From the NCBI GenBank assembly GCA_044225175.1, contig JBGAJA010000001.1, forward strand, positions 678,711 through 742,710: 64,000 bases of DNA. The letters run 5' to 3'. Below, in pieces: positions 1 through 64,000 of the stretch. The notes beneath the pieces were generated by a model, which worked only from the letters and a program-made list of their open reading frames with translations, made no database searches and had not been told where the DNA came from. Each line of letters starts with the position of its first letter. Within the stretch, counting starts at the first letter, position 1. The translations under genes were made by a program, and so were the position numbers. This DNA comes from Candidatus Omnitrophota bacterium (GTDB taxonomy: Bacteria; Omnitrophota; Gorgyraeia; Zapsychrales; Fredricksoniimonadaceae).

Positions 1-191
1 CCCTTTTTTTCAGCGGATGACCAGAAAGATTTATATCCTTTAGGTTTCAATATATGTTCCGCTAATTGATCGGGATGGGCTTTGGTTTCTTGAAGGGCCA
101 AAATATCTGGGTTTTCTTTTTCTACCCATTGGAAAAACCCTTTTTTCTCAATGGCACGAATGCCATTCACATTAAAAGAAATGATTTTCAT
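1..191 (-). CDS. xth: Exodeoxyribonuclease III, N-terminal 63 codons; the gene runs off the window start
   Basis: Reverse-complement translation from an ATG whose last base is shared with the upstream TGA stop gives MKIISFNVNGIRAIEKKGFFQWVEKENPDILALQETKAHPDQL..., the hallmark N-terminus of the Xth/APE1 family. The ORF track missed it because there is no in-window stop. Confidence 0.6.
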   Translation of the reverse strand, partial: MKIISFNVNGIRAIEKKGFFQWVEKENPDILALQETKAHPDQLAEHILKPKGYKSFWSSAEKK

Positions 192-790
192 TTTTTTATT
201 TCTACTGGAAAAATAATCCCCATCGAAACCATTGCCTTAAGTGTTTCTTCAACGGTCCAACCTGGGTCTCTTGTTTCTTCGGATTTCACTAAAATAATAT
301 AACCTAATAAAGGATTGTGTGTTGCAGGAATTAAAATTCTATATAAGACTTCTTCGGTGGCCTTATCTGTAATAATTCCTGTTAAAAAACCAATCATCCA
401 ACCATTGACTGTATTACTTTTAACTAACAAAACCTTTTGAAAAGCCTGCTTATCTGAAGCCATGGAGAAGCTTTCAGAAAGCTCTTTACCTAATTGATAG
501 ACGATTTTTATGACTGGAATGCGCTGAGTAATCCTTCCCATAGCATGCAAAATTTCACGACCAACAACGTTACTGACAATCATCCCAATGAAGTATAAAA
601 ATACCAATAAAAGAAGAATTCCTAATCCTGGAATATGACGCACTTCTATAAATTGTTCTAAAACACCTACAATTTTCTTATCTATTAATTTATAAAGTAA
701 GGTAACGGCAATGACTGTTAGTAAAAGAGGAATGATAGCTAAAAGGCCACGGAAGATATAAATTCGAATATGGGAGAAAAAGTTTTTCAT
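188..790 (-). CDS. DUF502-family integral membrane protein
   Basis: 200 aa with an N-terminal TM helix and the DUF502-like core (IPGLGILLLLVFLYFIGMIVSNVVGR...RIPVIKIVYQLGKELSESF). Confidence 0.65.
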   Translation of the reverse strand: MKNFFSHIRIYIFRGLLAIIPLLLTVIAVTLLYKLIDKKIVGVLEQFIEVRHIPGLGILLLLVFLYFIGMIVSNVVGREILHAMGRITQRIPVIKIVYQLGKELSESFSMASDKQAFQKVLLVKSNTVNGWMIGFLTGIITDKATEEVLYRILIPATHNPLLGYIILVKSEETRDPGWTVEETLKAMVSMGIIFPVEIKK

Positions 791-2112
791 CGTACTGGTG
801 GTTTAATGATTAAACGCAAACCCCGATCATAAGTAAAATAATTCCAAGCCCAATTGACTAGAACAACTATTCTATTTCGAAAGCCAACTAAGGTCATCAA
901 ATGAACAAATAGCCAAATCAGCCATCCCAATAACCCTTGGGTCTTAAAATATTTCAAATCAACAACCGCATGATTCCGTCCAACGGTAGCCATAACACCA
1001 GGATCTTTATATTCAAATGCAGTCAATGGTTTATGGTTTAAGATGTTAAGAAAGTTTTTAGCTAAATGTTTGGCTTGTTGGATTGCCACAGGTGCAAGCA
1101 TCGGCTGACCTTTTGGGTTCTTCTCAGTAGCCACACAGGCCATATCACCTATGGCAAAGATATTTTCATACCCTTCTATTTGATTGTAAGAATTAACCTT
1201 AATTCTTCCACCTGCCATCAAAGATTCAGATTTTAATCCTGGAATGAGCACGCTTGCAACACCTGCCGCCCAAATAACACTATCAGTTAAAATTTGTTTT
1301 CCGTTTGAAAGTGTGAGTAACCTTCCATCATAGGAAACAACCTTTGTTTTAAGCCATAAGTTGATATTATATTCTTTAAGAAATTTTGTAGCGCTCTTAG
1401 ATGACTCTTGCGACATAGCATTCAATAAACGATCAGCCATATCGACCACATGGATCTGCATCATTTTAAGGTCTAATTCTGGATAATCATGAGGCAAGAT
1501 TTGGAGCTTCAATTCAGCTAATGCGCCTGCCATCTCAACCCCTGTTGGACCTCCTCCAATAACCACAATATTCATGAGTCTTTGACGGTCTTCATTACTA
1601 TCCATCAAAAGCGCCTTTTCCATATTCTCCAGGATCAAATTACGCAATTGCCCTGCTTCAGGAATAGATTTCATAGGAAGAGCATGTTTTTGAAAATCCT
1701 TCATCCCAAAGTAATTGGTTGTAGAACCTGCAGCTAAAACCAAATAATCATAGTCAACCTCTCCAATTGAGGTCTTAATTTTATTCTGGGAAGCTAAAAC
1801 TTCTTGGACTTCAGCCATACGGAAAATGAAATTTTCTTGACCTTGAAATATTTCACGAAATGGATAGGCAATTGAATCTGGTTCTAATGCAGCAGTTGCC
1901 ACCTGATATAAAAGTGGCTGGAAAGTATGGTAATTATTTTTATCAATGAGGATAATATGGGCATCTAGATGCTTAAGAGAACGAGCCAGTTGTAACCCCC
2001 CAAAGCCACCTCCTACTATCACAATGCGAGGTTTGCTGGTTGTTGGAATATTGACTGAAGTTTCAAGGCTTTCAGCGGAATTTAATGGTATGGATGTCAT
2101 GGTGTTACTCAT
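787..2112 (-). CDS. ndh: Type II NADH:quinone oxidoreductase (NDH-2), FAD/NAD(P)-binding
   Basis: 441 aa with two Rossmann dinucleotide motifs (IVIVGGGFGGLQLA; IVVIGGGPTGVEMAGAL) and a C-terminal amphipathic/TM tail. Overlaps the downstream gene by 4 bp. Confidence 0.8.
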   Translation of the reverse strand: MSNTMTSIPLNSAESLETSVNIPTTSKPRIVIVGGGFGGLQLARSLKHLDAHIILIDKNNYHTFQPLLYQVATAALEPDSIAYPFREIFQGQENFIFRMAEVQEVLASQNKIKTSIGEVDYDYLVLAAGSTTNYFGMKDFQKHALPMKSIPEAGQLRNLILENMEKALLMDSNEDRQRLMNIVVIGGGPTGVEMAGALAELKLQILPHDYPELDLKMMQIHVVDMADRLLNAMSQESSKSATKFLKEYNINLWLKTKVVSYDGRLLTLSNGKQILTDSVIWAAGVASVLIPGLKSESLMAGGRIKVNSYNQIEGYENIFAIGDMACVATEKNPKGQPMLAPVAIQQAKHLAKNFLNILNHKPLTAFEYKDPGVMATVGRNHAVVDLKYFKTQGLLGWLIWLFVHLMTLVGFRNRIVVLVNWAWNYFTYDRGLRLIIKPPVR

Positions 2113-2223
2113 AAGGATTGTTATAGTATCATCAAAAAATTTTTTTGAATATGAAAATCTTGGTAATGATTCTCTGGAAATTTGAATTGACTTTATTCTT
2201 ATCGTCAGTAATATAACTTTTCT

Positions 2224-4065
2224 ATGGCAAACCGTAAACCAGTAGACATTAATCTAAAAACACCCCCAGAAGCCTTTTGCAAGGAAGAGCTTAATAAGAT
2301 TGCTAGCAGCGGCTTTGTGGGCAATTTAAAGAACGACTTTAGTGATTTTTCCAGAGCTGATTTGGCTTGGGAGTCTGAAGCTTTGGCTAAGTCTCACGGT
2401 ATGTATCTTGAGTTTAACCGTGCTAAAACGGGTGAAGAAAAAGAATGGATTTACATGGTCCGCATCTCTATCCCAGGTGGAGGCCCCTTAAATCGCCAGC
2501 AATGGAATATTATAGACCAACTTACAGAACGATTTACTAAAGACAGTGATGGCGTCCCTTCTATTCGTTTAACTAACCGTCAAAACATTCAATTTCACTG
2601 GATTAAAAAAGAAAATGTCATTGAATTAATCCGTACCCTGGCCGAATCTGGCTTAAATACCCTTAATGGCTGCGGGGATAACACTCGTAATGTCATGGGC
2701 TGCCCGGCTTCTCGTTTTTCTAAAATCTATGATGCTAATGCCATGGCTCAAAAAGCTGGGCTTTATTTCCAACTACCTGTTGAACCTTTCATTCAGGTAT
2801 GGGAAATTGACCCTAAATATATCCGTAAACCTGAAGAATCCTTTGCCTATGGCAAGAATCTATTAAATCGTAAGTTTAAAATTGCCTTCTCTGGTGTACT
2901 TGAAGATGAAAATGGCAAGTTGTCCGTCGACAATTGCGTCGAAGCATTAACAAATGATGCTTCTGTGGTCCCTGTCATTAAAGATAACAAAATCGTTAAA
3001 TTTCAAATTTATGTTGGCGGTGGTCAAGGTGAACGTAATGGTAAACCTTCCATGGCAACTTTAGGTAAGGCCTTGGGCCAAGTTGACAAAGATGATGTCC
3101 TCAAAGCCTTGGATGCTGTTGTTAAAGTGCATCAAGAATGGGGCGATCGTCAAAACCGTGTGTGGGCCCGAGTAAAATTTGTGGTTAGAAAGATGGGAAT
3201 TGCCTGGTACCGCGAACAAGTTGAGAAAGTTCTAGGCAAAAAAATTGGAGATCCGGATCCTAATTTGGATGTTGGCGCTCGTCACATGCATCATGGCTGG
3301 ATTAAACAAGCCACTAATGGCTTATGGGCTTATGGTGCTTTCATTGAAAACGGGCGTCTTAATGACATTAGCCCTAACGGCAAACTCAAAAGCATGTGCC
3401 GTCATTTAATGAATAAATATCCAATCGAATTTATCATTACACCTAATCAAGATGCTCTCTTTACGAATATTCCAGAAAGCTCTAAGGCTGAGTTTGAAGC
3501 AGATATGGCTTCTTTTGGTTTTGGTAAACGTAATGGCAAAGCTTATTCTAAACTTCGTCTTCTCTCTGGGGCTTGTGTTGGACGTGACACATGCCGTTTG
3601 ACCTATACTGATTCTGAGAAATTCGAACCTTTCCTAGTAGATGAACTTGAAGCTATGGGCTGGGGTGATATTGAGGAATCGATAGGAATTACAGGCTGCG
3701 AAAGACAATGCTTTAGACCCGCTACCAAAACCATTGGTTTGGTAGGAGCTGGTATGAATCGTTATCAGTTAAAGCTTATGGGAACTGAAGATGGCAGACA
3801 TCAAGGTTTACCCTTAATGCTACCAGATGGAGACCACATTTTTCTTAAATCGATCCCCCGTGAACGTGTTTCTAAGGTCATTGATGTTCTTTTGAAACAT
3901 TGGAAGGCTAATGCCAAACCTGGTGAAGGTTTAGGATACTTTAATAACCGTATTGGTATGCCAGCTATTATTGAACTCTTCAAAAATGATCCCACAACCG
4001 CGGATTTAATGGCTAAGCCCCTACCTGCTGACTGCGTTGTGGATAACTCAACGCCCATCTCATAA
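2224..4065 (+). CDS. Siroheme-dependent sulfite/nitrite reductase hemoprotein (ferredoxin type, two NIR_SIR repeats)
   Basis: 613 aa. HGMY motif near aa 58. The C-terminal half carries the siroheme-[4Fe4S] cysteine pattern C-x5-C...C-x3-C (SGACVGRDTC ... GITGCERQCF). The window also holds the cys locus, cbiX and a ferrochelatase. Confidence 0.65.
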   Translation: MANRKPVDINLKTPPEAFCKEELNKIASSGFVGNLKNDFSDFSRADLAWESEALAKSHGMYLEFNRAKTGEEKEWIYMVRISIPGGGPLNRQQWNIIDQLTERFTKDSDGVPSIRLTNRQNIQFHWIKKENVIELIRTLAESGLNTLNGCGDNTRNVMGCPASRFSKIYDANAMAQKAGLYFQLPVEPFIQVWEIDPKYIRKPEESFAYGKNLLNRKFKIAFSGVLEDENGKLSVDNCVEALTNDASVVPVIKDNKIVKFQIYVGGGQGERNGKPSMATLGKALGQVDKDDVLKALDAVVKVHQEWGDRQNRVWARVKFVVRKMGIAWYREQVEKVLGKKIGDPDPNLDVGARHMHHGWIKQATNGLWAYGAFIENGRLNDISPNGKLKSMCRHLMNKYPIEFIITPNQDALFTNIPESSKAEFEADMASFGFGKRNGKAYSKLRLLSGACVGRDTCRLTYTDSEKFEPFLVDELEAMGWGDIEESIGITGCERQCFRPATKTIGLVGAGMNRYQLKLMGTEDGRHQGLPLMLPDGDHIFLKSIPRERVSKVIDVLLKHWKANAKPGEGLGYFNNRIGMPAIIELFKNDPTTADLMAKPLPADCVVDNSTPIS

Positions 4066-6021
4066 TAAAGAGCTATTGGTAATAGGAGTGATTTTGGTGA
4101 TAATGGCCTTCACACCAGAAAAATCATGGCTTTGAAATTGTTTTACCATGGCTGGATCCCAATGAACATTAATCTTGTCCCCTGTGACTTCAAGGGTCAT
4201 AGATTTGGAATTAAGGTCAATACCTCCTGGTGATGAAACCATCGCTTCATCGTTTGTCGGCTGTATTTTGCTTTGATCAATCATCCATGTCTTGATTCTT
4301 TCTATATCTGTCAGGGGTTGCTTTAAAATAATTCCTATTTTGACTTTTCCTGTTCCTGGCGGAATGTAATTTAGACGTTCTTCCGTACCTGTGGCCAGGG
4401 ATGCTTTTCTTATAATGAGATACCATCGCTGTGCCTGCGCGTGAAAAGGACCTTCATATAAAATGAGTGCCCTTTCTGTTTGATCCCCATTTCTTAAAAC
4501 CCCTAACCTAGGCTTGACTTGAGTCTTAAGAATAGACTGAATATCACCTTTGTATAATTCATGTCTTAGCCAAGCTCGTAACTGTTGGCGTTTGTCTCGC
4601 ACAGGTCCTGAGAGAATAAACCCTATCTTCATCCCGCCTTGGGGTGAATCATGGTGTACAACCTGGCAATTAATCGCTATAGCAGCCTGCTCAAAGATGT
4701 CTAGAACTTGAGAATTCTTGGTTCCTTCAAAAACAACTAACGCCTGGACTGTTGTCGAGTCTTTGGTAAAAGCATCTATTGTAGGAATAGATCTAGTATT
4801 TAATTGATGAATGAGCTGATCCAGGACTTCCAGGCGATTTTGTTGAGTATCTTCAATACTTGGATGGTTTAGAGAGTGTATATTCGCTGTAACAGCTACC
4901 AAATCCCCTGTAGGAGCATTCAGCATAGCCGGATCTCTTTGGCTGACCAGCTCAACATCCGCACGCATCTTCAATCCCCCTGAGAAATACCTCCTAGGGA
5001 TCCTTTGGCCGTTTTGGATATTATCTTTAATATAGTTAAACACACCCTTCTTATAGGCCTTGAGGTATTCCTGATAAATCTGTTCTTTGATGGTCTTATC
5101 TTGGGTATCTACCCCATTAATCTTGGCTTTGTTGCTGTAGACTTGATTCAGTAAGGATTGCTTGAGGTTTTTCTTATACCAGGCAGCTAGAATCATGGAA
5201 TGAAAGATTTGGCGTAAGTTAGCAAATGTCTTGCCTTCATTGACCTCTTTTTCCAACTCTGGAAGAACGATGTCTCGGATGATTTGACTACTCAAAAAGG
5301 TGTCTGACACCTTTTTGTCGTGTTTTTGACTTGCCAGATAGTCTTCTTCCAACATCACCTTCAAATGACTTCCCACAACGAACGCTGTATTGTCATGCAC
5401 ATACACTTTAGCCTTATCTGCTACAATCCACACCTTATTAAACGTATTAACGGGAATTTCAGTTGAACCATACAGGGCTTGGGCTTTGGTATAGACTTTG
5501 TTCCAGAATTCTTTGCCTAATTCCTTCTCAGGATAGATTAATGATGCGGTTAACTGCTTTAGCACATAATCTTGGGCTAGCATGTCCCTTCCCATCTCGG
5601 TTTGACCTAATTGCTCTGGCACAATACGGTCTTTTTCATAGGGAGATAAGTTCACCCATAGGTCTTCTTCGGGTAAGGTTAATGAGGCTAGGAAATATTT
5701 GATTAATTTTTCGGATTCCTGGCGTAGGGGCGAATCTTGCATTCGCCCTTCTTGGGATCGGGCAAGCCCATCCCCTACAGATAATCCCGTATTCCCCGTA
5801 TCCACAATAAAATCAAACAAAACAGGATTCTCTGGATATACCTTAAGCCCTTTGACCATAACAGGTACATAGGCCGATGTTAAACTGACCATGCTGCCTG
5901 GTGTGGGTAATCCTAAGTCAGTGGGAGTTTGGGCATGGACAGAAGGTACAAGTATAAGACTGAGTATAAGAATGCTTATAATAAAGCGACCAAGATGGAA
6001 GTTTGGAATATATGTAATCAT
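4060..6021 (-). CDS. Secreted protein of unknown function, paralog of the N- and C-terminal domains of the 957-aa kinase at 53762-56635
   Basis: 653 aa with a signal-peptide-like N-terminus (hydrophobic core, VHA/Q). About 330 aa align with ORF 53762-56635 (LIKYFLASLTLPEEDLWVNLSPYEKDRIVP...TEMGRDMLAQDYVLKQLTAS; FNKVWIV; EKEVNEGKTFANLRQIFHS). The C-terminal tail is shared (VHWDPAMVKQFQ). Confidence 0.7.
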   Translation of the reverse strand: MITYIPNFHLGRFIISILILSLILVPSVHAQTPTDLGLPTPGSMVSLTSAYVPVMVKGLKVYPENPVLFDFIVDTGNTGLSVGDGLARSQEGRMQDSPLRQESEKLIKYFLASLTLPEEDLWVNLSPYEKDRIVPEQLGQTEMGRDMLAQDYVLKQLTASLIYPEKELGKEFWNKVYTKAQALYGSTEIPVNTFNKVWIVADKAKVYVHDNTAFVVGSHLKVMLEEDYLASQKHDKKVSDTFLSSQIIRDIVLPELEKEVNEGKTFANLRQIFHSMILAAWYKKNLKQSLLNQVYSNKAKINGVDTQDKTIKEQIYQEYLKAYKKGVFNYIKDNIQNGQRIPRRYFSGGLKMRADVELVSQRDPAMLNAPTGDLVAVTANIHSLNHPSIEDTQQNRLEVLDQLIHQLNTRSIPTIDAFTKDSTTVQALVVFEGTKNSQVLDIFEQAAIAINCQVVHHDSPQGGMKIGFILSGPVRDKRQQLRAWLRHELYKGDIQSILKTQVKPRLGVLRNGDQTERALILYEGPFHAQAQRWYLIIRKASLATGTEERLNYIPPGTGKVKIGIILKQPLTDIERIKTWMIDQSKIQPTNDEAMVSSPGGIDLNSKSMTLEVTGDKINVHWDPAMVKQFQSHDFSGVKAIITKITPITNSSLL

Positions 6022-6109
6022 AATGTCTGAAAGTATAGCATATGGTATTTAAATAAGCACTTTAGATTAAAAATATGTATAAAGTATTGATAAATATATA
6101 GTTACAATA

Positions 6110-6145
6110 AAAAAACCCTGTACCGTACGGCACAGGGTATATATT
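6110..6145 (-). terminator. Rho-independent terminator (imperfect 10-bp stem plus T7 on the minus strand)
   Basis: ccctgtaccgTAcggcacaggg followed on the minus strand by ttttttt; lies downstream of the cupin gene region. Confidence 0.4.
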
Positions 6146-6191
6146 CTTATAATGACAAGAGGCCGCTTATTAAGCGCGCCTAGAGAGGTTT

Positions 6192-6284
6192 TTAGATAAG
6201 GACATTAGCCTCATCCCAAGCAAAAGTTGATTCATCCTCTTGCTGACCTTTTTGTTCTGATTCTTGATTATGTGGACCGATCAT
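6192..6284 (-). CDS. Candidate small ORF (30 aa, acidic) with a strong Shine-Dalgarno site
   Basis: AAGGAGGTG lies 8 nt upstream of ATG. Peptide is MIGPHNQESEQKGQQEDESTFAWDEANVLI. Not in the ORF track because of its size. Confidence 0.25.
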   Translation of the reverse strand: MIGPHNQESEQKGQQEDESTFAWDEANVLI

Positions 6285-6416
6285 GTGAACAACACCTCCT
6301 TAAAAGCTCCCATAGGGTTTTTACCCTTTATCTTGGGATTAGATATGGTGTAAATATACATGATTTTAAGAAAATTGCCAAGTAATATTTTGGGGTGGGA
6401 TTCTAGTAAAATTTTA

Positions 6417-6773
6417 CTAATCTCTATGCACGGTATTGGGGCTAAAAGCTGGTAAACAGACAGCAATGTATTCTGCACCCACATCCGGAGTGCTGTATCG
6501 AACCCATTCGCCTGCATTTGTGATGACAGCTTGTCCTTCTTTTACTATAATGGTGCCATTTTGGGAATCAACTTGCAAAATACCTTTTAAAACATAGGTA
6601 TATTCATTAAATTCTGGAGTTTGGCCAGGCTCTACCCATCCTTGAGGACTATTCATGTGAGCAATACTAAGTTCGAATGTTTTTGAATTAATATTGCCCA
6701 CCAATTCTTTGATAATTTTTGGTTTATTTCCTGCAGCTTCAATTTGAGTGGGTTTTTCAATTAATCTGGGCAT
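6417..6773 (-). CDS. Cupin-domain protein
   Basis: 118 aa with a beta-barrel cupin signature (GTIIVKEGQAVITNAGEWVRYSTPDVGAEYIAVCLP). Confidence 0.6.
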   Translation of the reverse strand: MPRLIEKPTQIEAAGNKPKIIKELVGNINSKTFELSIAHMNSPQGWVEPGQTPEFNEYTYVLKGILQVDSQNGTIIVKEGQAVITNAGEWVRYSTPDVGAEYIAVCLPAFSPNTVHRD

Positions 6774-6851
6774 GATGAAGACTCCTCTGAGGTAAATAAT
6801 AAATTTTGCTTAACATTTTTAAGCTCTAGAAGGATTTTAGACTTGAACAAT

Positions 6852-7193
6852 CTATTTGCGGCTTTTGGAAGAGGTTTCTTCTTCAAAAGCGACTCTTCCA
6901 ATGTGCCAAAGCTGACCCATGAAAGGACCAAACAAAAAACCTAAAGAAGTTACAACAGCACCAACGGATACAAATGACATGAATGCAATAAATATCTTTC
7001 CTGTAGTTGTATGTGGAGTATAAAAAGGCCCCTGACCTGTGGCAATCATGCTCATAAAATAAAAAGCATCTAAATAAGACATTTGTTCAATACAATGCAC
7101 ACCTACAGTTCCTACCAACATAATACTTGAAACTAAAATAAAAGAATAAAATGCGCGTTTATATATCGAGTGAAAAGGGTGTCTTTTAGTCAT
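6852..7193 (-). CDS. Minimal two-TM pore-loop (Ion_trans_2-like) channel subunit with a non-canonical filter
   Basis: 113 aa with the layout M1 helix, pore helix YLDAFYFMSMIATGQGPF, M2 helix. This matches the K+-channel pore consensus (LDAFYF-S--T-TT-GYGD) except that the filter reads ATGQGP. Confidence 0.5.
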   Translation of the reverse strand: MTKRHPFHSIYKRAFYSFILVSSIMLVGTVGVHCIEQMSYLDAFYFMSMIATGQGPFYTPHTTTGKIFIAFMSFVSVGAVVTSLGFLFGPFMGQLWHIGRVAFEEETSSKSRK

Positions 7194-7202
7194 TCAACTC
7201 AC

Positions 7203-8576
7203 TTATGAAATGGCAGACAGCATGCCAGTAATACGAGCAAATTTCTCTCTGGGTTTTCCTAAAGCTACACCACGTTCAATTTCTGCAGCATCAATTTTCT
7301 TCCAATCTGCAAAAGAAACCACACGTACTTCGCGATCTTTAAGGAATTTCAAAACAGCTTCGGTGCTAGGATTTTCACAAGGGTTTAAATGTTCAAGATC
7401 CATTAGAAGATGTCTGACTGTTTCTTCTGAATCGGGTTTATTTGTTCCAATAATTCCTGTTGCTCCTCTTTTAATCCAACCCGCAGCATACCAGCCAGTA
7501 TAAATATGTTCGGAATCAGTAACTCTCCCTCCCTGATTAGGAATAACGCCTGTTTGGCTTGAAAAAGGTAGCCCTTTAATAGGAATTCCTAAGTAACCAA
7601 CGCTTCTAAACACAATACCACAATCAATCTCTTCAAATTTTCCTGTCCCCCGCACCTTCTGATAGCCAGCTTCACCAACTAATTTATTAATTTCAAAACG
7701 AACTTTTTGAACTCGTCCTTTACCGATAATCTCTACTGGAGATCTTTTAAAATGTAATACAAACTTTCGTTTTCGATTGTTAGCTTCAAGGGTTTTAAAA
7801 TGAGTCATGATTTCATAATTTTTTCTTTTAGCTGCAAAGGTAGGATCTTCTAATTCTTTAAGGCTTGCTTCATTAAGCTCTAAATCTTCTGGATTAATAA
7901 TAGGATAACAGTCAGCCAATTCTCCCATCTCTTTAATTTCAGGAGCCGTAAAAGCTGCTTGCATAGGTCCACGTCGACCATACACATGTATTTCCTTTAT
8001 TTTGCTTTCCGCTAATACTTCGAGAGCATGTTGACTAATATCTGTTTTCTTAAGCTCATCAGGGGTTTTACTTAAGATTCTTGATACATCCATAGCCACA
8101 TTTCCTTGGCCTATAATGACAGCTACTTCTTGAGAAAAATCAAAATGGTGATCTTGGAAATCAGGATGACCATTATACCAGGCAACAAATTCTGTTGCTG
8201 TGTAGCTTCCAACTAAATCTTCTCCGTTAATTCCAAGGTGACGATCAGCTTCAGCACCAAACGCAAAAATAATTGCATCATAAAATTTTTGCAATTCAAA
8301 AACGCTAATATTTTTCCCAACAGTAACATTCCCTAGGAATGTAAAATTAGGGTTCTCTGCTGTCTTTTCAAAAACTTTTGTTACATTTTTTATTTTGGAA
8401 TGGTCAGGAGCAACCCCATAGCGAACTAAACCAAAAGGAACTGGTAATTTTTCAAACATATCCACTTTGATGTTCATTTTTTGTTTGAACAATTCTTCTG
8501 CTGCATAAAATGCGCTTGGCCCACTTCCGATAATAGCAATACGCAAAGGACGTTCCGATGTGCCGAGTGTAGACAT
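7203..8576 (-). CDS. FprA/adrenodoxin-reductase-type NADPH:ferredoxin oxidoreductase
   Basis: 457 aa. N-terminal FAD motif RIAIIGSGPSAFYAAEEL and a second NADP Rossmann motif (VAVIIGQGNVAMD). Confidence 0.7.
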   Translation of the reverse strand: MSTLGTSERPLRIAIIGSGPSAFYAAEELFKQKMNIKVDMFEKLPVPFGLVRYGVAPDHSKIKNVTKVFEKTAENPNFTFLGNVTVGKNISVFELQKFYDAIIFAFGAEADRHLGINGEDLVGSYTATEFVAWYNGHPDFQDHHFDFSQEVAVIIGQGNVAMDVSRILSKTPDELKKTDISQHALEVLAESKIKEIHVYGRRGPMQAAFTAPEIKEMGELADCYPIINPEDLELNEASLKELEDPTFAAKRKNYEIMTHFKTLEANNRKRKFVLHFKRSPVEIIGKGRVQKVRFEINKLVGEAGYQKVRGTGKFEEIDCGIVFRSVGYLGIPIKGLPFSSQTGVIPNQGGRVTDSEHIYTGWYAAGWIKRGATGIIGTNKPDSEETVRHLLMDLEHLNPCENPSTEAVLKFLKDREVRVVSFADWKKIDAAEIERGVALGKPREKFARITGMLSAIS

Positions 8577-8594
8577 AAAATTCCTTCCTTAATT

Positions 8595-9014
8595 TTATTT
8601 CTTAACCTGGGTTGCTAAAACTAAATGTTTAATTCCTAAACGAGAAGCTGTATCAACAACTTGGACGACAAAATCATATTTAACGCTTCGATCTCCACTA
8701 ATGATAATGGCAGGATCTTTATACTTTTTTGCCAATGATTCTAATTTAAATTTAAAAAGATTCATATCTAAGTGCAGATTATATCGTTGATTTTCAAGAT
8801 AAACATCTCCACTGGCGGTGATGGTGACATTAATGTCCTTATTTTCAACGGTTCCTTCATTGTGCGACACTTGCGGTAATGCAATTTTAATACTGGAACG
8901 ATAGATGAAAGGTGTTGTAACCATGAAAATAATCAAAAGAACCAAAATCACGTCGGTAAATGGCGCTATATTGATGTCTGCAATTAAACGGCTGTTTCGC
9001 TGTCTTTTTTTCAT
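8595..9014 (-). CDS. exbD: ExbD/TolR biopolymer transport protein
   Basis: 139 aa with a single TM (INIAPFTDVILVLLIIFMVTTPF) and a periplasmic domain. Overlaps exbB by 4 bp. Confidence 0.8.
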   Translation of the reverse strand: MKKRQRNSRLIADINIAPFTDVILVLLIIFMVTTPFIYRSSIKIALPQVSHNEGTVENKDINVTITASGDVYLENQRYNLHLDMNLFKFKLESLAKKYKDPAIIISGDRSVKYDFVVQVVDTASRLGIKHLVLATQVKK

Positions 9015-9643
9015 TTATTTTTCTTCAGTAAAGATAAATCTTGGAGTTCTGAGGCAGTTAATTCCATGTCTAAAACAAAATTATCAATTCTACGAACAAA
9101 GTAGTTATAGCTAACAACAGCTGGGATTGCAACAATAAGCCCTGCTGCCGTGCAAATAAGTGCTTCAGAAATACCTGCTGTAACTACATCCATTCCCCCG
9201 GAAGCAGTTTTAGATACGTCATGAAAGGCTCTGATAATACCAAGAACGGTTCCAAACAATCCGATATAAACAGCGGTCCCACCAATTGTTCCCACAATAC
9301 TTGTAAATCTTTCTAATTTGAGAGTTTCGATTGTGATCTCACGTTCCATAGAGTTAGAAATCACCTTTTCATCATGACCTAAAACATTTAAGCCTGCTAA
9401 GGCAACGCGGGCAGATGGGGTGTCAGAATTACGGCAAAAATCAATAGCAGTGTTAATTTGGGAACGGGAACTTTCTTTACGGATATTTTCAATTAATTGA
9501 CTACGGGAGATGGAGGATCGGCGTTTGAAATACCAAAGACGTTCAATAATAACGGCAATGGATAAAATGGAACATAAGATCAAAATGTACATGGTGAAAC
9601 CACCAGCATTGATGATTTCAAAAATATTTTTATCTTGAAACAT
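9011..9643 (-). CDS. exbB: MotA/TolQ/ExbB proton-channel protein
   Basis: 210 aa with three TM helices and the conserved C-terminal MotA_ExbB core (GTVLGIIRAF...GISEALICTAAGLIVAIPAVVSYNYF). Confidence 0.8.
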   Translation of the reverse strand: MFQDKNIFEIINAGGFTMYILILCSILSIAVIIERLWYFKRRSSISRSQLIENIRKESSRSQINTAIDFCRNSDTPSARVALAGLNVLGHDEKVISNSMEREITIETLKLERFTSIVGTIGGTAVYIGLFGTVLGIIRAFHDVSKTASGGMDVVTAGISEALICTAAGLIVAIPAVVSYNYFVRRIDNFVLDMELTASELQDLSLLKKNK

Positions 9644-9707
9644 TTTGTCCTCCCAAAAAATTCTTTTTGCTGATTAAAATTAAGAACTGATTGTAATGTA
9701 TTTTCAT

Positions 9708-9735
9708 TTGCACGTCAAAATCTTTATGGTATTAT
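9708..9735 (+). promoter_or_regulatory. Sigma70-type promoter for ilvBN
   Basis: TTGCAC, a 16-nt spacer, then TATTAT preceded by TGg (extended -10). SD GGAGGA lies 6 nt before the ilvB ATG. Confidence 0.4.
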
Positions 9736-9760
9736 ATGGCCTTTATTTCACGGAGGATTT

Positions 9761-11500
9761 ATGACGAAAAAAATATCAAAAGCAACACCCCCATCTGCAA
9801 TTAACGGTGCTCAAGCCCTTATCAAATGTCTAGAAAACTTTGGTGTAGAGTATATCTTCGGACTTTCCGGAGGAGCCGCAATCCCTATCTTCGATGCCTT
9901 AGTAGGCTCAAAAATCAAATTAATTTTAGTCCGTCACGAACAAGGTGCCACCCATATGGCTGATGGTTATGCCCGTGCCACCGGAAAACCTGGCGTCGTG
10001 CTTGTAACCTCTGGTCCTGGTGCTACCAATACAGTAACTGGAATCCTAACAGCTTTAATGGATTCTGTGCCCATGCTGGTGCTTTGTGGACAAACCATCT
10101 CTCCAATGCTTGGAAAAGATGCCTTTCAAGAAGCGGATATTTCTGGCATTACCATGCCAATTGTTAAACATAGCTATTTAGTTAAAGAAACAAATACTAT
10201 TCCTCGTGTTGTTAAAGAAGCTTGGCATATTTGTCAAACAGGCCGACCTGGTCCTGTGCTCTTAGATTTGCCTAAAGATATAACATCTGGCCCATTTACT
10301 GGAACAACATTAGATCCAGAAATGGATATTCCTGGGTATAAGATTCCTGGAAAACCAAAGCAAGCTGATATCCTTAAGATGGCAAAGATGTTTAAAGGCG
10401 CCAAAAAACCTTTACTTCTCATCGGTCATGGAGCTGTTATTTCCAGAGCTTCTGATGCTATCAAGAAATTAGCTGAGAAATTGGGCGCTCCTGTAACCAA
10501 TACCCTTTTAGGAAAAGGTGCTTTTCCTGAAACTCATCGCCTATCTCTTGGGATGCTTGGTATGCATGGAACAGCCTATGCCAATAAAGCCCTCATCAAC
10601 TGCGATTTAATCCTCTCCATTGGTTCACGCTGGGATGATCGTATTAATGGAAACAATAACGAGTTCTGTATCGGTGCCAAGAAGCTTCATATTGATATAG
10701 ACTTTGCTGAAATCAATAAGATTGTCAAACCAGACGCATGGGTTGTGGGTAATGCTAAAGAAGTGGTTGAAGAATTAATCAAACATGTCGAACCGCTAGA
10801 TACTAAAGAATGGCTTAAAGAGTTAGATTATTACAAAAGAGAGTTTCCTTTGAAGTATTCCAATGACAAAGGTTTGACTGCTCAATACGTTATTGATAGC
10901 TGCTATAAGGCAACCAAAGGTAACGCAATTGTGACAACTGACGTTGGACAACATCAAATGTGGGCTGCTCAGTTCTATCTTACAAATCATGGCAACGATT
11001 GGCTCTCTTCTGGGGGTGCAGGTACTATGGGCTTCGGCTTCCCTTCTGCGATTGGCGCCCAATTTGGACGTCCTAAAGATTTAGTTATCGCAATCGTAGG
11101 TGACGGCGGTTTCCAAATGACTCTCTGCGAGCTATCAACCGTTTTTGTAAACAAGCTCCCAGTGAAGGTTTTAATTGTAGATAACAAATACTTAGGAATG
11201 GTGCGTCAATGGCAGGAGCTATTCTTTGACAATCGTCTTTCTGGTGTGGACCTAGAAGGTAATCCAGACTTTGTGAAGCTTGCAGAAGCCTATGGAATTA
11301 AAGCTTTCCATATTAATAAAGTTGAACATTGCTTTGATGTGATGAAGCAAGCCATGGAATATAAAGGTCCATGTGTTATTCATGCTGAAGTTATCAAAGA
11401 AGATAATGTGTTCCCCATGGTTCCAGCGGGTAAAAGTGCTATGCACATGATTATTGAAGCTCCAACACACAAATTAGAAAAACCAACGGGATCAACCTAA
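9761..11500 (+). CDS. ilvB: Acetolactate synthase large subunit (biosynthetic, TPP-dependent)
   Basis: 579 aa with TPP motif GDGGFQM...N and FAD-binding region; full-length similarity to IlvB/IlvI. Confidence 0.9.
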   Translation: MTKKISKATPPSAINGAQALIKCLENFGVEYIFGLSGGAAIPIFDALVGSKIKLILVRHEQGATHMADGYARATGKPGVVLVTSGPGATNTVTGILTALMDSVPMLVLCGQTISPMLGKDAFQEADISGITMPIVKHSYLVKETNTIPRVVKEAWHICQTGRPGPVLLDLPKDITSGPFTGTTLDPEMDIPGYKIPGKPKQADILKMAKMFKGAKKPLLLIGHGAVISRASDAIKKLAEKLGAPVTNTLLGKGAFPETHRLSLGMLGMHGTAYANKALINCDLILSIGSRWDDRINGNNNEFCIGAKKLHIDIDFAEINKIVKPDAWVVGNAKEVVEELIKHVEPLDTKEWLKELDYYKREFPLKYSNDKGLTAQYVIDSCYKATKGNAIVTTDVGQHQMWAAQFYLTNHGNDWLSSGGAGTMGFGFPSAIGAQFGRPKDLVIAIVGDGGFQMTLCELSTVFVNKLPVKVLIVDNKYLGMVRQWQELFFDNRLSGVDLEGNPDFVKLAEAYGIKAFHINKVEHCFDVMKQAMEYKGPCVIHAEVIKEDNVFPMVPAGKSAMHMIIEAPTHKLEKPTGST

Positions 11501-11511
11501 AGAGATTAACT

Positions 11512-12009
11512 ATGATAAAGACAAATATACATACAATTAGTGTTTTAGTAGCCAACAAACCAGGCGTTTTAGTTCGTATTGCCCTCGTCTTTGCACGTCG
11601 CGCATACAATATAGATTCTCTAGTTGTCTCCCCTACTGTTAATCCAAAATACTCACGTATGACGATTACAGCTCAAGGTGATCCTGTGACCTTAGAACAA
11701 ATTATCAAGAACGTTGATAAATTGGTCGATGTGATTCATTGCTCTGAACACGATGTTACTCAGTCTATTGAGAAAGAATTAGCTCTCTTTAAGATTAAAA
11801 CATCTCCTGCGGCCAAGACTTTCCTCTCTAAGAACGCCCGTAAATTCCATACAAAAGTGGATGATTCAACCCAAGGCATTTTGGTGATTGAACAAACAGG
11901 AACAACAGCTGAATTAGATGAATTCGAAGCTTTGCTTAAGAAATTTCATTTAATTGAAATGGTTCGTACTGGTAAGGTTTTGATGGCTAAGGGGAAGGAA
12001 TCGACTTAG
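11512..12009 (+). CDS. ilvN: Acetolactate synthase small (regulatory, ACT-domain) subunit
   Basis: 165 aa: ISVLVANKPGVLVRIALVFARRAYNIDSLVVSPT...SRMTI is the canonical IlvH/IlvN ACT domain; lies directly downstream of ilvB. Confidence 0.85.
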   Translation: MIKTNIHTISVLVANKPGVLVRIALVFARRAYNIDSLVVSPTVNPKYSRMTITAQGDPVTLEQIIKNVDKLVDVIHCSEHDVTQSIEKELALFKIKTSPAAKTFLSKNARKFHTKVDDSTQGILVIEQTGTTAELDEFEALLKKFHLIEMVRTGKVLMAKGKEST

Positions 12010-12409
12010 AGCAAGAAATAATTTTCGGTAATTCTTGAGGTGGTAATATCACAAGTGCCACCTCAATATATTCTTCAGTATGTTCAATAGAAGTAATCTT
12101 ACATCTGTCTAAATCATATTTCGTATCTGTAATCCCTAAATACTGAACAATCCCTGCTTTTAATGCATCTAATTCGAGATATAAGATGAATTGACGTTCC
12201 TGGTCCTCATTTAATCCTAACGCAGAAACAAGCATTTGAAACTCCAAGTCCAAAATTTCTGTCAATGACTTACCTTTACAAAAGTCAGATAAACCTGTTT
12301 GAGCGCTAATTTCACTAGAACAAGTAATTTTAGCAAACTGAAAACTTAAGAAATTTTCGTTCGCATCTAATCGAAGGTTAAGTCCTGAAGAACTATCCGA
12401 ACAAGGCAT
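11987..12409 (-). CDS. Hypothetical protein (140 aa)
   Basis: ORF only. Its start abuts the stop of the upstream AsmA-like gene (possible coupling). No recognisable motif. Confidence 0.3.
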   Translation of the reverse strand: MPCSDSSSGLNLRLDANENFLSFQFAKITCSSEISAQTGLSDFCKGKSLTEILDLEFQMLVSALGLNEDQERQFILYLELDALKAGIVQYLGITDTKYDLDRCKITSIEHTEEYIEVALVILPPQELPKIISCSKSIPSP

Positions 12410-12412
12410 TAG

Positions 12413-14134
12413 CTATTGGTCCTTTGTCTTTAGAATTTTGTTTAAAAATCCATTAATCATCTTCTTTGAGGAATCTTCCTGAGACTCCCCTGAAGTTTCA
12501 GCATTACCAGATTGAGGTTCAGAGGTACTTGAAGCTTCTTCTTTTGAGTCTCCACCTAAAACAGCATTAAGAATACTTTTTACCTCAGGGTTCTTATCAA
12601 GAACCTTTTCCAACTGATTAACACCCTCAGAAATAGCTACCTTCTTGGCCATATCATCAATTTGAGGTTTATAGGCAACTGAAGGAATTTTTCCAGAAAC
12701 TTGGCCTGGGATATAGATACGACCTTGTTCATCTTTTAAACCTGATAATGGCTTAACAGATTTGATCAAAGCTTGTGAAAATTCGCGACTTAAATATGTT
12801 GTAACATCCATATTGACCAAAAAATCAAAGTTAACATTACCTTGTAACAAAATTAAGAAGATCTGAGATTCGACTCGTCCATTACTAATAGAAACCACCT
12901 TGTCTTGGATAGCAAATTTAGCTTGAACTTTATCTAAGAGAGTCGTGTCACTTCCAATTTGATTCTTTAAATCTGTTGATAAAACTGCTTCAATTTGGCC
13001 TGAAAGCCCAGGAATAAAGTTCAATTTTTCTAGGATTACTTTAAGTAGATTTAATTTCTCAATCTTTCCATCGATTAAATTGAAATCTCCCTGCCCTTTA
13101 AGATTTGTAAGCATAGCTTGCGGATCAAAGCTCTCGCCGGAACCAGCAAATGTGGCATTAATCGCCCCTTTAAGTTCCACAGGCAATGTTTTCTGATCAA
13201 TTAAATCTTGAATGAGGATCGTTTTACCTTCAATTTTAAAAGTATATTTAGGCAAGGCTGTCAGACCTTGAATATCTCCTGTTGCTTCTATCTGGCCATT
13301 GGAACCAATATGTCCATCCAATTGCTTTACAGATAGGTTCTTTAAATTAGTCTCTGCGAGCAAAGTAATTCGATCAATAGGATTTAAAAGCTCTCTAAAT
13401 CCAACATATCCATCATTTAATTTAATCGTTATTAAAATATTCTCATTTAAGCCTTTCTCTGAGGCTTGAAGTTGTGGTATTTGAACCAATAGCTTACCTT
13501 TAATTTGGGAAGGCCAAACAGGGACATCCTTTAAAAGAGGAGTAATTGTTTTTACACGAGCCATATCTAACTGGCTCAAATCACTTGAAACATTGATGTC
13601 TGTCATATGAAAAGTGGATTGACCCATATCCAGGGCACAATGACTTTGGAGTTCAATATTAAATTGGCTAGTGCTTAGAACTTTAACCTTCAAATTAAAA
13701 TCAAAAGGATTTTTTAAAGAAAAATTATTAACTATAGCTTTCATATGATCAATTGGAACTTGAATCTTGATAGGACTATCTAAAGAAATGATACTGCTTT
13801 TCAGGGAGATCTCTGAGGTTTGTATTTGATTTGTCATGATTGCAATAGGGTTAAGCTTTGCACTAGCTTGCTGGATTGTCAAAATTGGATTTGATGTCGG
13901 TGGATCATTGCTGATTGAGACGTTGTCAAGAACCAAAGTCAAACCTTTAAATAAACTAAAATCCAAATTGCCATGTCCCACTTTAACTTCTCTGTGCAGT
14001 GATTGGCTTAAAGTTTGAGTGATTTGATTAAGATATTTATTAATATCAAAAGTTTTGATAAAAACAATAAATCCAATAAAAAGAATTAGAATCAAGGTTA
14101 AAAAGATTACAAAAATTGTTTTTAATATTCTCAT
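12413..14134 (-). CDS. AsmA-like, N-terminally anchored envelope protein
   Basis: 573 aa with an N-terminal TM anchor (IFVIFLTLILILFIGFIVFI) followed by a long beta-rich periplasmic region typical of the AsmA/DUF748 family. The C-terminus is acidic and Ser-rich. Confidence 0.45.
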   Translation of the reverse strand: MRILKTIFVIFLTLILILFIGFIVFIKTFDINKYLNQITQTLSQSLHREVKVGHGNLDFSLFKGLTLVLDNVSISNDPPTSNPILTIQQASAKLNPIAIMTNQIQTSEISLKSSIISLDSPIKIQVPIDHMKAIVNNFSLKNPFDFNLKVKVLSTSQFNIELQSHCALDMGQSTFHMTDINVSSDLSQLDMARVKTITPLLKDVPVWPSQIKGKLLVQIPQLQASEKGLNENILITIKLNDGYVGFRELLNPIDRITLLAETNLKNLSVKQLDGHIGSNGQIEATGDIQGLTALPKYTFKIEGKTILIQDLIDQKTLPVELKGAINATFAGSGESFDPQAMLTNLKGQGDFNLIDGKIEKLNLLKVILEKLNFIPGLSGQIEAVLSTDLKNQIGSDTTLLDKVQAKFAIQDKVVSISNGRVESQIFLILLQGNVNFDFLVNMDVTTYLSREFSQALIKSVKPLSGLKDEQGRIYIPGQVSGKIPSVAYKPQIDDMAKKVAISEGVNQLEKVLDKNPEVKSILNAVLGGDSKEEASSTSEPQSGNAETSGESQEDSSKKMINGFLNKILKTKDQ

Positions 14135-14159
14135 AGGATTACTCTTTATATAAATGGGT

Positions 14160-15038
14160 TTATCTGTTGCGAAGTTCTTTTAATCTTTGGATTTGATCCT
14201 GGACACGCTGATTCATTTCTTGGGTTTGGACAAGAGAGCGGTTTTGATTTGTATTATTAACAGTTCTTTCTTTTAAATCTCTCATTTTTTCTTTCATTGA
14301 TTCCAAGTCGGAAATATTCTTTTCATGCATATTATTAATTTGGCGCTGTTTTTGTTTAACATTATCTACAAAATCTTGCGTACGCGTAGATAACGCTTCT
14401 ACTTTTTCAAGAAATTCAGGCTTTTCTTTGAAGGCAACATCATCATGTCTTTGTCGAGCCTTCTCCTTAATTTCCTGGATTTTTGAATTCAATTCTTGGC
14501 TATCTAAAACCTGTTGTTTCATGAGATCTTCCTGAGCTCTTATTTTATCTTTAATATCCTGTAATAATCTTTGACGATTCCCGCTTTCTTCAATGGAATC
14601 AAATTCCGACTTATCCAGCATAGTTTGATTCATTTTTAAACGTTGTTCATTGTATTGCATCAATTGCTTGCTATTTTCAATAAGCAATACATTTTTATTT
14701 TGAAACTGTTCCATTAGATCTTTGATTCTTAAAATATCGGCTCTTCCTTTATCAGATAAATTTTGATTCATTTGCATGAGTGAACTTACTTGTTGTTGAG
14801 ATTCTTGATAGTACTTTTGTTGATCATGCAAGTAATCATTCAAAGAAGCTTTATCTTTTGCAGTCCGTTTAATATATTGATCAATCGTCTTTCTTTGAAT
14901 TTCTATTTCAGATTGATAACCAGATGATTTAAGAAATTCTCCAAAAACTGGCTTATCTGAAGGTGAATGTAACAAGATTTTTGCAGTAATACCGGCTAAT
15001 AAAGCTATAACAAATATTCCTATGAATATTGCGCGCAC
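14160..15038 (-). CDS. Membrane-anchored coiled-coil protein
   Basis: 292 aa with an N-terminal TM (IFIGIFVIALLAGITAKILL) followed by a Q/K/E-rich coiled coil. Confidence 0.5.
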   Translation of the reverse strand: MRAIFIGIFVIALLAGITAKILLHSPSDKPVFGEFLKSSGYQSEIEIQRKTIDQYIKRTAKDKASLNDYLHDQQKYYQESQQQVSSLMQMNQNLSDKGRADILRIKDLMEQFQNKNVLLIENSKQLMQYNEQRLKMNQTMLDKSEFDSIEESGNRQRLLQDIKDKIRAQEDLMKQQVLDSQELNSKIQEIKEKARQRHDDVAFKEKPEFLEKVEALSTRTQDFVDNVKQKQRQINNMHEKNISDLESMKEKMRDLKERTVNNTNQNRSLVQTQEMNQRVQDQIQRLKELRNR

Positions 15039-15047
15039 AAGAACTCC

Positions 15048-17093
15048 TTATTTATTAAGCAATTGTTCTTCAATCAAAGCCAAATCTGTTGTCGCTTGAT
15101 GACAAACATTTCCATAACATACCGACACTTGCAGTTCCGAGTCTTTTTGAGTAAATTTCATAATTTTACTCGGTATATAATGTTTATACACGACTCTTTG
15201 CAAATGTGCAAGTTTCGAATCTGTGAGCCTTCCTTCTATAGAAATACTTCTTGAATCGTTAAAATAGAAATCTAGGGCACAAAGTGCAAATGTATAGGCA
15301 GATGGTGATTTATTGATTAAAGGAGCAAAATTATGGAATGTATTCTTTAATGAGTTAGACCATTTAGCCTCAGAAGTCATATGATAGAGTCTTATTAAAC
15401 CATAAACAGCACCTGAGTTTCCTGAAGGGATCGCCCCATCATAATGATCTTTGGGCCTCACTATAAGATCCGTAGCCTTATTGGAAGTTAGATAAAAGCC
15501 TCCGTTTAGATCATCACTAAATAAAATAATCATTTGTTCACCGAGATCTTTAGCTTTATTGAAATATTTCTCATCAAAATTTGCTTCATATAAATCTAAT
15601 AAACCATTAATCAAGAAAGCATAATCATTAAGCATGCCTTCAACGGAAGATTCATTCTTACACCAGGAATGCAAAAGTCTTGTATTGGAATAATGTTTAT
15701 TTATGACAAATTCTGCTGCCCTTTTAGCTGAATTAATATAAGAAGGTTCGTTAAGAATACAACCAGCTTGGGCAAAAACCCCTATCATCAAACCATTCCA
15801 ATCAGCTAAAACTTTGTCATCTAAATACGGCCTTGCTCGTTGAGTTCTATGTTGAAATAATTCATTTTTAGCTTGTTTAACAATTTCAACAACTTCTAAA
15901 AGGGGGAGTTTGAAATGATCTGCAGCTTGTTCCAAAGAATGTTCAATATAAAGAATATTTAGAGCAATAAATTCTCCATGGGGATCGACCCGGGCATTTC
16001 CGCCAGGTCTTACGCCATAAATGTAATTAAATATATCTGCCTGTTTCTGGTTCAATAATTTACTTATTTCTTCTTGAGACCACACATAAAAAGCTCCTTC
16101 TGCCTTATCGTCAGATCCAGAAATTATACTATCGGCATCTTCAGCTGTATAAAAGCCCCCTTCAGGATGAGTCAAATCTCTTAAAACATAATTTAACGTT
16201 TCTTTAATAATCAAAGCATATTCTGATTTACCAGTGATTTGATAGCATTCTAAATAAACTTTGATCAAAAGAGCTTGATCATATAACATTTTTTCAAAAT
16301 GAGGAATATGCCAGTATGCATCCGTTGAATAGCGATGAAAACCTCCGCCTAAGTGGTCATAAATCCCCCCCTTAGAAATGGCATTTAAAGTTTGTTCCAC
16401 CATAAATAGGGCATTTTCATTTTTTTTACTAAGGTAATAACGTAATAAGAATGAAAGTTGGTGGCCCATTGGAAACTTTGGGGAACCTCCGAAACCTCCA
16501 TTATCACGATCAAAATGATTTGATATCTGTTCAAATGCTTTATCTAGAATTTCTATTTCAAGCTCACTGTCAGAATTTAGAACATTTTGGTTCTGACCAG
16601 ATAAGACGCGTGTAATTTCTTCACTTGAGGCTAAGAGCTGTTCACGTTGATTTTGCCAAGCTTGTGTAACAGAATTAAGAACATCTATAAAACCAGGAGC
16701 ACCCCATTTGGGATATGGTGGAAAGTAAGTACCTGCATAAAAAGGTTTGCCCTCTGAAGTCATAAATACTGTTAAAGGCCAACCACCCTGCCCTGTCATC
16801 ATAGAGGCCGCAGTCATATAGATCTGATCAATATCAGGACGTTCCTCTCGATCAACTTTGATAGAAATAAAGTGTTCATTAAGAATTTTAGCTATTTCTT
16901 GATTCTCAAAGCTTTCATGAGCCATAACATGGCACCAGTGGCATGTGGAATACCCAATTGACAATAATATAGGCTTCTGTTGGGTTGCCGAGAGCTTAAA
17001 AGCTTCCTCACCCCAGGGATACCAATCTACAGGATTATCAATGTGCTGGATTAAGTAGGGACTCTTTTGACCTAATAGATGGTTGGAAGGCAT
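15048..17093 (-). CDS. Thioredoxin-domain protein of the DUF255/YyaL family (thioredoxin fold plus alpha/alpha-toroid)
   Basis: N-terminal [15 protein letters not shown]...[13 protein letters not shown] (CxxC) followed by an about 450-aa GlcNAc-2-epimerase-like domain. The ORF track start at 17114 overlaps the upstream gene by 20 bp; the Met at 17093 is the preferred start. Confidence 0.75.
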
Positions 17094-17094
17094 C

Positions 17095-20000
17095 CTATTT
17101 AGCAGTGGGCTCAAAAAGATCTAAAGTTTTAGCTATCTCATCTTTACGAGAAGATTTAGGAATCTTTTGAGAAATCACAGGATTTGATTGTTTTGGCACA
17201 ATAATTGAAGAAGAAGGTACTTTATTCATTAAAACTCTAGATTTATTTAAAAGTTCTTCAGTTTTCTTATATTTAGGTATTAAATCCTGAATATCTGAGA
17301 ATCTTTGTGCGGCTTCTCTATAATTTCCAGATTTATATAGTTTTAATGCTTCAGAATACATTGACTCAACACCACTATTAAATTGCTGGCGAATTACCGA
17401 TCTTTGAGATTCTAAAGCATCTTGACGTTCTTTAACTGCTTTCTCGATAGCAAGTCGTTCCTTATCTTTAGCACGAGCTAATTCCTCTTCTTTTATTTGT
17501 GCTAAGCGTTTTCTTTCTTTTTCTTCAGCTGCTTGTCTTCTTCGCTCAGTCTCTTTTTGACGCTCTAATTCTTTTTCTTTACGTGTAGCTTCAATTTTCT
17601 TTTGATCTTCTTCTTTTTGCTTACGAATTTCTTCTAATTTCTTTTGTTCTTCTTCTTTTTGCTTACGAATTTCTTCTAATTTCTTTTGTTCTTCCTCTTT
17701 TTGTTTACGAATTCTTTCTAATTTTTTTTGTTCTTCTTCTTTTTTATCTTTGATCTCTTGTTCTTTTCTCAATCGATCTTCTTCTTTTTGTTTTCTTTCT
17801 TCTTCAATTTTCTTTCTTTCATTCTCTTGTTTTTGCTTCAATTCTTCCTTTTTTCGATTCAATTCTTCTTCTTTCGCTTTTTTTAGATCTTCAATCCGCT
17901 TTTGTTCAATTTCTTGTTTATGCCTTAACTCTTCTTCTTTTTTGCGATTTTGTTCCTTCTTTTCCTCTAAGGGAGCATCATTCTTTTTAACTTCTATCTT
18001 AGGTTGTTCAACAACTTTAACTGGATCCGCAATTATCTTAGGAACATCGGGAATATGTTTAATTTCTGCCGGATTTCGTTGTAATGAAATTTCTTTTTGC
18101 GACTCTTTTTTTGCTGGTTTCAATTTCCTAAAATGATAAACCTGCTCTTTTTGACGAAGTTGTTGATCAGAATTTCTACGTTGAGTCTCTAAACGTTGCT
18201 GCTGTCTTTCTTCTATTTTTAATGATTCAAAACGTCGACGCTCTTCTTGCTGCTGAGCTTCCATAAGATTTTTTTGTCTTTCTAGCTCATAAGTTAAACG
18301 TCTCTGGCGTTGCTGCTCCTTAACATCCATTAAATCAGCAACTCTCTGTTGACGAAGTCTTTCAGCTAAATAATCAGATCTTTCTTTCTCAACTTTGTTC
18401 TTGGTCTTATAAACATCGTTTTTCATGATGTGGTCAATTTTATTTAAATATGAAGTTGCCCGATCATCACCTTGAGAAGCTAATTCTCCGAAAATGATTC
18501 TGGCTTGAGCGTATTTCTTTACACCATACAACTCAACTCCTTGACGATAAATCACCTCACGTTGACGCCTAAGATCCCTGTTTTTATATGATTCAGCCTC
18601 TTTTGCTTCAGCAATGTGTTCTTGTTTTCTTTCTTTTTCCAGGGAAGCGATATTAGTAAATTTATGACTACGAAGACGTTTTTGTATAGAAACTTTTTTA
18701 GCTTCTTCTTTAATGATAAGTTCTACTTTTGATTGAGATTTCTCCAACATTTCTTGCTCTGTCTCATGAGCTAAAGTTTGTTTAATTGTTTTTAATTCAA
18801 TCATTGTATGTTCAAGATCTTCAAACCTAGTTTTTGCAGCAGCGTAATCCTTATTCTTCGCAAATTTTAGAATTTCATCATTAATTTTTGATGCTCTAAT
18901 GGCAACTTCAGATAATCTTTCTTTTAATTCTTCAATTTTTTCTTTTCTATGTTGAGATTCTTCTATTCTTCTTTTAATTCTTTCCTCTTTAAGTCTCTTT
19001 TCCTCTTCTATAGCACGCTCAGCAGCCGCCTGCTCTTCAACACGTTTTCGATCTTCATCGATATGCATTAAATAATCATGCGTCGCTTTATACCCCGGTT
19101 GAATATTTTCTACCTCTAAAAATCTTATTTTTGCCCCTTGAAAATCTTTTTCTTTGAGTAAATTTAAGGCTTCACTATAATTTTCCTGTGCTTTCTGTAA
19201 TCTAATCTGTGCTTTTTCTTTATATTCCTGTTGAAGTCTTCGTTGTTCTTCTTCTCTAGCTTCTCTGAGCGTTCTGTCTTTTTCTTCACGTAAATTTTGT
19301 AAAACTTGATCAACTTTTGCTAATTTTGATTTTGCAATATTTGTTTGCTTATCATCTGATAAATTAACTATTTGCCCATATAGCCTTGAAGCTCTCTGAG
19401 AAAGTTCGTCTAAAAGCTTGGCTTCATCTACTTGTGTATTATTATTAGTAGTAGAAGAAACAGGATGATTTATCTTTGTTGTTTCATCTATTTGTTGAGA
19501 TTCTAGACCACTAGGTTGGGACTTTTGAAGCTCTTTGGCATGTTTATCAAGGAATGCTTTTTGATTTTTTGCAACACGATTCTTTTCTTCCTGCTCAAGC
19601 TTATTAAATTCAACCCTATCAACTACAGATAAAGATTTCTTTTGTTTTTCTTGCTCTAAGAACTTCTTTCTTTTTTCTTCTAGACGTTGAGCTGCTTCTT
19701 GTTCTAAATTTTTTTCTCTTTCTTGTCTTCTGTTGGCTTCAGCAAGCGCTTTGTCAGTTTTTCTTAAATAAGAATCTACAGACTTATACTCTTTGTCTAC
19801 TTTTACAATTTCCTCAAATTTTGATTTTGCTTCAATGTAATTATGAGCTTTATAAAGACTAATCCCTTCAGTATACATCGCTTCAACATTTTTCATTAGT
19901 TCTTTGCTGTTTTCATTTTGCTGTTGGAGCGGGGGAATAGCTTGTTTCTTAGCTTGTTTTGAAAGGTCTTCGATTTGTTTCTTGGCAATTTCTTGATCTA

Positions 20001-21738
20001 TAGAAACCAAATACTTTTGAGTTGCTTTATAATTACCTATTAATTGTTCAACATTCTTAAAACCTTCTTTTGCTTCTTGATATTTTTTCTGTCGATATAA
20101 AGACAAGGCTATCTGATAACTATCTTCTGTTTTTACTTTGAGTTGTTTTTGTTTTTCTAGTTCTTGGCGTTTTTGTTCAGCTTGCTTCTCTCGTTTAGCC
20201 TTCTCTTCATCTTTACGCTGTTGTCTCAAGCTTCTTTGTTTTTCTAGTTCTTCTTGTTTGCTTTTCTCTTCTAAAGTTTGCTGCTTTTTCTGTTCTTTCT
20301 CGCGTTGTTGGTCTAAAATTTTTTGCTTAGATTGTTCTTCTAACCGTTTTTTCTGTTCTTCTTTTTGCTTTTTCTCTTCTTCTCTTTTTTCAATTTCTTT
20401 TTGTTGATTACGTTTTAATTCAAGTTCTTTTATCTTTTGTTGGTCGATTAAATCTTGTTTAGCTTGATTGGTATGAAATAATTTTTCTTGTTCTGTTTCT
20501 TGTTGCCGTGTTTTTTCCTTACGGGCGTTATCTATCTCGGCTTGTTTTTCAATGATAGCTCTTTGTTTTTGATTTTCATCTTGAAGCTTCTTAATCATTT
20601 CTTGCTGCTCTTTTTGTTTTTCAAGGAATTTTTTATTTTCTTCCGCTTCCAATTGTTTTTGTTTGGCTTGATTAAGCAAAGATTGTCTCTCTATTTCTAA
20701 AGCCTTTAATCTCAACTTTTCTTTCTCTTGTTTTTCTTTGTCTATGGCCTGTTGAATTTTTAATGCGTCTTGCTTCTTTTGATTTTCTTCTTTTAATCTT
20801 TTAAGTTCATTATTCTTTTCTTCCAAAAGTTTTTGACGTTCTTGTTCTTTTAAACGTTTTTCTTCTTCTTTTTTCTGAATCTGTTCTTTCTTTAAACGCT
20901 GACGTTCTAACTCTTTTTGCTTTTGTTCTTCTTTAGCTTGTTCGTTTTTCTTGCGCAAATCTTCAGCCTGTTGTTCTTTTTGTTTTTTAATATTTTCTGC
21001 ATCGGCTTGTCTTTTTTGTCTGTCTAACTCGGCTTGTTGTTCTTTTTGTTTCTTAATATTCTCTGCTTCTGTTTGCTTTTTTTGTCGTTCCAACTCAACT
21101 TGCTGTCTTTTTTGTTCCAAAATTTTTTCTTCTTTTAGTCGGTCACTAATTTGTTTCAGGTAAGTTTTGGTTGATTTGTAATTAGGAAAGGATTTCTCGA
21201 GATTCTCAAAAGTACTTTGAGCATCACCATAATTCTTTTGTCGATAATAGGATAAAGCTTGCTGATAGAGATCTTCAGTTCTTTGCTCTGATTCTCTTTT
21301 CTGATCAAGCATTTCTTTCTGCTGCAGATCTTTTTGTTTTCTTAAAGCTATTTCCTGTTTGCGTAAACGCTCTTCACTTATCTTAATATTAGCAATTAAC
21401 TCAGCACGTTCAGTAACCTTGACAGCTTTATTAAAATAATAACGGGCAGAATCAAATTTGCCTTCTTCCATAAGTAGAAGGCCTTTATCATAATAATCTT
21501 TTGCGTTTGTCTCTCGAATTTCTTGTTTTTTGGCGTTTGATTCACTTTTAATTTTTTGATTTAAAGACTTAATATTTTCTTGAGATTCAACAATCAATCT
21601 TTTGAGCGTCTCTTCATAATTAGTTGTTGAACTATTGGGGACTGAGGCAGCTTGTTCATCAGCAAAGACACTAGATGAACAAAAAATACTTAATAAAAGT
21701 ATCGTAGGAAGAAAAGTAAGTGAAGAAATTTTTTGCAT
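17095..21738 (-). CDS. Giant (1547 aa) secreted Lys/Glu/Gln-rich coiled-coil protein with eight TPR-like modules
   Basis: Signal peptide ([26 protein letters not shown]). Eight dispersed modules of about 40 aa of the form a-L-x-L-Y-x4-Y-x2-A-x3-F-x7-P-x-YK-x-T-x2-YL-x2-I are separated by long KE-rich heptad regions. Contains in-frame tandem DNA repeats. Confidence 0.8.
17560..17740. repeat. Tandem 45-bp repeat (about 4 copies, two of them identical) inside the giant gene
   Basis: Unit ttcttctttttgcttacgaatttcttctaatttcttttgttc (minus-strand sense). Encodes [14 protein letters not shown] repeated four times. Confidence 0.8.
20958..21090. repeat. Tandem 60-bp repeat (2 copies) inside the giant gene
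   Basis: The ...ttgttgttctttttgtt...aatatt.tctgc...ttgtc unit is repeated. Encodes [22 protein letters not shown] twice. Confidence 0.7.
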
Positions 21739-21838
21739 TTAATAATTTAACAATTAATTAATTTTTATGCATTCTAGCAATGATATTAACTATCTTCCAC
21801 AAAATTAATGGAATTTTTATACGATTTATTATAAGTCT

Positions 21839-22906
21839 TTATGATGCAAAGGGTTTTTGATTCTGATCATAAATAGTACGGATATCTTTTTGTATATCTA
21901 AAAATGCCTCTACTATTTTTGGAGCAAAATTTTTCCCGCTACAATTCTTAATCTCAGCTAAAGCATCTTCTACGGTCCATGCTTTTTTATAGGGTCTCAC
22001 TGAAGTTAATGCATCAAACACATCTGCAACTGAGCAAATCTGTCCAACCAAAGGAATATCTTCCCCTCCAATTTTATTAGGATAGCCATTACCATCAAAA
22101 CGTTCATGATGGGTCAAAGCAATCGTTTCTGCCATCTTAAGAAAGGGCGAATTGCTTCCTGATAGAATTTTAGCGCCAATTGTGGTATGAGTTTTAATAA
22201 TATCAAATTCAGCGGGTTCTAACTTTCCTGGTTTAAGCAAAATAGAGTCTGGAATTGCTATTTTTCCAATATCATGAAGCGGAGATGTGTTGAGAATCAT
22301 TTCAGCTTGAGCTGGCGTACTTCCCATGGCTAAAGCTAGTTTTTGGCAATAGAAACTCATGCGGATGATATGATCTCCTGTATCTGTATCACGAAGCTCT
22401 GCTGCATTAGATAAACGACGAATAACATCCACTCGAGTTTGCTTGAGCTCAGTTGTTCTCTTCTCAACCTGAGCTTCTAAAGATAAATTATGATTTTTAA
22501 TTTGTTTATACAAAAGACGGACTTCAATAATATTACGAGCTCGTAAAACAACTTCGCTTGCTAGGTACGGTTTATGTAAGAAATCTTTGGCGCCTGCGGC
22601 TAAGGCCTTAAAACGAGCGCTTTCATCTTCTGCTGAAAGAATCAATATAGGCAAATAATCACCTGGAATAGCGTTAGCTAATTGAGCCATGATATCAAAT
22701 CCTGACATTACCGGCATATTAATATCAAGCAATAGTAAATCAGGCTGAAGTTCTAAGTATAAATCTTTTGCTTTGGTGGAATCAGTTGTAATTGTGATAT
22801 CTATGAAACCTGCTGAGGAAAGTATTTTTTTGAGGATTTGGAGATTAAGGATGTTATCGTCAACAGCTAAAATCTTTGCACCAAGAATTTTCTCTTCTGA
22901 AAGCAC
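21839..22906 (-). CDS. Response regulator with HD-GYP phosphodiesterase output (RpfG-like)
   Basis: 355 aa: REC domain (LLLLDINMP, conserved D) plus HD-GYP (HHERFDGNGYP). Confidence 0.8.
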   Translation of the reverse strand: MLSEEKILGAKILAVDDNILNLQILKKILSSAGFIDITITTDSTKAKDLYLELQPDLLLLDINMPVMSGFDIMAQLANAIPGDYLPILILSAEDESARFKALAAGAKDFLHKPYLASEVVLRARNIIEVRLLYKQIKNHNLSLEAQVEKRTTELKQTRVDVIRRLSNAAELRDTDTGDHIIRMSFYCQKLALAMGSTPAQAEMILNTSPLHDIGKIAIPDSILLKPGKLEPAEFDIIKTHTTIGAKILSGSNSPFLKMAETIALTHHERFDGNGYPNKIGGEDIPLVGQICSVADVFDALTSVRPYKKAWTVEDALAEIKNCSGKNFAPKIVEAFLDIQKDIRTIYDQNQKPFAS

Positions 22907-22916
22907 TTAATCTCCT

Positions 22917-23666
22917 TTATTGGAATTTCCAAGAACGCAGTTTATCTAAAAAGATATCATCCGTCAAGCCGCAACGAACTGCGGTTACTGTAACATATCC
23001 ATTCTTCAGTGCATACGTATCATATGAATTGTCATCCACATGTTTGGGATTTGCTCCTGTCATCCAGAAATAGACTTTTTCATGAGGACTCAAACGTTTT
23101 TCAAATTTCCCAAATATGGGTTCTGCTCCCTGTTTAGTCGGAAGAATACCCTTAATCTTTCCAAGAGGAACATTAACGTTTAAGAATGTGCCTTTTGGTA
23201 ATGTATGTTTGAATGCTAGTTTAGCTAACTTTGCTCCAACTTTGGCTGCCTGAGTAAAATCCGGGTTCTCATGGGTATCTAAGGAAAGTGCAATTGAGTC
23301 AACCCCCATCAAAGCACCTTCTCTTGCACCTGCAACAGTTCCGGAATAAAAGACGCTGCAACCATCATTACCGCCAAAATTAATTCCAGACACAACCAGA
23401 TCAGGTTTCTTGCCTTTAAGAATAACTTCAATCCCAACTTTTACACAATCGGCTGGCTTTCCACTAACGGCATGACCAAAGAATTTATTATTAAGCTTAA
23501 CATCACGAACGAAGAGCGGCTGGTACAAGGTTATTCCATGCCCTACAGAACTTTGCTCATTCTCTGGAGCAACAACGGTTACATCAGCAAATTTAATAAG
23601 CTCTTTATAAATGGCAAGGATGCCAGGAGCAAAAATGCCATCATCATTAGTCAAAAGAATTTTCAT
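22917..23666 (-). CDS. surE: 5'/3'-nucleotidase SurE
   Basis: 249 aa with the N-terminal [11 protein letters not shown] motif (SurE DD metal site). Confidence 0.85.
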   Translation of the reverse strand: MKILLTNDDGIFAPGILAIYKELIKFADVTVVAPENEQSSVGHGITLYQPLFVRDVKLNNKFFGHAVSGKPADCVKVGIEVILKGKKPDLVVSGINFGGNDGCSVFYSGTVAGAREGALMGVDSIALSLDTHENPDFTQAAKVGAKLAKLAFKHTLPKGTFLNVNVPLGKIKGILPTKQGAEPIFGKFEKRLSPHEKVYFWMTGANPKHVDDNSYDTYALKNGYVTVTAVRCGLTDDIFLDKLRSWKFQ

Positions 23667-25468
23667 TAAATACTATACTCCGGATCTAAAACAACAGCTT
23701 TGATCAGAAGATCGACAATTTTTTTGACCGCGGCATCTGATTCTTCATTCTCAATAAGATTTAAGTCAATGCTTGATTCTAAGAATCGGTTCTCTCCAAC
23801 ATTGACAACAAAGGTACGGTTGGGACTATTTAGCTTCTTAAGCATATCTAATTCATATTGATCAATATCTGTGATACTCGTAATCATAATCAGACCTGCA
23901 TCGGTCATAATATGGGCTAACTCACCTAACTGTTCTAAGGCTTCATACTTTCCTAATGTCTTGTCTTTGGAATCGTGAGTGGCTAATGCTAAACGGTTAG
24001 ACACTCCAAGAAAATAAACTTTCTTCTCTAAGTTGAATAATTGTTCTTCAAGAGCTTTGGCAATACGCTGCTTACCCGTATCTATCTTTCCTGTGATCAC
24101 AATAAAAGCAGATTTATGCTGATACTTAGATGATCGAATATCAGGGGTGATATGACTTCTTTCCCATCCATACTCTCTATTCTTAATATGGTTAGAAAGC
24201 AAGCTATCACTATCAAAAACTGGAGCTAAAATAATTCCACCACCGGCAATTTCATAGTTATCAACTAAGACAAAACGTCCTGTTTCAGCAACATCCGTGA
24301 TCAGGTCAAAAGCAATAGGCTTTAAAGTTTCAAAAACCACCTCTCCTACTTCATGCCGGTCGACGTGAGGCTTGTTACTGGAGGCAAGTTCAGCGGCATT
24401 AAGCACATGTAATACTTCAGAAACTACCACCGGCACTTGTTGAGTGGCAATTTTTAACTTATATGTCTTATTCTTAACTAAAGGCTGCTTACCCATCCAA
24501 AAGATATTAGCCTTGAACTTGGATGACACTTGCGGATTCTTCTCAGAAGGCTTAACCATAACCTCACCTGGACGAATGTAAATCTCTGTTTCCATGGTAA
24601 AGCCGGAGCTTTGACCAGCAAATGCTTCTGTACGTGTAGCTCCATTAAAATATTCAATTGTTTTAATACGATTCTTCTTACCAGACGGAAGGAATACAAT
24701 TTCATCACCAAGCTTGATCGTTCCAGTCTCAACACGACCTGCAACAATGCGGCGATCATCCCCTTCTTCTGTGAATTTATAAATATCTTGAACGGGCATA
24801 CGAAAGACTTGCTGGTCCTTAGGAGCTGCCTTTTCAAAGTTATCTAAAACTCCAAGGATAGACTGACCTTTATACCAAGGCATATTTGGTGAAGGACTAA
24901 CCATATTGTCCCCATGAAATGCGGCAATTGGAATAAAACAGTTGGGCTTTAAATCAATTTCATTTAAAAATTTAGTATAATCCGTTTTAATTTGTTCAAA
25001 AACTTTTTGATCATAACCAACTAAGTCCATCTTATTCACACACACAGCCACATTTTTGATTCCAAGAAATCTCATCACATAACCATGGCGTTTGGAGTTT
25101 TCTTTGATTCCCTCATGAGCATCAATGAGCAAAAGTGCTGCCTCAGCACGTGCTGCTCCTGAAATCATGTTCTTTAAAAACTCGATATGCCCTGGAGCAT
25201 CAATAATAATGTAATCACGCTTGGCAGATTTAAAGAAGCTACGGGCCGTATCAATTGTAATCCCTTGGGATTGTTCGTCCTTAAGAGCATCAAGCAAGAA
25301 AGCATACTCAAAAGGCTTAGCATTACGGGCACAATTGGCCTTTACTGCTTCGAGTTTACCATCCGGCAGTGACCCAGTATCAGCCAAAAGCCGTCCAACC
25401 AAGGTGCTTTTCCCATGGTCTACATGCCCTACAATAACCACATTCATTTGTTCGCGCTGAATATTCAT
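23666..25468 (-). CDS. cysN: Sulfate adenylyltransferase subunit 1 (CysN GTPase) fused to a degenerate APS-kinase-like C-terminal domain
   Basis: 600 aa. GTPase G1-G4 motifs (GHVDHGKST; DAPGH; NKMD). The C-terminal about 165 aa align to CysC, but the P-loop reads [10 protein letters not shown] (not GLSGSGKST), the DGDN motif is replaced by LGVSNRL, and the KGLYKKAR lid is absent. Confidence 0.85.
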
Positions 25469-25471
25469 AAT

Positions 25472-26059
25472 TTAATCCATATCCTTCCAAGGCATCATAA
25501 TTCCTTCAACTTTATGAGGAGCAATTAAAGGTTCTGAAAAAGAAGCGGGAAAATTGCGAATGGGACTCTCTATATGAGGCCAACAACATTCCGCGCATAA
25601 TAATTCTGCAGGTTTAGTAATTTCCGTAAACTTGGGGGCTTCTTTTCCCCATTGATAACTACCCTTATCCCAATAGGCAATACTTGCTAAAGACGAACAT
25701 TTCTGACAAGAACCTTGAATAGTATTTAAACCCCTGTCAATTACATCTCCAGCAATATCTGCAAGTTGATATTTCTTTATATCCTCGGGGGTATAATATT
25801 GGTAATAAAAACCTTTTGGGTTCCTGATATTCCAATCAGGATATAACACAATCATTTTTTTGTTAAAGCCAAGAAACACTTGTTTAAATTCACTAATTAA
25901 ATGCTTCCTGCAAAGATCTTTTTCTTTTCCATTTGGATATCGTAAAGTATCCATAGCTTCTTGATCACATCCGGGACATTTTTTACCAAAAGCCCGATGT
26001 AAAACTGTATAAAGGTATAAAAAAATGATAGTGCCAACTATCGCAATTAATACGATCAT
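25472..26059 (-). CDS. Membrane-anchored Cys-rich protein of unknown function (two CxxC motifs plus CAECC)
   Basis: 195 aa with an N-terminal TM, then CPGC ... CQKC ... CAECC. Overlaps the cysD stop and cysN start, so it is embedded in the operon. Confidence 0.45.
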   Translation of the reverse strand: MIVLIAIVGTIIFLYLYTVLHRAFGKKCPGCDQEAMDTLRYPNGKEKDLCRKHLISEFKQVFLGFNKKMIVLYPDWNIRNPKGFYYQYYTPEDIKKYQLADIAGDVIDRGLNTIQGSCQKCSSLASIAYWDKGSYQWGKEAPKFTEITKPAELLCAECCWPHIESPIRNFPASFSEPLIAPHKVEGIMMPWKDMD

Positions 26060-26970
26060 TACATGTACCCTTCTTTACGTAACGTTTCCAAACCCCCGCC
26101 ATCTTCTTTATCCTGGGCGCGGCCGGAGCGTTCGGCAATGTTCTTAAACTTGCCTTCTCTGAGTTCTTTGACAATGTCGGCCACATTCTTAGCTGTGGAA
26201 TCAACAGGTGTTGTGCAAGGGTAGCATCCTAAGGAACGATATCTTTTTCCCTTACCTTGATCGAAGTATAGGTCAGTGATAGGGATCTTTTCACGTTCAA
26301 TGTATTCCCAAATATTAAGTTCAGTCCAGTCCAGCAGTGGATGAATACGAATATGGGTTCCTGGAGCGAAATCCGTCTTGAATTGATTCCAAAGTTCAGG
26401 CGGTTGATCACCTACATCCCAGTCGCTGTTTCTATCTCTTGGAGAGAAATAACGCTCCTTGGAACGACTGCCTTCTTCGTCAGCGCGTGCGCCTACAATG
26501 ACGCCAATATATGGCTCCGTGTTGGTATCCACGTCATATTTGCCTGTTTTGTGATTCAATCTCCAGCGCTGCCATTCTCCTGACAAAGTCTTCTTTAAAG
26601 CCTCGCTTTTAAGCGCTTTGCAGCATGAAATTCTGTCCAAATTACCGTCGGGGAACGTGCGTTTTTCCTTCAAAGCTTGGGTGTTTTGACCAATCACCAT
26701 GTTGAGATTAAATTCCATGGCAAGCTTGTCACGATATTGAATCATCTCTGGAATTTTATAGCTCGTATCAATATGGACTAAAGGAAATGGCACATGGCCA
26801 TAGAATGCCTTGCGGGCAAGCCACAAAAGCACAGTTGAGTCTTTTCCAATCGACCAAAGCATCACCAGTGACTTAAACTCTCTATATGCCTCACGCAGAA
26901 TGTAAACGCTTTGTGATTCGAGTTGATCTAGTTTATCCATTGTTTTTGCCATAATTAAATCCTTCATCAA
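26059..26970 (-). CDS. cysD: Sulfate adenylyltransferase subunit 2
   Basis: 303 aa with a PAPS-reductase-like fold carrying the PP-loop SIGKDS; full-length CysD similarity. Confidence 0.85.
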
Positions 26971-26990
26971 TATCCTCTTTACAGGATCCT

Positions 26991-27767
26991 CTATCTATCA
27001 TGTGTTCTGTCATGATTTTTTAATGATGTTCCCTTCCATTTGGGGTTGTTATGCAGCCCACATTCTTTTTGCTCAGGCTGTTCCCACCACCAGCGGCCTG
27101 CACGGATATCTTCGCCAGGTTTAACCGCTCTGGTACAACAAGCACAGCCGATTGAAATAAAGCCTTGTGCATGCAAAGGGTTCACATCAATCTTTTGTTC
27201 TTGAATATACTTATGCACATCTTCCAATGTCCAATCTGCTAAAGGATTGATCTTAATCTTGCTATTTGCATCATCCCATTCAAAAATCTCCAAATTGGCA
27301 CGAGTTAAAGCTTGTTGTTTACGTAATCCTACAATCCAAGCATCCACATTGATTAAAGCCCTTTGTAAAGGTTCAACCTTGCGGATATGGCAGCATAATT
27401 TACGATTCTCAACACTGTTATAAAACAAATTAATCCCTTTTTCTTGAACCATTGTTTCAAGATGTTGATTGTTTGGATAATAGACTTTGAATTTAACTTT
27501 AGGATATTTCTTCTGATTCTTATCTAAGAGTTCATATGTTTCTTGAAACAATCGTCCAGTATCTAAAGTAAAGATCTCAATAAAAGGAGCCCCCTTGGAA
27601 ATAATATCTGTTATTACCTGGTCTTCTTCACCCAGGCTCGTTGCAAAATTGACCTTATCACCAAACTCTTGGTAGGCTAATCTGATAATGCCCGCAGCAT
27701 CCAATCCCTTAGCTTTTTCATTAAGCTGTTGAATCTTGTCTTTGTTCATATCTTCCTTAAATATCAA
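26991..27767 (-). CDS. cysH: Adenylyl-sulfate (APS) reductase, thioredoxin-dependent, Fe-S type
   Basis: 258 aa. C-terminal ECGLH catalytic motif plus both cluster-binding cysteine pairs that distinguish APS from PAPS reductases ([12 protein letters not shown] matches CCxxRKxxPL; SIGCACCT matches SxGCxxCT). Confidence 0.85.
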
Positions 27768-28182
27768 AACTAATTGTTTTTACTTGCTCACGCTGACGAT
27801 CACAAAGATCAGCAAGACTGACTTCTTTTAGGGTTTGAATAATACTTTGATCGATTTTCTGCCACAAAAGGCTTATCGCATCACCCTTAATTGTTTTACG
27901 CTTCTCTTCATCAAAAGTTCCAAGACCGCCTAATTGTTTAACCACATCAGCTAAGTTAATTTCTTTGGGTGAAACTGCCAATATATAGCCACCTGATTTC
28001 CCTCGAACACTGTGAATATACCCCAAACCTTTTAATGCAATCAAGATATGAATCAAAAATTTCTGTGATACTCCAGCTTTACGGCTAAGACGACTAATTT
28101 GAAGAGGAGTTGTATTAGGCCAATGAAGTCCGAGCTCTAAAAGGGCCCTTACTGCATAATCCATTCTAGCAGAAACTTTCAT
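27757..28182 (-). CDS. Rrf2-family transcriptional regulator (IscR/CymR-like)
   Basis: 141 aa: MKVSARMDYAVRALLEL...wHTH (ISRLSRKAGVSQKFLIHILIALKGLGYIHSVRGKSGGY). Overlaps cysH by 11 bp. Confidence 0.75.
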   Translation of the reverse strand: MKVSARMDYAVRALLELGLHWPNTTPLQISRLSRKAGVSQKFLIHILIALKGLGYIHSVRGKSGGYILAVSPKEINLADVVKQLGGLGTFDEEKRKTIKGDAISLLWQKIDQSIIQTLKEVSLADLCDRQREQVKTISFDI

Positions 28183-28197
28183 AAGCCACCTCTTTCC

Positions 28198-29283
28198 TTA
28201 AATCTCAAACTCATAATAGGTCACATTGCGTAAAGAAACATAGACCTCATCATTTTTCTTTAATGCTAGAGCACGAAATTCATCTTGTGAAATCTCAGCT
28301 TGAATGGGATCGCCATCGCTTGTTATTAAATCAACCTTAACAACGGAACCTGCAGGATTCAAATACTCAATGACGGCCTTTAGAGAAGACTTGTCTTTTG
28401 ATTGACGGGTTATCTCAAACTGATGAGGCCTCACAAAGACATTGGCAGTTTTGGAATTCTTATCCACAGTGGGCAAATCAATGGCTGAACTTCCTACATA
28501 TGCTTTGCCATCCTCTACTCGAGCGTGGAATAGATTAACATTCCCTAAAAAATTTAAAACAAATTTATTGGCTGGTTTATGATAAACCTCATCTGGAGTA
28601 CCAACTTGTTCAACCTTACCCTTATTCATCACCACAATACGATCTGCCACTTCAAGAGCTTCTTCTTGATCGTGAGTAACAAAAAGGGTTGTAATGTGAA
28701 GTTGATCGTGAAAGTGTCTAAGCCAAGTGCGTAATTCTTTACGCACTTGGGCATCTAAAGCCCCAAAGGGCTCATCTAAAAGTAAAACCTTAGGTTCAAT
28801 AGCTAGTGCACGAGCCAAAGCAATGCGTTGACGTTGTCCACCTGATAACTGCCAAGGATATCGATTCCCCACCCAATCCAATTGCACCAAATTCAAAAGT
28901 TCATTAACCTTTGCCTTAATTATTTGCTCGGATGGCCTATTTTTCTTAGGTTTGACCCGTAAACCAAAAGCAATATTATCAAATACGGTCATATGGCGAA
29001 ACAAAGCATAATGCTGAAACACAAATCCAACCCCACGATCCTGGATTTTATGCTCCTTGGTATCTTCCCCATGAAACAAGATCTCCCCCTGTTGTGCATA
29101 TTCAAGCCCCGCAATAATACGAAGCATGGTCGTCTTCCCCGACCCTGAAGGGCCCAAAAGCGCAATCAATTCCCCTGTTTGGACATTCAAACTCACATCA
29201 TCCAAAGCTTTAAAAGCCCCAAAACTCTTTGTAATATTTTTAATTTCAATACTCATAGGATTAATGCCCTCCTTGTCGGGCAA
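28198..29283 (-). CDS. cysA: Sulfate/thiosulfate ABC transporter ATP-binding protein
   Basis: 361 aa with Walker [10 protein letters not shown], signature LSGGQRQR, Walker B LLLDEP and a C-terminal TOBE domain. An alternative start at Met10 (29256) removes the overlap with cysW. Confidence 0.85.
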
Positions 29284-30142
29284 ACTTCAATTCATGCCGA
29301 TACTTGTATTCAACTAGACTTTTTAGAATTAATGTAACAACCGCTAACATAGCCAATAGTGAAGCTGCGGCAAATGAGGCTGTGAATTGGTATTCGTTGT
29401 AAAGAATTTCAATATGAAGTGGCAACGTGTTTGTCAGGCCGCGGATATGACCAGAAACTACTGAAACTGCTCCAAACTCTCCCATGGCGCGTGCATTACA
29501 TAAAATGACGCCATATAGCAATCCCCATTTGATATTAGGTAATGTGACCAGCCAAAACGTTTTAAATCCACTGGCCCCTAGGGTGATAGCGGCTTCCTCC
29601 TCTTCATTCCCTTGTGACTTCATCAAAGGAATAAGTTCACGAGCTACCATAGGAAATGTCACAAAAATGGTTGCCAAAATGATACCTATAGGAGCAAAGA
29701 TGATCTTAATATCGTGATCCATTAGCCATGGACCTAACAAACCTTGCGCCCCAAACATCAATACATAGATAAGTCCTGAGATTACAGGTGAAACAGACAG
29801 TGGCAAATCAATCAAAGTTAATAGAAAATTTTTCCCATAAAAATCAAATTTGGCAATGGCCCAGGATGCTGCAATTCCAAAGATCAAATTTAAAGGTACT
29901 GCAATGGCGGCTGTTAATAATGTTAATTTGATTGCTGCCACAGCATTGGGTTCAGAAATGGATTGAAAATAAAATGCTAAGCCTTTGTTTAATCCTGTGG
30001 ATATAACTAGTACTAAAGGCATCACCAAGAACAGCCCTATAAAAATTAGGGCAATCGCAATTAAAGTCCATTTGACAATAGCTGGTTCTTTTCGTATTTG
30101 AGACATACTTAATTCATTCCTATTTTTTTCGATGCATACCAC
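29261..30142 (-). CDS. cysW: Sulfate ABC transporter permease
   Basis: 293 aa with 6 TM helices and the EAA-like loop ([21 protein letters not shown]). Confidence 0.8.
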
Positions 30143-30942
30143 TGTAAGAAATTAGTAAATGCAAGAATGACAAAAGACACTAACAGCATCACAACTGCAA
30201 TGGCGGATGCTCCTGTGTAATCATATTGTTCTAATTTGGTTATAATTAAAAGTGGTGCGATTTCCGTTTTACCCGGCATATTGCCTGCAATAAAGACAAC
30301 TGAGCCGTACTCTCCAATACAACGAGCGAAAGCTAGACTAAAACCTGTAAGTACAGCTGGCAAAAGCACCGGGAATATAATCTTTACAAAGGTTTGAAAG
30401 CGATCTGCACCAAGACTTGCCGCTGCTTCTTCTAATTCAGGATCCAAGTCTTCTAAAATTGGTTCAATTGTTCTCACAATAAACGGCAACCCAATAAAAA
30501 TTAAAGCCAATGTAATACCTAAAGGCGAATAAGCTGTTTGAATGCCCATCTTATAAAGATACTGCCCCATCCATCCGTTTTGAGAATAAAGCGATGTTAA
30601 GGCAATACCTGCAACCGCAGTTGGTAAAGCAAAGGGCAAATCAATTAAAGCATCAATGATCTTTTTACCTGGAAATTTATAGCGGGCTAACACCCAAGCA
30701 ATCAAAAATCCAAATACTACATTTACTAATGAGGCAACAAACGCCGCACCAAAGCTTAAGCGATAGGCTGCCAATGTTCTTGGAGATAAAATAACTTCCC
30801 AAAAATCATACCATCCCATGGTGGAAGTCTTAAAAAACAAAAGAGATAAGGGAATTAAGACAATTAAACTTAGGTAAAAAATTGTATAACCTAAGCTTAA
30901 ATTGAATCCTGGTAATGTTGAACGAGTTTTGAGTAAAAACAT
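30109..30942 (-). CDS. cysT: Sulfate ABC transporter permease
   Basis: 277 aa with 6 TM helices and an EAA loop (EAAASLGADRFQTFVKIIFP). Confidence 0.8.
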   Translation of the reverse strand: MFLLKTRSTLPGFNLSLGYTIFYLSLIVLIPLSLLFFKTSTMGWYDFWEVILSPRTLAAYRLSFGAAFVASLVNVVFGFLIAWVLARYKFPGKKIIDALIDLPFALPTAVAGIALTSLYSQNGWMGQYLYKMGIQTAYSPLGITLALIFIGLPFIVRTIEPILEDLDPELEEAAASLGADRFQTFVKIIFPVLLPAVLTGFSLAFARCIGEYGSVVFIAGNMPGKTEIAPLLIITKLEQYDYTGASAIAVVMLLVSFVILAFTNFLQWYASKKIGMN

Positions 30943-31049
30943 AATGTTCTTATAAAATAGGTAAGGACAACTATGAAAGCTGTCCTTACTATGTTGATTA
31001 GCTGGGTTAGAATACTAATAATCTCTTAAGAGATCAACCAAATTTTCTT

Positions 31050-32057
31050 TTAATTCCCATAAATTTGATCAAAAATTCCTTTATCAGCGAAATGTTTCTT
31101 CTGTGCAGCTTGCCATCCACCAAATTCTTGGATTGTAATCAAATTAGACGATTTAAATTGGCTTTCATACTTCTTGGCTACTGATGCCAAGCGAGGCCGA
31201 TAGTAATTCTTCGTGGCAATTTCTTGTCCTTCCTCACTGTAAAGATACTTTAGGTATTCTTCAGCAATTTTTCTTGTGCCATGTTTATCAGCAACACGAT
31301 CAACTAAAGCAACAGGTGGTTCAGCTAGAATACTTAAGGATGGAACAATAATATCAAATTGATCTGGCCCTAATTGATTGACCGCCAGATAGGCTTCGTT
31401 TTCCCATGCCAAAAGAACATCCCCGATTTTTCTTTCAACAAACGTTGTTGTAGATCCCCGAGCTCCGGAATCCAAAACTGGGACATTTTTGAATAAAGCA
31501 GAAACAAATTCCTTACTTTTTACTTCATCACCACCAAATTTCTTCTGAGCATAACCCCAAGCAGCTAGATAATTCCATCTAGCTCCCCCCGAGGTCTTTG
31601 GATTAGCAGTAATCACAGAAATGCCTGGTTTTACTAAATCATCCCAATCTTTAATGTTCTTAGGATTTCCTTTTCGAACTAAAAAAACAATCGTGGATGT
31701 ATAGGGTGTGCTGTTATGTTCTAAACGAGCTTGCCAAGTTTTAGGTAGAAGACCTCCCTTGTCGGCAATATTGTCGATATCATATGCTAAGGCGAGTGTG
31801 ACAACATCAGCATCCAACCCGTCAATTACAGAACGAGCTTGTTTGCCGCTTCCCCCATGAGATTGATTGATCGTCACATCCTGACCACTGACTTCCTTCC
31901 AATGAGCTGCAAAAGCTTTGTTATACTCTTCATAAAGCTCCCGTGTAGGGTCATAGGATACATTTAATAACGTAATTGGTTTGGCTGAAGCTAATCCAGC
32001 TAAACTAAATATAATTGTAAAAATAATCAAACTACTTAACCAATTCTTGCTTTTCAT
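31050..32057 (-). CDS. sbp: Periplasmic sulfate/thiosulfate-binding protein
   Basis: 335 aa with a signal peptide and full-length Sbp/CysP similarity ([25 protein letters not shown]). Confidence 0.85.
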
Positions 32058-32123
32058 ATAATTCTCTCTTTCTTAATGTTTTATTGTCACTTCTGCCTGC
32101 CGGCAGGCAGGCCCCAGGTTCAT

Positions 32124-33503
32124 TTAATAAGACAATTGTAAACGTGTAAACACAATATTTTCAGTGGGACGATTTTCAGTTGCTGCTGCCCCTTGTTTGA
32201 AATGAGTTTGCTCATAATCAACGCTCAGACGAACATTTTTATGAGGATACCAGTTCAAACCAGCTGCCCATGCTTCTTCTTTAGAAACAGCAGTTGTTGC
32301 GCTGGCAAAGCCACGATCAAAAATACTATCATCTAATCGTAGTTGACCATAACGACCAACAACTTCAAAAGCACCCCATGTGCCTTTTTGTAAGTCAAAA
32401 TTGTTACGAGGTGTTATACCTTTAAAAGAAGCTAATTCTCCAGTTAATACATAATTACCAGATAGCTGCCAGGCTTGATTAGTAAATGTATCATGAATAT
32501 TGGTGCCACGTGTGAATTCTTGAGAAGATTTTACGTATTCACCAAGAAGTCCAAAACCCCCGTTATAGTAATAAAATTGAGGACTAACTCGCGTATGCGC
32601 CCCATCAGCTACAAGACCAGTTCCTGAATATGTAAAGACACTTGCTTGTCCAGGAGATCTATAGGTAGGAACGCTGCTTCCTTCTTTATGACCATAGGAT
32701 CCTGCAATACCTGTACCTAATCCTTTTAATACCTCAGGCCCATGATTTTTAAAAGGCTGAACAAAGACACGGCCTATGACATCTTTATCATTATTATTAT
32801 CTGCCGCATCCACACTTGCTAAATCTGCTCCACCATTAAAAATACCAACCGCATAATTAGTTGTGTCACCAAACAAATCACCAAAAACCTGGAAACCAAC
32901 ATCACGGTTTGGTACTAAATTTGATGGTAAGCCAGTTTCTATAAAATTAGCGACAGCATCAGATTGCAAACGTTCTAATCCTAATGGAGCTTTAAATTTA
33001 CCACCGCGGATCTTGAGTGAAGGCCATAACTTGAAATCCACATAAGCATCCACCAACTGAGCATTAGCACTAGTAGTTGCATTAACTGCCAAATCCGGCA
33101 TCAAATAAAAATCCCAATTCTTACCTACCGTACCTTCAAAGATAGGGCGGGCTCTTCTAACTAGGAAGTTATCTGTGGTTCCTGTTAAATCTTTACTATT
33201 ACCTGTAAAGACGCGCGCATCTGCTTGAACTAATCCTCGAAGCTTTAATTTAAAGCTTTCATCTGGGCTCTTAATGCTAAAGCCGTCTTTTGCACTAGCT
33301 GTAATGACTGGTGTTTCAGGTGCCTTTTTCGCACTTTCTTCCTTATCTACCTCAATTTGACGCTTTAATATAGCCATTTGCTGTTCCAATTCCGCTAATC
33401 TTTGCTCCAAGGCCGTACTATCTGCGAAAACTGGGCTAATGGAAGATATCGGCAATAATACACTTAAAGCTAAAATACCTAATGTACGACTAAAAGACTT
33501 CAT
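32124..33503 (-). CDS. Outer-membrane porin of the phosphate-selective porin O/P (OprO/OprP) family, first gene of the sulfate-transport operon
   Basis: 459 aa with a signal peptide, the N-terminal coiled-coil ALEQRLAELEQQMAILKRQIE typical of Porin_O_P, and a beta-barrel ending in ...RLQLSY. Confidence 0.7.
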   Translation of the reverse strand: MKSFSRTLGILALSVLLPISSISPVFADSTALEQRLAELEQQMAILKRQIEVDKEESAKKAPETPVITASAKDGFSIKSPDESFKLKLRGLVQADARVFTGNSKDLTGTTDNFLVRRARPIFEGTVGKNWDFYLMPDLAVNATTSANAQLVDAYVDFKLWPSLKIRGGKFKAPLGLERLQSDAVANFIETGLPSNLVPNRDVGFQVFGDLFGDTTNYAVGIFNGGADLASVDAADNNNDKDVIGRVFVQPFKNHGPEVLKGLGTGIAGSYGHKEGSSVPTYRSPGQASVFTYSGTGLVADGAHTRVSPQFYYYNGGFGLLGEYVKSSQEFTRGTNIHDTFTNQAWQLSGNYVLTGELASFKGITPRNNFDLQKGTWGAFEVVGRYGQLRLDDSIFDRGFASATTAVSKEEAWAAGLNWYPHKNVRLSVDYEQTHFKQGAAATENRPTENIVFTRLQLSY

Positions 33504-33639
33504 ATAAACTCCTATTTGATGGTTAAAAATTTAACTATTTAGTTGGGGATGAGCAAAAGTAAATCAAGCCCTAACAACAGGGTTGACACGAACCGAGGGA
33601 TTTGAAGTGTGTAATCATTACTAAGATAATCATGTAAGT

Positions 33640-33675
33640 AAATGTAACATGCAAAATAATATTGTCAAGTTTTTT
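33640..33675 (-). promoter_or_regulatory. Candidate sigma70 promoter for the porin-sbp-cysTWA...cysN operon
   Basis: Minus-strand TTGACA, a 16-nt spacer, then TACATT, about 130 nt upstream of the porin ATG. Confidence 0.3.
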
Positions 33676-33701
33676 TTAAAAAAAGTATCAAACATAAAGA
33701 A

Positions 33702-34415
33702 CTAATTGTGGGAAATGACGAAATCACCTTTAGGAAGATAGTTGACGGCTTCAAGCAAGTTTTCAGAACCTTCATTAGCGTATAAAACAAATTTGACAGA
33801 TTTTGTTTTAGCTATTCTCTGCAATCTTTGGATAACCAGATTTACAGAAATATCACTAAGCTCCGTATTAAATAGAGCTAATTCAGGAGGATTGCGCATG
33901 ATCTTTTCAATGCCTACAATGCCGCTATCCGTAAAATCAACATTGTAGCCGGCATTACTAAAGGCATTAGCAATCTTCCCTATATTCCTCTGATCTTTAT
34001 CTACTATAACGACCCTTTTACTCCCTTTGATATGTCGTCTCCAATATTGATTATTAATGATGATCTCGACCTCATTAAGCATCCTATCAATAGAAAAAGG
34101 TTTAGTCATAAACCCATCTACGCTGACTTCTCTAAAGAGTTTTTCAAAATTCATCTGACCTGTGAGCACAAGAACTGGATACTTAGGATAACCTCCATCT
34201 GTGCAAATCCTGTGATAAAATTCAATTCCATCCATTTGAGGCATTCCTAAATCTAATAGAATCAGGTCGGGAGACATTTTATCTAAAATTTCAAGCCCTT
34301 CTAAGCCATTAAAAGCTATAACAACCTCATACCCGCTAGCCTTGAGGTGTTTGGCACATATTTCTGCTACATCTTTTTCATCTTCTATAATCAATATTTT
34401 CTTTCGCTCAATCAT
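33702..34415 (-). CDS. Stand-alone response regulator with tandem receiver domains; the second lacks the phospho-acceptor Asp
   Basis: 237 aa. REC1 is canonical (ILIIEDE...LILLDLGMPQMDG...TKP). REC2 (VVIVDKDQ...) has no conserved Asp at the phosphorylation position. Confidence 0.7.
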   Translation of the reverse strand: MIERKKILIIEDEKDVAEICAKHLKASGYEVVIAFNGLEGLEILDKMSPDLILLDLGMPQMDGIEFYHRICTDGGYPKYPVLVLTGQMNFEKLFREVSVDGFMTKPFSIDRMLNEVEIIINNQYWRRHIKGSKRVVIVDKDQRNIGKIANAFSNAGYNVDFTDSGIVGIEKIMRNPPELALFNTELSDISVNLVIQRLQRIAKTKSVKFVLYANEGSENLLEAVNYLPKGDFVISHN

Positions 34416-34587
34416 ATTTCCTTATCTCCTAATTCAAGTATGCCCCTATTGTCAAGTGTTTACAAGGCATAAACAGCCATTCTCAGAAAACGGTTTTCAT
34501 GTATAATTCTTTGAATTTCCAAAGAAAAATTAATAAATTGATTTGACTTTGCCAATACAAAAAGGTGTCTGACACCTTTTTGATAAT

Positions 34588-35625
34588 TTAGAGGCGTTCA
34601 AGGATTTTTGCACTTCCTGAAGGCATGGGATAACGGTTAAGATTGGATTTTGAGATCCAGAGGCGAGTTTTTGTGACCTTAGGATTAGGAGAAACCTTAA
34701 CTTCAAAAACTTTGAGTTTGACTCTAAATTGGGTGTAGGAATGGGTCACATCAAATAAATGTTTGTGGTGAGTCAAATTGACCCCTAACTCTTCTTGTAA
34801 TTCACGCTTTAAGGCATTTAGAGTGCTTTCCCTCGACTCAACCTTCCCCCCTGGAAATTCCCATAAATCCGCCAGCAAGCCTGTGGATGGCCTTTGTTGG
34901 ATGAGATACTTACCCTTATATTCAATAATTGCTATTACCGCATCAACATCCTTAATGACCTTCTTTTTAGGGGTGGGAATAAGCTCTTGAATTCCTTGCA
35001 GATAAGCTTTACAGAATTTTCTTAAAGGACAAATATTACATAAAGGTTCTTTAGTGCGACATATCAAAGCGCCCATTTCCATCAAAGCCTGGTTAAAATC
35101 ACCTGCCCTTTGAGAAGGAATGACTTTACTTAAATAGTCATGAATAGTCTTGTCTTGCTTCGTGTCTGCGTGAGCTTGAATGGATAATAACCTCATTACA
35201 AGCCTTCTGACATTGGCATCAATAATCACCAATGGCTGATCAAAGGCTATGCTTAAGACGGAAGCTGTTGTGTATGGTCCAAAGCCTGGCAAAGCTCGCA
35301 CCAAATCCGGTTCTTGAGGAAGCTTTCCCCCATAATTGGTTACAACCAAACCTACAGCCTTATGGAGATTACGGGCGCGATTGTAATAACCTAATCCCTG
35401 CCAGGACTTTAAAACCTCTTGGATAGGCGTTTGGGCCAGTTTGGTAATGGTTGGATAAGTTTTAAGCCATCGTTCAAAATAAGGAATCACCGCATTCACA
35501 GTCGTCTGCTGCAGCATAATTTCCGAAACCCAAATATGATAAGGATCCTTAGTCTTACGCCAAGGCAGGTCACGCTTATGCTTGTCGTACCACTTAAGAA
35601 GATCTTGCGAGAATGTGTTAGGCAT
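34588..35625 (-). CDS. mutY: A/G-specific adenine DNA glycosylase with C-terminal NUDIX-like domain
   Basis: 345 aa: HhH-GPD domain (WYDKHKRDLPWR...PYHIWVSEIMLQQT), Fe-S cysteines (CxxxxxxCxxCPLxxxC) and a MutT-like C-terminus. Confidence 0.85.
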   Translation of the reverse strand: MPNTFSQDLLKWYDKHKRDLPWRKTKDPYHIWVSEIMLQQTTVNAVIPYFERWLKTYPTITKLAQTPIQEVLKSWQGLGYYNRARNLHKAVGLVVTNYGGKLPQEPDLVRALPGFGPYTTASVLSIAFDQPLVIIDANVRRLVMRLLSIQAHADTKQDKTIHDYLSKVIPSQRAGDFNQALMEMGALICRTKEPLCNICPLRKFCKAYLQGIQELIPTPKKKVIKDVDAVIAIIEYKGKYLIQQRPSTGLLADLWEFPGGKVESRESTLNALKRELQEELGVNLTHHKHLFDVTHSYTQFRVKLKVFEVKVSPNPKVTKTRLWISKSNLNRYPMPSGSAKILERL

Positions 35626-35983
35626 TGTTTATTAAGTCAGAAAAAAGATCCGCAATTTGAGGATGCTGACCAATGGGCTGGGAAATGGAGAAGACAACAT
35701 CAGGGTATTGTTCTTGTGCATCTTGAATAATGGCTGGAATATCATCATTCACATGGCGGCCCGAATTAAGAAAGTTAAGTAGAACAAGGACTTGCGTAGC
35801 TCCTTTTTGTACACATAAATCAAGACCTTCAGGAATGTTTGGGGATTCAATCTCCAAGAAGGCATACTCAAAAATGTCTACCCCAGTCTTAAATTTTAAG
35901 ACTTTTACTAGTTCAATAACTTCTTCCTTAGTTTTGGAAGAACGACTGCCATGACTGACTAAAAGAACAGCTTTCATGGCCAA
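35618..35983 (-). CDS. cbiX: CbiX-type sirohydrochlorin chelatase (small form)
   Basis: 121 aa: AVLLVSHGSRSSKTKEEV is the CbiX/SirB signature; fits siroheme synthesis for sulfite reductase. Confidence 0.7.
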   Translation of the reverse strand: MAMKAVLLVSHGSRSSKTKEEVIELVKVLKFKTGVDIFEYAFLEIESPNIPEGLDLCVQKGATQVLVLLNFLNSGRHVNDDIPAIIQDAQEQYPDVVFSISQPIGQHPQIADLFSDLINNA

Positions 35984-36846
35984 ATCACCTTTAAAGGATA
36001 TTTGGAACGGCCGATTTGGACTTTAGTTCCAAAAGAAAATGGCAGGCAGACGTGAGAGCCATCGACAAATATCACACCTTCACGCATTAATGAGGTGAGA
36101 GAAAAGCTTTGGTTAGGTTTTAAAATAGATCCTGTGAGCTTATAAGTAGCCCCATGACCTCGATAAAGCTCCCTTGGACGATACTGGATTAACTTACTTT
36201 GTTCTGGAAGGATCTTTCCTCCAGCAGAATGGATTCCAGCAGAAGACCCCGCTGCAGTTGACACCCAAACCCCAGATGAACGCTGTTCTTCTTTTAAGTT
36301 TCCTACTTTTAAATAATATCGACTTACTGCCCCGGGATTCTGGTGGCAAATCAACAGATCATTGACAGCCGGCATTCCTTCAAATTCATTATTAAAAGAC
36401 AGTTGAATACGATTGAAAAATTTGAATGATGACTTATTTTTTAAAAAAGTATCTAGTGTCGACTCGAAATTCTTAGGATTTCCTGAACAGAAACGTCCTA
36501 CACTCCAACTGGGATCAGAATTCACCCCCCAGATGATCTGTTTTTTAATATTTCTAGCAGCTTCCATAAATGTCCCATCACCACCAAAGGTAATAATGAG
36601 ATCAAACTTATTGTAATTGATGGAAGTCCCTCGACAAATTTTAGTGTACTTAAGACCCTTACTCTTTAAGACAGCTTCAATATATGAAAGTGCCCAGAAA
36701 TGGTTTTCATGGGTCCTATGGAATCTTTTAATTTCATCAGAATTAAATAAGCCTCGAAGTTTGACAGATCGTTTACGGCTACTTAAGAAATAACCCGCGT
36801 AAGTACTATTTTTATAAAGCAAAAGAATTTTAGGGGATGATTTCAT
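35974..36846 (-). CDS. nadK: NAD(+) kinase
   Basis: 290 aa with GGDGT motif (ITFGGDGTFMEAARN) and the conserved C-terminal GVWVSTAAGSSAGIHSAGG. Confidence 0.75.
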   Translation of the reverse strand: MKSSPKILLLYKNSTYAGYFLSSRKRSVKLRGLFNSDEIKRFHRTHENHFWALSYIEAVLKSKGLKYTKICRGTSINYNKFDLIITFGGDGTFMEAARNIKKQIIWGVNSDPSWSVGRFCSGNPKNFESTLDTFLKNKSSFKFFNRIQLSFNNEFEGMPAVNDLLICHQNPGAVSRYYLKVGNLKEEQRSSGVWVSTAAGSSAGIHSAGGKILPEQSKLIQYRPRELYRGHGATYKLTGSILKPNQSFSLTSLMREGVIFVDGSHVCLPFSFGTKVQIGRSKYPLKVIWP

Positions 36847-37489
36847 GTTTTAACTCTCTGTAGGAACTAAAAACTAAATCTGCTTGTTTTAGGTATTTTC
36901 TTGGCAAAGATGTCTCTAAAGCAAAACATTTTAACCCAGCTGCCTTAGCAGATGCAATACCAAAAGGAGCATTTTCAATAACGATAGCTTCGCTTGGTTT
37001 TACTTTAAGCTTCTTTAAAGCCATTAAATATGGTTCAGGGTGGGGTTTTCCATTTTGAACATCACAACCGCAGACTGTGACCCTAAAGGAATTCCATAAA
37101 TCTTCAGGTAATAGGCTTTGAGCTTCATGTCTAGAAGTACCTGTTACCAGGGCTAATGAATACCCCTTTTTTACTAAACTCTTAATTAAAGATCTGCTTC
37201 CTGGAATATAGCGTCTTTTGAAAATTTTCTTAAAGAGCTCCTCTTTTGCTTTTAAAAGACCATGAGCATGGGTCAAATCAAAAGGCTTTTTGTGCTCTCC
37301 AAATATCTCCTGGACACTATTTAGACCTTTTTGTCCCTCCCTTTTATAAACATCCTCATGAGAAACTTTAATACCTTGATTGGCAAAAATAGTTCTCCAG
37401 GCCCTAAAATGATAGGGCATGGTATCTGTAATGACACCATCCATATCAAAAATGACAACTGTGTGGGATTTATTCATGGAATGAATCAA
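36830..37489 (-). CDS. HAD-superfamily hydrolase (beta-phosphoglucomutase-like subfamily IA)
   Basis: 219 aa: motif I FDMDGVITDT, motif II LVTGTS, motif IV ENAPFGIASAKAAG. Confidence 0.7.
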   Translation of the reverse strand: MIHSMNKSHTVVIFDMDGVITDTMPYHFRAWRTIFANQGIKVSHEDVYKREGQKGLNSVQEIFGEHKKPFDLTHAHGLLKAKEELFKKIFKRRYIPGSRSLIKSLVKKGYSLALVTGTSRHEAQSLLPEDLWNSFRVTVCGCDVQNGKPHPEPYLMALKKLKVKPSEAIVIENAPFGIASAKAAGLKCFALETSLPRKYLKQADLVFSSYRELKHEIIP

Positions 37490-37935
37490 TTACGGCCGCT
37501 TTTTTCCATCTGGCGGATTCGACGGGCTTGTTCAGAAACCTTCTTGTCTAGAGACTTCCCTCTAGTTATATATTCTTTATGTTCATCTTTAGCTTCTTGA
37601 TTATTTTTTTTTATTCTGTTTCTCTCTTTAATTAAAGCTTCTTTTTTGATTTGTTGTTTTTCTTTTTCGAGCAATTTTTCTTTACGTTGTTCAATTTTTT
37701 GCTTTTTTTGATCTTCTCTAATTTGCATATGCCAATTAGTTAGAAATTCTTTACGCTCTACGTAGGAAGATTTTGGCCAATCCTTATGGTAAGCGTTCTC
37801 AAAACGATATCTTGCAGCAAAAGGAGCTTTCAGCAAGTCTGGACCATGTTCAGATAAATCCACCTGTTCAGCCATGACCAGAGTTCCTGAAACAAGGACA
37901 GAAATTAAAACAAAGAGTAATGTTTTCATGCTCAA
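37486..37935 (-). CDS. Secreted Lys/Glu-rich protein
   Basis: 149 aa with a signal peptide followed by a KE-rich helix; overlaps the HAD gene start. Confidence 0.5.
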   Translation of the reverse strand: MSMKTLLFVLISVLVSGTLVMAEQVDLSEHGPDLLKAPFAARYRFENAYHKDWPKSSYVERKEFLTNWHMQIREDQKKQKIEQRKEKLLEKEKQQIKKEALIKERNRIKKNNQEAKDEHKEYITRGKSLDKKVSEQARRIRQMEKSGRN

Positions 37936-37936
37936 A

Positions 37937-39202
37937 TTATAACATATCCAAATTCAAAAAAACACTAAAGGTAGATCCATTTCCAAGGGTGCTTTCCACA
38001 CTGATTTTTCCTTGATGCACATCCATAATATGTTTAGCAATAGAAAGTCCTAAGCCTGTACCACCAGTTTCCTGACTTCGAGATTTATCTACCCTAAAAA
38101 ATCGTTCAAAAATTCTGTTTAAATACTCTGAAGATATCCCAGGACCATTATCCCTAAAATCAATCCTCACAAATCGCCCTTCCACTCTGGCTTTAATCAG
38201 AATTTTTCCACCTCGAGGAGTAAATTTAACCGCATTATCTAAGATATTTAGAAAAACCTGCTCCATTCTAGCTGCATCAAAACTAACCAAAGGTAAATTA
38301 GTAGGAATGTCTAATATTAAAGCATGCTGCAAATCTTCGATTTGTTTCTTTTTCATTAGAATGACAGCATGAATAATGTTAGAAATATCACCTTTAACTA
38401 AATTCATTTTCACATCTTTAGACTCCAAAGAGGATAAAACCAAAAGATCATTGACTAAATTCTCAAGCCTTTGGGTCTGGTTTAAAATAATATTTAAGAA
38501 ACGCACAGCATTAGCCTTGTCATCTAAAGCCCCTTCTTTAAGCGTTTCAACGAATCCTCGAATGGATGTTAGAGGTGTTTTAAGTTCATGGGACACATTG
38601 GCAACGAACTCACTTCGTAAGCGCTCAAATTTTTTAAGTTCAGTGACATCATGAAAAACTACAATAAGACTAATTAAAACATTGTGGGAATCAAAAACCG
38701 GAGAGATTTGCATATTAAAATACATTTCTTTAGAACGAAGAATCACAATCTCTTTTCGAAGAATACTTTTATGCGTTAAGCCTTCTGTGATGGACTCAAT
38801 GATGTTTTGATTAGAAATAATTTCCCAATAATATTTATTCTTCCAATCTGTAGAGCGGACATCAAACATAAATTGAAAGCTTGGACTAAGATGTAAAAGT
38901 CGATTATCAAAAGAAATAACGAGAACACCCTCTGCCATATTAGATAGAATGGCTTCAAGTTTATCTTTCTCAATAGTAAGCTCTTCTAGGCGCTTTTGAA
39001 TGCCGTAAGCTAATTCATGCACATTACGTGCAACATCACCCAGATTATCTGAGGGAGACAAAACCATACGCCTTGAGTAGTCACCAATGGCCATAGCATT
39101 GATCACACGACGTATTTCTTTAATTTGTAGGGTTTGACGGAAATATTTATAGCTTAGGATAGCTATAATCAAAATTAAAACACAAATAAATAGGACGCTC
39201 AT
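37937..39202 (-). CDS. Sensor histidine kinase (PhoR-like: TM, PAS, HisKA, HATPase_c)
   Basis: 421 aa with H-box SHELKTPLTSIRGF, N-box NILDNAVKFT and G-boxes DNGPGI / GGTGLGLSIAK. Confidence 0.8.
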   Translation of the reverse strand: MSVLFICVLILIIAILSYKYFRQTLQIKEIRRVINAMAIGDYSRRMVLSPSDNLGDVARNVHELAYGIQKRLEELTIEKDKLEAILSNMAEGVLVISFDNRLLHLSPSFQFMFDVRSTDWKNKYYWEIISNQNIIESITEGLTHKSILRKEIVILRSKEMYFNMQISPVFDSHNVLISLIVVFHDVTELKKFERLRSEFVANVSHELKTPLTSIRGFVETLKEGALDDKANAVRFLNIILNQTQRLENLVNDLLVLSSLESKDVKMNLVKGDISNIIHAVILMKKKQIEDLQHALILDIPTNLPLVSFDAARMEQVFLNILDNAVKFTPRGGKILIKARVEGRFVRIDFRDNGPGISSEYLNRIFERFFRVDKSRSQETGGTGLGLSIAKHIMDVHQGKISVESTLGNGSTFSVFLNLDML

Positions 39203-39897
39203 TCAGATTCCTTAAAACGATAGCCTACCCCGCGCACCGTTTCAATATAATCTTGGGCTACCCCAAGCTTCTTTCTTAAGCCCCGAATATGAACGTCTAC
39301 TGCTCTATCAACAATATATTTACCTTCTTGCCACACATTATCGAGGATTTGCTCTCTGCTAAACACTCGACCTGGAGCGCGAGATAAGAATTCTAAGATA
39401 TCAAATTCAATACTCGTTAATTCGATAGAATGTCTTTTGAATACAACTTTATGTTTTGGTATATCAATAGTAAGCTCCCCCCATTGACGGGTTTGCTCTA
39501 CACCTATTTCTGTTTTGGAATCGTCTAACCTTCTAAAAACTGCCCTGATTCGTGCCAAGAGAATGCTTGGACTAAATGGTTTTGGGATATAATCATCTGC
39601 ACCTAGGGATAGGCCAATCACAATATCTGCTTCTGTACCCTTGGCGGTAATCATTAAAATAGGGATTTTCTTGGTTTTGGGATCTTCTTTGATTTGACGG
39701 CAGATTTCTAATCCATCACATTCTGGAAGCATTAAATCCAGTAAAACTAAATCAGGCTTTCTTGTTAAAACCATGTCAAAAGCTTGTCCGCCATCAAAAA
39801 GCGATAATACCTCAAACCCTTCGCGTTCAAGGTTATAACGGACTAATTCATTAATATCCCTGTCGTCTTCAATAATGAGAATTCGTTTTTTAGCCAT
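39199..39897 (-). CDS. OmpR/PhoB-family response regulator
   Basis: 232 aa: REC (ILIIEDDRD...LVLLDLMLP) plus a winged-helix output domain. Overlaps the kinase by 4 bp. Confidence 0.85.
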   Translation of the reverse strand: MAKKRILIIEDDRDINELVRYNLEREGFEVLSLFDGGQAFDMVLTRKPDLVLLDLMLPECDGLEICRQIKEDPKTKKIPILMITAKGTEADIVIGLSLGADDYIPKPFSPSILLARIRAVFRRLDDSKTEIGVEQTRQWGELTIDIPKHKVVFKRHSIELTSIEFDILEFLSRAPGRVFSREQILDNVWQEGKYIVDRAVDVHIRGLRKKLGVAQDYIETVRGVGYRFKESE

Positions 39898-39921
39898 ATA
39901 CTATATATTAGAAGATCGAAA

Positions 39922-40443
39922 TTAAGATTTTGTTAAGCTCTTATTAAGTCTTTGCTTATTTAAAATCTTTTTGAGCATTGGCCAGTGTTCTTCCGCTAAA
40001 ATATAACCTACACACCGAGCTGATCGACAGCGACAAGGATGCTCACCAAACTCCTCTATATCATCATACCCATAATTATAAAAGAGTTCTTCCTCAATCG
40101 CAATATCCCTTAAGGCTATAATCCAAATATGCCCTCTAATATTTTCGACCTCGCAATTAGGATCACAGGAATGGTTAATATATTTGGCTAAATTATGGGG
40201 CACATGGCCATCAATATCATAACGTTTGTTTAATTCAAAAAGATAAACGGCTCCTTGTTCTTTGTGCTTTTTAGCATATTCCACAAGTCTTGGGCCTCGT
40301 CGATTTGCTTCAGCTTTTGTAATCTTTTCCCCCACATATTCAATAACCTTTGTCCCCTTTGGAATAAAAGCCTTAGCAAAGATTCCACAACCATGTATTT
40401 TTGAGGTTTTTTTAGTTATATATGAATATTTTGTAGATTTCAT
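39922..40443 (-). CDS. SET-domain protein (putative lysine methyltransferase)
   Basis: 173 aa with the SET signatures GCGIFA...G and NHSCDPNCE and a post-SET cysteine cluster (CRCRSARC). Confidence 0.75.
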   Translation of the reverse strand: MKSTKYSYITKKTSKIHGCGIFAKAFIPKGTKVIEYVGEKITKAEANRRGPRLVEYAKKHKEQGAVYLFELNKRYDIDGHVPHNLAKYINHSCDPNCEVENIRGHIWIIALRDIAIEEELFYNYGYDDIEEFGEHPCRCRSARCVGYILAEEHWPMLKKILNKQRLNKSLTKS

Positions 40444-40448
40444 AAGAA

Positions 40449-40871
40449 TTAGATTTGAGGCCGGATATTTCTAAAAAAAAGTTTATCTTTAGGGTGGGTC
40501 AACAGAGCTTCAACTTCATCAGGATGCACCCAGCGAGCCTCCGGATGATTGCTGTCTATTGGAGAAAGCTTCAACTCATCCGTTGAAAAAAGGAACATCT
40601 GAATGTGTTTGAGCTCGCTTGTATCATCACGTCCATCTAATCCTATTTTGTATCTAACATAGGAGCCCAGATCTTTGATAAAGTTAAGCCTAAGAATACC
40701 TGTTTCTTCTTCAATTTCACGAATAGCAGCAGTTTTAGCGTCTTCTCCTTCTTCAATATGTCCTTTAGGTAAAGACCAAGAAAGTCCTCTTTGGTTGACA
40801 ACCAAGACCTTTCTTTTCTTACTTAAAACAACTCCACCTGCTGTATATGTTTTATTCTGTTGCACAATCAT
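40449..40871 (-). CDS. NUDIX hydrolase
   Basis: 140 aa with Nudix box [22 protein letters not shown]. Confidence 0.7.
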
Positions 40872-41523
40872 CCTTTTCTAAAGTATAGAACTTTTGTCCA
40901 ATTTCAATTCTTTCCTTGCCCTTGGAAATTCTATATAAATTTGTGTCTCTTAAAGAATAAACACAACCGCAATACTCTTGCTGATAGAAATTTTCTCGCT
41001 TTGAAATCTCATACATTCTTGAGGAGCCGCCATTTTTTCTCCAATTATAAGTCCAATAAACCATGCCATCATAACGATTTGCCGCTCTCACACCCGAATT
41101 ATTAATTTGATCCATATCTTTCCAACGAGAAATCCCCAAAGAAGAACTAATAACCTTAAAGCCATGTTCTTGGGCGTACAGCGCTGTTCGTTCAAAACGC
41201 ATATCGAAACATGAAGTACAACGTTTACCTCTTTCAGGCTCCATTTCTAATCCTTTGATGCGCTCAAACCAATTGCTTGTATCATAATCCGCATCAATAA
41301 AAGGAATATTCAACTTTTGAGCAAACTTGATATTCTCTTCCTTACGAATCTCATATTCTTTTCTTGGATGAATATTAGGATTATAAAAGAAGATACTGAA
41401 TTTAATCCCTGAAGCTAAAATTGCCTCCATTAATTCAGCGGCACAAGGTGCACAGCAAGAATGAAGCAAAAGCTCCTTATGATTGCCAGGTAATTCTAAG
41501 AGTGGTCGATTTGTCATTGTCAT
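40852..41523 (-). CDS. queH: Epoxyqueuosine reductase QueH (DUF208)
   Basis: 223 aa: [11 protein letters not shown]...FFYNPNIHP and the C-terminal CGCxYS motif of QueH. Confidence 0.8.
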
Positions 41524-41615
41524 AAATAAAAAAACCCTTGGGCTTATTCAAGGATTTCTCACTAAACTATAATTGAAAGGCCCGGTTTTATCAACCGGGC
41601 CTGTTGAGGTCATTC

Positions 41616-41816
41616 TTAAACCTTCATTACATTAATGGCTTGTTCACCTTTGGGGCCTTGCTGAATTTCAAATTCTACAGCTTGACCTTCTTCAAGGGTT
41701 CTGTAACCTTCACTTTTGATTGCGGTATGATGGACAAATACATCTTTACCATTCTCTGGAGTAATAAAACCATAACCTTTTTGATTATTGAACCATTTTA
41801 CTTTACCTTTTGCCAT
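41616..41816 (-). CDS. cspA: Cold-shock protein (CspA family)
   Basis: 66 aa: [15 protein letters not shown] (RNP1) and VFVHH (RNP2). The upstream region has a long 5' UTR with an 8-bp palindrome. Confidence 0.9.
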
Positions 41817-41914
41817 TACTACATCCTCCTTGTTAGCGACCTGTGATAACTATTTACTTCTTACAATTCGAAAGTATGCCCTACTTTCGAAATTTTGTCA
41901 AATATTTCAGAGAG

Positions 41915-58547: not shown

Positions 58548-59136
58548 CCTGTCTGCGGGAATTTAGGGACATGGTTAAAGTCGACATGTCCACGTATTCA
58601 ACAGCTGATCCCATGGGAATTCCTAGACCTATGCGGCTGACCCTCACTCCTGTAGGCTTTAATTGCTGGCCGATGTATAGGGATGTCATCTCACCTTCTG
58701 TATCGGGATCTGTCGCAATGACTACTTCCTTAATTCCTTCTTGAATCACACGATTAATAAATTTAGAAAGATTAAGATCATCAGGACCCCTTCCTTCCGT
58801 CGGAGATATATTCCCCAGAAGGACATAATAAATGCCTTTAAAACTGCCTGTTCTTTCAATCGCCAGAAGGTCTTTTGGGCTTTCTACGACACAAATAATA
58901 TTACGGTCTCGGCCTGGATCTGAACAAACCATACATGTTTCTGTTTCAGTTAAATGGTTGCATTGCTTACAAAACCGCAGCCCTTCTTTTAACTGAACAA
59001 TAGAATCTGCCAGAGATTTCACATCCTCAGCACTCTGGGAAAGCATCCAAAACATAATACGCTCAGCACTCCTACGGCCAACACCTGGCAATTTACTTAA
59101 ACGATCTAAAAGGTTTTCAATTAATTTAGGATACAT
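58537..59136 (-). CDS. recR: Recombination protein RecR
   Basis: 199 aa: HhH (LSKLPGVGRRSAERI), C4 zinc finger (CKQCNHLTETETCMVC), Toprim domain. Confidence 0.9.
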   Translation of the reverse strand: MYPKLIENLLDRLSKLPGVGRRSAERIMFWMLSQSAEDVKSLADSIVQLKEGLRFCKQCNHLTETETCMVCSDPGRDRNIICVVESPKDLLAIERTGSFKGIYYVLLGNISPTEGRGPDDLNLSKFINRVIQEGIKEVVIATDPDTEGEMTSLYIGQQLKPTGVRVSRIGLGIPMGSAVEYVDMSTLTMSLNSRRQVDF

Positions 59137-60759
59137 CTATGCCTCGTTGTGCCATTCTTTAATGACCTTACCGCCAAACATATTCAAGGCATCATCCACA
59201 ATAGGCTGGGCTTCTTTGGGGATACTTTCATCAATAAATTTAACGGTCAAATGGATGGTTGTTCCTAGTTTTTCAGTAAAAACCTTCTCAACTAGAAACA
59301 TGTTCTCTTTAACATCCAGCGTTTCCTTACCAAATCGATTTTCTTTCAAAAATCCTATCGTTAAAAAACCATCCTTAAAAGCACTAGGATTAGCATCTTG
59401 AAGATATGTAGCCAAAGACATTTTTCGTCTGGAGACTTCATGGGTCAAGCTATTCCATCGTTGTTGAATGACTTCTAAGGTAATTTCCCCTAAATCACTT
59501 AAAGGCTCACCCTTTGGTTCCTCTTTAGCAGTAACATTGGAAACAGGAACCGACTTGACCATTCCTGCAGTTTTAGAAACTACAGATGAAGTCGCTGCAA
59601 TGGAAGCCTTTTGAGGAATTGCAGTAATCGGTTTTGACTCAGAGATCGACGAAACAGTACCTGAAGAAGGTTGATTTAATGTAATCTTGGCAAAGGCAAT
59701 TTCTAAAGGCATGCGCATCGTTTCCATAATTCTGGATGTTTCTTGAGCTTCAATAAAAAGCTCAATAGCCCGAAGTATTCCTGCAATTGTAATCTTCTGC
59801 GATTGGGCCGCTAATCTTTCCTTCACATTCTTAGGATAATCAATCAAATCATTAAGCGCAGGGCCACCAATCTTAGCAATCATCATATGCCTAAAGTGTT
59901 CTGTGAGGTCTTTTCCAAGTTGTTTTAAATCCTTACCTGCATCAATAATATCGTTTAAAACTGTCATAGCTTTAGAGCAGTCCTTTTCAACAAGCGCATC
60001 TGTCAACGAAAACAACCATTCCATTTCAACAATACCCAACATAGAAAAAACATCCGAACTTTCTACCCCTTCTTTACCCAAAGCACTTAATTGGTCAAGG
60101 ATCCCCAGAGCATCGCGCATACTTCCACCTGCTGCTTTAGCAATCGCAAAAAGGGCGTCATCAGCTATCTTAATTTTTTCCTGAATACTAATTTCCTTTA
60201 AATTACTTCCTATAGCTTCTAGAGAAATTCGCTTAAAATCAAAACGCTGGCAGCGTGAAAGGATTGTTGCAGGAACTTTATTAGCTTCTGTTGTGGCAAA
60301 AATAAAAATCACATGTTCGGGGGGTTCTTCCAGGGTCTTTAACAGAGCATTAAATGCTTCTGTAGTCAACATATGGACTTCGTCCACGATATAAATCTTA
60401 TAACGACCATAGGTAGGGGCAAATTTAACATTCTCACGAAGGGCACGGATTTCATCAATCCCCCGGTTAGAAGCACCATCTATTTCAAGAACATCAAAAC
60501 TATTTCCCTTGGCAATTTCCTGGCAGGCAAAACATTCTCCACAAGGTCTTAAGGTAGGTCCATTCTGACAATTCAAAGACTTCGCCAGGATACGCGCACA
60601 AGAAGTCTTTCCAATCCCACGAGGCCCACAAAACAAAAACGAATGGGCAATTCGCTTAGTCTCAATGGCTTGCTTGAGGATCTTAACAATATGATCCTGC
60701 CCCTGAACTTCACTAAATGTCTGAGGACGATATTTGCGGGCTAATACCAAATAAGACAT
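59137..60759 (-). CDS. dnaX: DNA polymerase III subunit gamma/tau
   Basis: 540 aa: AAA+ Walker A GPRGIGKTSCA, zinc module CxxC (CQNGPTLRPCGEC), sensor motifs. The stop abuts the recR start, with no ybaB between them. Confidence 0.9.
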   Translation of the reverse strand: MSYLVLARKYRPQTFSEVQGQDHIVKILKQAIETKRIAHSFLFCGPRGIGKTSCARILAKSLNCQNGPTLRPCGECFACQEIAKGNSFDVLEIDGASNRGIDEIRALRENVKFAPTYGRYKIYIVDEVHMLTTEAFNALLKTLEEPPEHVIFIFATTEANKVPATILSRCQRFDFKRISLEAIGSNLKEISIQEKIKIADDALFAIAKAAGGSMRDALGILDQLSALGKEGVESSDVFSMLGIVEMEWLFSLTDALVEKDCSKAMTVLNDIIDAGKDLKQLGKDLTEHFRHMMIAKIGGPALNDLIDYPKNVKERLAAQSQKITIAGILRAIELFIEAQETSRIMETMRMPLEIAFAKITLNQPSSGTVSSISESKPITAIPQKASIAATSSVVSKTAGMVKSVPVSNVTAKEEPKGEPLSDLGEITLEVIQQRWNSLTHEVSRRKMSLATYLQDANPSAFKDGFLTIGFLKENRFGKETLDVKENMFLVEKVFTEKLGTTIHLTVKFIDESIPKEAQPIVDDALNMFGGKVIKEWHNEA

Positions 60760-61658
60760 TATAAAATCTTCCTTAAAGCTGGTTCTAATTGAGGGTGTTG
60801 AAATTCATAACCAATATCTAAGAGTGCTTGAGGAACCACATGGGCACCATCCAGCAATAATTCTTTTCCCATCTGTCCCATCAAAAGTTTAATGATAAAA
60901 CCTGGCACTGGTAAAATAGTCGGCCTAAAAAGGACTTTACCTAAAGTCTTTGTAAACTCCTTATTAGTCACGGGATTTGGTGTAACAAAATTAACTGCCC
61001 CACTTACCCTATCATCCCAAATCAACTGATTAATAATCGAAGATATTTCATCTAGGGCAATCCAGCTCATTTTCTGACGGCCATTTCCTAAACGTCCACC
61101 AAGACCTAGAAAGAAAACAGGCAGCATTTTAGCCAATGCACCCCCATGCGAGCTTAATACTACGCCAAAGCGCATATGAATTAATCGAACACCATATAAA
61201 ATAGCATCTGCCGAAGCATTTTCCCACTGCTGACAAACCTGAGCCAAAAATCCATGACCGTTTCCACCATGTTCATTGACAGGTACATTAGGATCACGGT
61301 TCCCATAATACCCAACCGCAGAGGCACAAAAAAATACCTTAGGACGCGGATTCATCTCTTTCATGGCATCTACAAGGAGCTTGGTGCTGATCACCCGTGT
61401 CTCTACAATCTCTTGTTTGTATTCACGAGACCATCTTTTAGCGCTAATATTAGCACCTGCCAAATTAATAATGACATCATGCCTTTGTAGAGCATCAATA
61501 TCAATAAAATGTTTCTTTAAATTCCAATAAACAATCTTATGTTTATTGAATATTGTTCGGTGACGCGTAATCTCAGTCACTTCATGACCAGCTTGTTGAA
61601 AATACTTCTTCAAAGCTCTTCCAATTAATCCTGAGGTGCCTGAAATCGCAATTTTCAT
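60759..61658 (-). CDS. TIGR01777/YfcH-family NAD-dependent epimerase (DUF1731 C-terminus)
   Basis: 299 aa: MKIAISGTSGLIGRAL Rossmann N-terminus and a C-terminal DUF1731-like region. Confidence 0.75.
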   Translation of the reverse strand: MKIAISGTSGLIGRALKKYFQQAGHEVTEITRHRTIFNKHKIVYWNLKKHFIDIDALQRHDVIINLAGANISAKRWSREYKQEIVETRVISTKLLVDAMKEMNPRPKVFFCASAVGYYGNRDPNVPVNEHGGNGHGFLAQVCQQWENASADAILYGVRLIHMRFGVVLSSHGGALAKMLPVFFLGLGGRLGNGRQKMSWIALDEISSIINQLIWDDRVSGAVNFVTPNPVTNKEFTKTLGKVLFRPTILPVPGFIIKLLMGQMGKELLLDGAHVVPQALLDIGYEFQHPQLEPALRKIL

Positions 61659-61682
61659 AAGAATGGCATTATGGCGTACAAA

Positions 61683-63959
61683 TTAAAAATCGTAAAGCGG
61701 TTTTCTTGTATTAGGAGTATTAAAATTACGGTTCACGGATGGCTTATTGGTTGGAATGGACTTAGATTCTGACGATGATTTAGGGCCAGAAAGATTAGGT
61801 TCCTTGGGTTTTGCGCGCATAGACAAAGATATTCTCTTTCGAGTCAAATCAATGTCCACAACACTCACTTGAACCTTTTGACCAACCTTCAATACATCAG
61901 CTGGATTAGTTATAAATTTATCAGAAACCTCACTGATATGAACAAGCCCATCTTGATGAACACCTATGTCCACAAAAGCACCAAAATTTGTCACGTTAGT
62001 GACAATTCCAGGAAGTTTCATTCCAATCGTCAAATCTTCCATAGTTTGAACACCTTCTTTGAACTGTACAGGGTCAAATTGAGCACGCGGGTCACGTCCA
62101 GGTTTAGCCAGTTCACTGACAATATCCATCAAAGTAGGAAGTCCAATTTTGTCACTGACATATTTAGAGGGTTGAATCTTACCTCTTAAAGATTCGTTAG
62201 TGATAAAATCTCCCACTTTACATCCTAAATCTTTAGCCATTTGATCAACGACCCAATAACTTTCTGGGTGAACAGCACTTGAATCTAAAGGATACGCTGC
62301 GCCACGAATCCTCAAAAATCCAGCTGCCTGCTCAAAAACCTTCCCTGAAAGCCTTGGAATCTTCTTAAATTCATCTCTAGAGCCAAAGGCTCCATGCTCA
62401 TTGCGATATTCCACAACAGCTTTGGCCAAAGCTGGTCCAAGGCCTGAAACATACATTAAAAGCTCTTTGCTGGCTGTATTAATCTCAACCCCCACTTGAT
62501 TAACCGAGCTAATGACCACCTCATCCAAATTCTTTTTGAGAAGCGTCTGATCGACATCATGCTGGTATTGTCCAACCCCAATCGATTTAGGATCAATCTT
62601 GACCAATTCAGCAAGAGGATCTTGAATACGGCGCCCAATAGATACTGCCCCTCTAACCGTCACATCATGATCAGGAAACTCTTCCCGGGCCACTTCAGAA
62701 GCAGAATAAATAGAAGCTCCACTCTCATTGACCATCACCACTTGAATATTAGGTAATTTTAAAGAACGCACAAAAGCATCTGTCTCACGGCTAGCTGTGC
62801 CATTTCCAATTGCAATGCATTCAATATTAAACAACTGGCAAAGTTTCTTGATGGTAACAGCTGCCTGCGCAACTTCACCTTCACTATGACTGATATAAAT
62901 AACAGTATTATTTAAAAGCTTTCCCTGACTATTTAAACAGACAACCTTGCATCCGGTACGATATCCAGGATCTATAGCTAGCACATTCTTCTCACCTAAA
63001 GGAGACGCCATTAAAAGCTCACGTAAGTTATCAGTGAAGACCTTAATAGCTTCCACATCAGCTTGCTGCTTGGTTAACATTCGAATTTCAGTCTCTATAG
63101 ATAATGATAAAAGTCTCTTAAAAGAATCTTCCAAGGCCATTTGAACTTGACTACTTGATAAATTCTTAGCTTTAATGAATATCTCTTGAAGAACTCTGAG
63201 AGCTTGGTCTTCTTCAACTTTAATCCTAAGAGAAACGATTTCCTCTTTCTCAGCACGACGCATAGCCAGCACTCGATGGGATGGAGCTGATTTTACAGCT
63301 TCCTGCCAGTCAAAATAATCCTTAAACTTAGCCCCCTCTTCTTCCTTTCCCTTAATGACCTTGGATTCAAAAATTCCCTGCTCTAAATAAAGCTGTCTGA
63401 TCTTGGCACGAGCAGGGGCATCTTCATTGATCCATTCAGCAATGATATCGCGTGCACCAGCTAGAGCTTCGTCAACCGTTTGCACAGACGACTGGCCAGT
63501 CCCGCCTCCCGCATCTACATTAATAAATTTTATTGCCTCTACCTTAGGATCTATCCCAACTTTTTGTTCAAAAATGATCTGTGCCAAGGGCTCTAACCCT
63601 TTTTCTTTGGCAATAGTTGCCCTTGTGCGGCGTTTTGGTTTATAGGGCAAATATAGATCTTCCAAAACGGTCATTGTTTCAGCGGCATTAATTTTAGCTT
63701 TTAGGTCTTCGGTGAGTTTGCCTTGCTTCTCAATCGTTTCCAGAATAGTAGCACGACGTCCATCTAGCTCATGAAGTTGTTCCAATCGATCACGAATACC
63801 AGCAATTGCCACTTCATCTAAACCGCCCGTTGCTTCCTTGCGGTAGCGAGAAATAAAAGGAACAGTGCTCCCTTCCTCAAGGAGCACTGCAACTGAAATG
63901 ACTTGTTTGGTTTGAATTTTTAATTCTTGTGCAACTTTACTAATATGAAGAGGGTTCAT
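61683..63959 (-). CDS. tex: Transcription accessory protein Tex (YqgF/HhH/S1 domains)
   Basis: 758 aa: N-terminal ...LEEGSTVPFISRYRKEATGGLDE (Tex signature) and C-terminal S1 domain (GMKLPGIVTNVTNFGAFVDIGVHQDGLVHISE). Confidence 0.9.
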   Translation of the reverse strand: MNPLHISKVAQELKIQTKQVISVAVLLEEGSTVPFISRYRKEATGGLDEVAIAGIRDRLEQLHELDGRRATILETIEKQGKLTEDLKAKINAAETMTVLEDLYLPYKPKRRTRATIAKEKGLEPLAQIIFEQKVGIDPKVEAIKFINVDAGGGTGQSSVQTVDEALAGARDIIAEWINEDAPARAKIRQLYLEQGIFESKVIKGKEEEGAKFKDYFDWQEAVKSAPSHRVLAMRRAEKEEIVSLRIKVEEDQALRVLQEIFIKAKNLSSSQVQMALEDSFKRLLSLSIETEIRMLTKQQADVEAIKVFTDNLRELLMASPLGEKNVLAIDPGYRTGCKVVCLNSQGKLLNNTVIYISHSEGEVAQAAVTIKKLCQLFNIECIAIGNGTASRETDAFVRSLKLPNIQVVMVNESGASIYSASEVAREEFPDHDVTVRGAVSIGRRIQDPLAELVKIDPKSIGVGQYQHDVDQTLLKKNLDEVVISSVNQVGVEINTASKELLMYVSGLGPALAKAVVEYRNEHGAFGSRDEFKKIPRLSGKVFEQAAGFLRIRGAAYPLDSSAVHPESYWVVDQMAKDLGCKVGDFITNESLRGKIQPSKYVSDKIGLPTLMDIVSELAKPGRDPRAQFDPVQFKEGVQTMEDLTIGMKLPGIVTNVTNFGAFVDIGVHQDGLVHISEVSDKFITNPADVLKVGQKVQVSVVDIDLTRKRISLSMRAKPKEPNLSGPKSSSESKSIPTNKPSVNRNFNTPNTRKPLYDF

Positions 63960-64000
63960 TATATGATCCCCCCTTTTTCAAGGGGGGTAATGCAGATTTA

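Follow-up and report, generated by a model that had tools for sequence, protein, structure and literature searches.

A predicted exported 1547-aa protein built of dispersed TPR motifs and long charged helices in an Omnitrophota genome

What could an exported bacterial protein do that consists of small repeats dispersed between extremely charged helices? The gene in question is located on the minus strand at positions 17095–21738 of the window, i.e. the 64-kb stretch of DNA that was analyzed as a whole, and all features of the protein described below lie on the same strand. The ORF list gives a complete CDS of 1547 aa with an ATG start, for which 28 homologs (996–2086 aa, E = 1e-34 to 6e-145) were detected, and the product is a real and unusual protein. 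Its N-terminus is Sec-type in shape (MQK, a hydrophobic core, and VFA followed by DE), and a signal peptide of aa 1–26 (21661–21738) with cleavage after A26 was predicted from this n-h-c pattern, read by eye from the sequence. An equivalent signal ending in AFA before D, or similar, is found in every full-length homolog, which supports the signal peptide claimed earlier; aa 21–39 have an AF2 pLDDT <50. No lipobox was seen on reading the N-terminal sequence, and no peptidoglycan-binding, lipid-anchor or membrane domain was recognizable in Pfam and NCBIfam searches. The reported richness in lysine, glutamate and glutamine was confirmed (K 16.4%, E 16.4%, Q 11.2%), and together with 7.8% R these residues make up 52% of the protein.

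The protein had been described as containing eight dispersed modules of about 40 aa, which could be recovered. A query-seeded HMM returned 8 modules at E<0.01, with starts at aa 82, 157, 540, 621, 853, 957, 1063 and 1460. A non-circular HMM built from 203 homolog modules only, with the query left out, returned six modules at 25–51 bits and a weak one at aa 957, against a top score of 4.7 bits in 200 protein shuffles. The first module (aa 79–114; 21397–21504), a cap-less variant lacking the YKxT motif, was picked up by Pfam TPR_2, with aa 79–108 as best stretch and E=1e-5 when scanned alone. With the homolog-only HMM, 49.7 bits were obtained for module 2, a TPR with cap helix (aa 157–197; 21148–21270; TPR_6 E=7e-6), 50.4 bits for module 3 (aa 540–580; 19999–20121; pLDDT above 90), 45.0 bits for module 4 (aa 621–660; 19759–19878; TPR_2 E=1.3e-4) and 51.4 bits for module 5 (aa 853–893; 19060–19182), which was not detected by Pfam when scanned alone. 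Module 6 (aa 957–991; 18766–18870) is degenerate, with 9.4 bits, no Pfam hit and a single helix-turn-helix break in the AF2 model. Module 7 (aa 1063–1101; 18436–18552) and module 8 (aa 1460–1499; 17242–17361) reached 25.1 and 41.3 bits respectively. The position of the latter agrees with the C-terminal tail lengths of the homologs, as the terminal module is located 22–72 aa before the C-terminus in nearly all full-length members (exception: P0020, 197 aa).

At the sequence level, each module is an ordinary TPR motif to which a third helix specific to the family is appended. The whole protein scored 57 bits with Pfam TPR_2 (cut-off 27), TPR models match five of the eight modules individually, and the family profile matched consensus TPR structures with E=7e-13. 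Furthermore, a Foldseek search of the PDB with the model of aa 701–1547 placed local segments of 46–52 residues on CTPR, SycD and PcrH at 1.0–1.7 A rmsd. The module is thus a standard TPR by sequence, one of the two things that, according to the first-pass annotation, would together make the protein uninteresting.

For structure prediction, AF2 was run on the two halves of the protein separately (pLDDT 75 and 70). Each module appears as a long helix, a turn, a 14-aa helix, a turn and again a long helix, and the uninterrupted helices are as long as 142, 119, 112 and 182 aa; with a pTM of 0.29–0.30 for the halves, the mutual placement of the helices is not predicted. The first long charged linker (aa 198–539, 342 aa; 20122–21147) contains not a single Pro or Gly, 54% charged residues and 19% Q, and AF2 helices cover aa 190–256, 274–415 and 431–549 of this region. 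The longest uninterrupted helix by AF2 DSSP comprises aa 1289–1470 (182 aa, model residues 589–770; 17329–17874), with a pLDDT of mostly about 65–90. It is preceded by a Pro-containing segment (aa 1204–1288, model residues 504–588; 17875–18129), which is predicted to be mostly non-helical (pLDDT mostly below 50, helix absent save two 3-residue turns near aa 1277–1283) and might serve as a hinge.

The linkers had been interpreted as heptad regions, which did not hold for the two long ones. With 54–55% charged residues, they show a mean occupancy of a/d positions by strong hydrophobics of 0.28 (first linker) and 0.39, as compared to 0.85 in the GCN4 zipper, and opposite-charge pairs at i/i+3 and i/i+4 occur at 0.44–0.48 per residue. 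Single alpha-helices fit the long charged stretches better than heptad coiled coils, and judged from these sequence patterns, coiled coil is probably the wrong label. The homologs point in the same direction: when 50 units of 99 aa are aligned, Pro or Gly occupies no position of the 58-aa linker and hydrophobic positions are sparse, which argues for a continuous helix of about 80 aa and against a hairpin. The models thus suggest an elongated protein that is about 80% alpha-helical. Around 1100 residues are located in long helices, which by arithmetic from the AF2 helices corresponds to a length on the order of 150 nm at full extension. The rod, which would thus be far longer than any periplasm is wide, cannot just be oriented at right angles to the membranes and would have to run along the envelope, bend at hinges or oligomerize.

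An alternative is a periplasmic polymer of multi-stranded coiled coils, intermediate-filament-like as in Vibrio CrvA, in which the modules would provide lateral or head-to-tail contacts, e.g., by docking of the C-terminal ALDLF helix into a module of the next molecule. We regard such a polymer as improbable in view of the low mean heptad occupancy in the long linkers, although hydrophobic positions recur sparsely yet regularly every 7–9 residues along the 99-aa units and the a/d occupancy reaches 0.75 in some local windows. The conserved helical C-terminal peptide would fit as well, as would a weak resemblance of the modules to MIT domains, which bind helical peptides; MIT domains of archaeal Vps4 and katanin were, however, matched without significance (profile E=0.003–0.08; model rmsd 4.1 A over 64 residues), and Pfam MIT was matched neither by the whole protein nor by single modules.

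The first-pass annotation could not place the protein in a named family, and the searches agree: in Pfam only TPR repeat models were found, NCBIfam returned nothing above cut-off and solved structures gave no sequence match. Judged by these comparisons, the protein is a divergent member of a previously undescribed family that is nearly confined to Omnitrophota MAGs. Among GTDB species representatives 57 family loci were found, of which 37 are titled Omnitrophota or Omnitrophica (including Omnitrophus and Zapsychrus) and 17 carry the placeholder 'uncultured Planctomycetales'; at E<=1e-30 there are 166 cluster representatives. The family follows a fixed plan of signal peptide, 168-aa N-terminal domain, 7–19 TPR 'knuckles' connected by Pro/Gly-free helices, a last knuckle and an ALDLF motif. 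With 8 modules in the query and 7–19 in the homologs, the repeat number is not conserved, which speaks against the ubiquitous TolA/YfgM-type factor of constant repeat number considered earlier. Modules 1 and 2 are spaced by 75 aa in almost every member, the query included, and later modules of the homologs are spaced by 92 or 99 aa.

Both ends of the protein are conserved in the family. The family-defining N-terminal domain (aa 34–201; 21136–21639) consists of a leading helix, TPR 1, the fixed 75-aa spacing and TPR 2 with its cap, and its 168-aa alignment is essentially gap-free with 63% mean column identity. It is degenerate in the query: an HMM from which the query was left out gave 232–255 bits for homologs encoded beside a giant gene (see below), 128 for the query and 69 for P0001, its closest relative. 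At the other end, an 11-aa motif (17110–17142) corresponds to the consensus SxALDLF[DE] and to the tails of close homologs, and AF2 places a short helix at aa 1531–1539.

In the coding DNA, perfect tandem repeats of 45 and 60 bp had been reported. Tandem repeats do exist, but TRF gave periods of 42 and 66 bp and imperfect copies. The 42-bp repeat (17589–17744; 3.7 copies, 92% matches, closest two copies differing at 1 of 42 nt) encodes a 14-aa unit within the 182-aa helix, and the 66-bp repeat (20969–21116; 2.2 copies, 81% matches) a 22-aa unit within the first linker; both are in frame. Their TRF scores are 247 and 191; shuffling the codons of the whole gene 100 times gave at most 77, and shuffling confined to the two long linkers at most 122. 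With respect to the recent expansion or contraction and the possible length variation between strains suggested earlier, the collections searched contained no close relative of the query; from species to species, linker length differs greatly. In-frame duplication, as evidenced by the two repeats, would alter linker length and thereby the reach of the rod.

Downstream on the minus strand, three genes follow. A DUF255/Thioredox_DsbH gene (15048–17114; 688 aa, Pfam 7e-77), which overlaps the 3' end of the TPR gene with its first 20 nt, is found in the same position in 21 of 40 related loci; to judge from its N-terminal sequence it has no signal peptide, so the cluster is not purely an envelope operon. 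It is followed by a 292-aa protein without Pfam family (14160–15038), with an N-terminal hydrophobic anchor and a helical Q/K/E/N-rich remainder, which has positional equivalents of 256–360 aa in the loci L001, L002, L004 and L005, and by an AsmA-family protein with N-terminal membrane anchor (12413–14134; 573 aa, Pfam AsmA 3e-18). Of the 40 loci that leave room of 5 kb or more, 36 have an AsmA-like gene downstream and in the same orientation. An ExbB/TolQ-family gene is located about 7.5 kb off, at 9011–9643.

Immediately upstream of the TPR gene, a giant ORF of about 3000 aa was found in 45 of 45 loci, and all giant proteins are mutually homologous. In their last 500 aa, 11 of 20 match OMP beta-barrel models and 17 of 20 carry TPR_2 at the extreme C-terminus, which suggests an outer-membrane beta-barrel protein with a TPR tail. 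The query gene has no adjacent giant gene, and no homolog of the giant protein is encoded within the 64-kb window. Among the members, only the query and P0001 lack a giant gene next to them, and both have a degenerate N-terminal domain; the query lineage is nevertheless close to L002 (AHAS 83% identical), and the divergence of the domain could be lineage-specific drift instead of partner loss.

The envelope reading, a periplasmic scaffold or spacer, is upheld as the best one by this neighborhood, with the giant beta-barrel gene and the AsmA-like gene as regular companions. The same adjacency is what a periplasmic assembly factor or chaperone would lead one to expect, in which the knuckles transiently hold the unfolded giant protein (beta-helical/beta-barrel) or other OMPs, analogous to the TPR-containing BamD or PilF and alongside the AsmA/TamB-like protein. 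TPRs are classical peptide-binding modules, module 2 matches YfiO/BamD weakly (E=4e-4), and homologs were auto-annotated as BamD or TolA-binding protein. We consider an assembly factor rather unlikely: chaperone TPR domains use a concave groove made of several repeats, which TPRs standing singly do not have, charged helix accounts for around three quarters of the protein and the exact 92/99-aa spacing in homologs suggests a geometric over a binding role, the lipobox of BamD is absent, and the gene was kept in the query lineage without an adjacent giant gene.

An ordinary TolA, CpoB(YbgF), YfgM or BamD homolog inflated by low-complexity sequence is very improbable and already contradicted. JGI pipelines called three homologs 'TolA-binding protein' and one BamD, and the ExbB/TolQ-family gene would suit such a reading. 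NCBIfam models for TolA, CpoB and BamD were, however, unmatched at E<=1, the signal peptide is cleavable instead of a TolA-type membrane anchor, there is no lipobox, the TPRs are dispersed and do not form a C-terminal three-repeat domain, a tol-pal operon context is absent, and the family is confined to Omnitrophota-type MAGs. A Sel1-like identity was rejected as well.

AsmA family proteins are periplasmic, and this speaks against a protein that passes the outer membrane as a surface fiber or host/prey-interaction protein, a role in line with the symbiotic or predatory lifestyle proposed for Omnitrophota. Besides the signal peptide and the length change driven by repeats, its fast evolution could be explained in this way, as identity to the L001 orthologs is 35% for the TPR protein (39% for the AsmA-like and 26% for the 292-aa protein) versus 74–91% for neighboring housekeeping genes. 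The giant protein of the neighborhood is probably surface-exposed, and giant proteins of Omnitrophota were proposed as adhesins (PMC10066038). Pfam searches and the neighborhood gave no secretion-system signal, beta-barrel, sorting motif or adjacent secretion genes, though, and the two proteins share the TPR element that forms the tail of the giant one after its last barrel strand; by usual outer-membrane barrel topology, this tail would be periplasmic, as would the likely contact. A surface fiber is accordingly unlikely, and for the host interaction suggested earlier nothing was found in support.

The best explanation, which we prefer tentatively, is a Sec-exported, elongated and segmented, mostly helical tether or scaffold of an Omnitrophota envelope module. 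The architecture, the family, its synteny and the predicted secondary structure are observed; the protein would be retained in the periplasm and tether or space other products of the conserved gene cluster. Its stiff spacers would be very long, highly charged helices, closer to ER/K single alpha-helices than to coiled coils, connected end to end by the knuckles, which are small and three-helical. To each knuckle, one long helix would contribute its end as TPR helix A, the 14-residue helix would be TPR helix B, and the capping helix would be formed by the first part of the following long helix (YKxTxxYLxxI). The conserved ends, i.e. the 168-aa N-terminal domain and the last knuckle with the ALDLF peptide, are the likely docking sites. 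Candidate partners are the AsmA-like bridge protein anchored in the inner membrane and, in most Omnitrophota, the outer-membrane giant, which would carry a single TPR at the end of its periplasmic C-terminal tail.

In comparison with known systems, the modules resemble classical TPRs (Pfam TPR_2 PF07719, TPR_6, TPR_1), but in a classical domain at least three repeats follow each other directly and build a superhelix with a ligand groove, whereas here lone TPRs are 75–400 aa apart and helix A and the capping helix are ends of very long helices. As 1.5 TPRs, the knuckle is an asymmetric three-helix bundle and in this weakly resembles the three-helix MIT domains (Vps4, katanin), ESCRT-related modules of the cytoplasm, and the conserved C-terminal helical peptide of the family could serve as ligand. 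In spectrin-type rods, a helix leaving one three-helix junction continues as the first helix of the next, as in the AF2 pattern predicted here; spectrin repeats are full-length three-helix bundles of about 106 aa, whereas the three helices here overlap over just about 14 residues (a TPR) and are otherwise charged and exposed to solvent, and Pfam and solved-structure searches gave no similarity to spectrin repeats. CpoB/YbgF also combines a helical region with TPRs in the periplasm and shares its name with some auto-annotated homologs, but comprises about 260 aa, and its TPRs form one contiguous domain at the C-terminus. Like TolA domain II, a long periplasmic helical spacer rich in K/E/A of 110–335 residues (PMC12204202), the protein is helical over long distances; TolA is membrane-anchored, whereas >1200 helical residues and a cleaved signal peptide are predicted here.

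Known ER/K-type single alpha-helix domains (myosin-10, myosin-6, caldesmon) are usually below about 100–200 residues, single and cytoplasmic. They share with the linkers a very high E/K/R/Q content, few hydrophobics, absence of Pro and Gly and frequent opposite-charge pairs, and the isolated AF2 helices of 112–182 residues are of the same kind (for comparison, see PMC5378345); here, TPR knuckles would link several predicted helices in series, and the protein is bacterial and predicted to be exported. Lpp, Thermotoga Omp-alpha and the OmpM/SlpA stalks resemble the proposed protein as long alpha-helical periplasmic rods that set envelope geometry together with an outer-membrane beta-barrel protein. 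These rods form trimeric coiled coils and carry a lipid anchor, an SLH domain or a fused barrel, whereas the 1547-aa protein, which has none of these, is far longer, and its link to the barrel would be non-covalent, via TPR elements.

The open reading frame at 17095-21738 on the minus strand (1547 aa, ATG start), whose product is called the TPR rod here, is a real gene, as had been claimed from the sequence, and it encodes a divergent member of a protein family that has not been described before and is essentially confined to Omnitrophota; the architecture of this family is unusual, and its envelope gene neighbourhood is strongly conserved. A low-complexity artefact or a non-coding frame is ruled out by the domain order and synteny that are kept in its homologs. 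An exact-sequence look-up of the protein returned no record, and a phmmer search of the whole sequence against the PDB sequences gave no match. The proposed signal peptide was retained: by eye, the first 26 residues, which are followed by DEQ, show the n-h-c layout typical of Sec signal peptides and end in a VFA cleavage motif. A lipobox is absent, the sole cysteine (C20) being preceded by S-I-F. The reported K/E/Q-rich composition was borne out as well (K 16.4%, E 16.4%, Q 11.2%, R 7.8%; together 52%), and the K/E/Q/R content is the highest among the family members compared.

The protein contains modules, or knuckles, of about 40 aa that consist of a TPR (helices A and B) and a third, capping helix (YKxTxxYLxxI). 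With an HMM that was seeded with the modules of the first-pass annotation and iterated over the homologs, eight of them were found at E<0.01, in agreement with the number given there (starts at aa 82, 157, 540, 621, 853, 957, 1063 and 1460). Because this query-seeded test is circular, the HMM was rebuilt from 203 homolog modules only. It recovered six modules at 25-51 bits and the module at aa 957 weakly (9.4 bits), the top score among 200 shuffles of the protein being 4.7 bits. Module 1 is a variant without the cap and is covered by a Pfam TPR_2 match at aa 79-108.

A TPR repeat, defined as a 34-aa helix-turn-helix motif above the Pfam gathering threshold, is present: TPR_2 (PF07719) reaches 57 bits against a cut-off of 27 over three stretches, and Pfam places the protein in TPR repeat families only. 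When scanned singly against Pfam, modules 1-4 and 8 match TPR_2, TPR_6 or TPR_1 (E 7e-6 to 0.035), modules 5-7 gave no match, and neither Sel1 nor MIT was matched by any single module. A profile of the family N-terminal domain matches consensus-TPR crystal structures (E=7e-13). Judged by their sequence, the modules are ordinary TPRs with an extra helix.

AlphaFold2 (AF2) was run on the protein as two halves with homolog alignments (mean pLDDT 75 and 70, pTM 0.30 and 0.29). Helix makes up about 80% of the models. In most modules, the end of a long helix forms TPR helix A, followed by a helix B of 13-14 residues and by the cap, which opens the next long helix. The longest uninterrupted helices comprise 142, 119, 112 and 182 residues, and low-confidence predicted hinges lie at aa 258-275, 414-434, 596-605 and 1204-1288. 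A Foldseek comparison of both models with the PDB gave no significant global match and only local TPR superpositions, in which 46-52-residue segments of the C-terminal half superpose on CTPR, SycD and PcrH with 1.0-1.7 A rmsd; whole-model alignments to TPR domains have an rmsd of about 16 A. A classical superhelical TPR domain, i.e. at least three contiguous repeats packed as a solenoid with a concave groove, is not formed, as the module starts are 75-397 aa apart and the A/B pairs are flanked by long helices and unstacked. Linkers folded as helical hairpins that unite the TPRs in a solenoid were ruled out by the continuous AF2 helices and by 50 aligned 99-aa units, in which the 58-aa linker lacks any Pro/Gly position and hydrophobic positions are sparse; these knuckles are therefore expected to be joined by a single uninterrupted helix of about 80 aa. 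The TPR rod is an exported, mostly helical protein, in which long charged helices are linked by single TPR knuckles and the ends are conserved.

The long linkers (aa 198-539 and 1102-1459) are 54-55% charged, and the first is devoid of Pro and Gly. In a canonical coiled coil, a continuous heptad pattern with hydrophobic a/d positions is expected. By a crude measure, the mean a/d occupancy by strong hydrophobics is 0.28 and 0.39 in the two linkers, compared to 0.85 in GCN4 and 0.50 in tropomyosin. ER/K-type single alpha-helices (SAH) are characterized by a high E/K/R content, low hydrophobicity, an i/i+4 salt-bridge pattern and a stable monomeric helix in solution; the sequence features of this definition are found in the linkers, and isolated helices of 112-182 aa appear in the AF2 models. 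At the level of sequence, given the charge and the low a/d occupancy, ER/K-type single alpha-helices fit better than canonical coiled coils, and the linkers would resemble the former more than the latter. The earlier coiled-coil and heptad label is probably wrong for the long linkers. As a less likely rival explanation, the protein could form a coiled-coil polymer, a reading against which the mean a/d values speak.

Two tandem repeats were detected in the coding DNA by Tandem Repeats Finder (TRF). A 42-bp unit is present in 3.7 copies at 17589-17744 (92% matches, score 247); it encodes 14 residues, and its closest copy pair differs at 1 of 42 nt. A 66-bp unit is present in 2.2 copies at 20969-21116 (81% matches, score 191). 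Both scores lie above those of all 100 codon-shuffled versions (maximum 77) and above the maximum of 122 reached when codons were shuffled within the two long linkers only, which marks the repeats as genuine; they lie in frame, and their copies are imperfect. Linker lengths change through such in-frame duplication. A search for close relatives in JGI metagenome contigs, from which strain-level repeat polymorphism could be read, gave two unrelated short matches only. Overall, the first-pass annotation was largely right about this gene, including its in-frame repeats and the TPR relationship of its modules; the periods are 42 and 66 bp and the copies imperfect instead of perfect 45- and 60-bp units, and 'TPR-like' understates what are plain TPRs with an added helix.

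A search of a large protein database yielded 28 homologs of 996-2086 aa (E 1e-34 to 6e-145), in which Pfam marks TPR_2-type repeats only. Wherever an organism is named, the source is a Candidatus Omnitrophica/Omnitrophota MAG; automatic names include 'TolA-binding protein' (three) and 'BamD' (one). Among genomes scanned at one per GTDB species, 57 loci were found, 37 of them with Omnitrophota/Omnitrophica titles (Omnitrophus and Zapsychrus included) and 17 in TPA MAGs titled 'uncultured Planctomycetales' (L009, L012, L014, L015 and 13 others). The other three bear the titles Elusimicrobia, Elulimicrobium and, for a 9.6-kb contig, Lysobacterales. The titles outside Omnitrophota are probably placeholder or mis-binned taxonomy. 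The 17 'Planctomycetales' MAGs bear the same cluster of giant gene (described below), TPR-rod gene and AsmA gene as the named Omnitrophota MAGs. The N-terminal-domain profile, searched against 1.84 billion cluster representatives, matched 166 proteins at E<=1e-30; at E<=1e-10 the number rises to 575. The matched proteins are up to 2301 aa long.

The strikingly regular family plan runs from the signal peptide through a 168-aa N-terminal domain, spaced knuckles, at least one long variable linker and a last knuckle to a C-terminal motif. The N-terminal domain aligns essentially without gaps (mean column identity 63%), and the spacing between TPR1 and TPR2 is exactly 75 aa in almost all members, including the one studied here. 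Later knuckles follow at intervals of 92 or 99 aa, or of 63 aa in some arrays; there are 7-19 knuckles in total, and the last one lies 22-72 aa before the C-terminus in all homologs bar one. Closer relatives carry the C-terminal motif SxALDLF[DE]. All features by which this unnamed family was delimited (signal peptide, 168-aa domain with the 75-aa spacing, dispersed TPR-plus-cap modules, terminal module, ALDLF and a downstream AsmA-like gene) were found in the TPR rod of the window, with an N-terminal domain of only 128 bits and no upstream giant gene. After TPR2, it has 383 aa in place of the 99-aa spacing.

Directly 3′ of the TPR-rod gene and on the same strand (minus) lies a gene for a DUF255/Thioredox_DsbH protein without signal peptide. 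The stop region of the TPR-rod gene overlaps its TTG start by 20 nt (17095-17114), and the same 20-nt overlap is called in the related locus L002 (13068 vs. 13087), a sign that translation may be coupled to that of a cytoplasmic-looking protein. It is followed by the gene for a 292-aa protein (14160-15038, minus strand), by an AsmA-family gene, the third gene 3′ of the TPR-rod gene (minus strand), and by a 140-aa ORF (11987-12409, minus strand). The 292-aa protein has a hydrophobic anchor at its N-terminus, is helical and Q/K/E/N-rich over its remaining length and matches no Pfam family; equivalents of it (256-360 aa) are conserved in position between DUF255 and AsmA in related loci. Upstream, a response regulator with an HD-GYP domain (21839-22906, minus strand) and a SurE gene are located. 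Positional equivalents of the 140-aa ORF in two related loci (L003 and L004) bear a PilZ domain; together with the HD-GYP response regulator, this is a hint at c-di-GMP control of the cluster.

Among 61 distinct related loci, 40 have at least 5 kb of downstream room; 36 of these carry an AsmA homolog on the same strand and 21 carry DUF255. The genomic association of the TPR-rod gene with the AsmA-like gene is constant. Promoter and terminator sites predicted between 11.8 and 23 kb were fewer than those in shuffles and say nothing about operon boundaries. Between the window and its closest relative (L001), the TPR protein is 35%, the AsmA-like protein 39% and the 292-aa protein 26% identical, compared to 74-91% for HD-GYP, SurE, ExbB and AHAS; the evolutionary rate of these three genes is sharply elevated versus their neighbours. 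Elsewhere in the window, an assimilatory sulfate-reduction set is located at 2224-4065 (plus strand) and 23666-29283 (minus strand), comprising a CysN/CysC-like GTPase with the remnant of an APS kinase, two genes of the PAPS-reductase family, a CysA-type ABC ATPase and a sulfite/nitrite reductase. No Pfam family was matched at E<=1e-4 by a 653-aa ORF at 4060-6021 (minus strand).

Unexpectedly, all 45 loci for which 6 kb or more of upstream sequence was available have a giant open frame directly upstream of the TPR-rod gene (1700 to >3300 aa, often extending past the fetched flank; e.g., L002:830-9928, with equivalents in L003-L063). The giant proteins are all homologous to one another and rich in T/G/S/N; they have a signal peptide and include a DUF11 domain. 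Within their C-terminal 500 aa lies a region of amphipathic strands that closes with ...GPFxRMTGK[FY] and is matched by OMP_b-brl in 11 of 20 proteins (best E=4.5e-5), by DUF2490 in 10 of 20 and by porin models in a few. Beyond this region, the chain continues as a helical tail of some 110 aa with a lone TPR-like motif at its end, matched by TPR_2 in 17 of 20 proteins. These features make it very probable that a barrel anchors the giant protein in the outer membrane, and the usual orientation of such barrels would place the tail in the periplasm. In most of the phylum, the TPR-rod gene is constantly associated with the gene for a giant outer-membrane barrel protein that carries a matching TPR tail. 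The pair appears to be undescribed; the searchable literature, three papers on Omnitrophota giant proteins included, yielded no description of either the TPR-rod family or its association with the giant gene.

The only exceptions to this arrangement are the window and L001, and no giant-protein homolog was found in six frames of the 64-kb window. The lineage of the window is close to that of L002 (AHAS 83% identical). With an HMM of the N-terminal domain from which the query was left out, the degenerate domain in the window (21136-21639, minus strand) scores the 128 bits mentioned and that of P0001, the homolog from L001 (gene at 2787-6179, no adjacent giant gene), 69 bits, compared to 232-255 bits in every other full-length homolog of the 28-homolog set, five of which were confirmed behind a giant gene. 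The two degenerate domains may reflect the loss of a binding partner.

The TPR rod would stay in the periplasm and serve as a segmented, stiff tether or scaffold for an envelope module, with docking sites in the N-terminal domain and possibly also in the C-terminal knuckle and peptide. This tether or scaffold function is put forward tentatively, as the leading reading. An assembly chaperone for the giant protein is a less likely rival that would also be in line with the constant gene pairing; the window and L001 carry a TPR-rod gene with no giant gene beside it. By arithmetic from the AF2 helices, about 1100 residues lie in long helices, corresponding to the order of 150 nm when fully extended. 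This contour length is far beyond any periplasm and comparable to the reported size of Omnitrophota cells, about 0.2 um (PMC10066038), so the rod would have to lie along the envelope, bend at the predicted hinges or oligomerise. An extracellular fibre or host-interaction protein, the remaining and likewise less likely rival, would be compatible with export and has to be weighed against the constant AsmA-like neighbour and the putatively periplasmic TPR tail of the giant protein. The tether or scaffold function can be extended to a phylum-specific envelope skeleton made of a novel type of rod, in which SAH chains spliced by lone TPR knuckles dock non-covalently on the periplasmic TPR tails of outer-membrane-anchored surface proteins of about 3000 aa and work together with an AsmA-like protein as lipid bridge; this is a speculative picture, which we consider unlikely as a whole. 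If true, the outer membrane would be tethered and spaced in a previously unrecognised way instead of through Lpp-, OmpM- or Pal-type links, and in-frame duplication of helical spacers would tune how far the rod reaches.

Omnitrophota are uncultivated, ultra-small and widespread bacteria. Their giant proteins have repeatedly been noted and are not understood (PMC10066038; bioRxiv 10.1101/2023.11.21.568195; 10.64898/2026.06.07.730766). The TPR rod is the constant genomic companion of one conserved outer-membrane protein of about 3000 aa, and thereby a testable three-gene envelope module of giant barrel protein, TPR/charged-helix rod and AsmA-like protein is defined. Isolated TPRs that connect very long charged helices, the longest predicted one having 182 residues, would be a natural modular spacer, an architecture of interest to protein design and biophysics. 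The gene of the window itself is of more modest value, being a divergent member with an inferred role and no adjacent partner gene; interest would rise if the tether between giant outer-membrane protein and rod were confirmed.

Comparison with known families gave no assignment beyond that of TPR repeats. Sel1-like repeats (PF08238; match to the SLR model, 36-44-aa repeat) were not matched at E<=1 by the whole protein or any single module. CpoB/YbgF proteins are recognised by their family model, an N-terminal coiled coil, a contiguous C-terminal TPR domain and the tol-pal operon; here, NCBIfam at E<=1 gave only a sub-threshold LcrH/SycD match, the architecture differs, and the neighbours are HD-GYP, DUF255 and AsmA, not tolQRAB-pal. 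TolA has an N-terminal transmembrane anchor with an SHLS motif and a C-terminal domain III, whereas the TPR rod has a cleavable signal peptide ending in VFA|DE and no TolA match in Pfam or NCBIfam. BamD/YfiO is a lipobox-cysteine lipoprotein with a contiguous five-TPR YfiO domain; the sole YfiO signal in this lipobox-free protein is module 2 (35 residues, E=4e-4, 20.5 bits, below the cut-off of 25). Mere resemblances exist to ER/K single alpha-helices in the linkers, to spectrin rods in the chaining of helices via short three-helix overlaps, and, weakly, to MIT domains in the knuckle. The nearest functional analogues, as periplasmic spacers or outer-membrane tethers, are TolA domain II, Lpp, Omp-alpha and the OmpM/SlpA stalks, none of whose anchoring domains is present in the TPR rod. 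TolA domain II spans 110-335 residues (PMC12204202), and the long helices of the TPR rod total more than three times the longest of these.

Follow-up and report, generated by a model that had tools for sequence, protein, structure and literature searches.

What does an APS-kinase-like domain do on CysN, the GTPase subunit of ATP sulfurylase, in an operon whose reductase would call for no PAPS? The question is raised by a minus-strand operon in a 64,000-nucleotide stretch of a Candidatus Omnitrophota genome (the whole stretch analyzed, hereafter the window), with the gene order porin, sbp, cysT, cysW, cysA, Rrf2, cysH, cysD, orf195, cysN, surE:

28198-33503, minus strand: sulfate uptake genes cysA, cysW, cysT, sbp and Porin_O_P (ORF translations; porin, of the anion-selective type, assigned by Pfam)
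27757-28182, minus strand: Rrf2-family regulator, CymR/IscR-like (Pfam Rrf2; TIGR00738 above cut-off)
26991-27767, minus strand: cysH, thioredoxin-dependent Fe-S APS reductase (TIGR02055, 2GOY)
26059-26970, minus strand: cysD, ATP sulfurylase catalytic subunit with PP-loop SIGKDS (NF003587, Pfam PAPS_reduct)
25472-26059, minus strand: orf195, Cys-rich orphan ORF of 195 aa with an N-terminal hydrophobic helix
23666-25468, minus strand: cysN, 600 aa, GTPase subunit of ATP sulfurylase plus a degenerate APS-kinase-like domain (TIGR02034)
22917-23666, minus strand: surE, 5'/3'-nucleotidase (Pfam SurE, 196.6 bits)

The Rrf2 gene heads a cysH-cysD-cysN cassette in which only orf195 separates cysN from cysD. 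orf195 is translationally coupled (TAATG), and the cysN stop codon overlaps the surE start, again as TAATG. An earlier note on this DNA had covered 23666-27767; the open reading frames do lie at the coordinates it gave and contain every peptide it quoted, but it missed orf195 inside that span. orf195 matched no Pfam or NCBIfam model, its sole match among 5.8 billion proteins was orf195 itself, and its AF2 model had a pLDDT of 42. It is missing from all related loci compared, where cysD and cysN are directly adjacent. The same comparison places the Rrf2 gene upstream of cysH in most related loci, though not all, surE immediately 3' of cysN in many Omnitrophota loci, and the same ABC-transporter genes upstream of the cassette in L002, L006, L011, L022, L025 and L033.

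The sulfate-activating and reducing enzymes

Both sulfurylase subunits scored above the cut-offs of their families, CysD with 353.2 against NF003587 (cut-off 195) and CysN with 349.3 against TIGR02034 (cut-off 336.1). The G1, G3 and G4 motifs of CysN are intact, including NKMD, and among solved structures P. syringae CysN is its closest match (1zun_B, E=1.4e-88, aa 4-406). CysH passed TIGR02055 with 255.7 (cut-off 235.3), and the nearest solved structure is P. aeruginosa APS reductase (2GOY, E=4.1e-48 over 227 residues), with which its four cluster cysteines (CC, CxxC) and ECGLH align. The CC pair lies at aa 125-126 (peptide aa 123-134), the CxxC equivalent within SIGCACCT at 205-212 and ECGLH at 235-239. 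Beside the P. aeruginosa enzyme, the window CysH is an ordinary family member with no difference of note, and the Fe-S APS-reductase cysteines occur in the neighboring CysH at 59 of 60 loci. The family model and the aligned cysteines thus uphold the earlier reading of CysH, from its cysteine pairs and ECGLH, as the APS-reducing type, and by these sequence features it is an Fe-S APS reductase. The score against the PAPS-reductase model TIGR02057 was 167.6, below the cut-off of 254.2.

We propose that the operon would take up sulfate and convert it to APS by the GTP-driven CysD·CysN ATP sulfurylase, and that CysH, as a thioredoxin-dependent Fe-S enzyme, would take APS straight to sulfite. Because CysH would reduce APS directly, no PAPS step should be required in this operon. 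A search of the 64-kb window found no separate cysC.

The degenerate C-terminal domain of CysN

To the GTPase part of CysN is joined a CysC-like module, with the following features:

24224-25468, minus strand: CysN GTPase plus domains II and III, aa 1-415 (Pfam GTP_EFTU, GTP_EFTU_D2, GTP-eEF1A_C)
24110-24178, minus strand: conserved N-segment of this module, a homologue of the stretch at the N-terminus of true APS kinases (aligned with E. coli CysC)
23669-24109, minus strand: degenerate APS-kinase-like core, aa 454-600 (AF2 model and Foldseek)
24068-24091, minus strand: remnant P-loop GKIDTGKQ, aa 460-467 (phmmer and MAFFT alignments)
23990-24010, minus strand: LGVSNRL, aa 487-493, opposite LDGDNVR, with both Asp and the Arg lost (alignments)
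23867-23878, minus strand: SITD, aa 531-534, opposite FISP (phmmer and MAFFT alignments)
23669-23686, minus strand: C-terminal end DPEYSI, a conserved tail (alignments)

We checked the register with a phmmer comparison to A. thaliana APK1 (3uie, E=4.6e-6) and with a MAFFT alignment of the domain with E. coli CysC, Ilyobacter CysC and Skermanella CysNC. Both placed the altered P-loop, LGVSNRL, SITD and the missing lid as the earlier note had quoted them. Its statement that every catalytic hallmark has been lost was slightly overstated, because GxxxxGK survives: relative to GLSGSGKS, the P-loop keeps this backbone and has Gln in place of the Mg-ligating Ser/Thr, whereas the LDGD and FISP motifs are indeed gone. 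The Arg residues that bind APS in true kinases are likewise gone, and the alignment shows a deletion of the lid (DPKGLYKKAR...FTGIDSxYE; about 30 residues), which should precede the last helix. In M. tuberculosis CysC, Ser457 ligates Mg, the lid supplies the catalytic Lys562 and the adenine-contacting Arg559, and a C556S perturbation of the lid abolishes activity (PMC4373884). With the Mg-binding Ser/Thr, the LDGD loop, the APS-binding Arg and the mobile lid lost, phosphorylation of APS should be impossible, and we infer that the domain has lost APS kinase activity.

Homology to APS kinase is nevertheless beyond chance by profile comparison: Pfam APS_kinase (PF01583) matched with 29 bits (cut-off 21.1), over profile positions 2-83 of 152 only, and a profile search of the PDB (A1) reached E=1.3e-12. 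Modeling, which the earlier note had proposed, recovered the fold. The core of the AF2 model has a pLDDT of 84-90, with low values in the N-segment of the monomer, and the top 25 Foldseek matches, like all but two of the 50 listed, come from APS kinases or from the APS-kinase domain of PAPS synthases (leading matches 6b8v, 1d6j, 3uie, 8a8h and 4bzp; probability 1.00). The predicted structure thus keeps the APS-kinase alpha/beta fold. The window protein fell far below the cut-offs of both the bifunctional CysN/CysC model NF004035 (441.1 versus 715) and the NCBIfam CysC model (51 versus 163).

Bifunctional CysN/CysC proteins (NodQ, M. tuberculosis CysNC, Pseudomonas CysNC) have the same EF-1alpha-like GTPase and C-terminal APS-kinase fold and are encoded beside cysD, but the window domain is without their P-loop Ser/Thr, LDGD, FISP and lid. 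Judged by these alignments, it very probably derives from the CysC domain of such a protein. The APS-kinase-like domain of fungal ATP sulfurylase acts as a regulatory and oligomerisation module. That domain (Penicillium chrysogenum 1I2D/1M8P; yeast Met3 analogue) likewise has a non-catalytic APS-kinase fold on a sulfate-activating enzyme, and the parallel the earlier note drew with it holds for the fold, by Foldseek, and not for detectable sequence similarity, of which phmmer and profile searches of the PDB found none. The fungal domain sits on an unrelated Sat-type sulfurylase rather than on a CysN GTPase and keeps its PAPS site, whereas the window domain appears to have lost the APS/PAPS site and lid, with the P-loop backbone alone surviving. 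These differences indicate that the two are of independent origin. We found no published description of the degenerate CysN domain.

Distribution, conservation and genomic context

The same degenerate domain is present in 80 of 80 related GTDB loci (Omnitrophota, Planctomycetota and one Syntrophobacterales MAG) and in the cultured Ilyobacter and Gemmatirosa, in proteins of about 600 aa. LDGD is absent from all 80 loci and from Ilyobacter, most sequences reading LG[VILM]x[NS], and the residue after the P-loop Lys varies (Q, I, L, K, E, R, V). A profile search retrieved 123 clusters at E<=1e-30; among the best profile matches, 141 of 156 classifiable domains had none of the three hallmarks. A neighbor-joining tree groups the dead domains in a single clade, and the true CysNC proteins compared (Skermanella, P0132, P0155, P0181) keep all motifs.

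We measured conservation on 81 sequences, mainly from Omnitrophota. Residues conserved in at least 90% of them are R431, W435, R437, S438, I440, T441, P442, R445 and Y449 of the N-segment, G460, G465 and K466 of the P-loop, N491, D502, and D595 and E597 of the C-terminal tail. The N-segment, alpha1, beta2 and the part of alpha2 toward its C-terminal end (its second half, LGE..H..TDxGLILI) are among the best-conserved segments. Taken as whole helices, alpha2 and alpha3 show moderate conservation only, the frequency of the top residue averaging 0.66 and 0.68. Against close relatives the domain has a dN of 0.04-0.29; the ratio to the dN of the GTPase region is about 0.7-1.9. Its dS could not be estimated, which indicates synonymous saturation; where measurable in the GTPase part of the same genes, dS was 2.1-3.5. 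Low amino-acid divergence despite saturated synonymous sites points to purifying selection on the degenerate domain. The conservation of the P-loop Gly and Lys, N491 and D502 also fits retained ligand binding, as distinct from a purely structural role.

Several clusters hold a canonical CysC beside the dead domain. The Ilyobacter cluster has a separate canonical cysC with an AprA-like flavoprotein reductase and ferredoxin; that of Gemmatirosa has a separate canonical cysC, a CysQ-like phosphatase and a sulfotransferase; and an Omnitrophota MAG locus (L078) has a separate canonical cysC in the cluster. In P0098, a single protein of 771 aa carries the GTPase, then the dead domain, then a true CysC. 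The Gemmatirosa/P0098 branch has retained the domain even though its P-loop is destroyed (TGPRDADRKS, TGPADEAESRKR). By gene content, a canonical CysC, separate or fused, is supplied where neighboring genes imply a need for PAPS. Methanothermococcus thermolithotrophicus has a PAPS-route cluster with a dissimilatory-type (AprAB-like) PAPS reductase (PMC10322725). The Ilyobacter cluster, with its CysC, AprA-like flavoprotein and ferredoxin, resembles this route, its reductase being the putative counterpart, whereas the window operon has CysH instead.

Proposed pseudokinase role and competing explanations

We favor, with a probability of about 0.6, a pseudokinase with a retained non-catalytic role, most likely that of a CysD·CysN scaffold acting through the dimer interface of the former kinase. 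The last 185 residues of CysN would trace back to the CysC domain of a CysNC ancestor and would be kept by purifying selection across phyla because they do a non-catalytic job in the sulfate-activating complex. Two CysD·CysN units would be joined through alpha2, alpha3 and a swapped N-terminal segment, and the surviving GxxxxGK loop might, as a minor role, hold a phosphate-bearing ligand. A structural or regulatory role for the domain is plausible; within it, dimerising or scaffolding CysD·CysN is the most likely function and ligand sensing a less likely one. ATP sulfurylase has no intrinsic need of such a domain, since E. coli CysN functions without one. The idea of a dimer is by analogy, as it maps conservation onto helices named for M. 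tuberculosis CysC, a different protein, in which alpha2 and alpha3 make up most of the dimer interface (PMC4373884). Since these helices are moderately conserved over their full length, only the C-terminal half of alpha2 supports it.

The pseudokinase could instead be an allosteric sensor, its remnant P-loop pocket binding ATP/ADP, APS, PAPS/PAP, PPi or sulfate and tuning the CysN GTPase or CysD. This is an unlikely reading, under which the domain would parallel, in bacteria, the PAPS-binding domain of fungal ATP sulfurylase. In its favor are the conserved positions near what was the active site (GxxxxGK, N491 and D502) and the match of the fold to P. chrysogenum structures of that fungal domain (1m8p, Foldseek rank 26; 1i2d, rank 46). 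Against it, the domain has lost the residues for binding APS or PAPS and the lid that shuts over both ligands, the residue after the P-loop Lys is variable, and the Gemmatirosa/P0098 branch keeps the domain with its P-loop destroyed. If a sensor it were, sulfate activation in bacteria of the APS-reductase route would be under a feedback control evolved independently of the fungal PAPS-allosteric domain, and the GTPase-pseudokinase-kinase proteins would be complete 'activate, sense, phosphorylate' machines. A role in bringing CysH, or some other enzyme that consumes APS, to the sulfurylase for direct handover of APS would suit the tight linkage of cysH, cysD and cysN in almost all loci and the conserved tail [DV]xEYx[IL], which resembles a docking peptide. 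We consider this improbable, as the APS-binding residues are lost and the domain also persists in clusters that have no cysH and in which APS would pass to a true CysC (Ilyobacter, Gemmatirosa, L078, P0098).

The degradation of all catalytic motifs and an evolutionary rate somewhat above that of the GTPase part might suggest a functionless, decaying remnant of a CysNC fusion. This is very improbable for a domain that is full length in all 80 loci examined and both cultured species, across several phyla, with many strongly conserved positions and low amino-acid divergence at saturated synonymous sites, and that is retained even with a functional CysC fused behind it (P0098). We give hardly any credence to a surviving APS kinase, or other small-molecule kinase, with a non-canonical active site. 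The retained GxxxxGK would fit it, but there is no Mg-ligating Ser/Thr, LDGD, lid Lys/Arg or FISP, and the NCBIfam scores lie far under their cut-offs. The earlier view that the domain is not a kinase agrees with the motif loss, the clade-wide degeneracy and the addition of a canonical CysC wherever neighbors imply PAPS use. An active kinase is also what JGI annotation suggests, labeling homologues 'bifunctional enzyme CysN/CysC', whereas PGAP names the Ilyobacter orthologue just 'GTP-binding protein'; the degenerate-domain CysN of several bacterial phyla is often mislabeled as bifunctional CysN/CysC.

Sulfate assimilation genes and the CysN C-domain

A minus-strand operon of the window runs in the order porin, sbp, cysT, cysW, cysA, a regulator gene of the Rrf2 family, cysH, cysD, orf195, cysN, surE. 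It encodes sulfate uptake, GTP-coupled activation to APS by CysD·CysN and direct APS reduction by CysH.

Genes of the operon and a nearby open reading frame
32124-33503, minus strand: Porin_O_P by Pfam (anion-selective; phosphate-selective-porin family), directly upstream of sbp-cysTWA
26991-27767, minus strand: cysH (TIGR02055)
26059-26970, minus strand: cysD
25472-26059, minus strand: orf195, 195 aa, unannotatable
23666-25468, minus strand: cysN (TIGR02034)
22917-23666, minus strand: surE (5'/3'-nucleotidase)
17095-21738, minus strand: 1547-aa open reading frame with a signal-like N-terminus

All peptides quoted in an earlier note, made from the sequence alone, were recovered in the window ORFs where it had placed them. 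Its view that CysH is an Fe-S enzyme reducing APS directly is borne out by the family models: the protein scored 255.7 against the NCBIfam model for thioredoxin-dependent APS reductase (TIGR02055, cut-off 235.3) and only 167.6 against the PAPS-reductase model (TIGR02057, cut-off 254.2). The best solved relative was the Fe-S APS reductase of P. aeruginosa (2GOY, E=4.1e-48), with CC, CxxC and ECGLH all aligned.

The GTPase of CysN is intact ([18 protein letters not shown]), and residues 4-406 match P. syringae CysN (1ZUN_B, E=1.4e-88). The C-terminal 185 residues (the C-domain) gave a weak and partial APS_kinase match (29 bits, profile positions 2-83 of 152). The whole protein falls within TIGR02034 (CysN) and scored 441 against the bifunctional CysN/CysC model NF004035, below its cut-off of 715. 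We checked the alignment register using phmmer against A. thaliana APK1 and MAFFT with E. coli CysC, the stand-alone Ilyobacter CysC and Skermanella CysNC. GKIDTGKQ aligned with GLSGSGKS and SITD with FISP, the alignment string placed LGVSNRL opposite [18 protein letters not shown] opposite DRKENIRRVGE, and the entire lid segment (DPKGLYKKAR...FTGIDSxYE) was deleted. The register proposed in the earlier note therefore holds. Its statement that every catalytic hallmark is lost is right for the Mg-ligating Ser/Thr, which is replaced, but too strong for the Walker-A backbone GxxxxGK, which survives.

An AlphaFold2 model of the C-domain built from 14 sequences had a core pLDDT of 84-90. In a Foldseek search, the top 25 and 48 of the 50 listed matches were APS kinases or the corresponding domains of PAPS synthases. 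Ranks 26 and 46 went to the allosteric domain of ATP sulfurylase from P. chrysogenum, which is APS-kinase-like. By motif tests, the C-domain is not an APS kinase despite its APS-kinase fold. Two CysC queries run by tblastn against the 64-kb window matched only this dead domain.

Distribution and genomic settings of the dead domain

A GTDB scan using one genome per species found 276 loci with a relative of the C-domain, of which we retrieved 80, from Omnitrophota, Planctomycetota (Phycisphaerae, Sedimentisphaerales, Anaerohalosphaeraceae) and one Syntrophobacterales MAG. The same degeneracy was present in 80/80, with GK[S/T], LDGD, FISP and the lid all absent and the LDGD position mostly LGx[SN]N-like. 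Wherever the contig holds the entire gene, the domain forms the end of a CysN of ~600 aa. The closest relatives of the window are Candidatus Omnitrophota MAGs, some deposited as 'uncultured Planctomycetales'. Two carriers in culture came from a tblastn search of plasmids: Ilyobacter polytropus (51% identity) and Gemmatirosa kalamazoonensis (45%). Plasmid megablast with the region itself gave no match. A profile search of 1.84 billion representative proteins yielded 123 clusters at E<=1e-30 and 525 at E<=1e-10, and all three hallmarks were missing from 141 of the 156 classifiable domains among the best matches. A rough neighbour-joining tree groups the dead domains in a single clade, apart from canonical CysC and from a 'semi-degenerate' type represented by the metagenomic protein P0143 and the middle domain of P0141.

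Against its closest relatives, the C-domain has a dN of only 0.04-0.29. Where measurable, in the GTPase part of the same genes, dS was 2.1-3.5; that of the C-domain was beyond estimation, indicating saturation. Saturation of synonymous sites extends to the closest relatives, so dN/dS takes no value and the statement about selection is qualitative, dN being far below dS. Low dN with saturated synonymous sites nevertheless indicates that the C-domain is under purifying selection. The dead domain is a widespread, conserved pseudokinase module on CysN and not a one-off accident. In one Omnitrophota MAG (MFD01476.bin.2.120; L050, 5082-8561) cysN fell into three tblastn pieces and cysH is truncated. 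These broken frames are probably assembly frameshifts rather than real pseudogenes, and assembly frameshifts may also explain short C-domain 'proteins' on long contigs (P0013, P0019).

The Rrf2-cysH-cysD-cysN cassette is conserved across the carrier phyla, with Rrf2 beside cysH undetected in some loci. CysH proteins beside a dead-domain CysN carry the Fe-S APS-reductase cysteines in 59/60 loci, the lone exception being a frameshifted gene. Clusters without cysH were found in four cases, each with a canonical CysC besides the dead domain. On the conjugative plasmid pILYOP02 of I. polytropus (L083, 2022-8791), a DASS transporter gene, cysC and genes for an AprA-like flavoprotein and a ferredoxin accompany cysD and dead-domain cysN, a layout reminiscent of the PAPS route of M. 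thermolithotrophicus, which uses a dissimilatory-type PAPS reductase (PMC10322725). Plasmid 2 of G. kalamazoonensis (L086, 6770-14109; no annotation in its PLSDB record) holds a sulfation cluster: dead-domain cysN, a CysQ-like inositol-monophosphatase-family gene, canonical cysC and cysD, then AT3/SGNH acyltransferase and Sulfotransfer_4 genes. In an Omnitrophota MAG (L078), cysC is transcribed divergently and retains every motif. In the 771-aa metagenomic protein P0098 (L085:107-2422), with cysD downstream of its gene, GTPase, dead domain and canonical CysC lie in one chain, in which Pfam recognises two APS_kinase stretches. Specificity of the dead domain to the CysH route was ruled out by its occurrence in the Gemmatirosa and P0098 clusters.

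P0106 is a fragment of the P0098 type. The canonical CysCs of L078, Gemmatirosa, P0098 and P0106 group together in the neighbour-joining tree and have LDGDxVR instead of LDGDN. P0141 (832 aa) combines a GTPase, a 'semi-degenerate' CysC-like domain (GLPGCGKEE, YLDAATMRF, lid partly kept) and a canonical CysC, and P0143 (622 aa) carries only the 'semi-degenerate' type. Degeneration of the kinase domain seems here to have taken a second, independent route.

Possible roles of the C-domain and its annotation

M. tuberculosis CysC binds Mg2+ through its P-loop Ser and has the catalytic Lys562 and the adenine-contacting Arg559 in its lid, where the mutation C556S abolishes activity (PMC4373884). By this established enzymology, the C-domain would be incapable of phosphoryl transfer. 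The comparative clusters argue against residual kinase activity: none of those with genes pointing to PAPS use has a restored kinase site in the dead domain, and a separate working CysC is present instead. They argue equally against a functionless relic, since the domain is retained even where a working kinase is fused behind it (P0098). Motif alignments and clusters together support and extend the non-kinase interpretation of the earlier note. The family appears as a pathway enzyme turned pseudoenzyme at the switch from PAPS to direct APS reduction and then retained for another job. Retention is firm, as lineages with PAPS-using clusters add a canonical CysC without restoring the dead site, and the family illustrates cleanly how a pseudoenzyme can be retained once its pathway has switched.

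The best-conserved segments of the family are alpha1 (AKALEExLF), beta2 (YFLGxSN), the C-terminal half of alpha2 into beta3 (LGE..H..TDxGLILI) and the N-terminal segment (R..W.RS.ITP..R...Y). In true APS kinases, the N-terminal segment extends over to the other subunit; that of the C-domain is strongly conserved, yet modelled with low confidence in the monomer. We favour a role in which the C-domain would be a scaffold dimerising CysD·CysN units, inherited from an ancestral CysNC, because helices alpha2 and alpha3 make up most of the APS-kinase dimer interface (PMC4373884) and the C-terminal half of alpha2 and the N-terminal segment are conserved, although alpha2 and alpha3 are only moderately so when averaged over their entire length. 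Ligand sensing is possible in the Omnitrophota/Planctomycetota branch, where a remnant pocket (G460, G465, K466, N491, D502) is conserved. It is not universal, as the P-loop is destroyed in the Gemmatirosa/P0098 branch, and universal conservation of a P-loop remnant was rejected on the same observation. The domain persists where a cluster has no cysH, which makes docking of CysH an unlikely general role.

Fungal ATP sulfurylase joins a non-catalytic APS-kinase-like domain, its PAPS site retained, to a Sat-type enzyme. This domain is the nearest functional analogue of the C-domain. Its Sat-type partner is unrelated to CysN, its PAPS site is kept, and phmmer and a profile search detected no sequence similarity between the two domains, so they are independent inventions of the same idea. 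Searches of open-access full texts yielded no account of a CysN bearing a degenerate CysC domain, which is not proof of absence. The cultured carriers I. polytropus and G. kalamazoonensis make this a tractable bacterial system for the share of APS-kinase-fold modules in the assembly, regulation or channelling of sulfate-activating complexes.

The finding matters for sulfur-metabolism annotation in uncultured phyla. Metagenome annotations label the family 'bifunctional enzyme CysN/CysC', so that metabolic reconstructions of uncultured groups, Omnitrophota and Planctomycetota among them, can include PAPS synthesis in error; PGAP labels the Ilyobacter protein only 'GTP-binding protein'. Plain motif rules would be a remedy: absence of GK[S/T], of LDGD and of the lid.

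orf195 and neighbouring genes

In every related locus cysD and cysN are adjacent, unlike in the window, where orf195 lies between them, translationally coupled to cysD through a TAATG overlap of stop and start. It encodes an N-terminal hydrophobic helix and several Cys pairs (CPGC, CQKC, CAECC). It matched no Pfam or NCBIfam family and, among 5.8 billion proteins, no homologue but itself (the NCBI contig of ~820 kb and the SRA assembly SRR28480388); its single-sequence AF2 model (pLDDT 42) was unusable.

The cysN stop and surE start likewise overlap as TAATG. In many Omnitrophota surE lies directly 3' of dead-domain cysN (L002, L003, L006, L009, L010, L053-L057, L060), and it could conceivably be tied to the turnover of adenine nucleotides (AMP or PAP) during sulfate assimilation. 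Porin_O_P is possibly an outer-membrane sulfate/anion channel of the same operon as sbp-cysTWA. The 1547-aa open reading frame consists largely of Lys/Glu/Gln-rich coiled-coil-like repeats with TPR-like 'YxxAxxxF...Y' units between them; it has a strong AT skew (-0.2 to -0.39) and a G+C of 0.31, the minimum of a window that averages ~38%.
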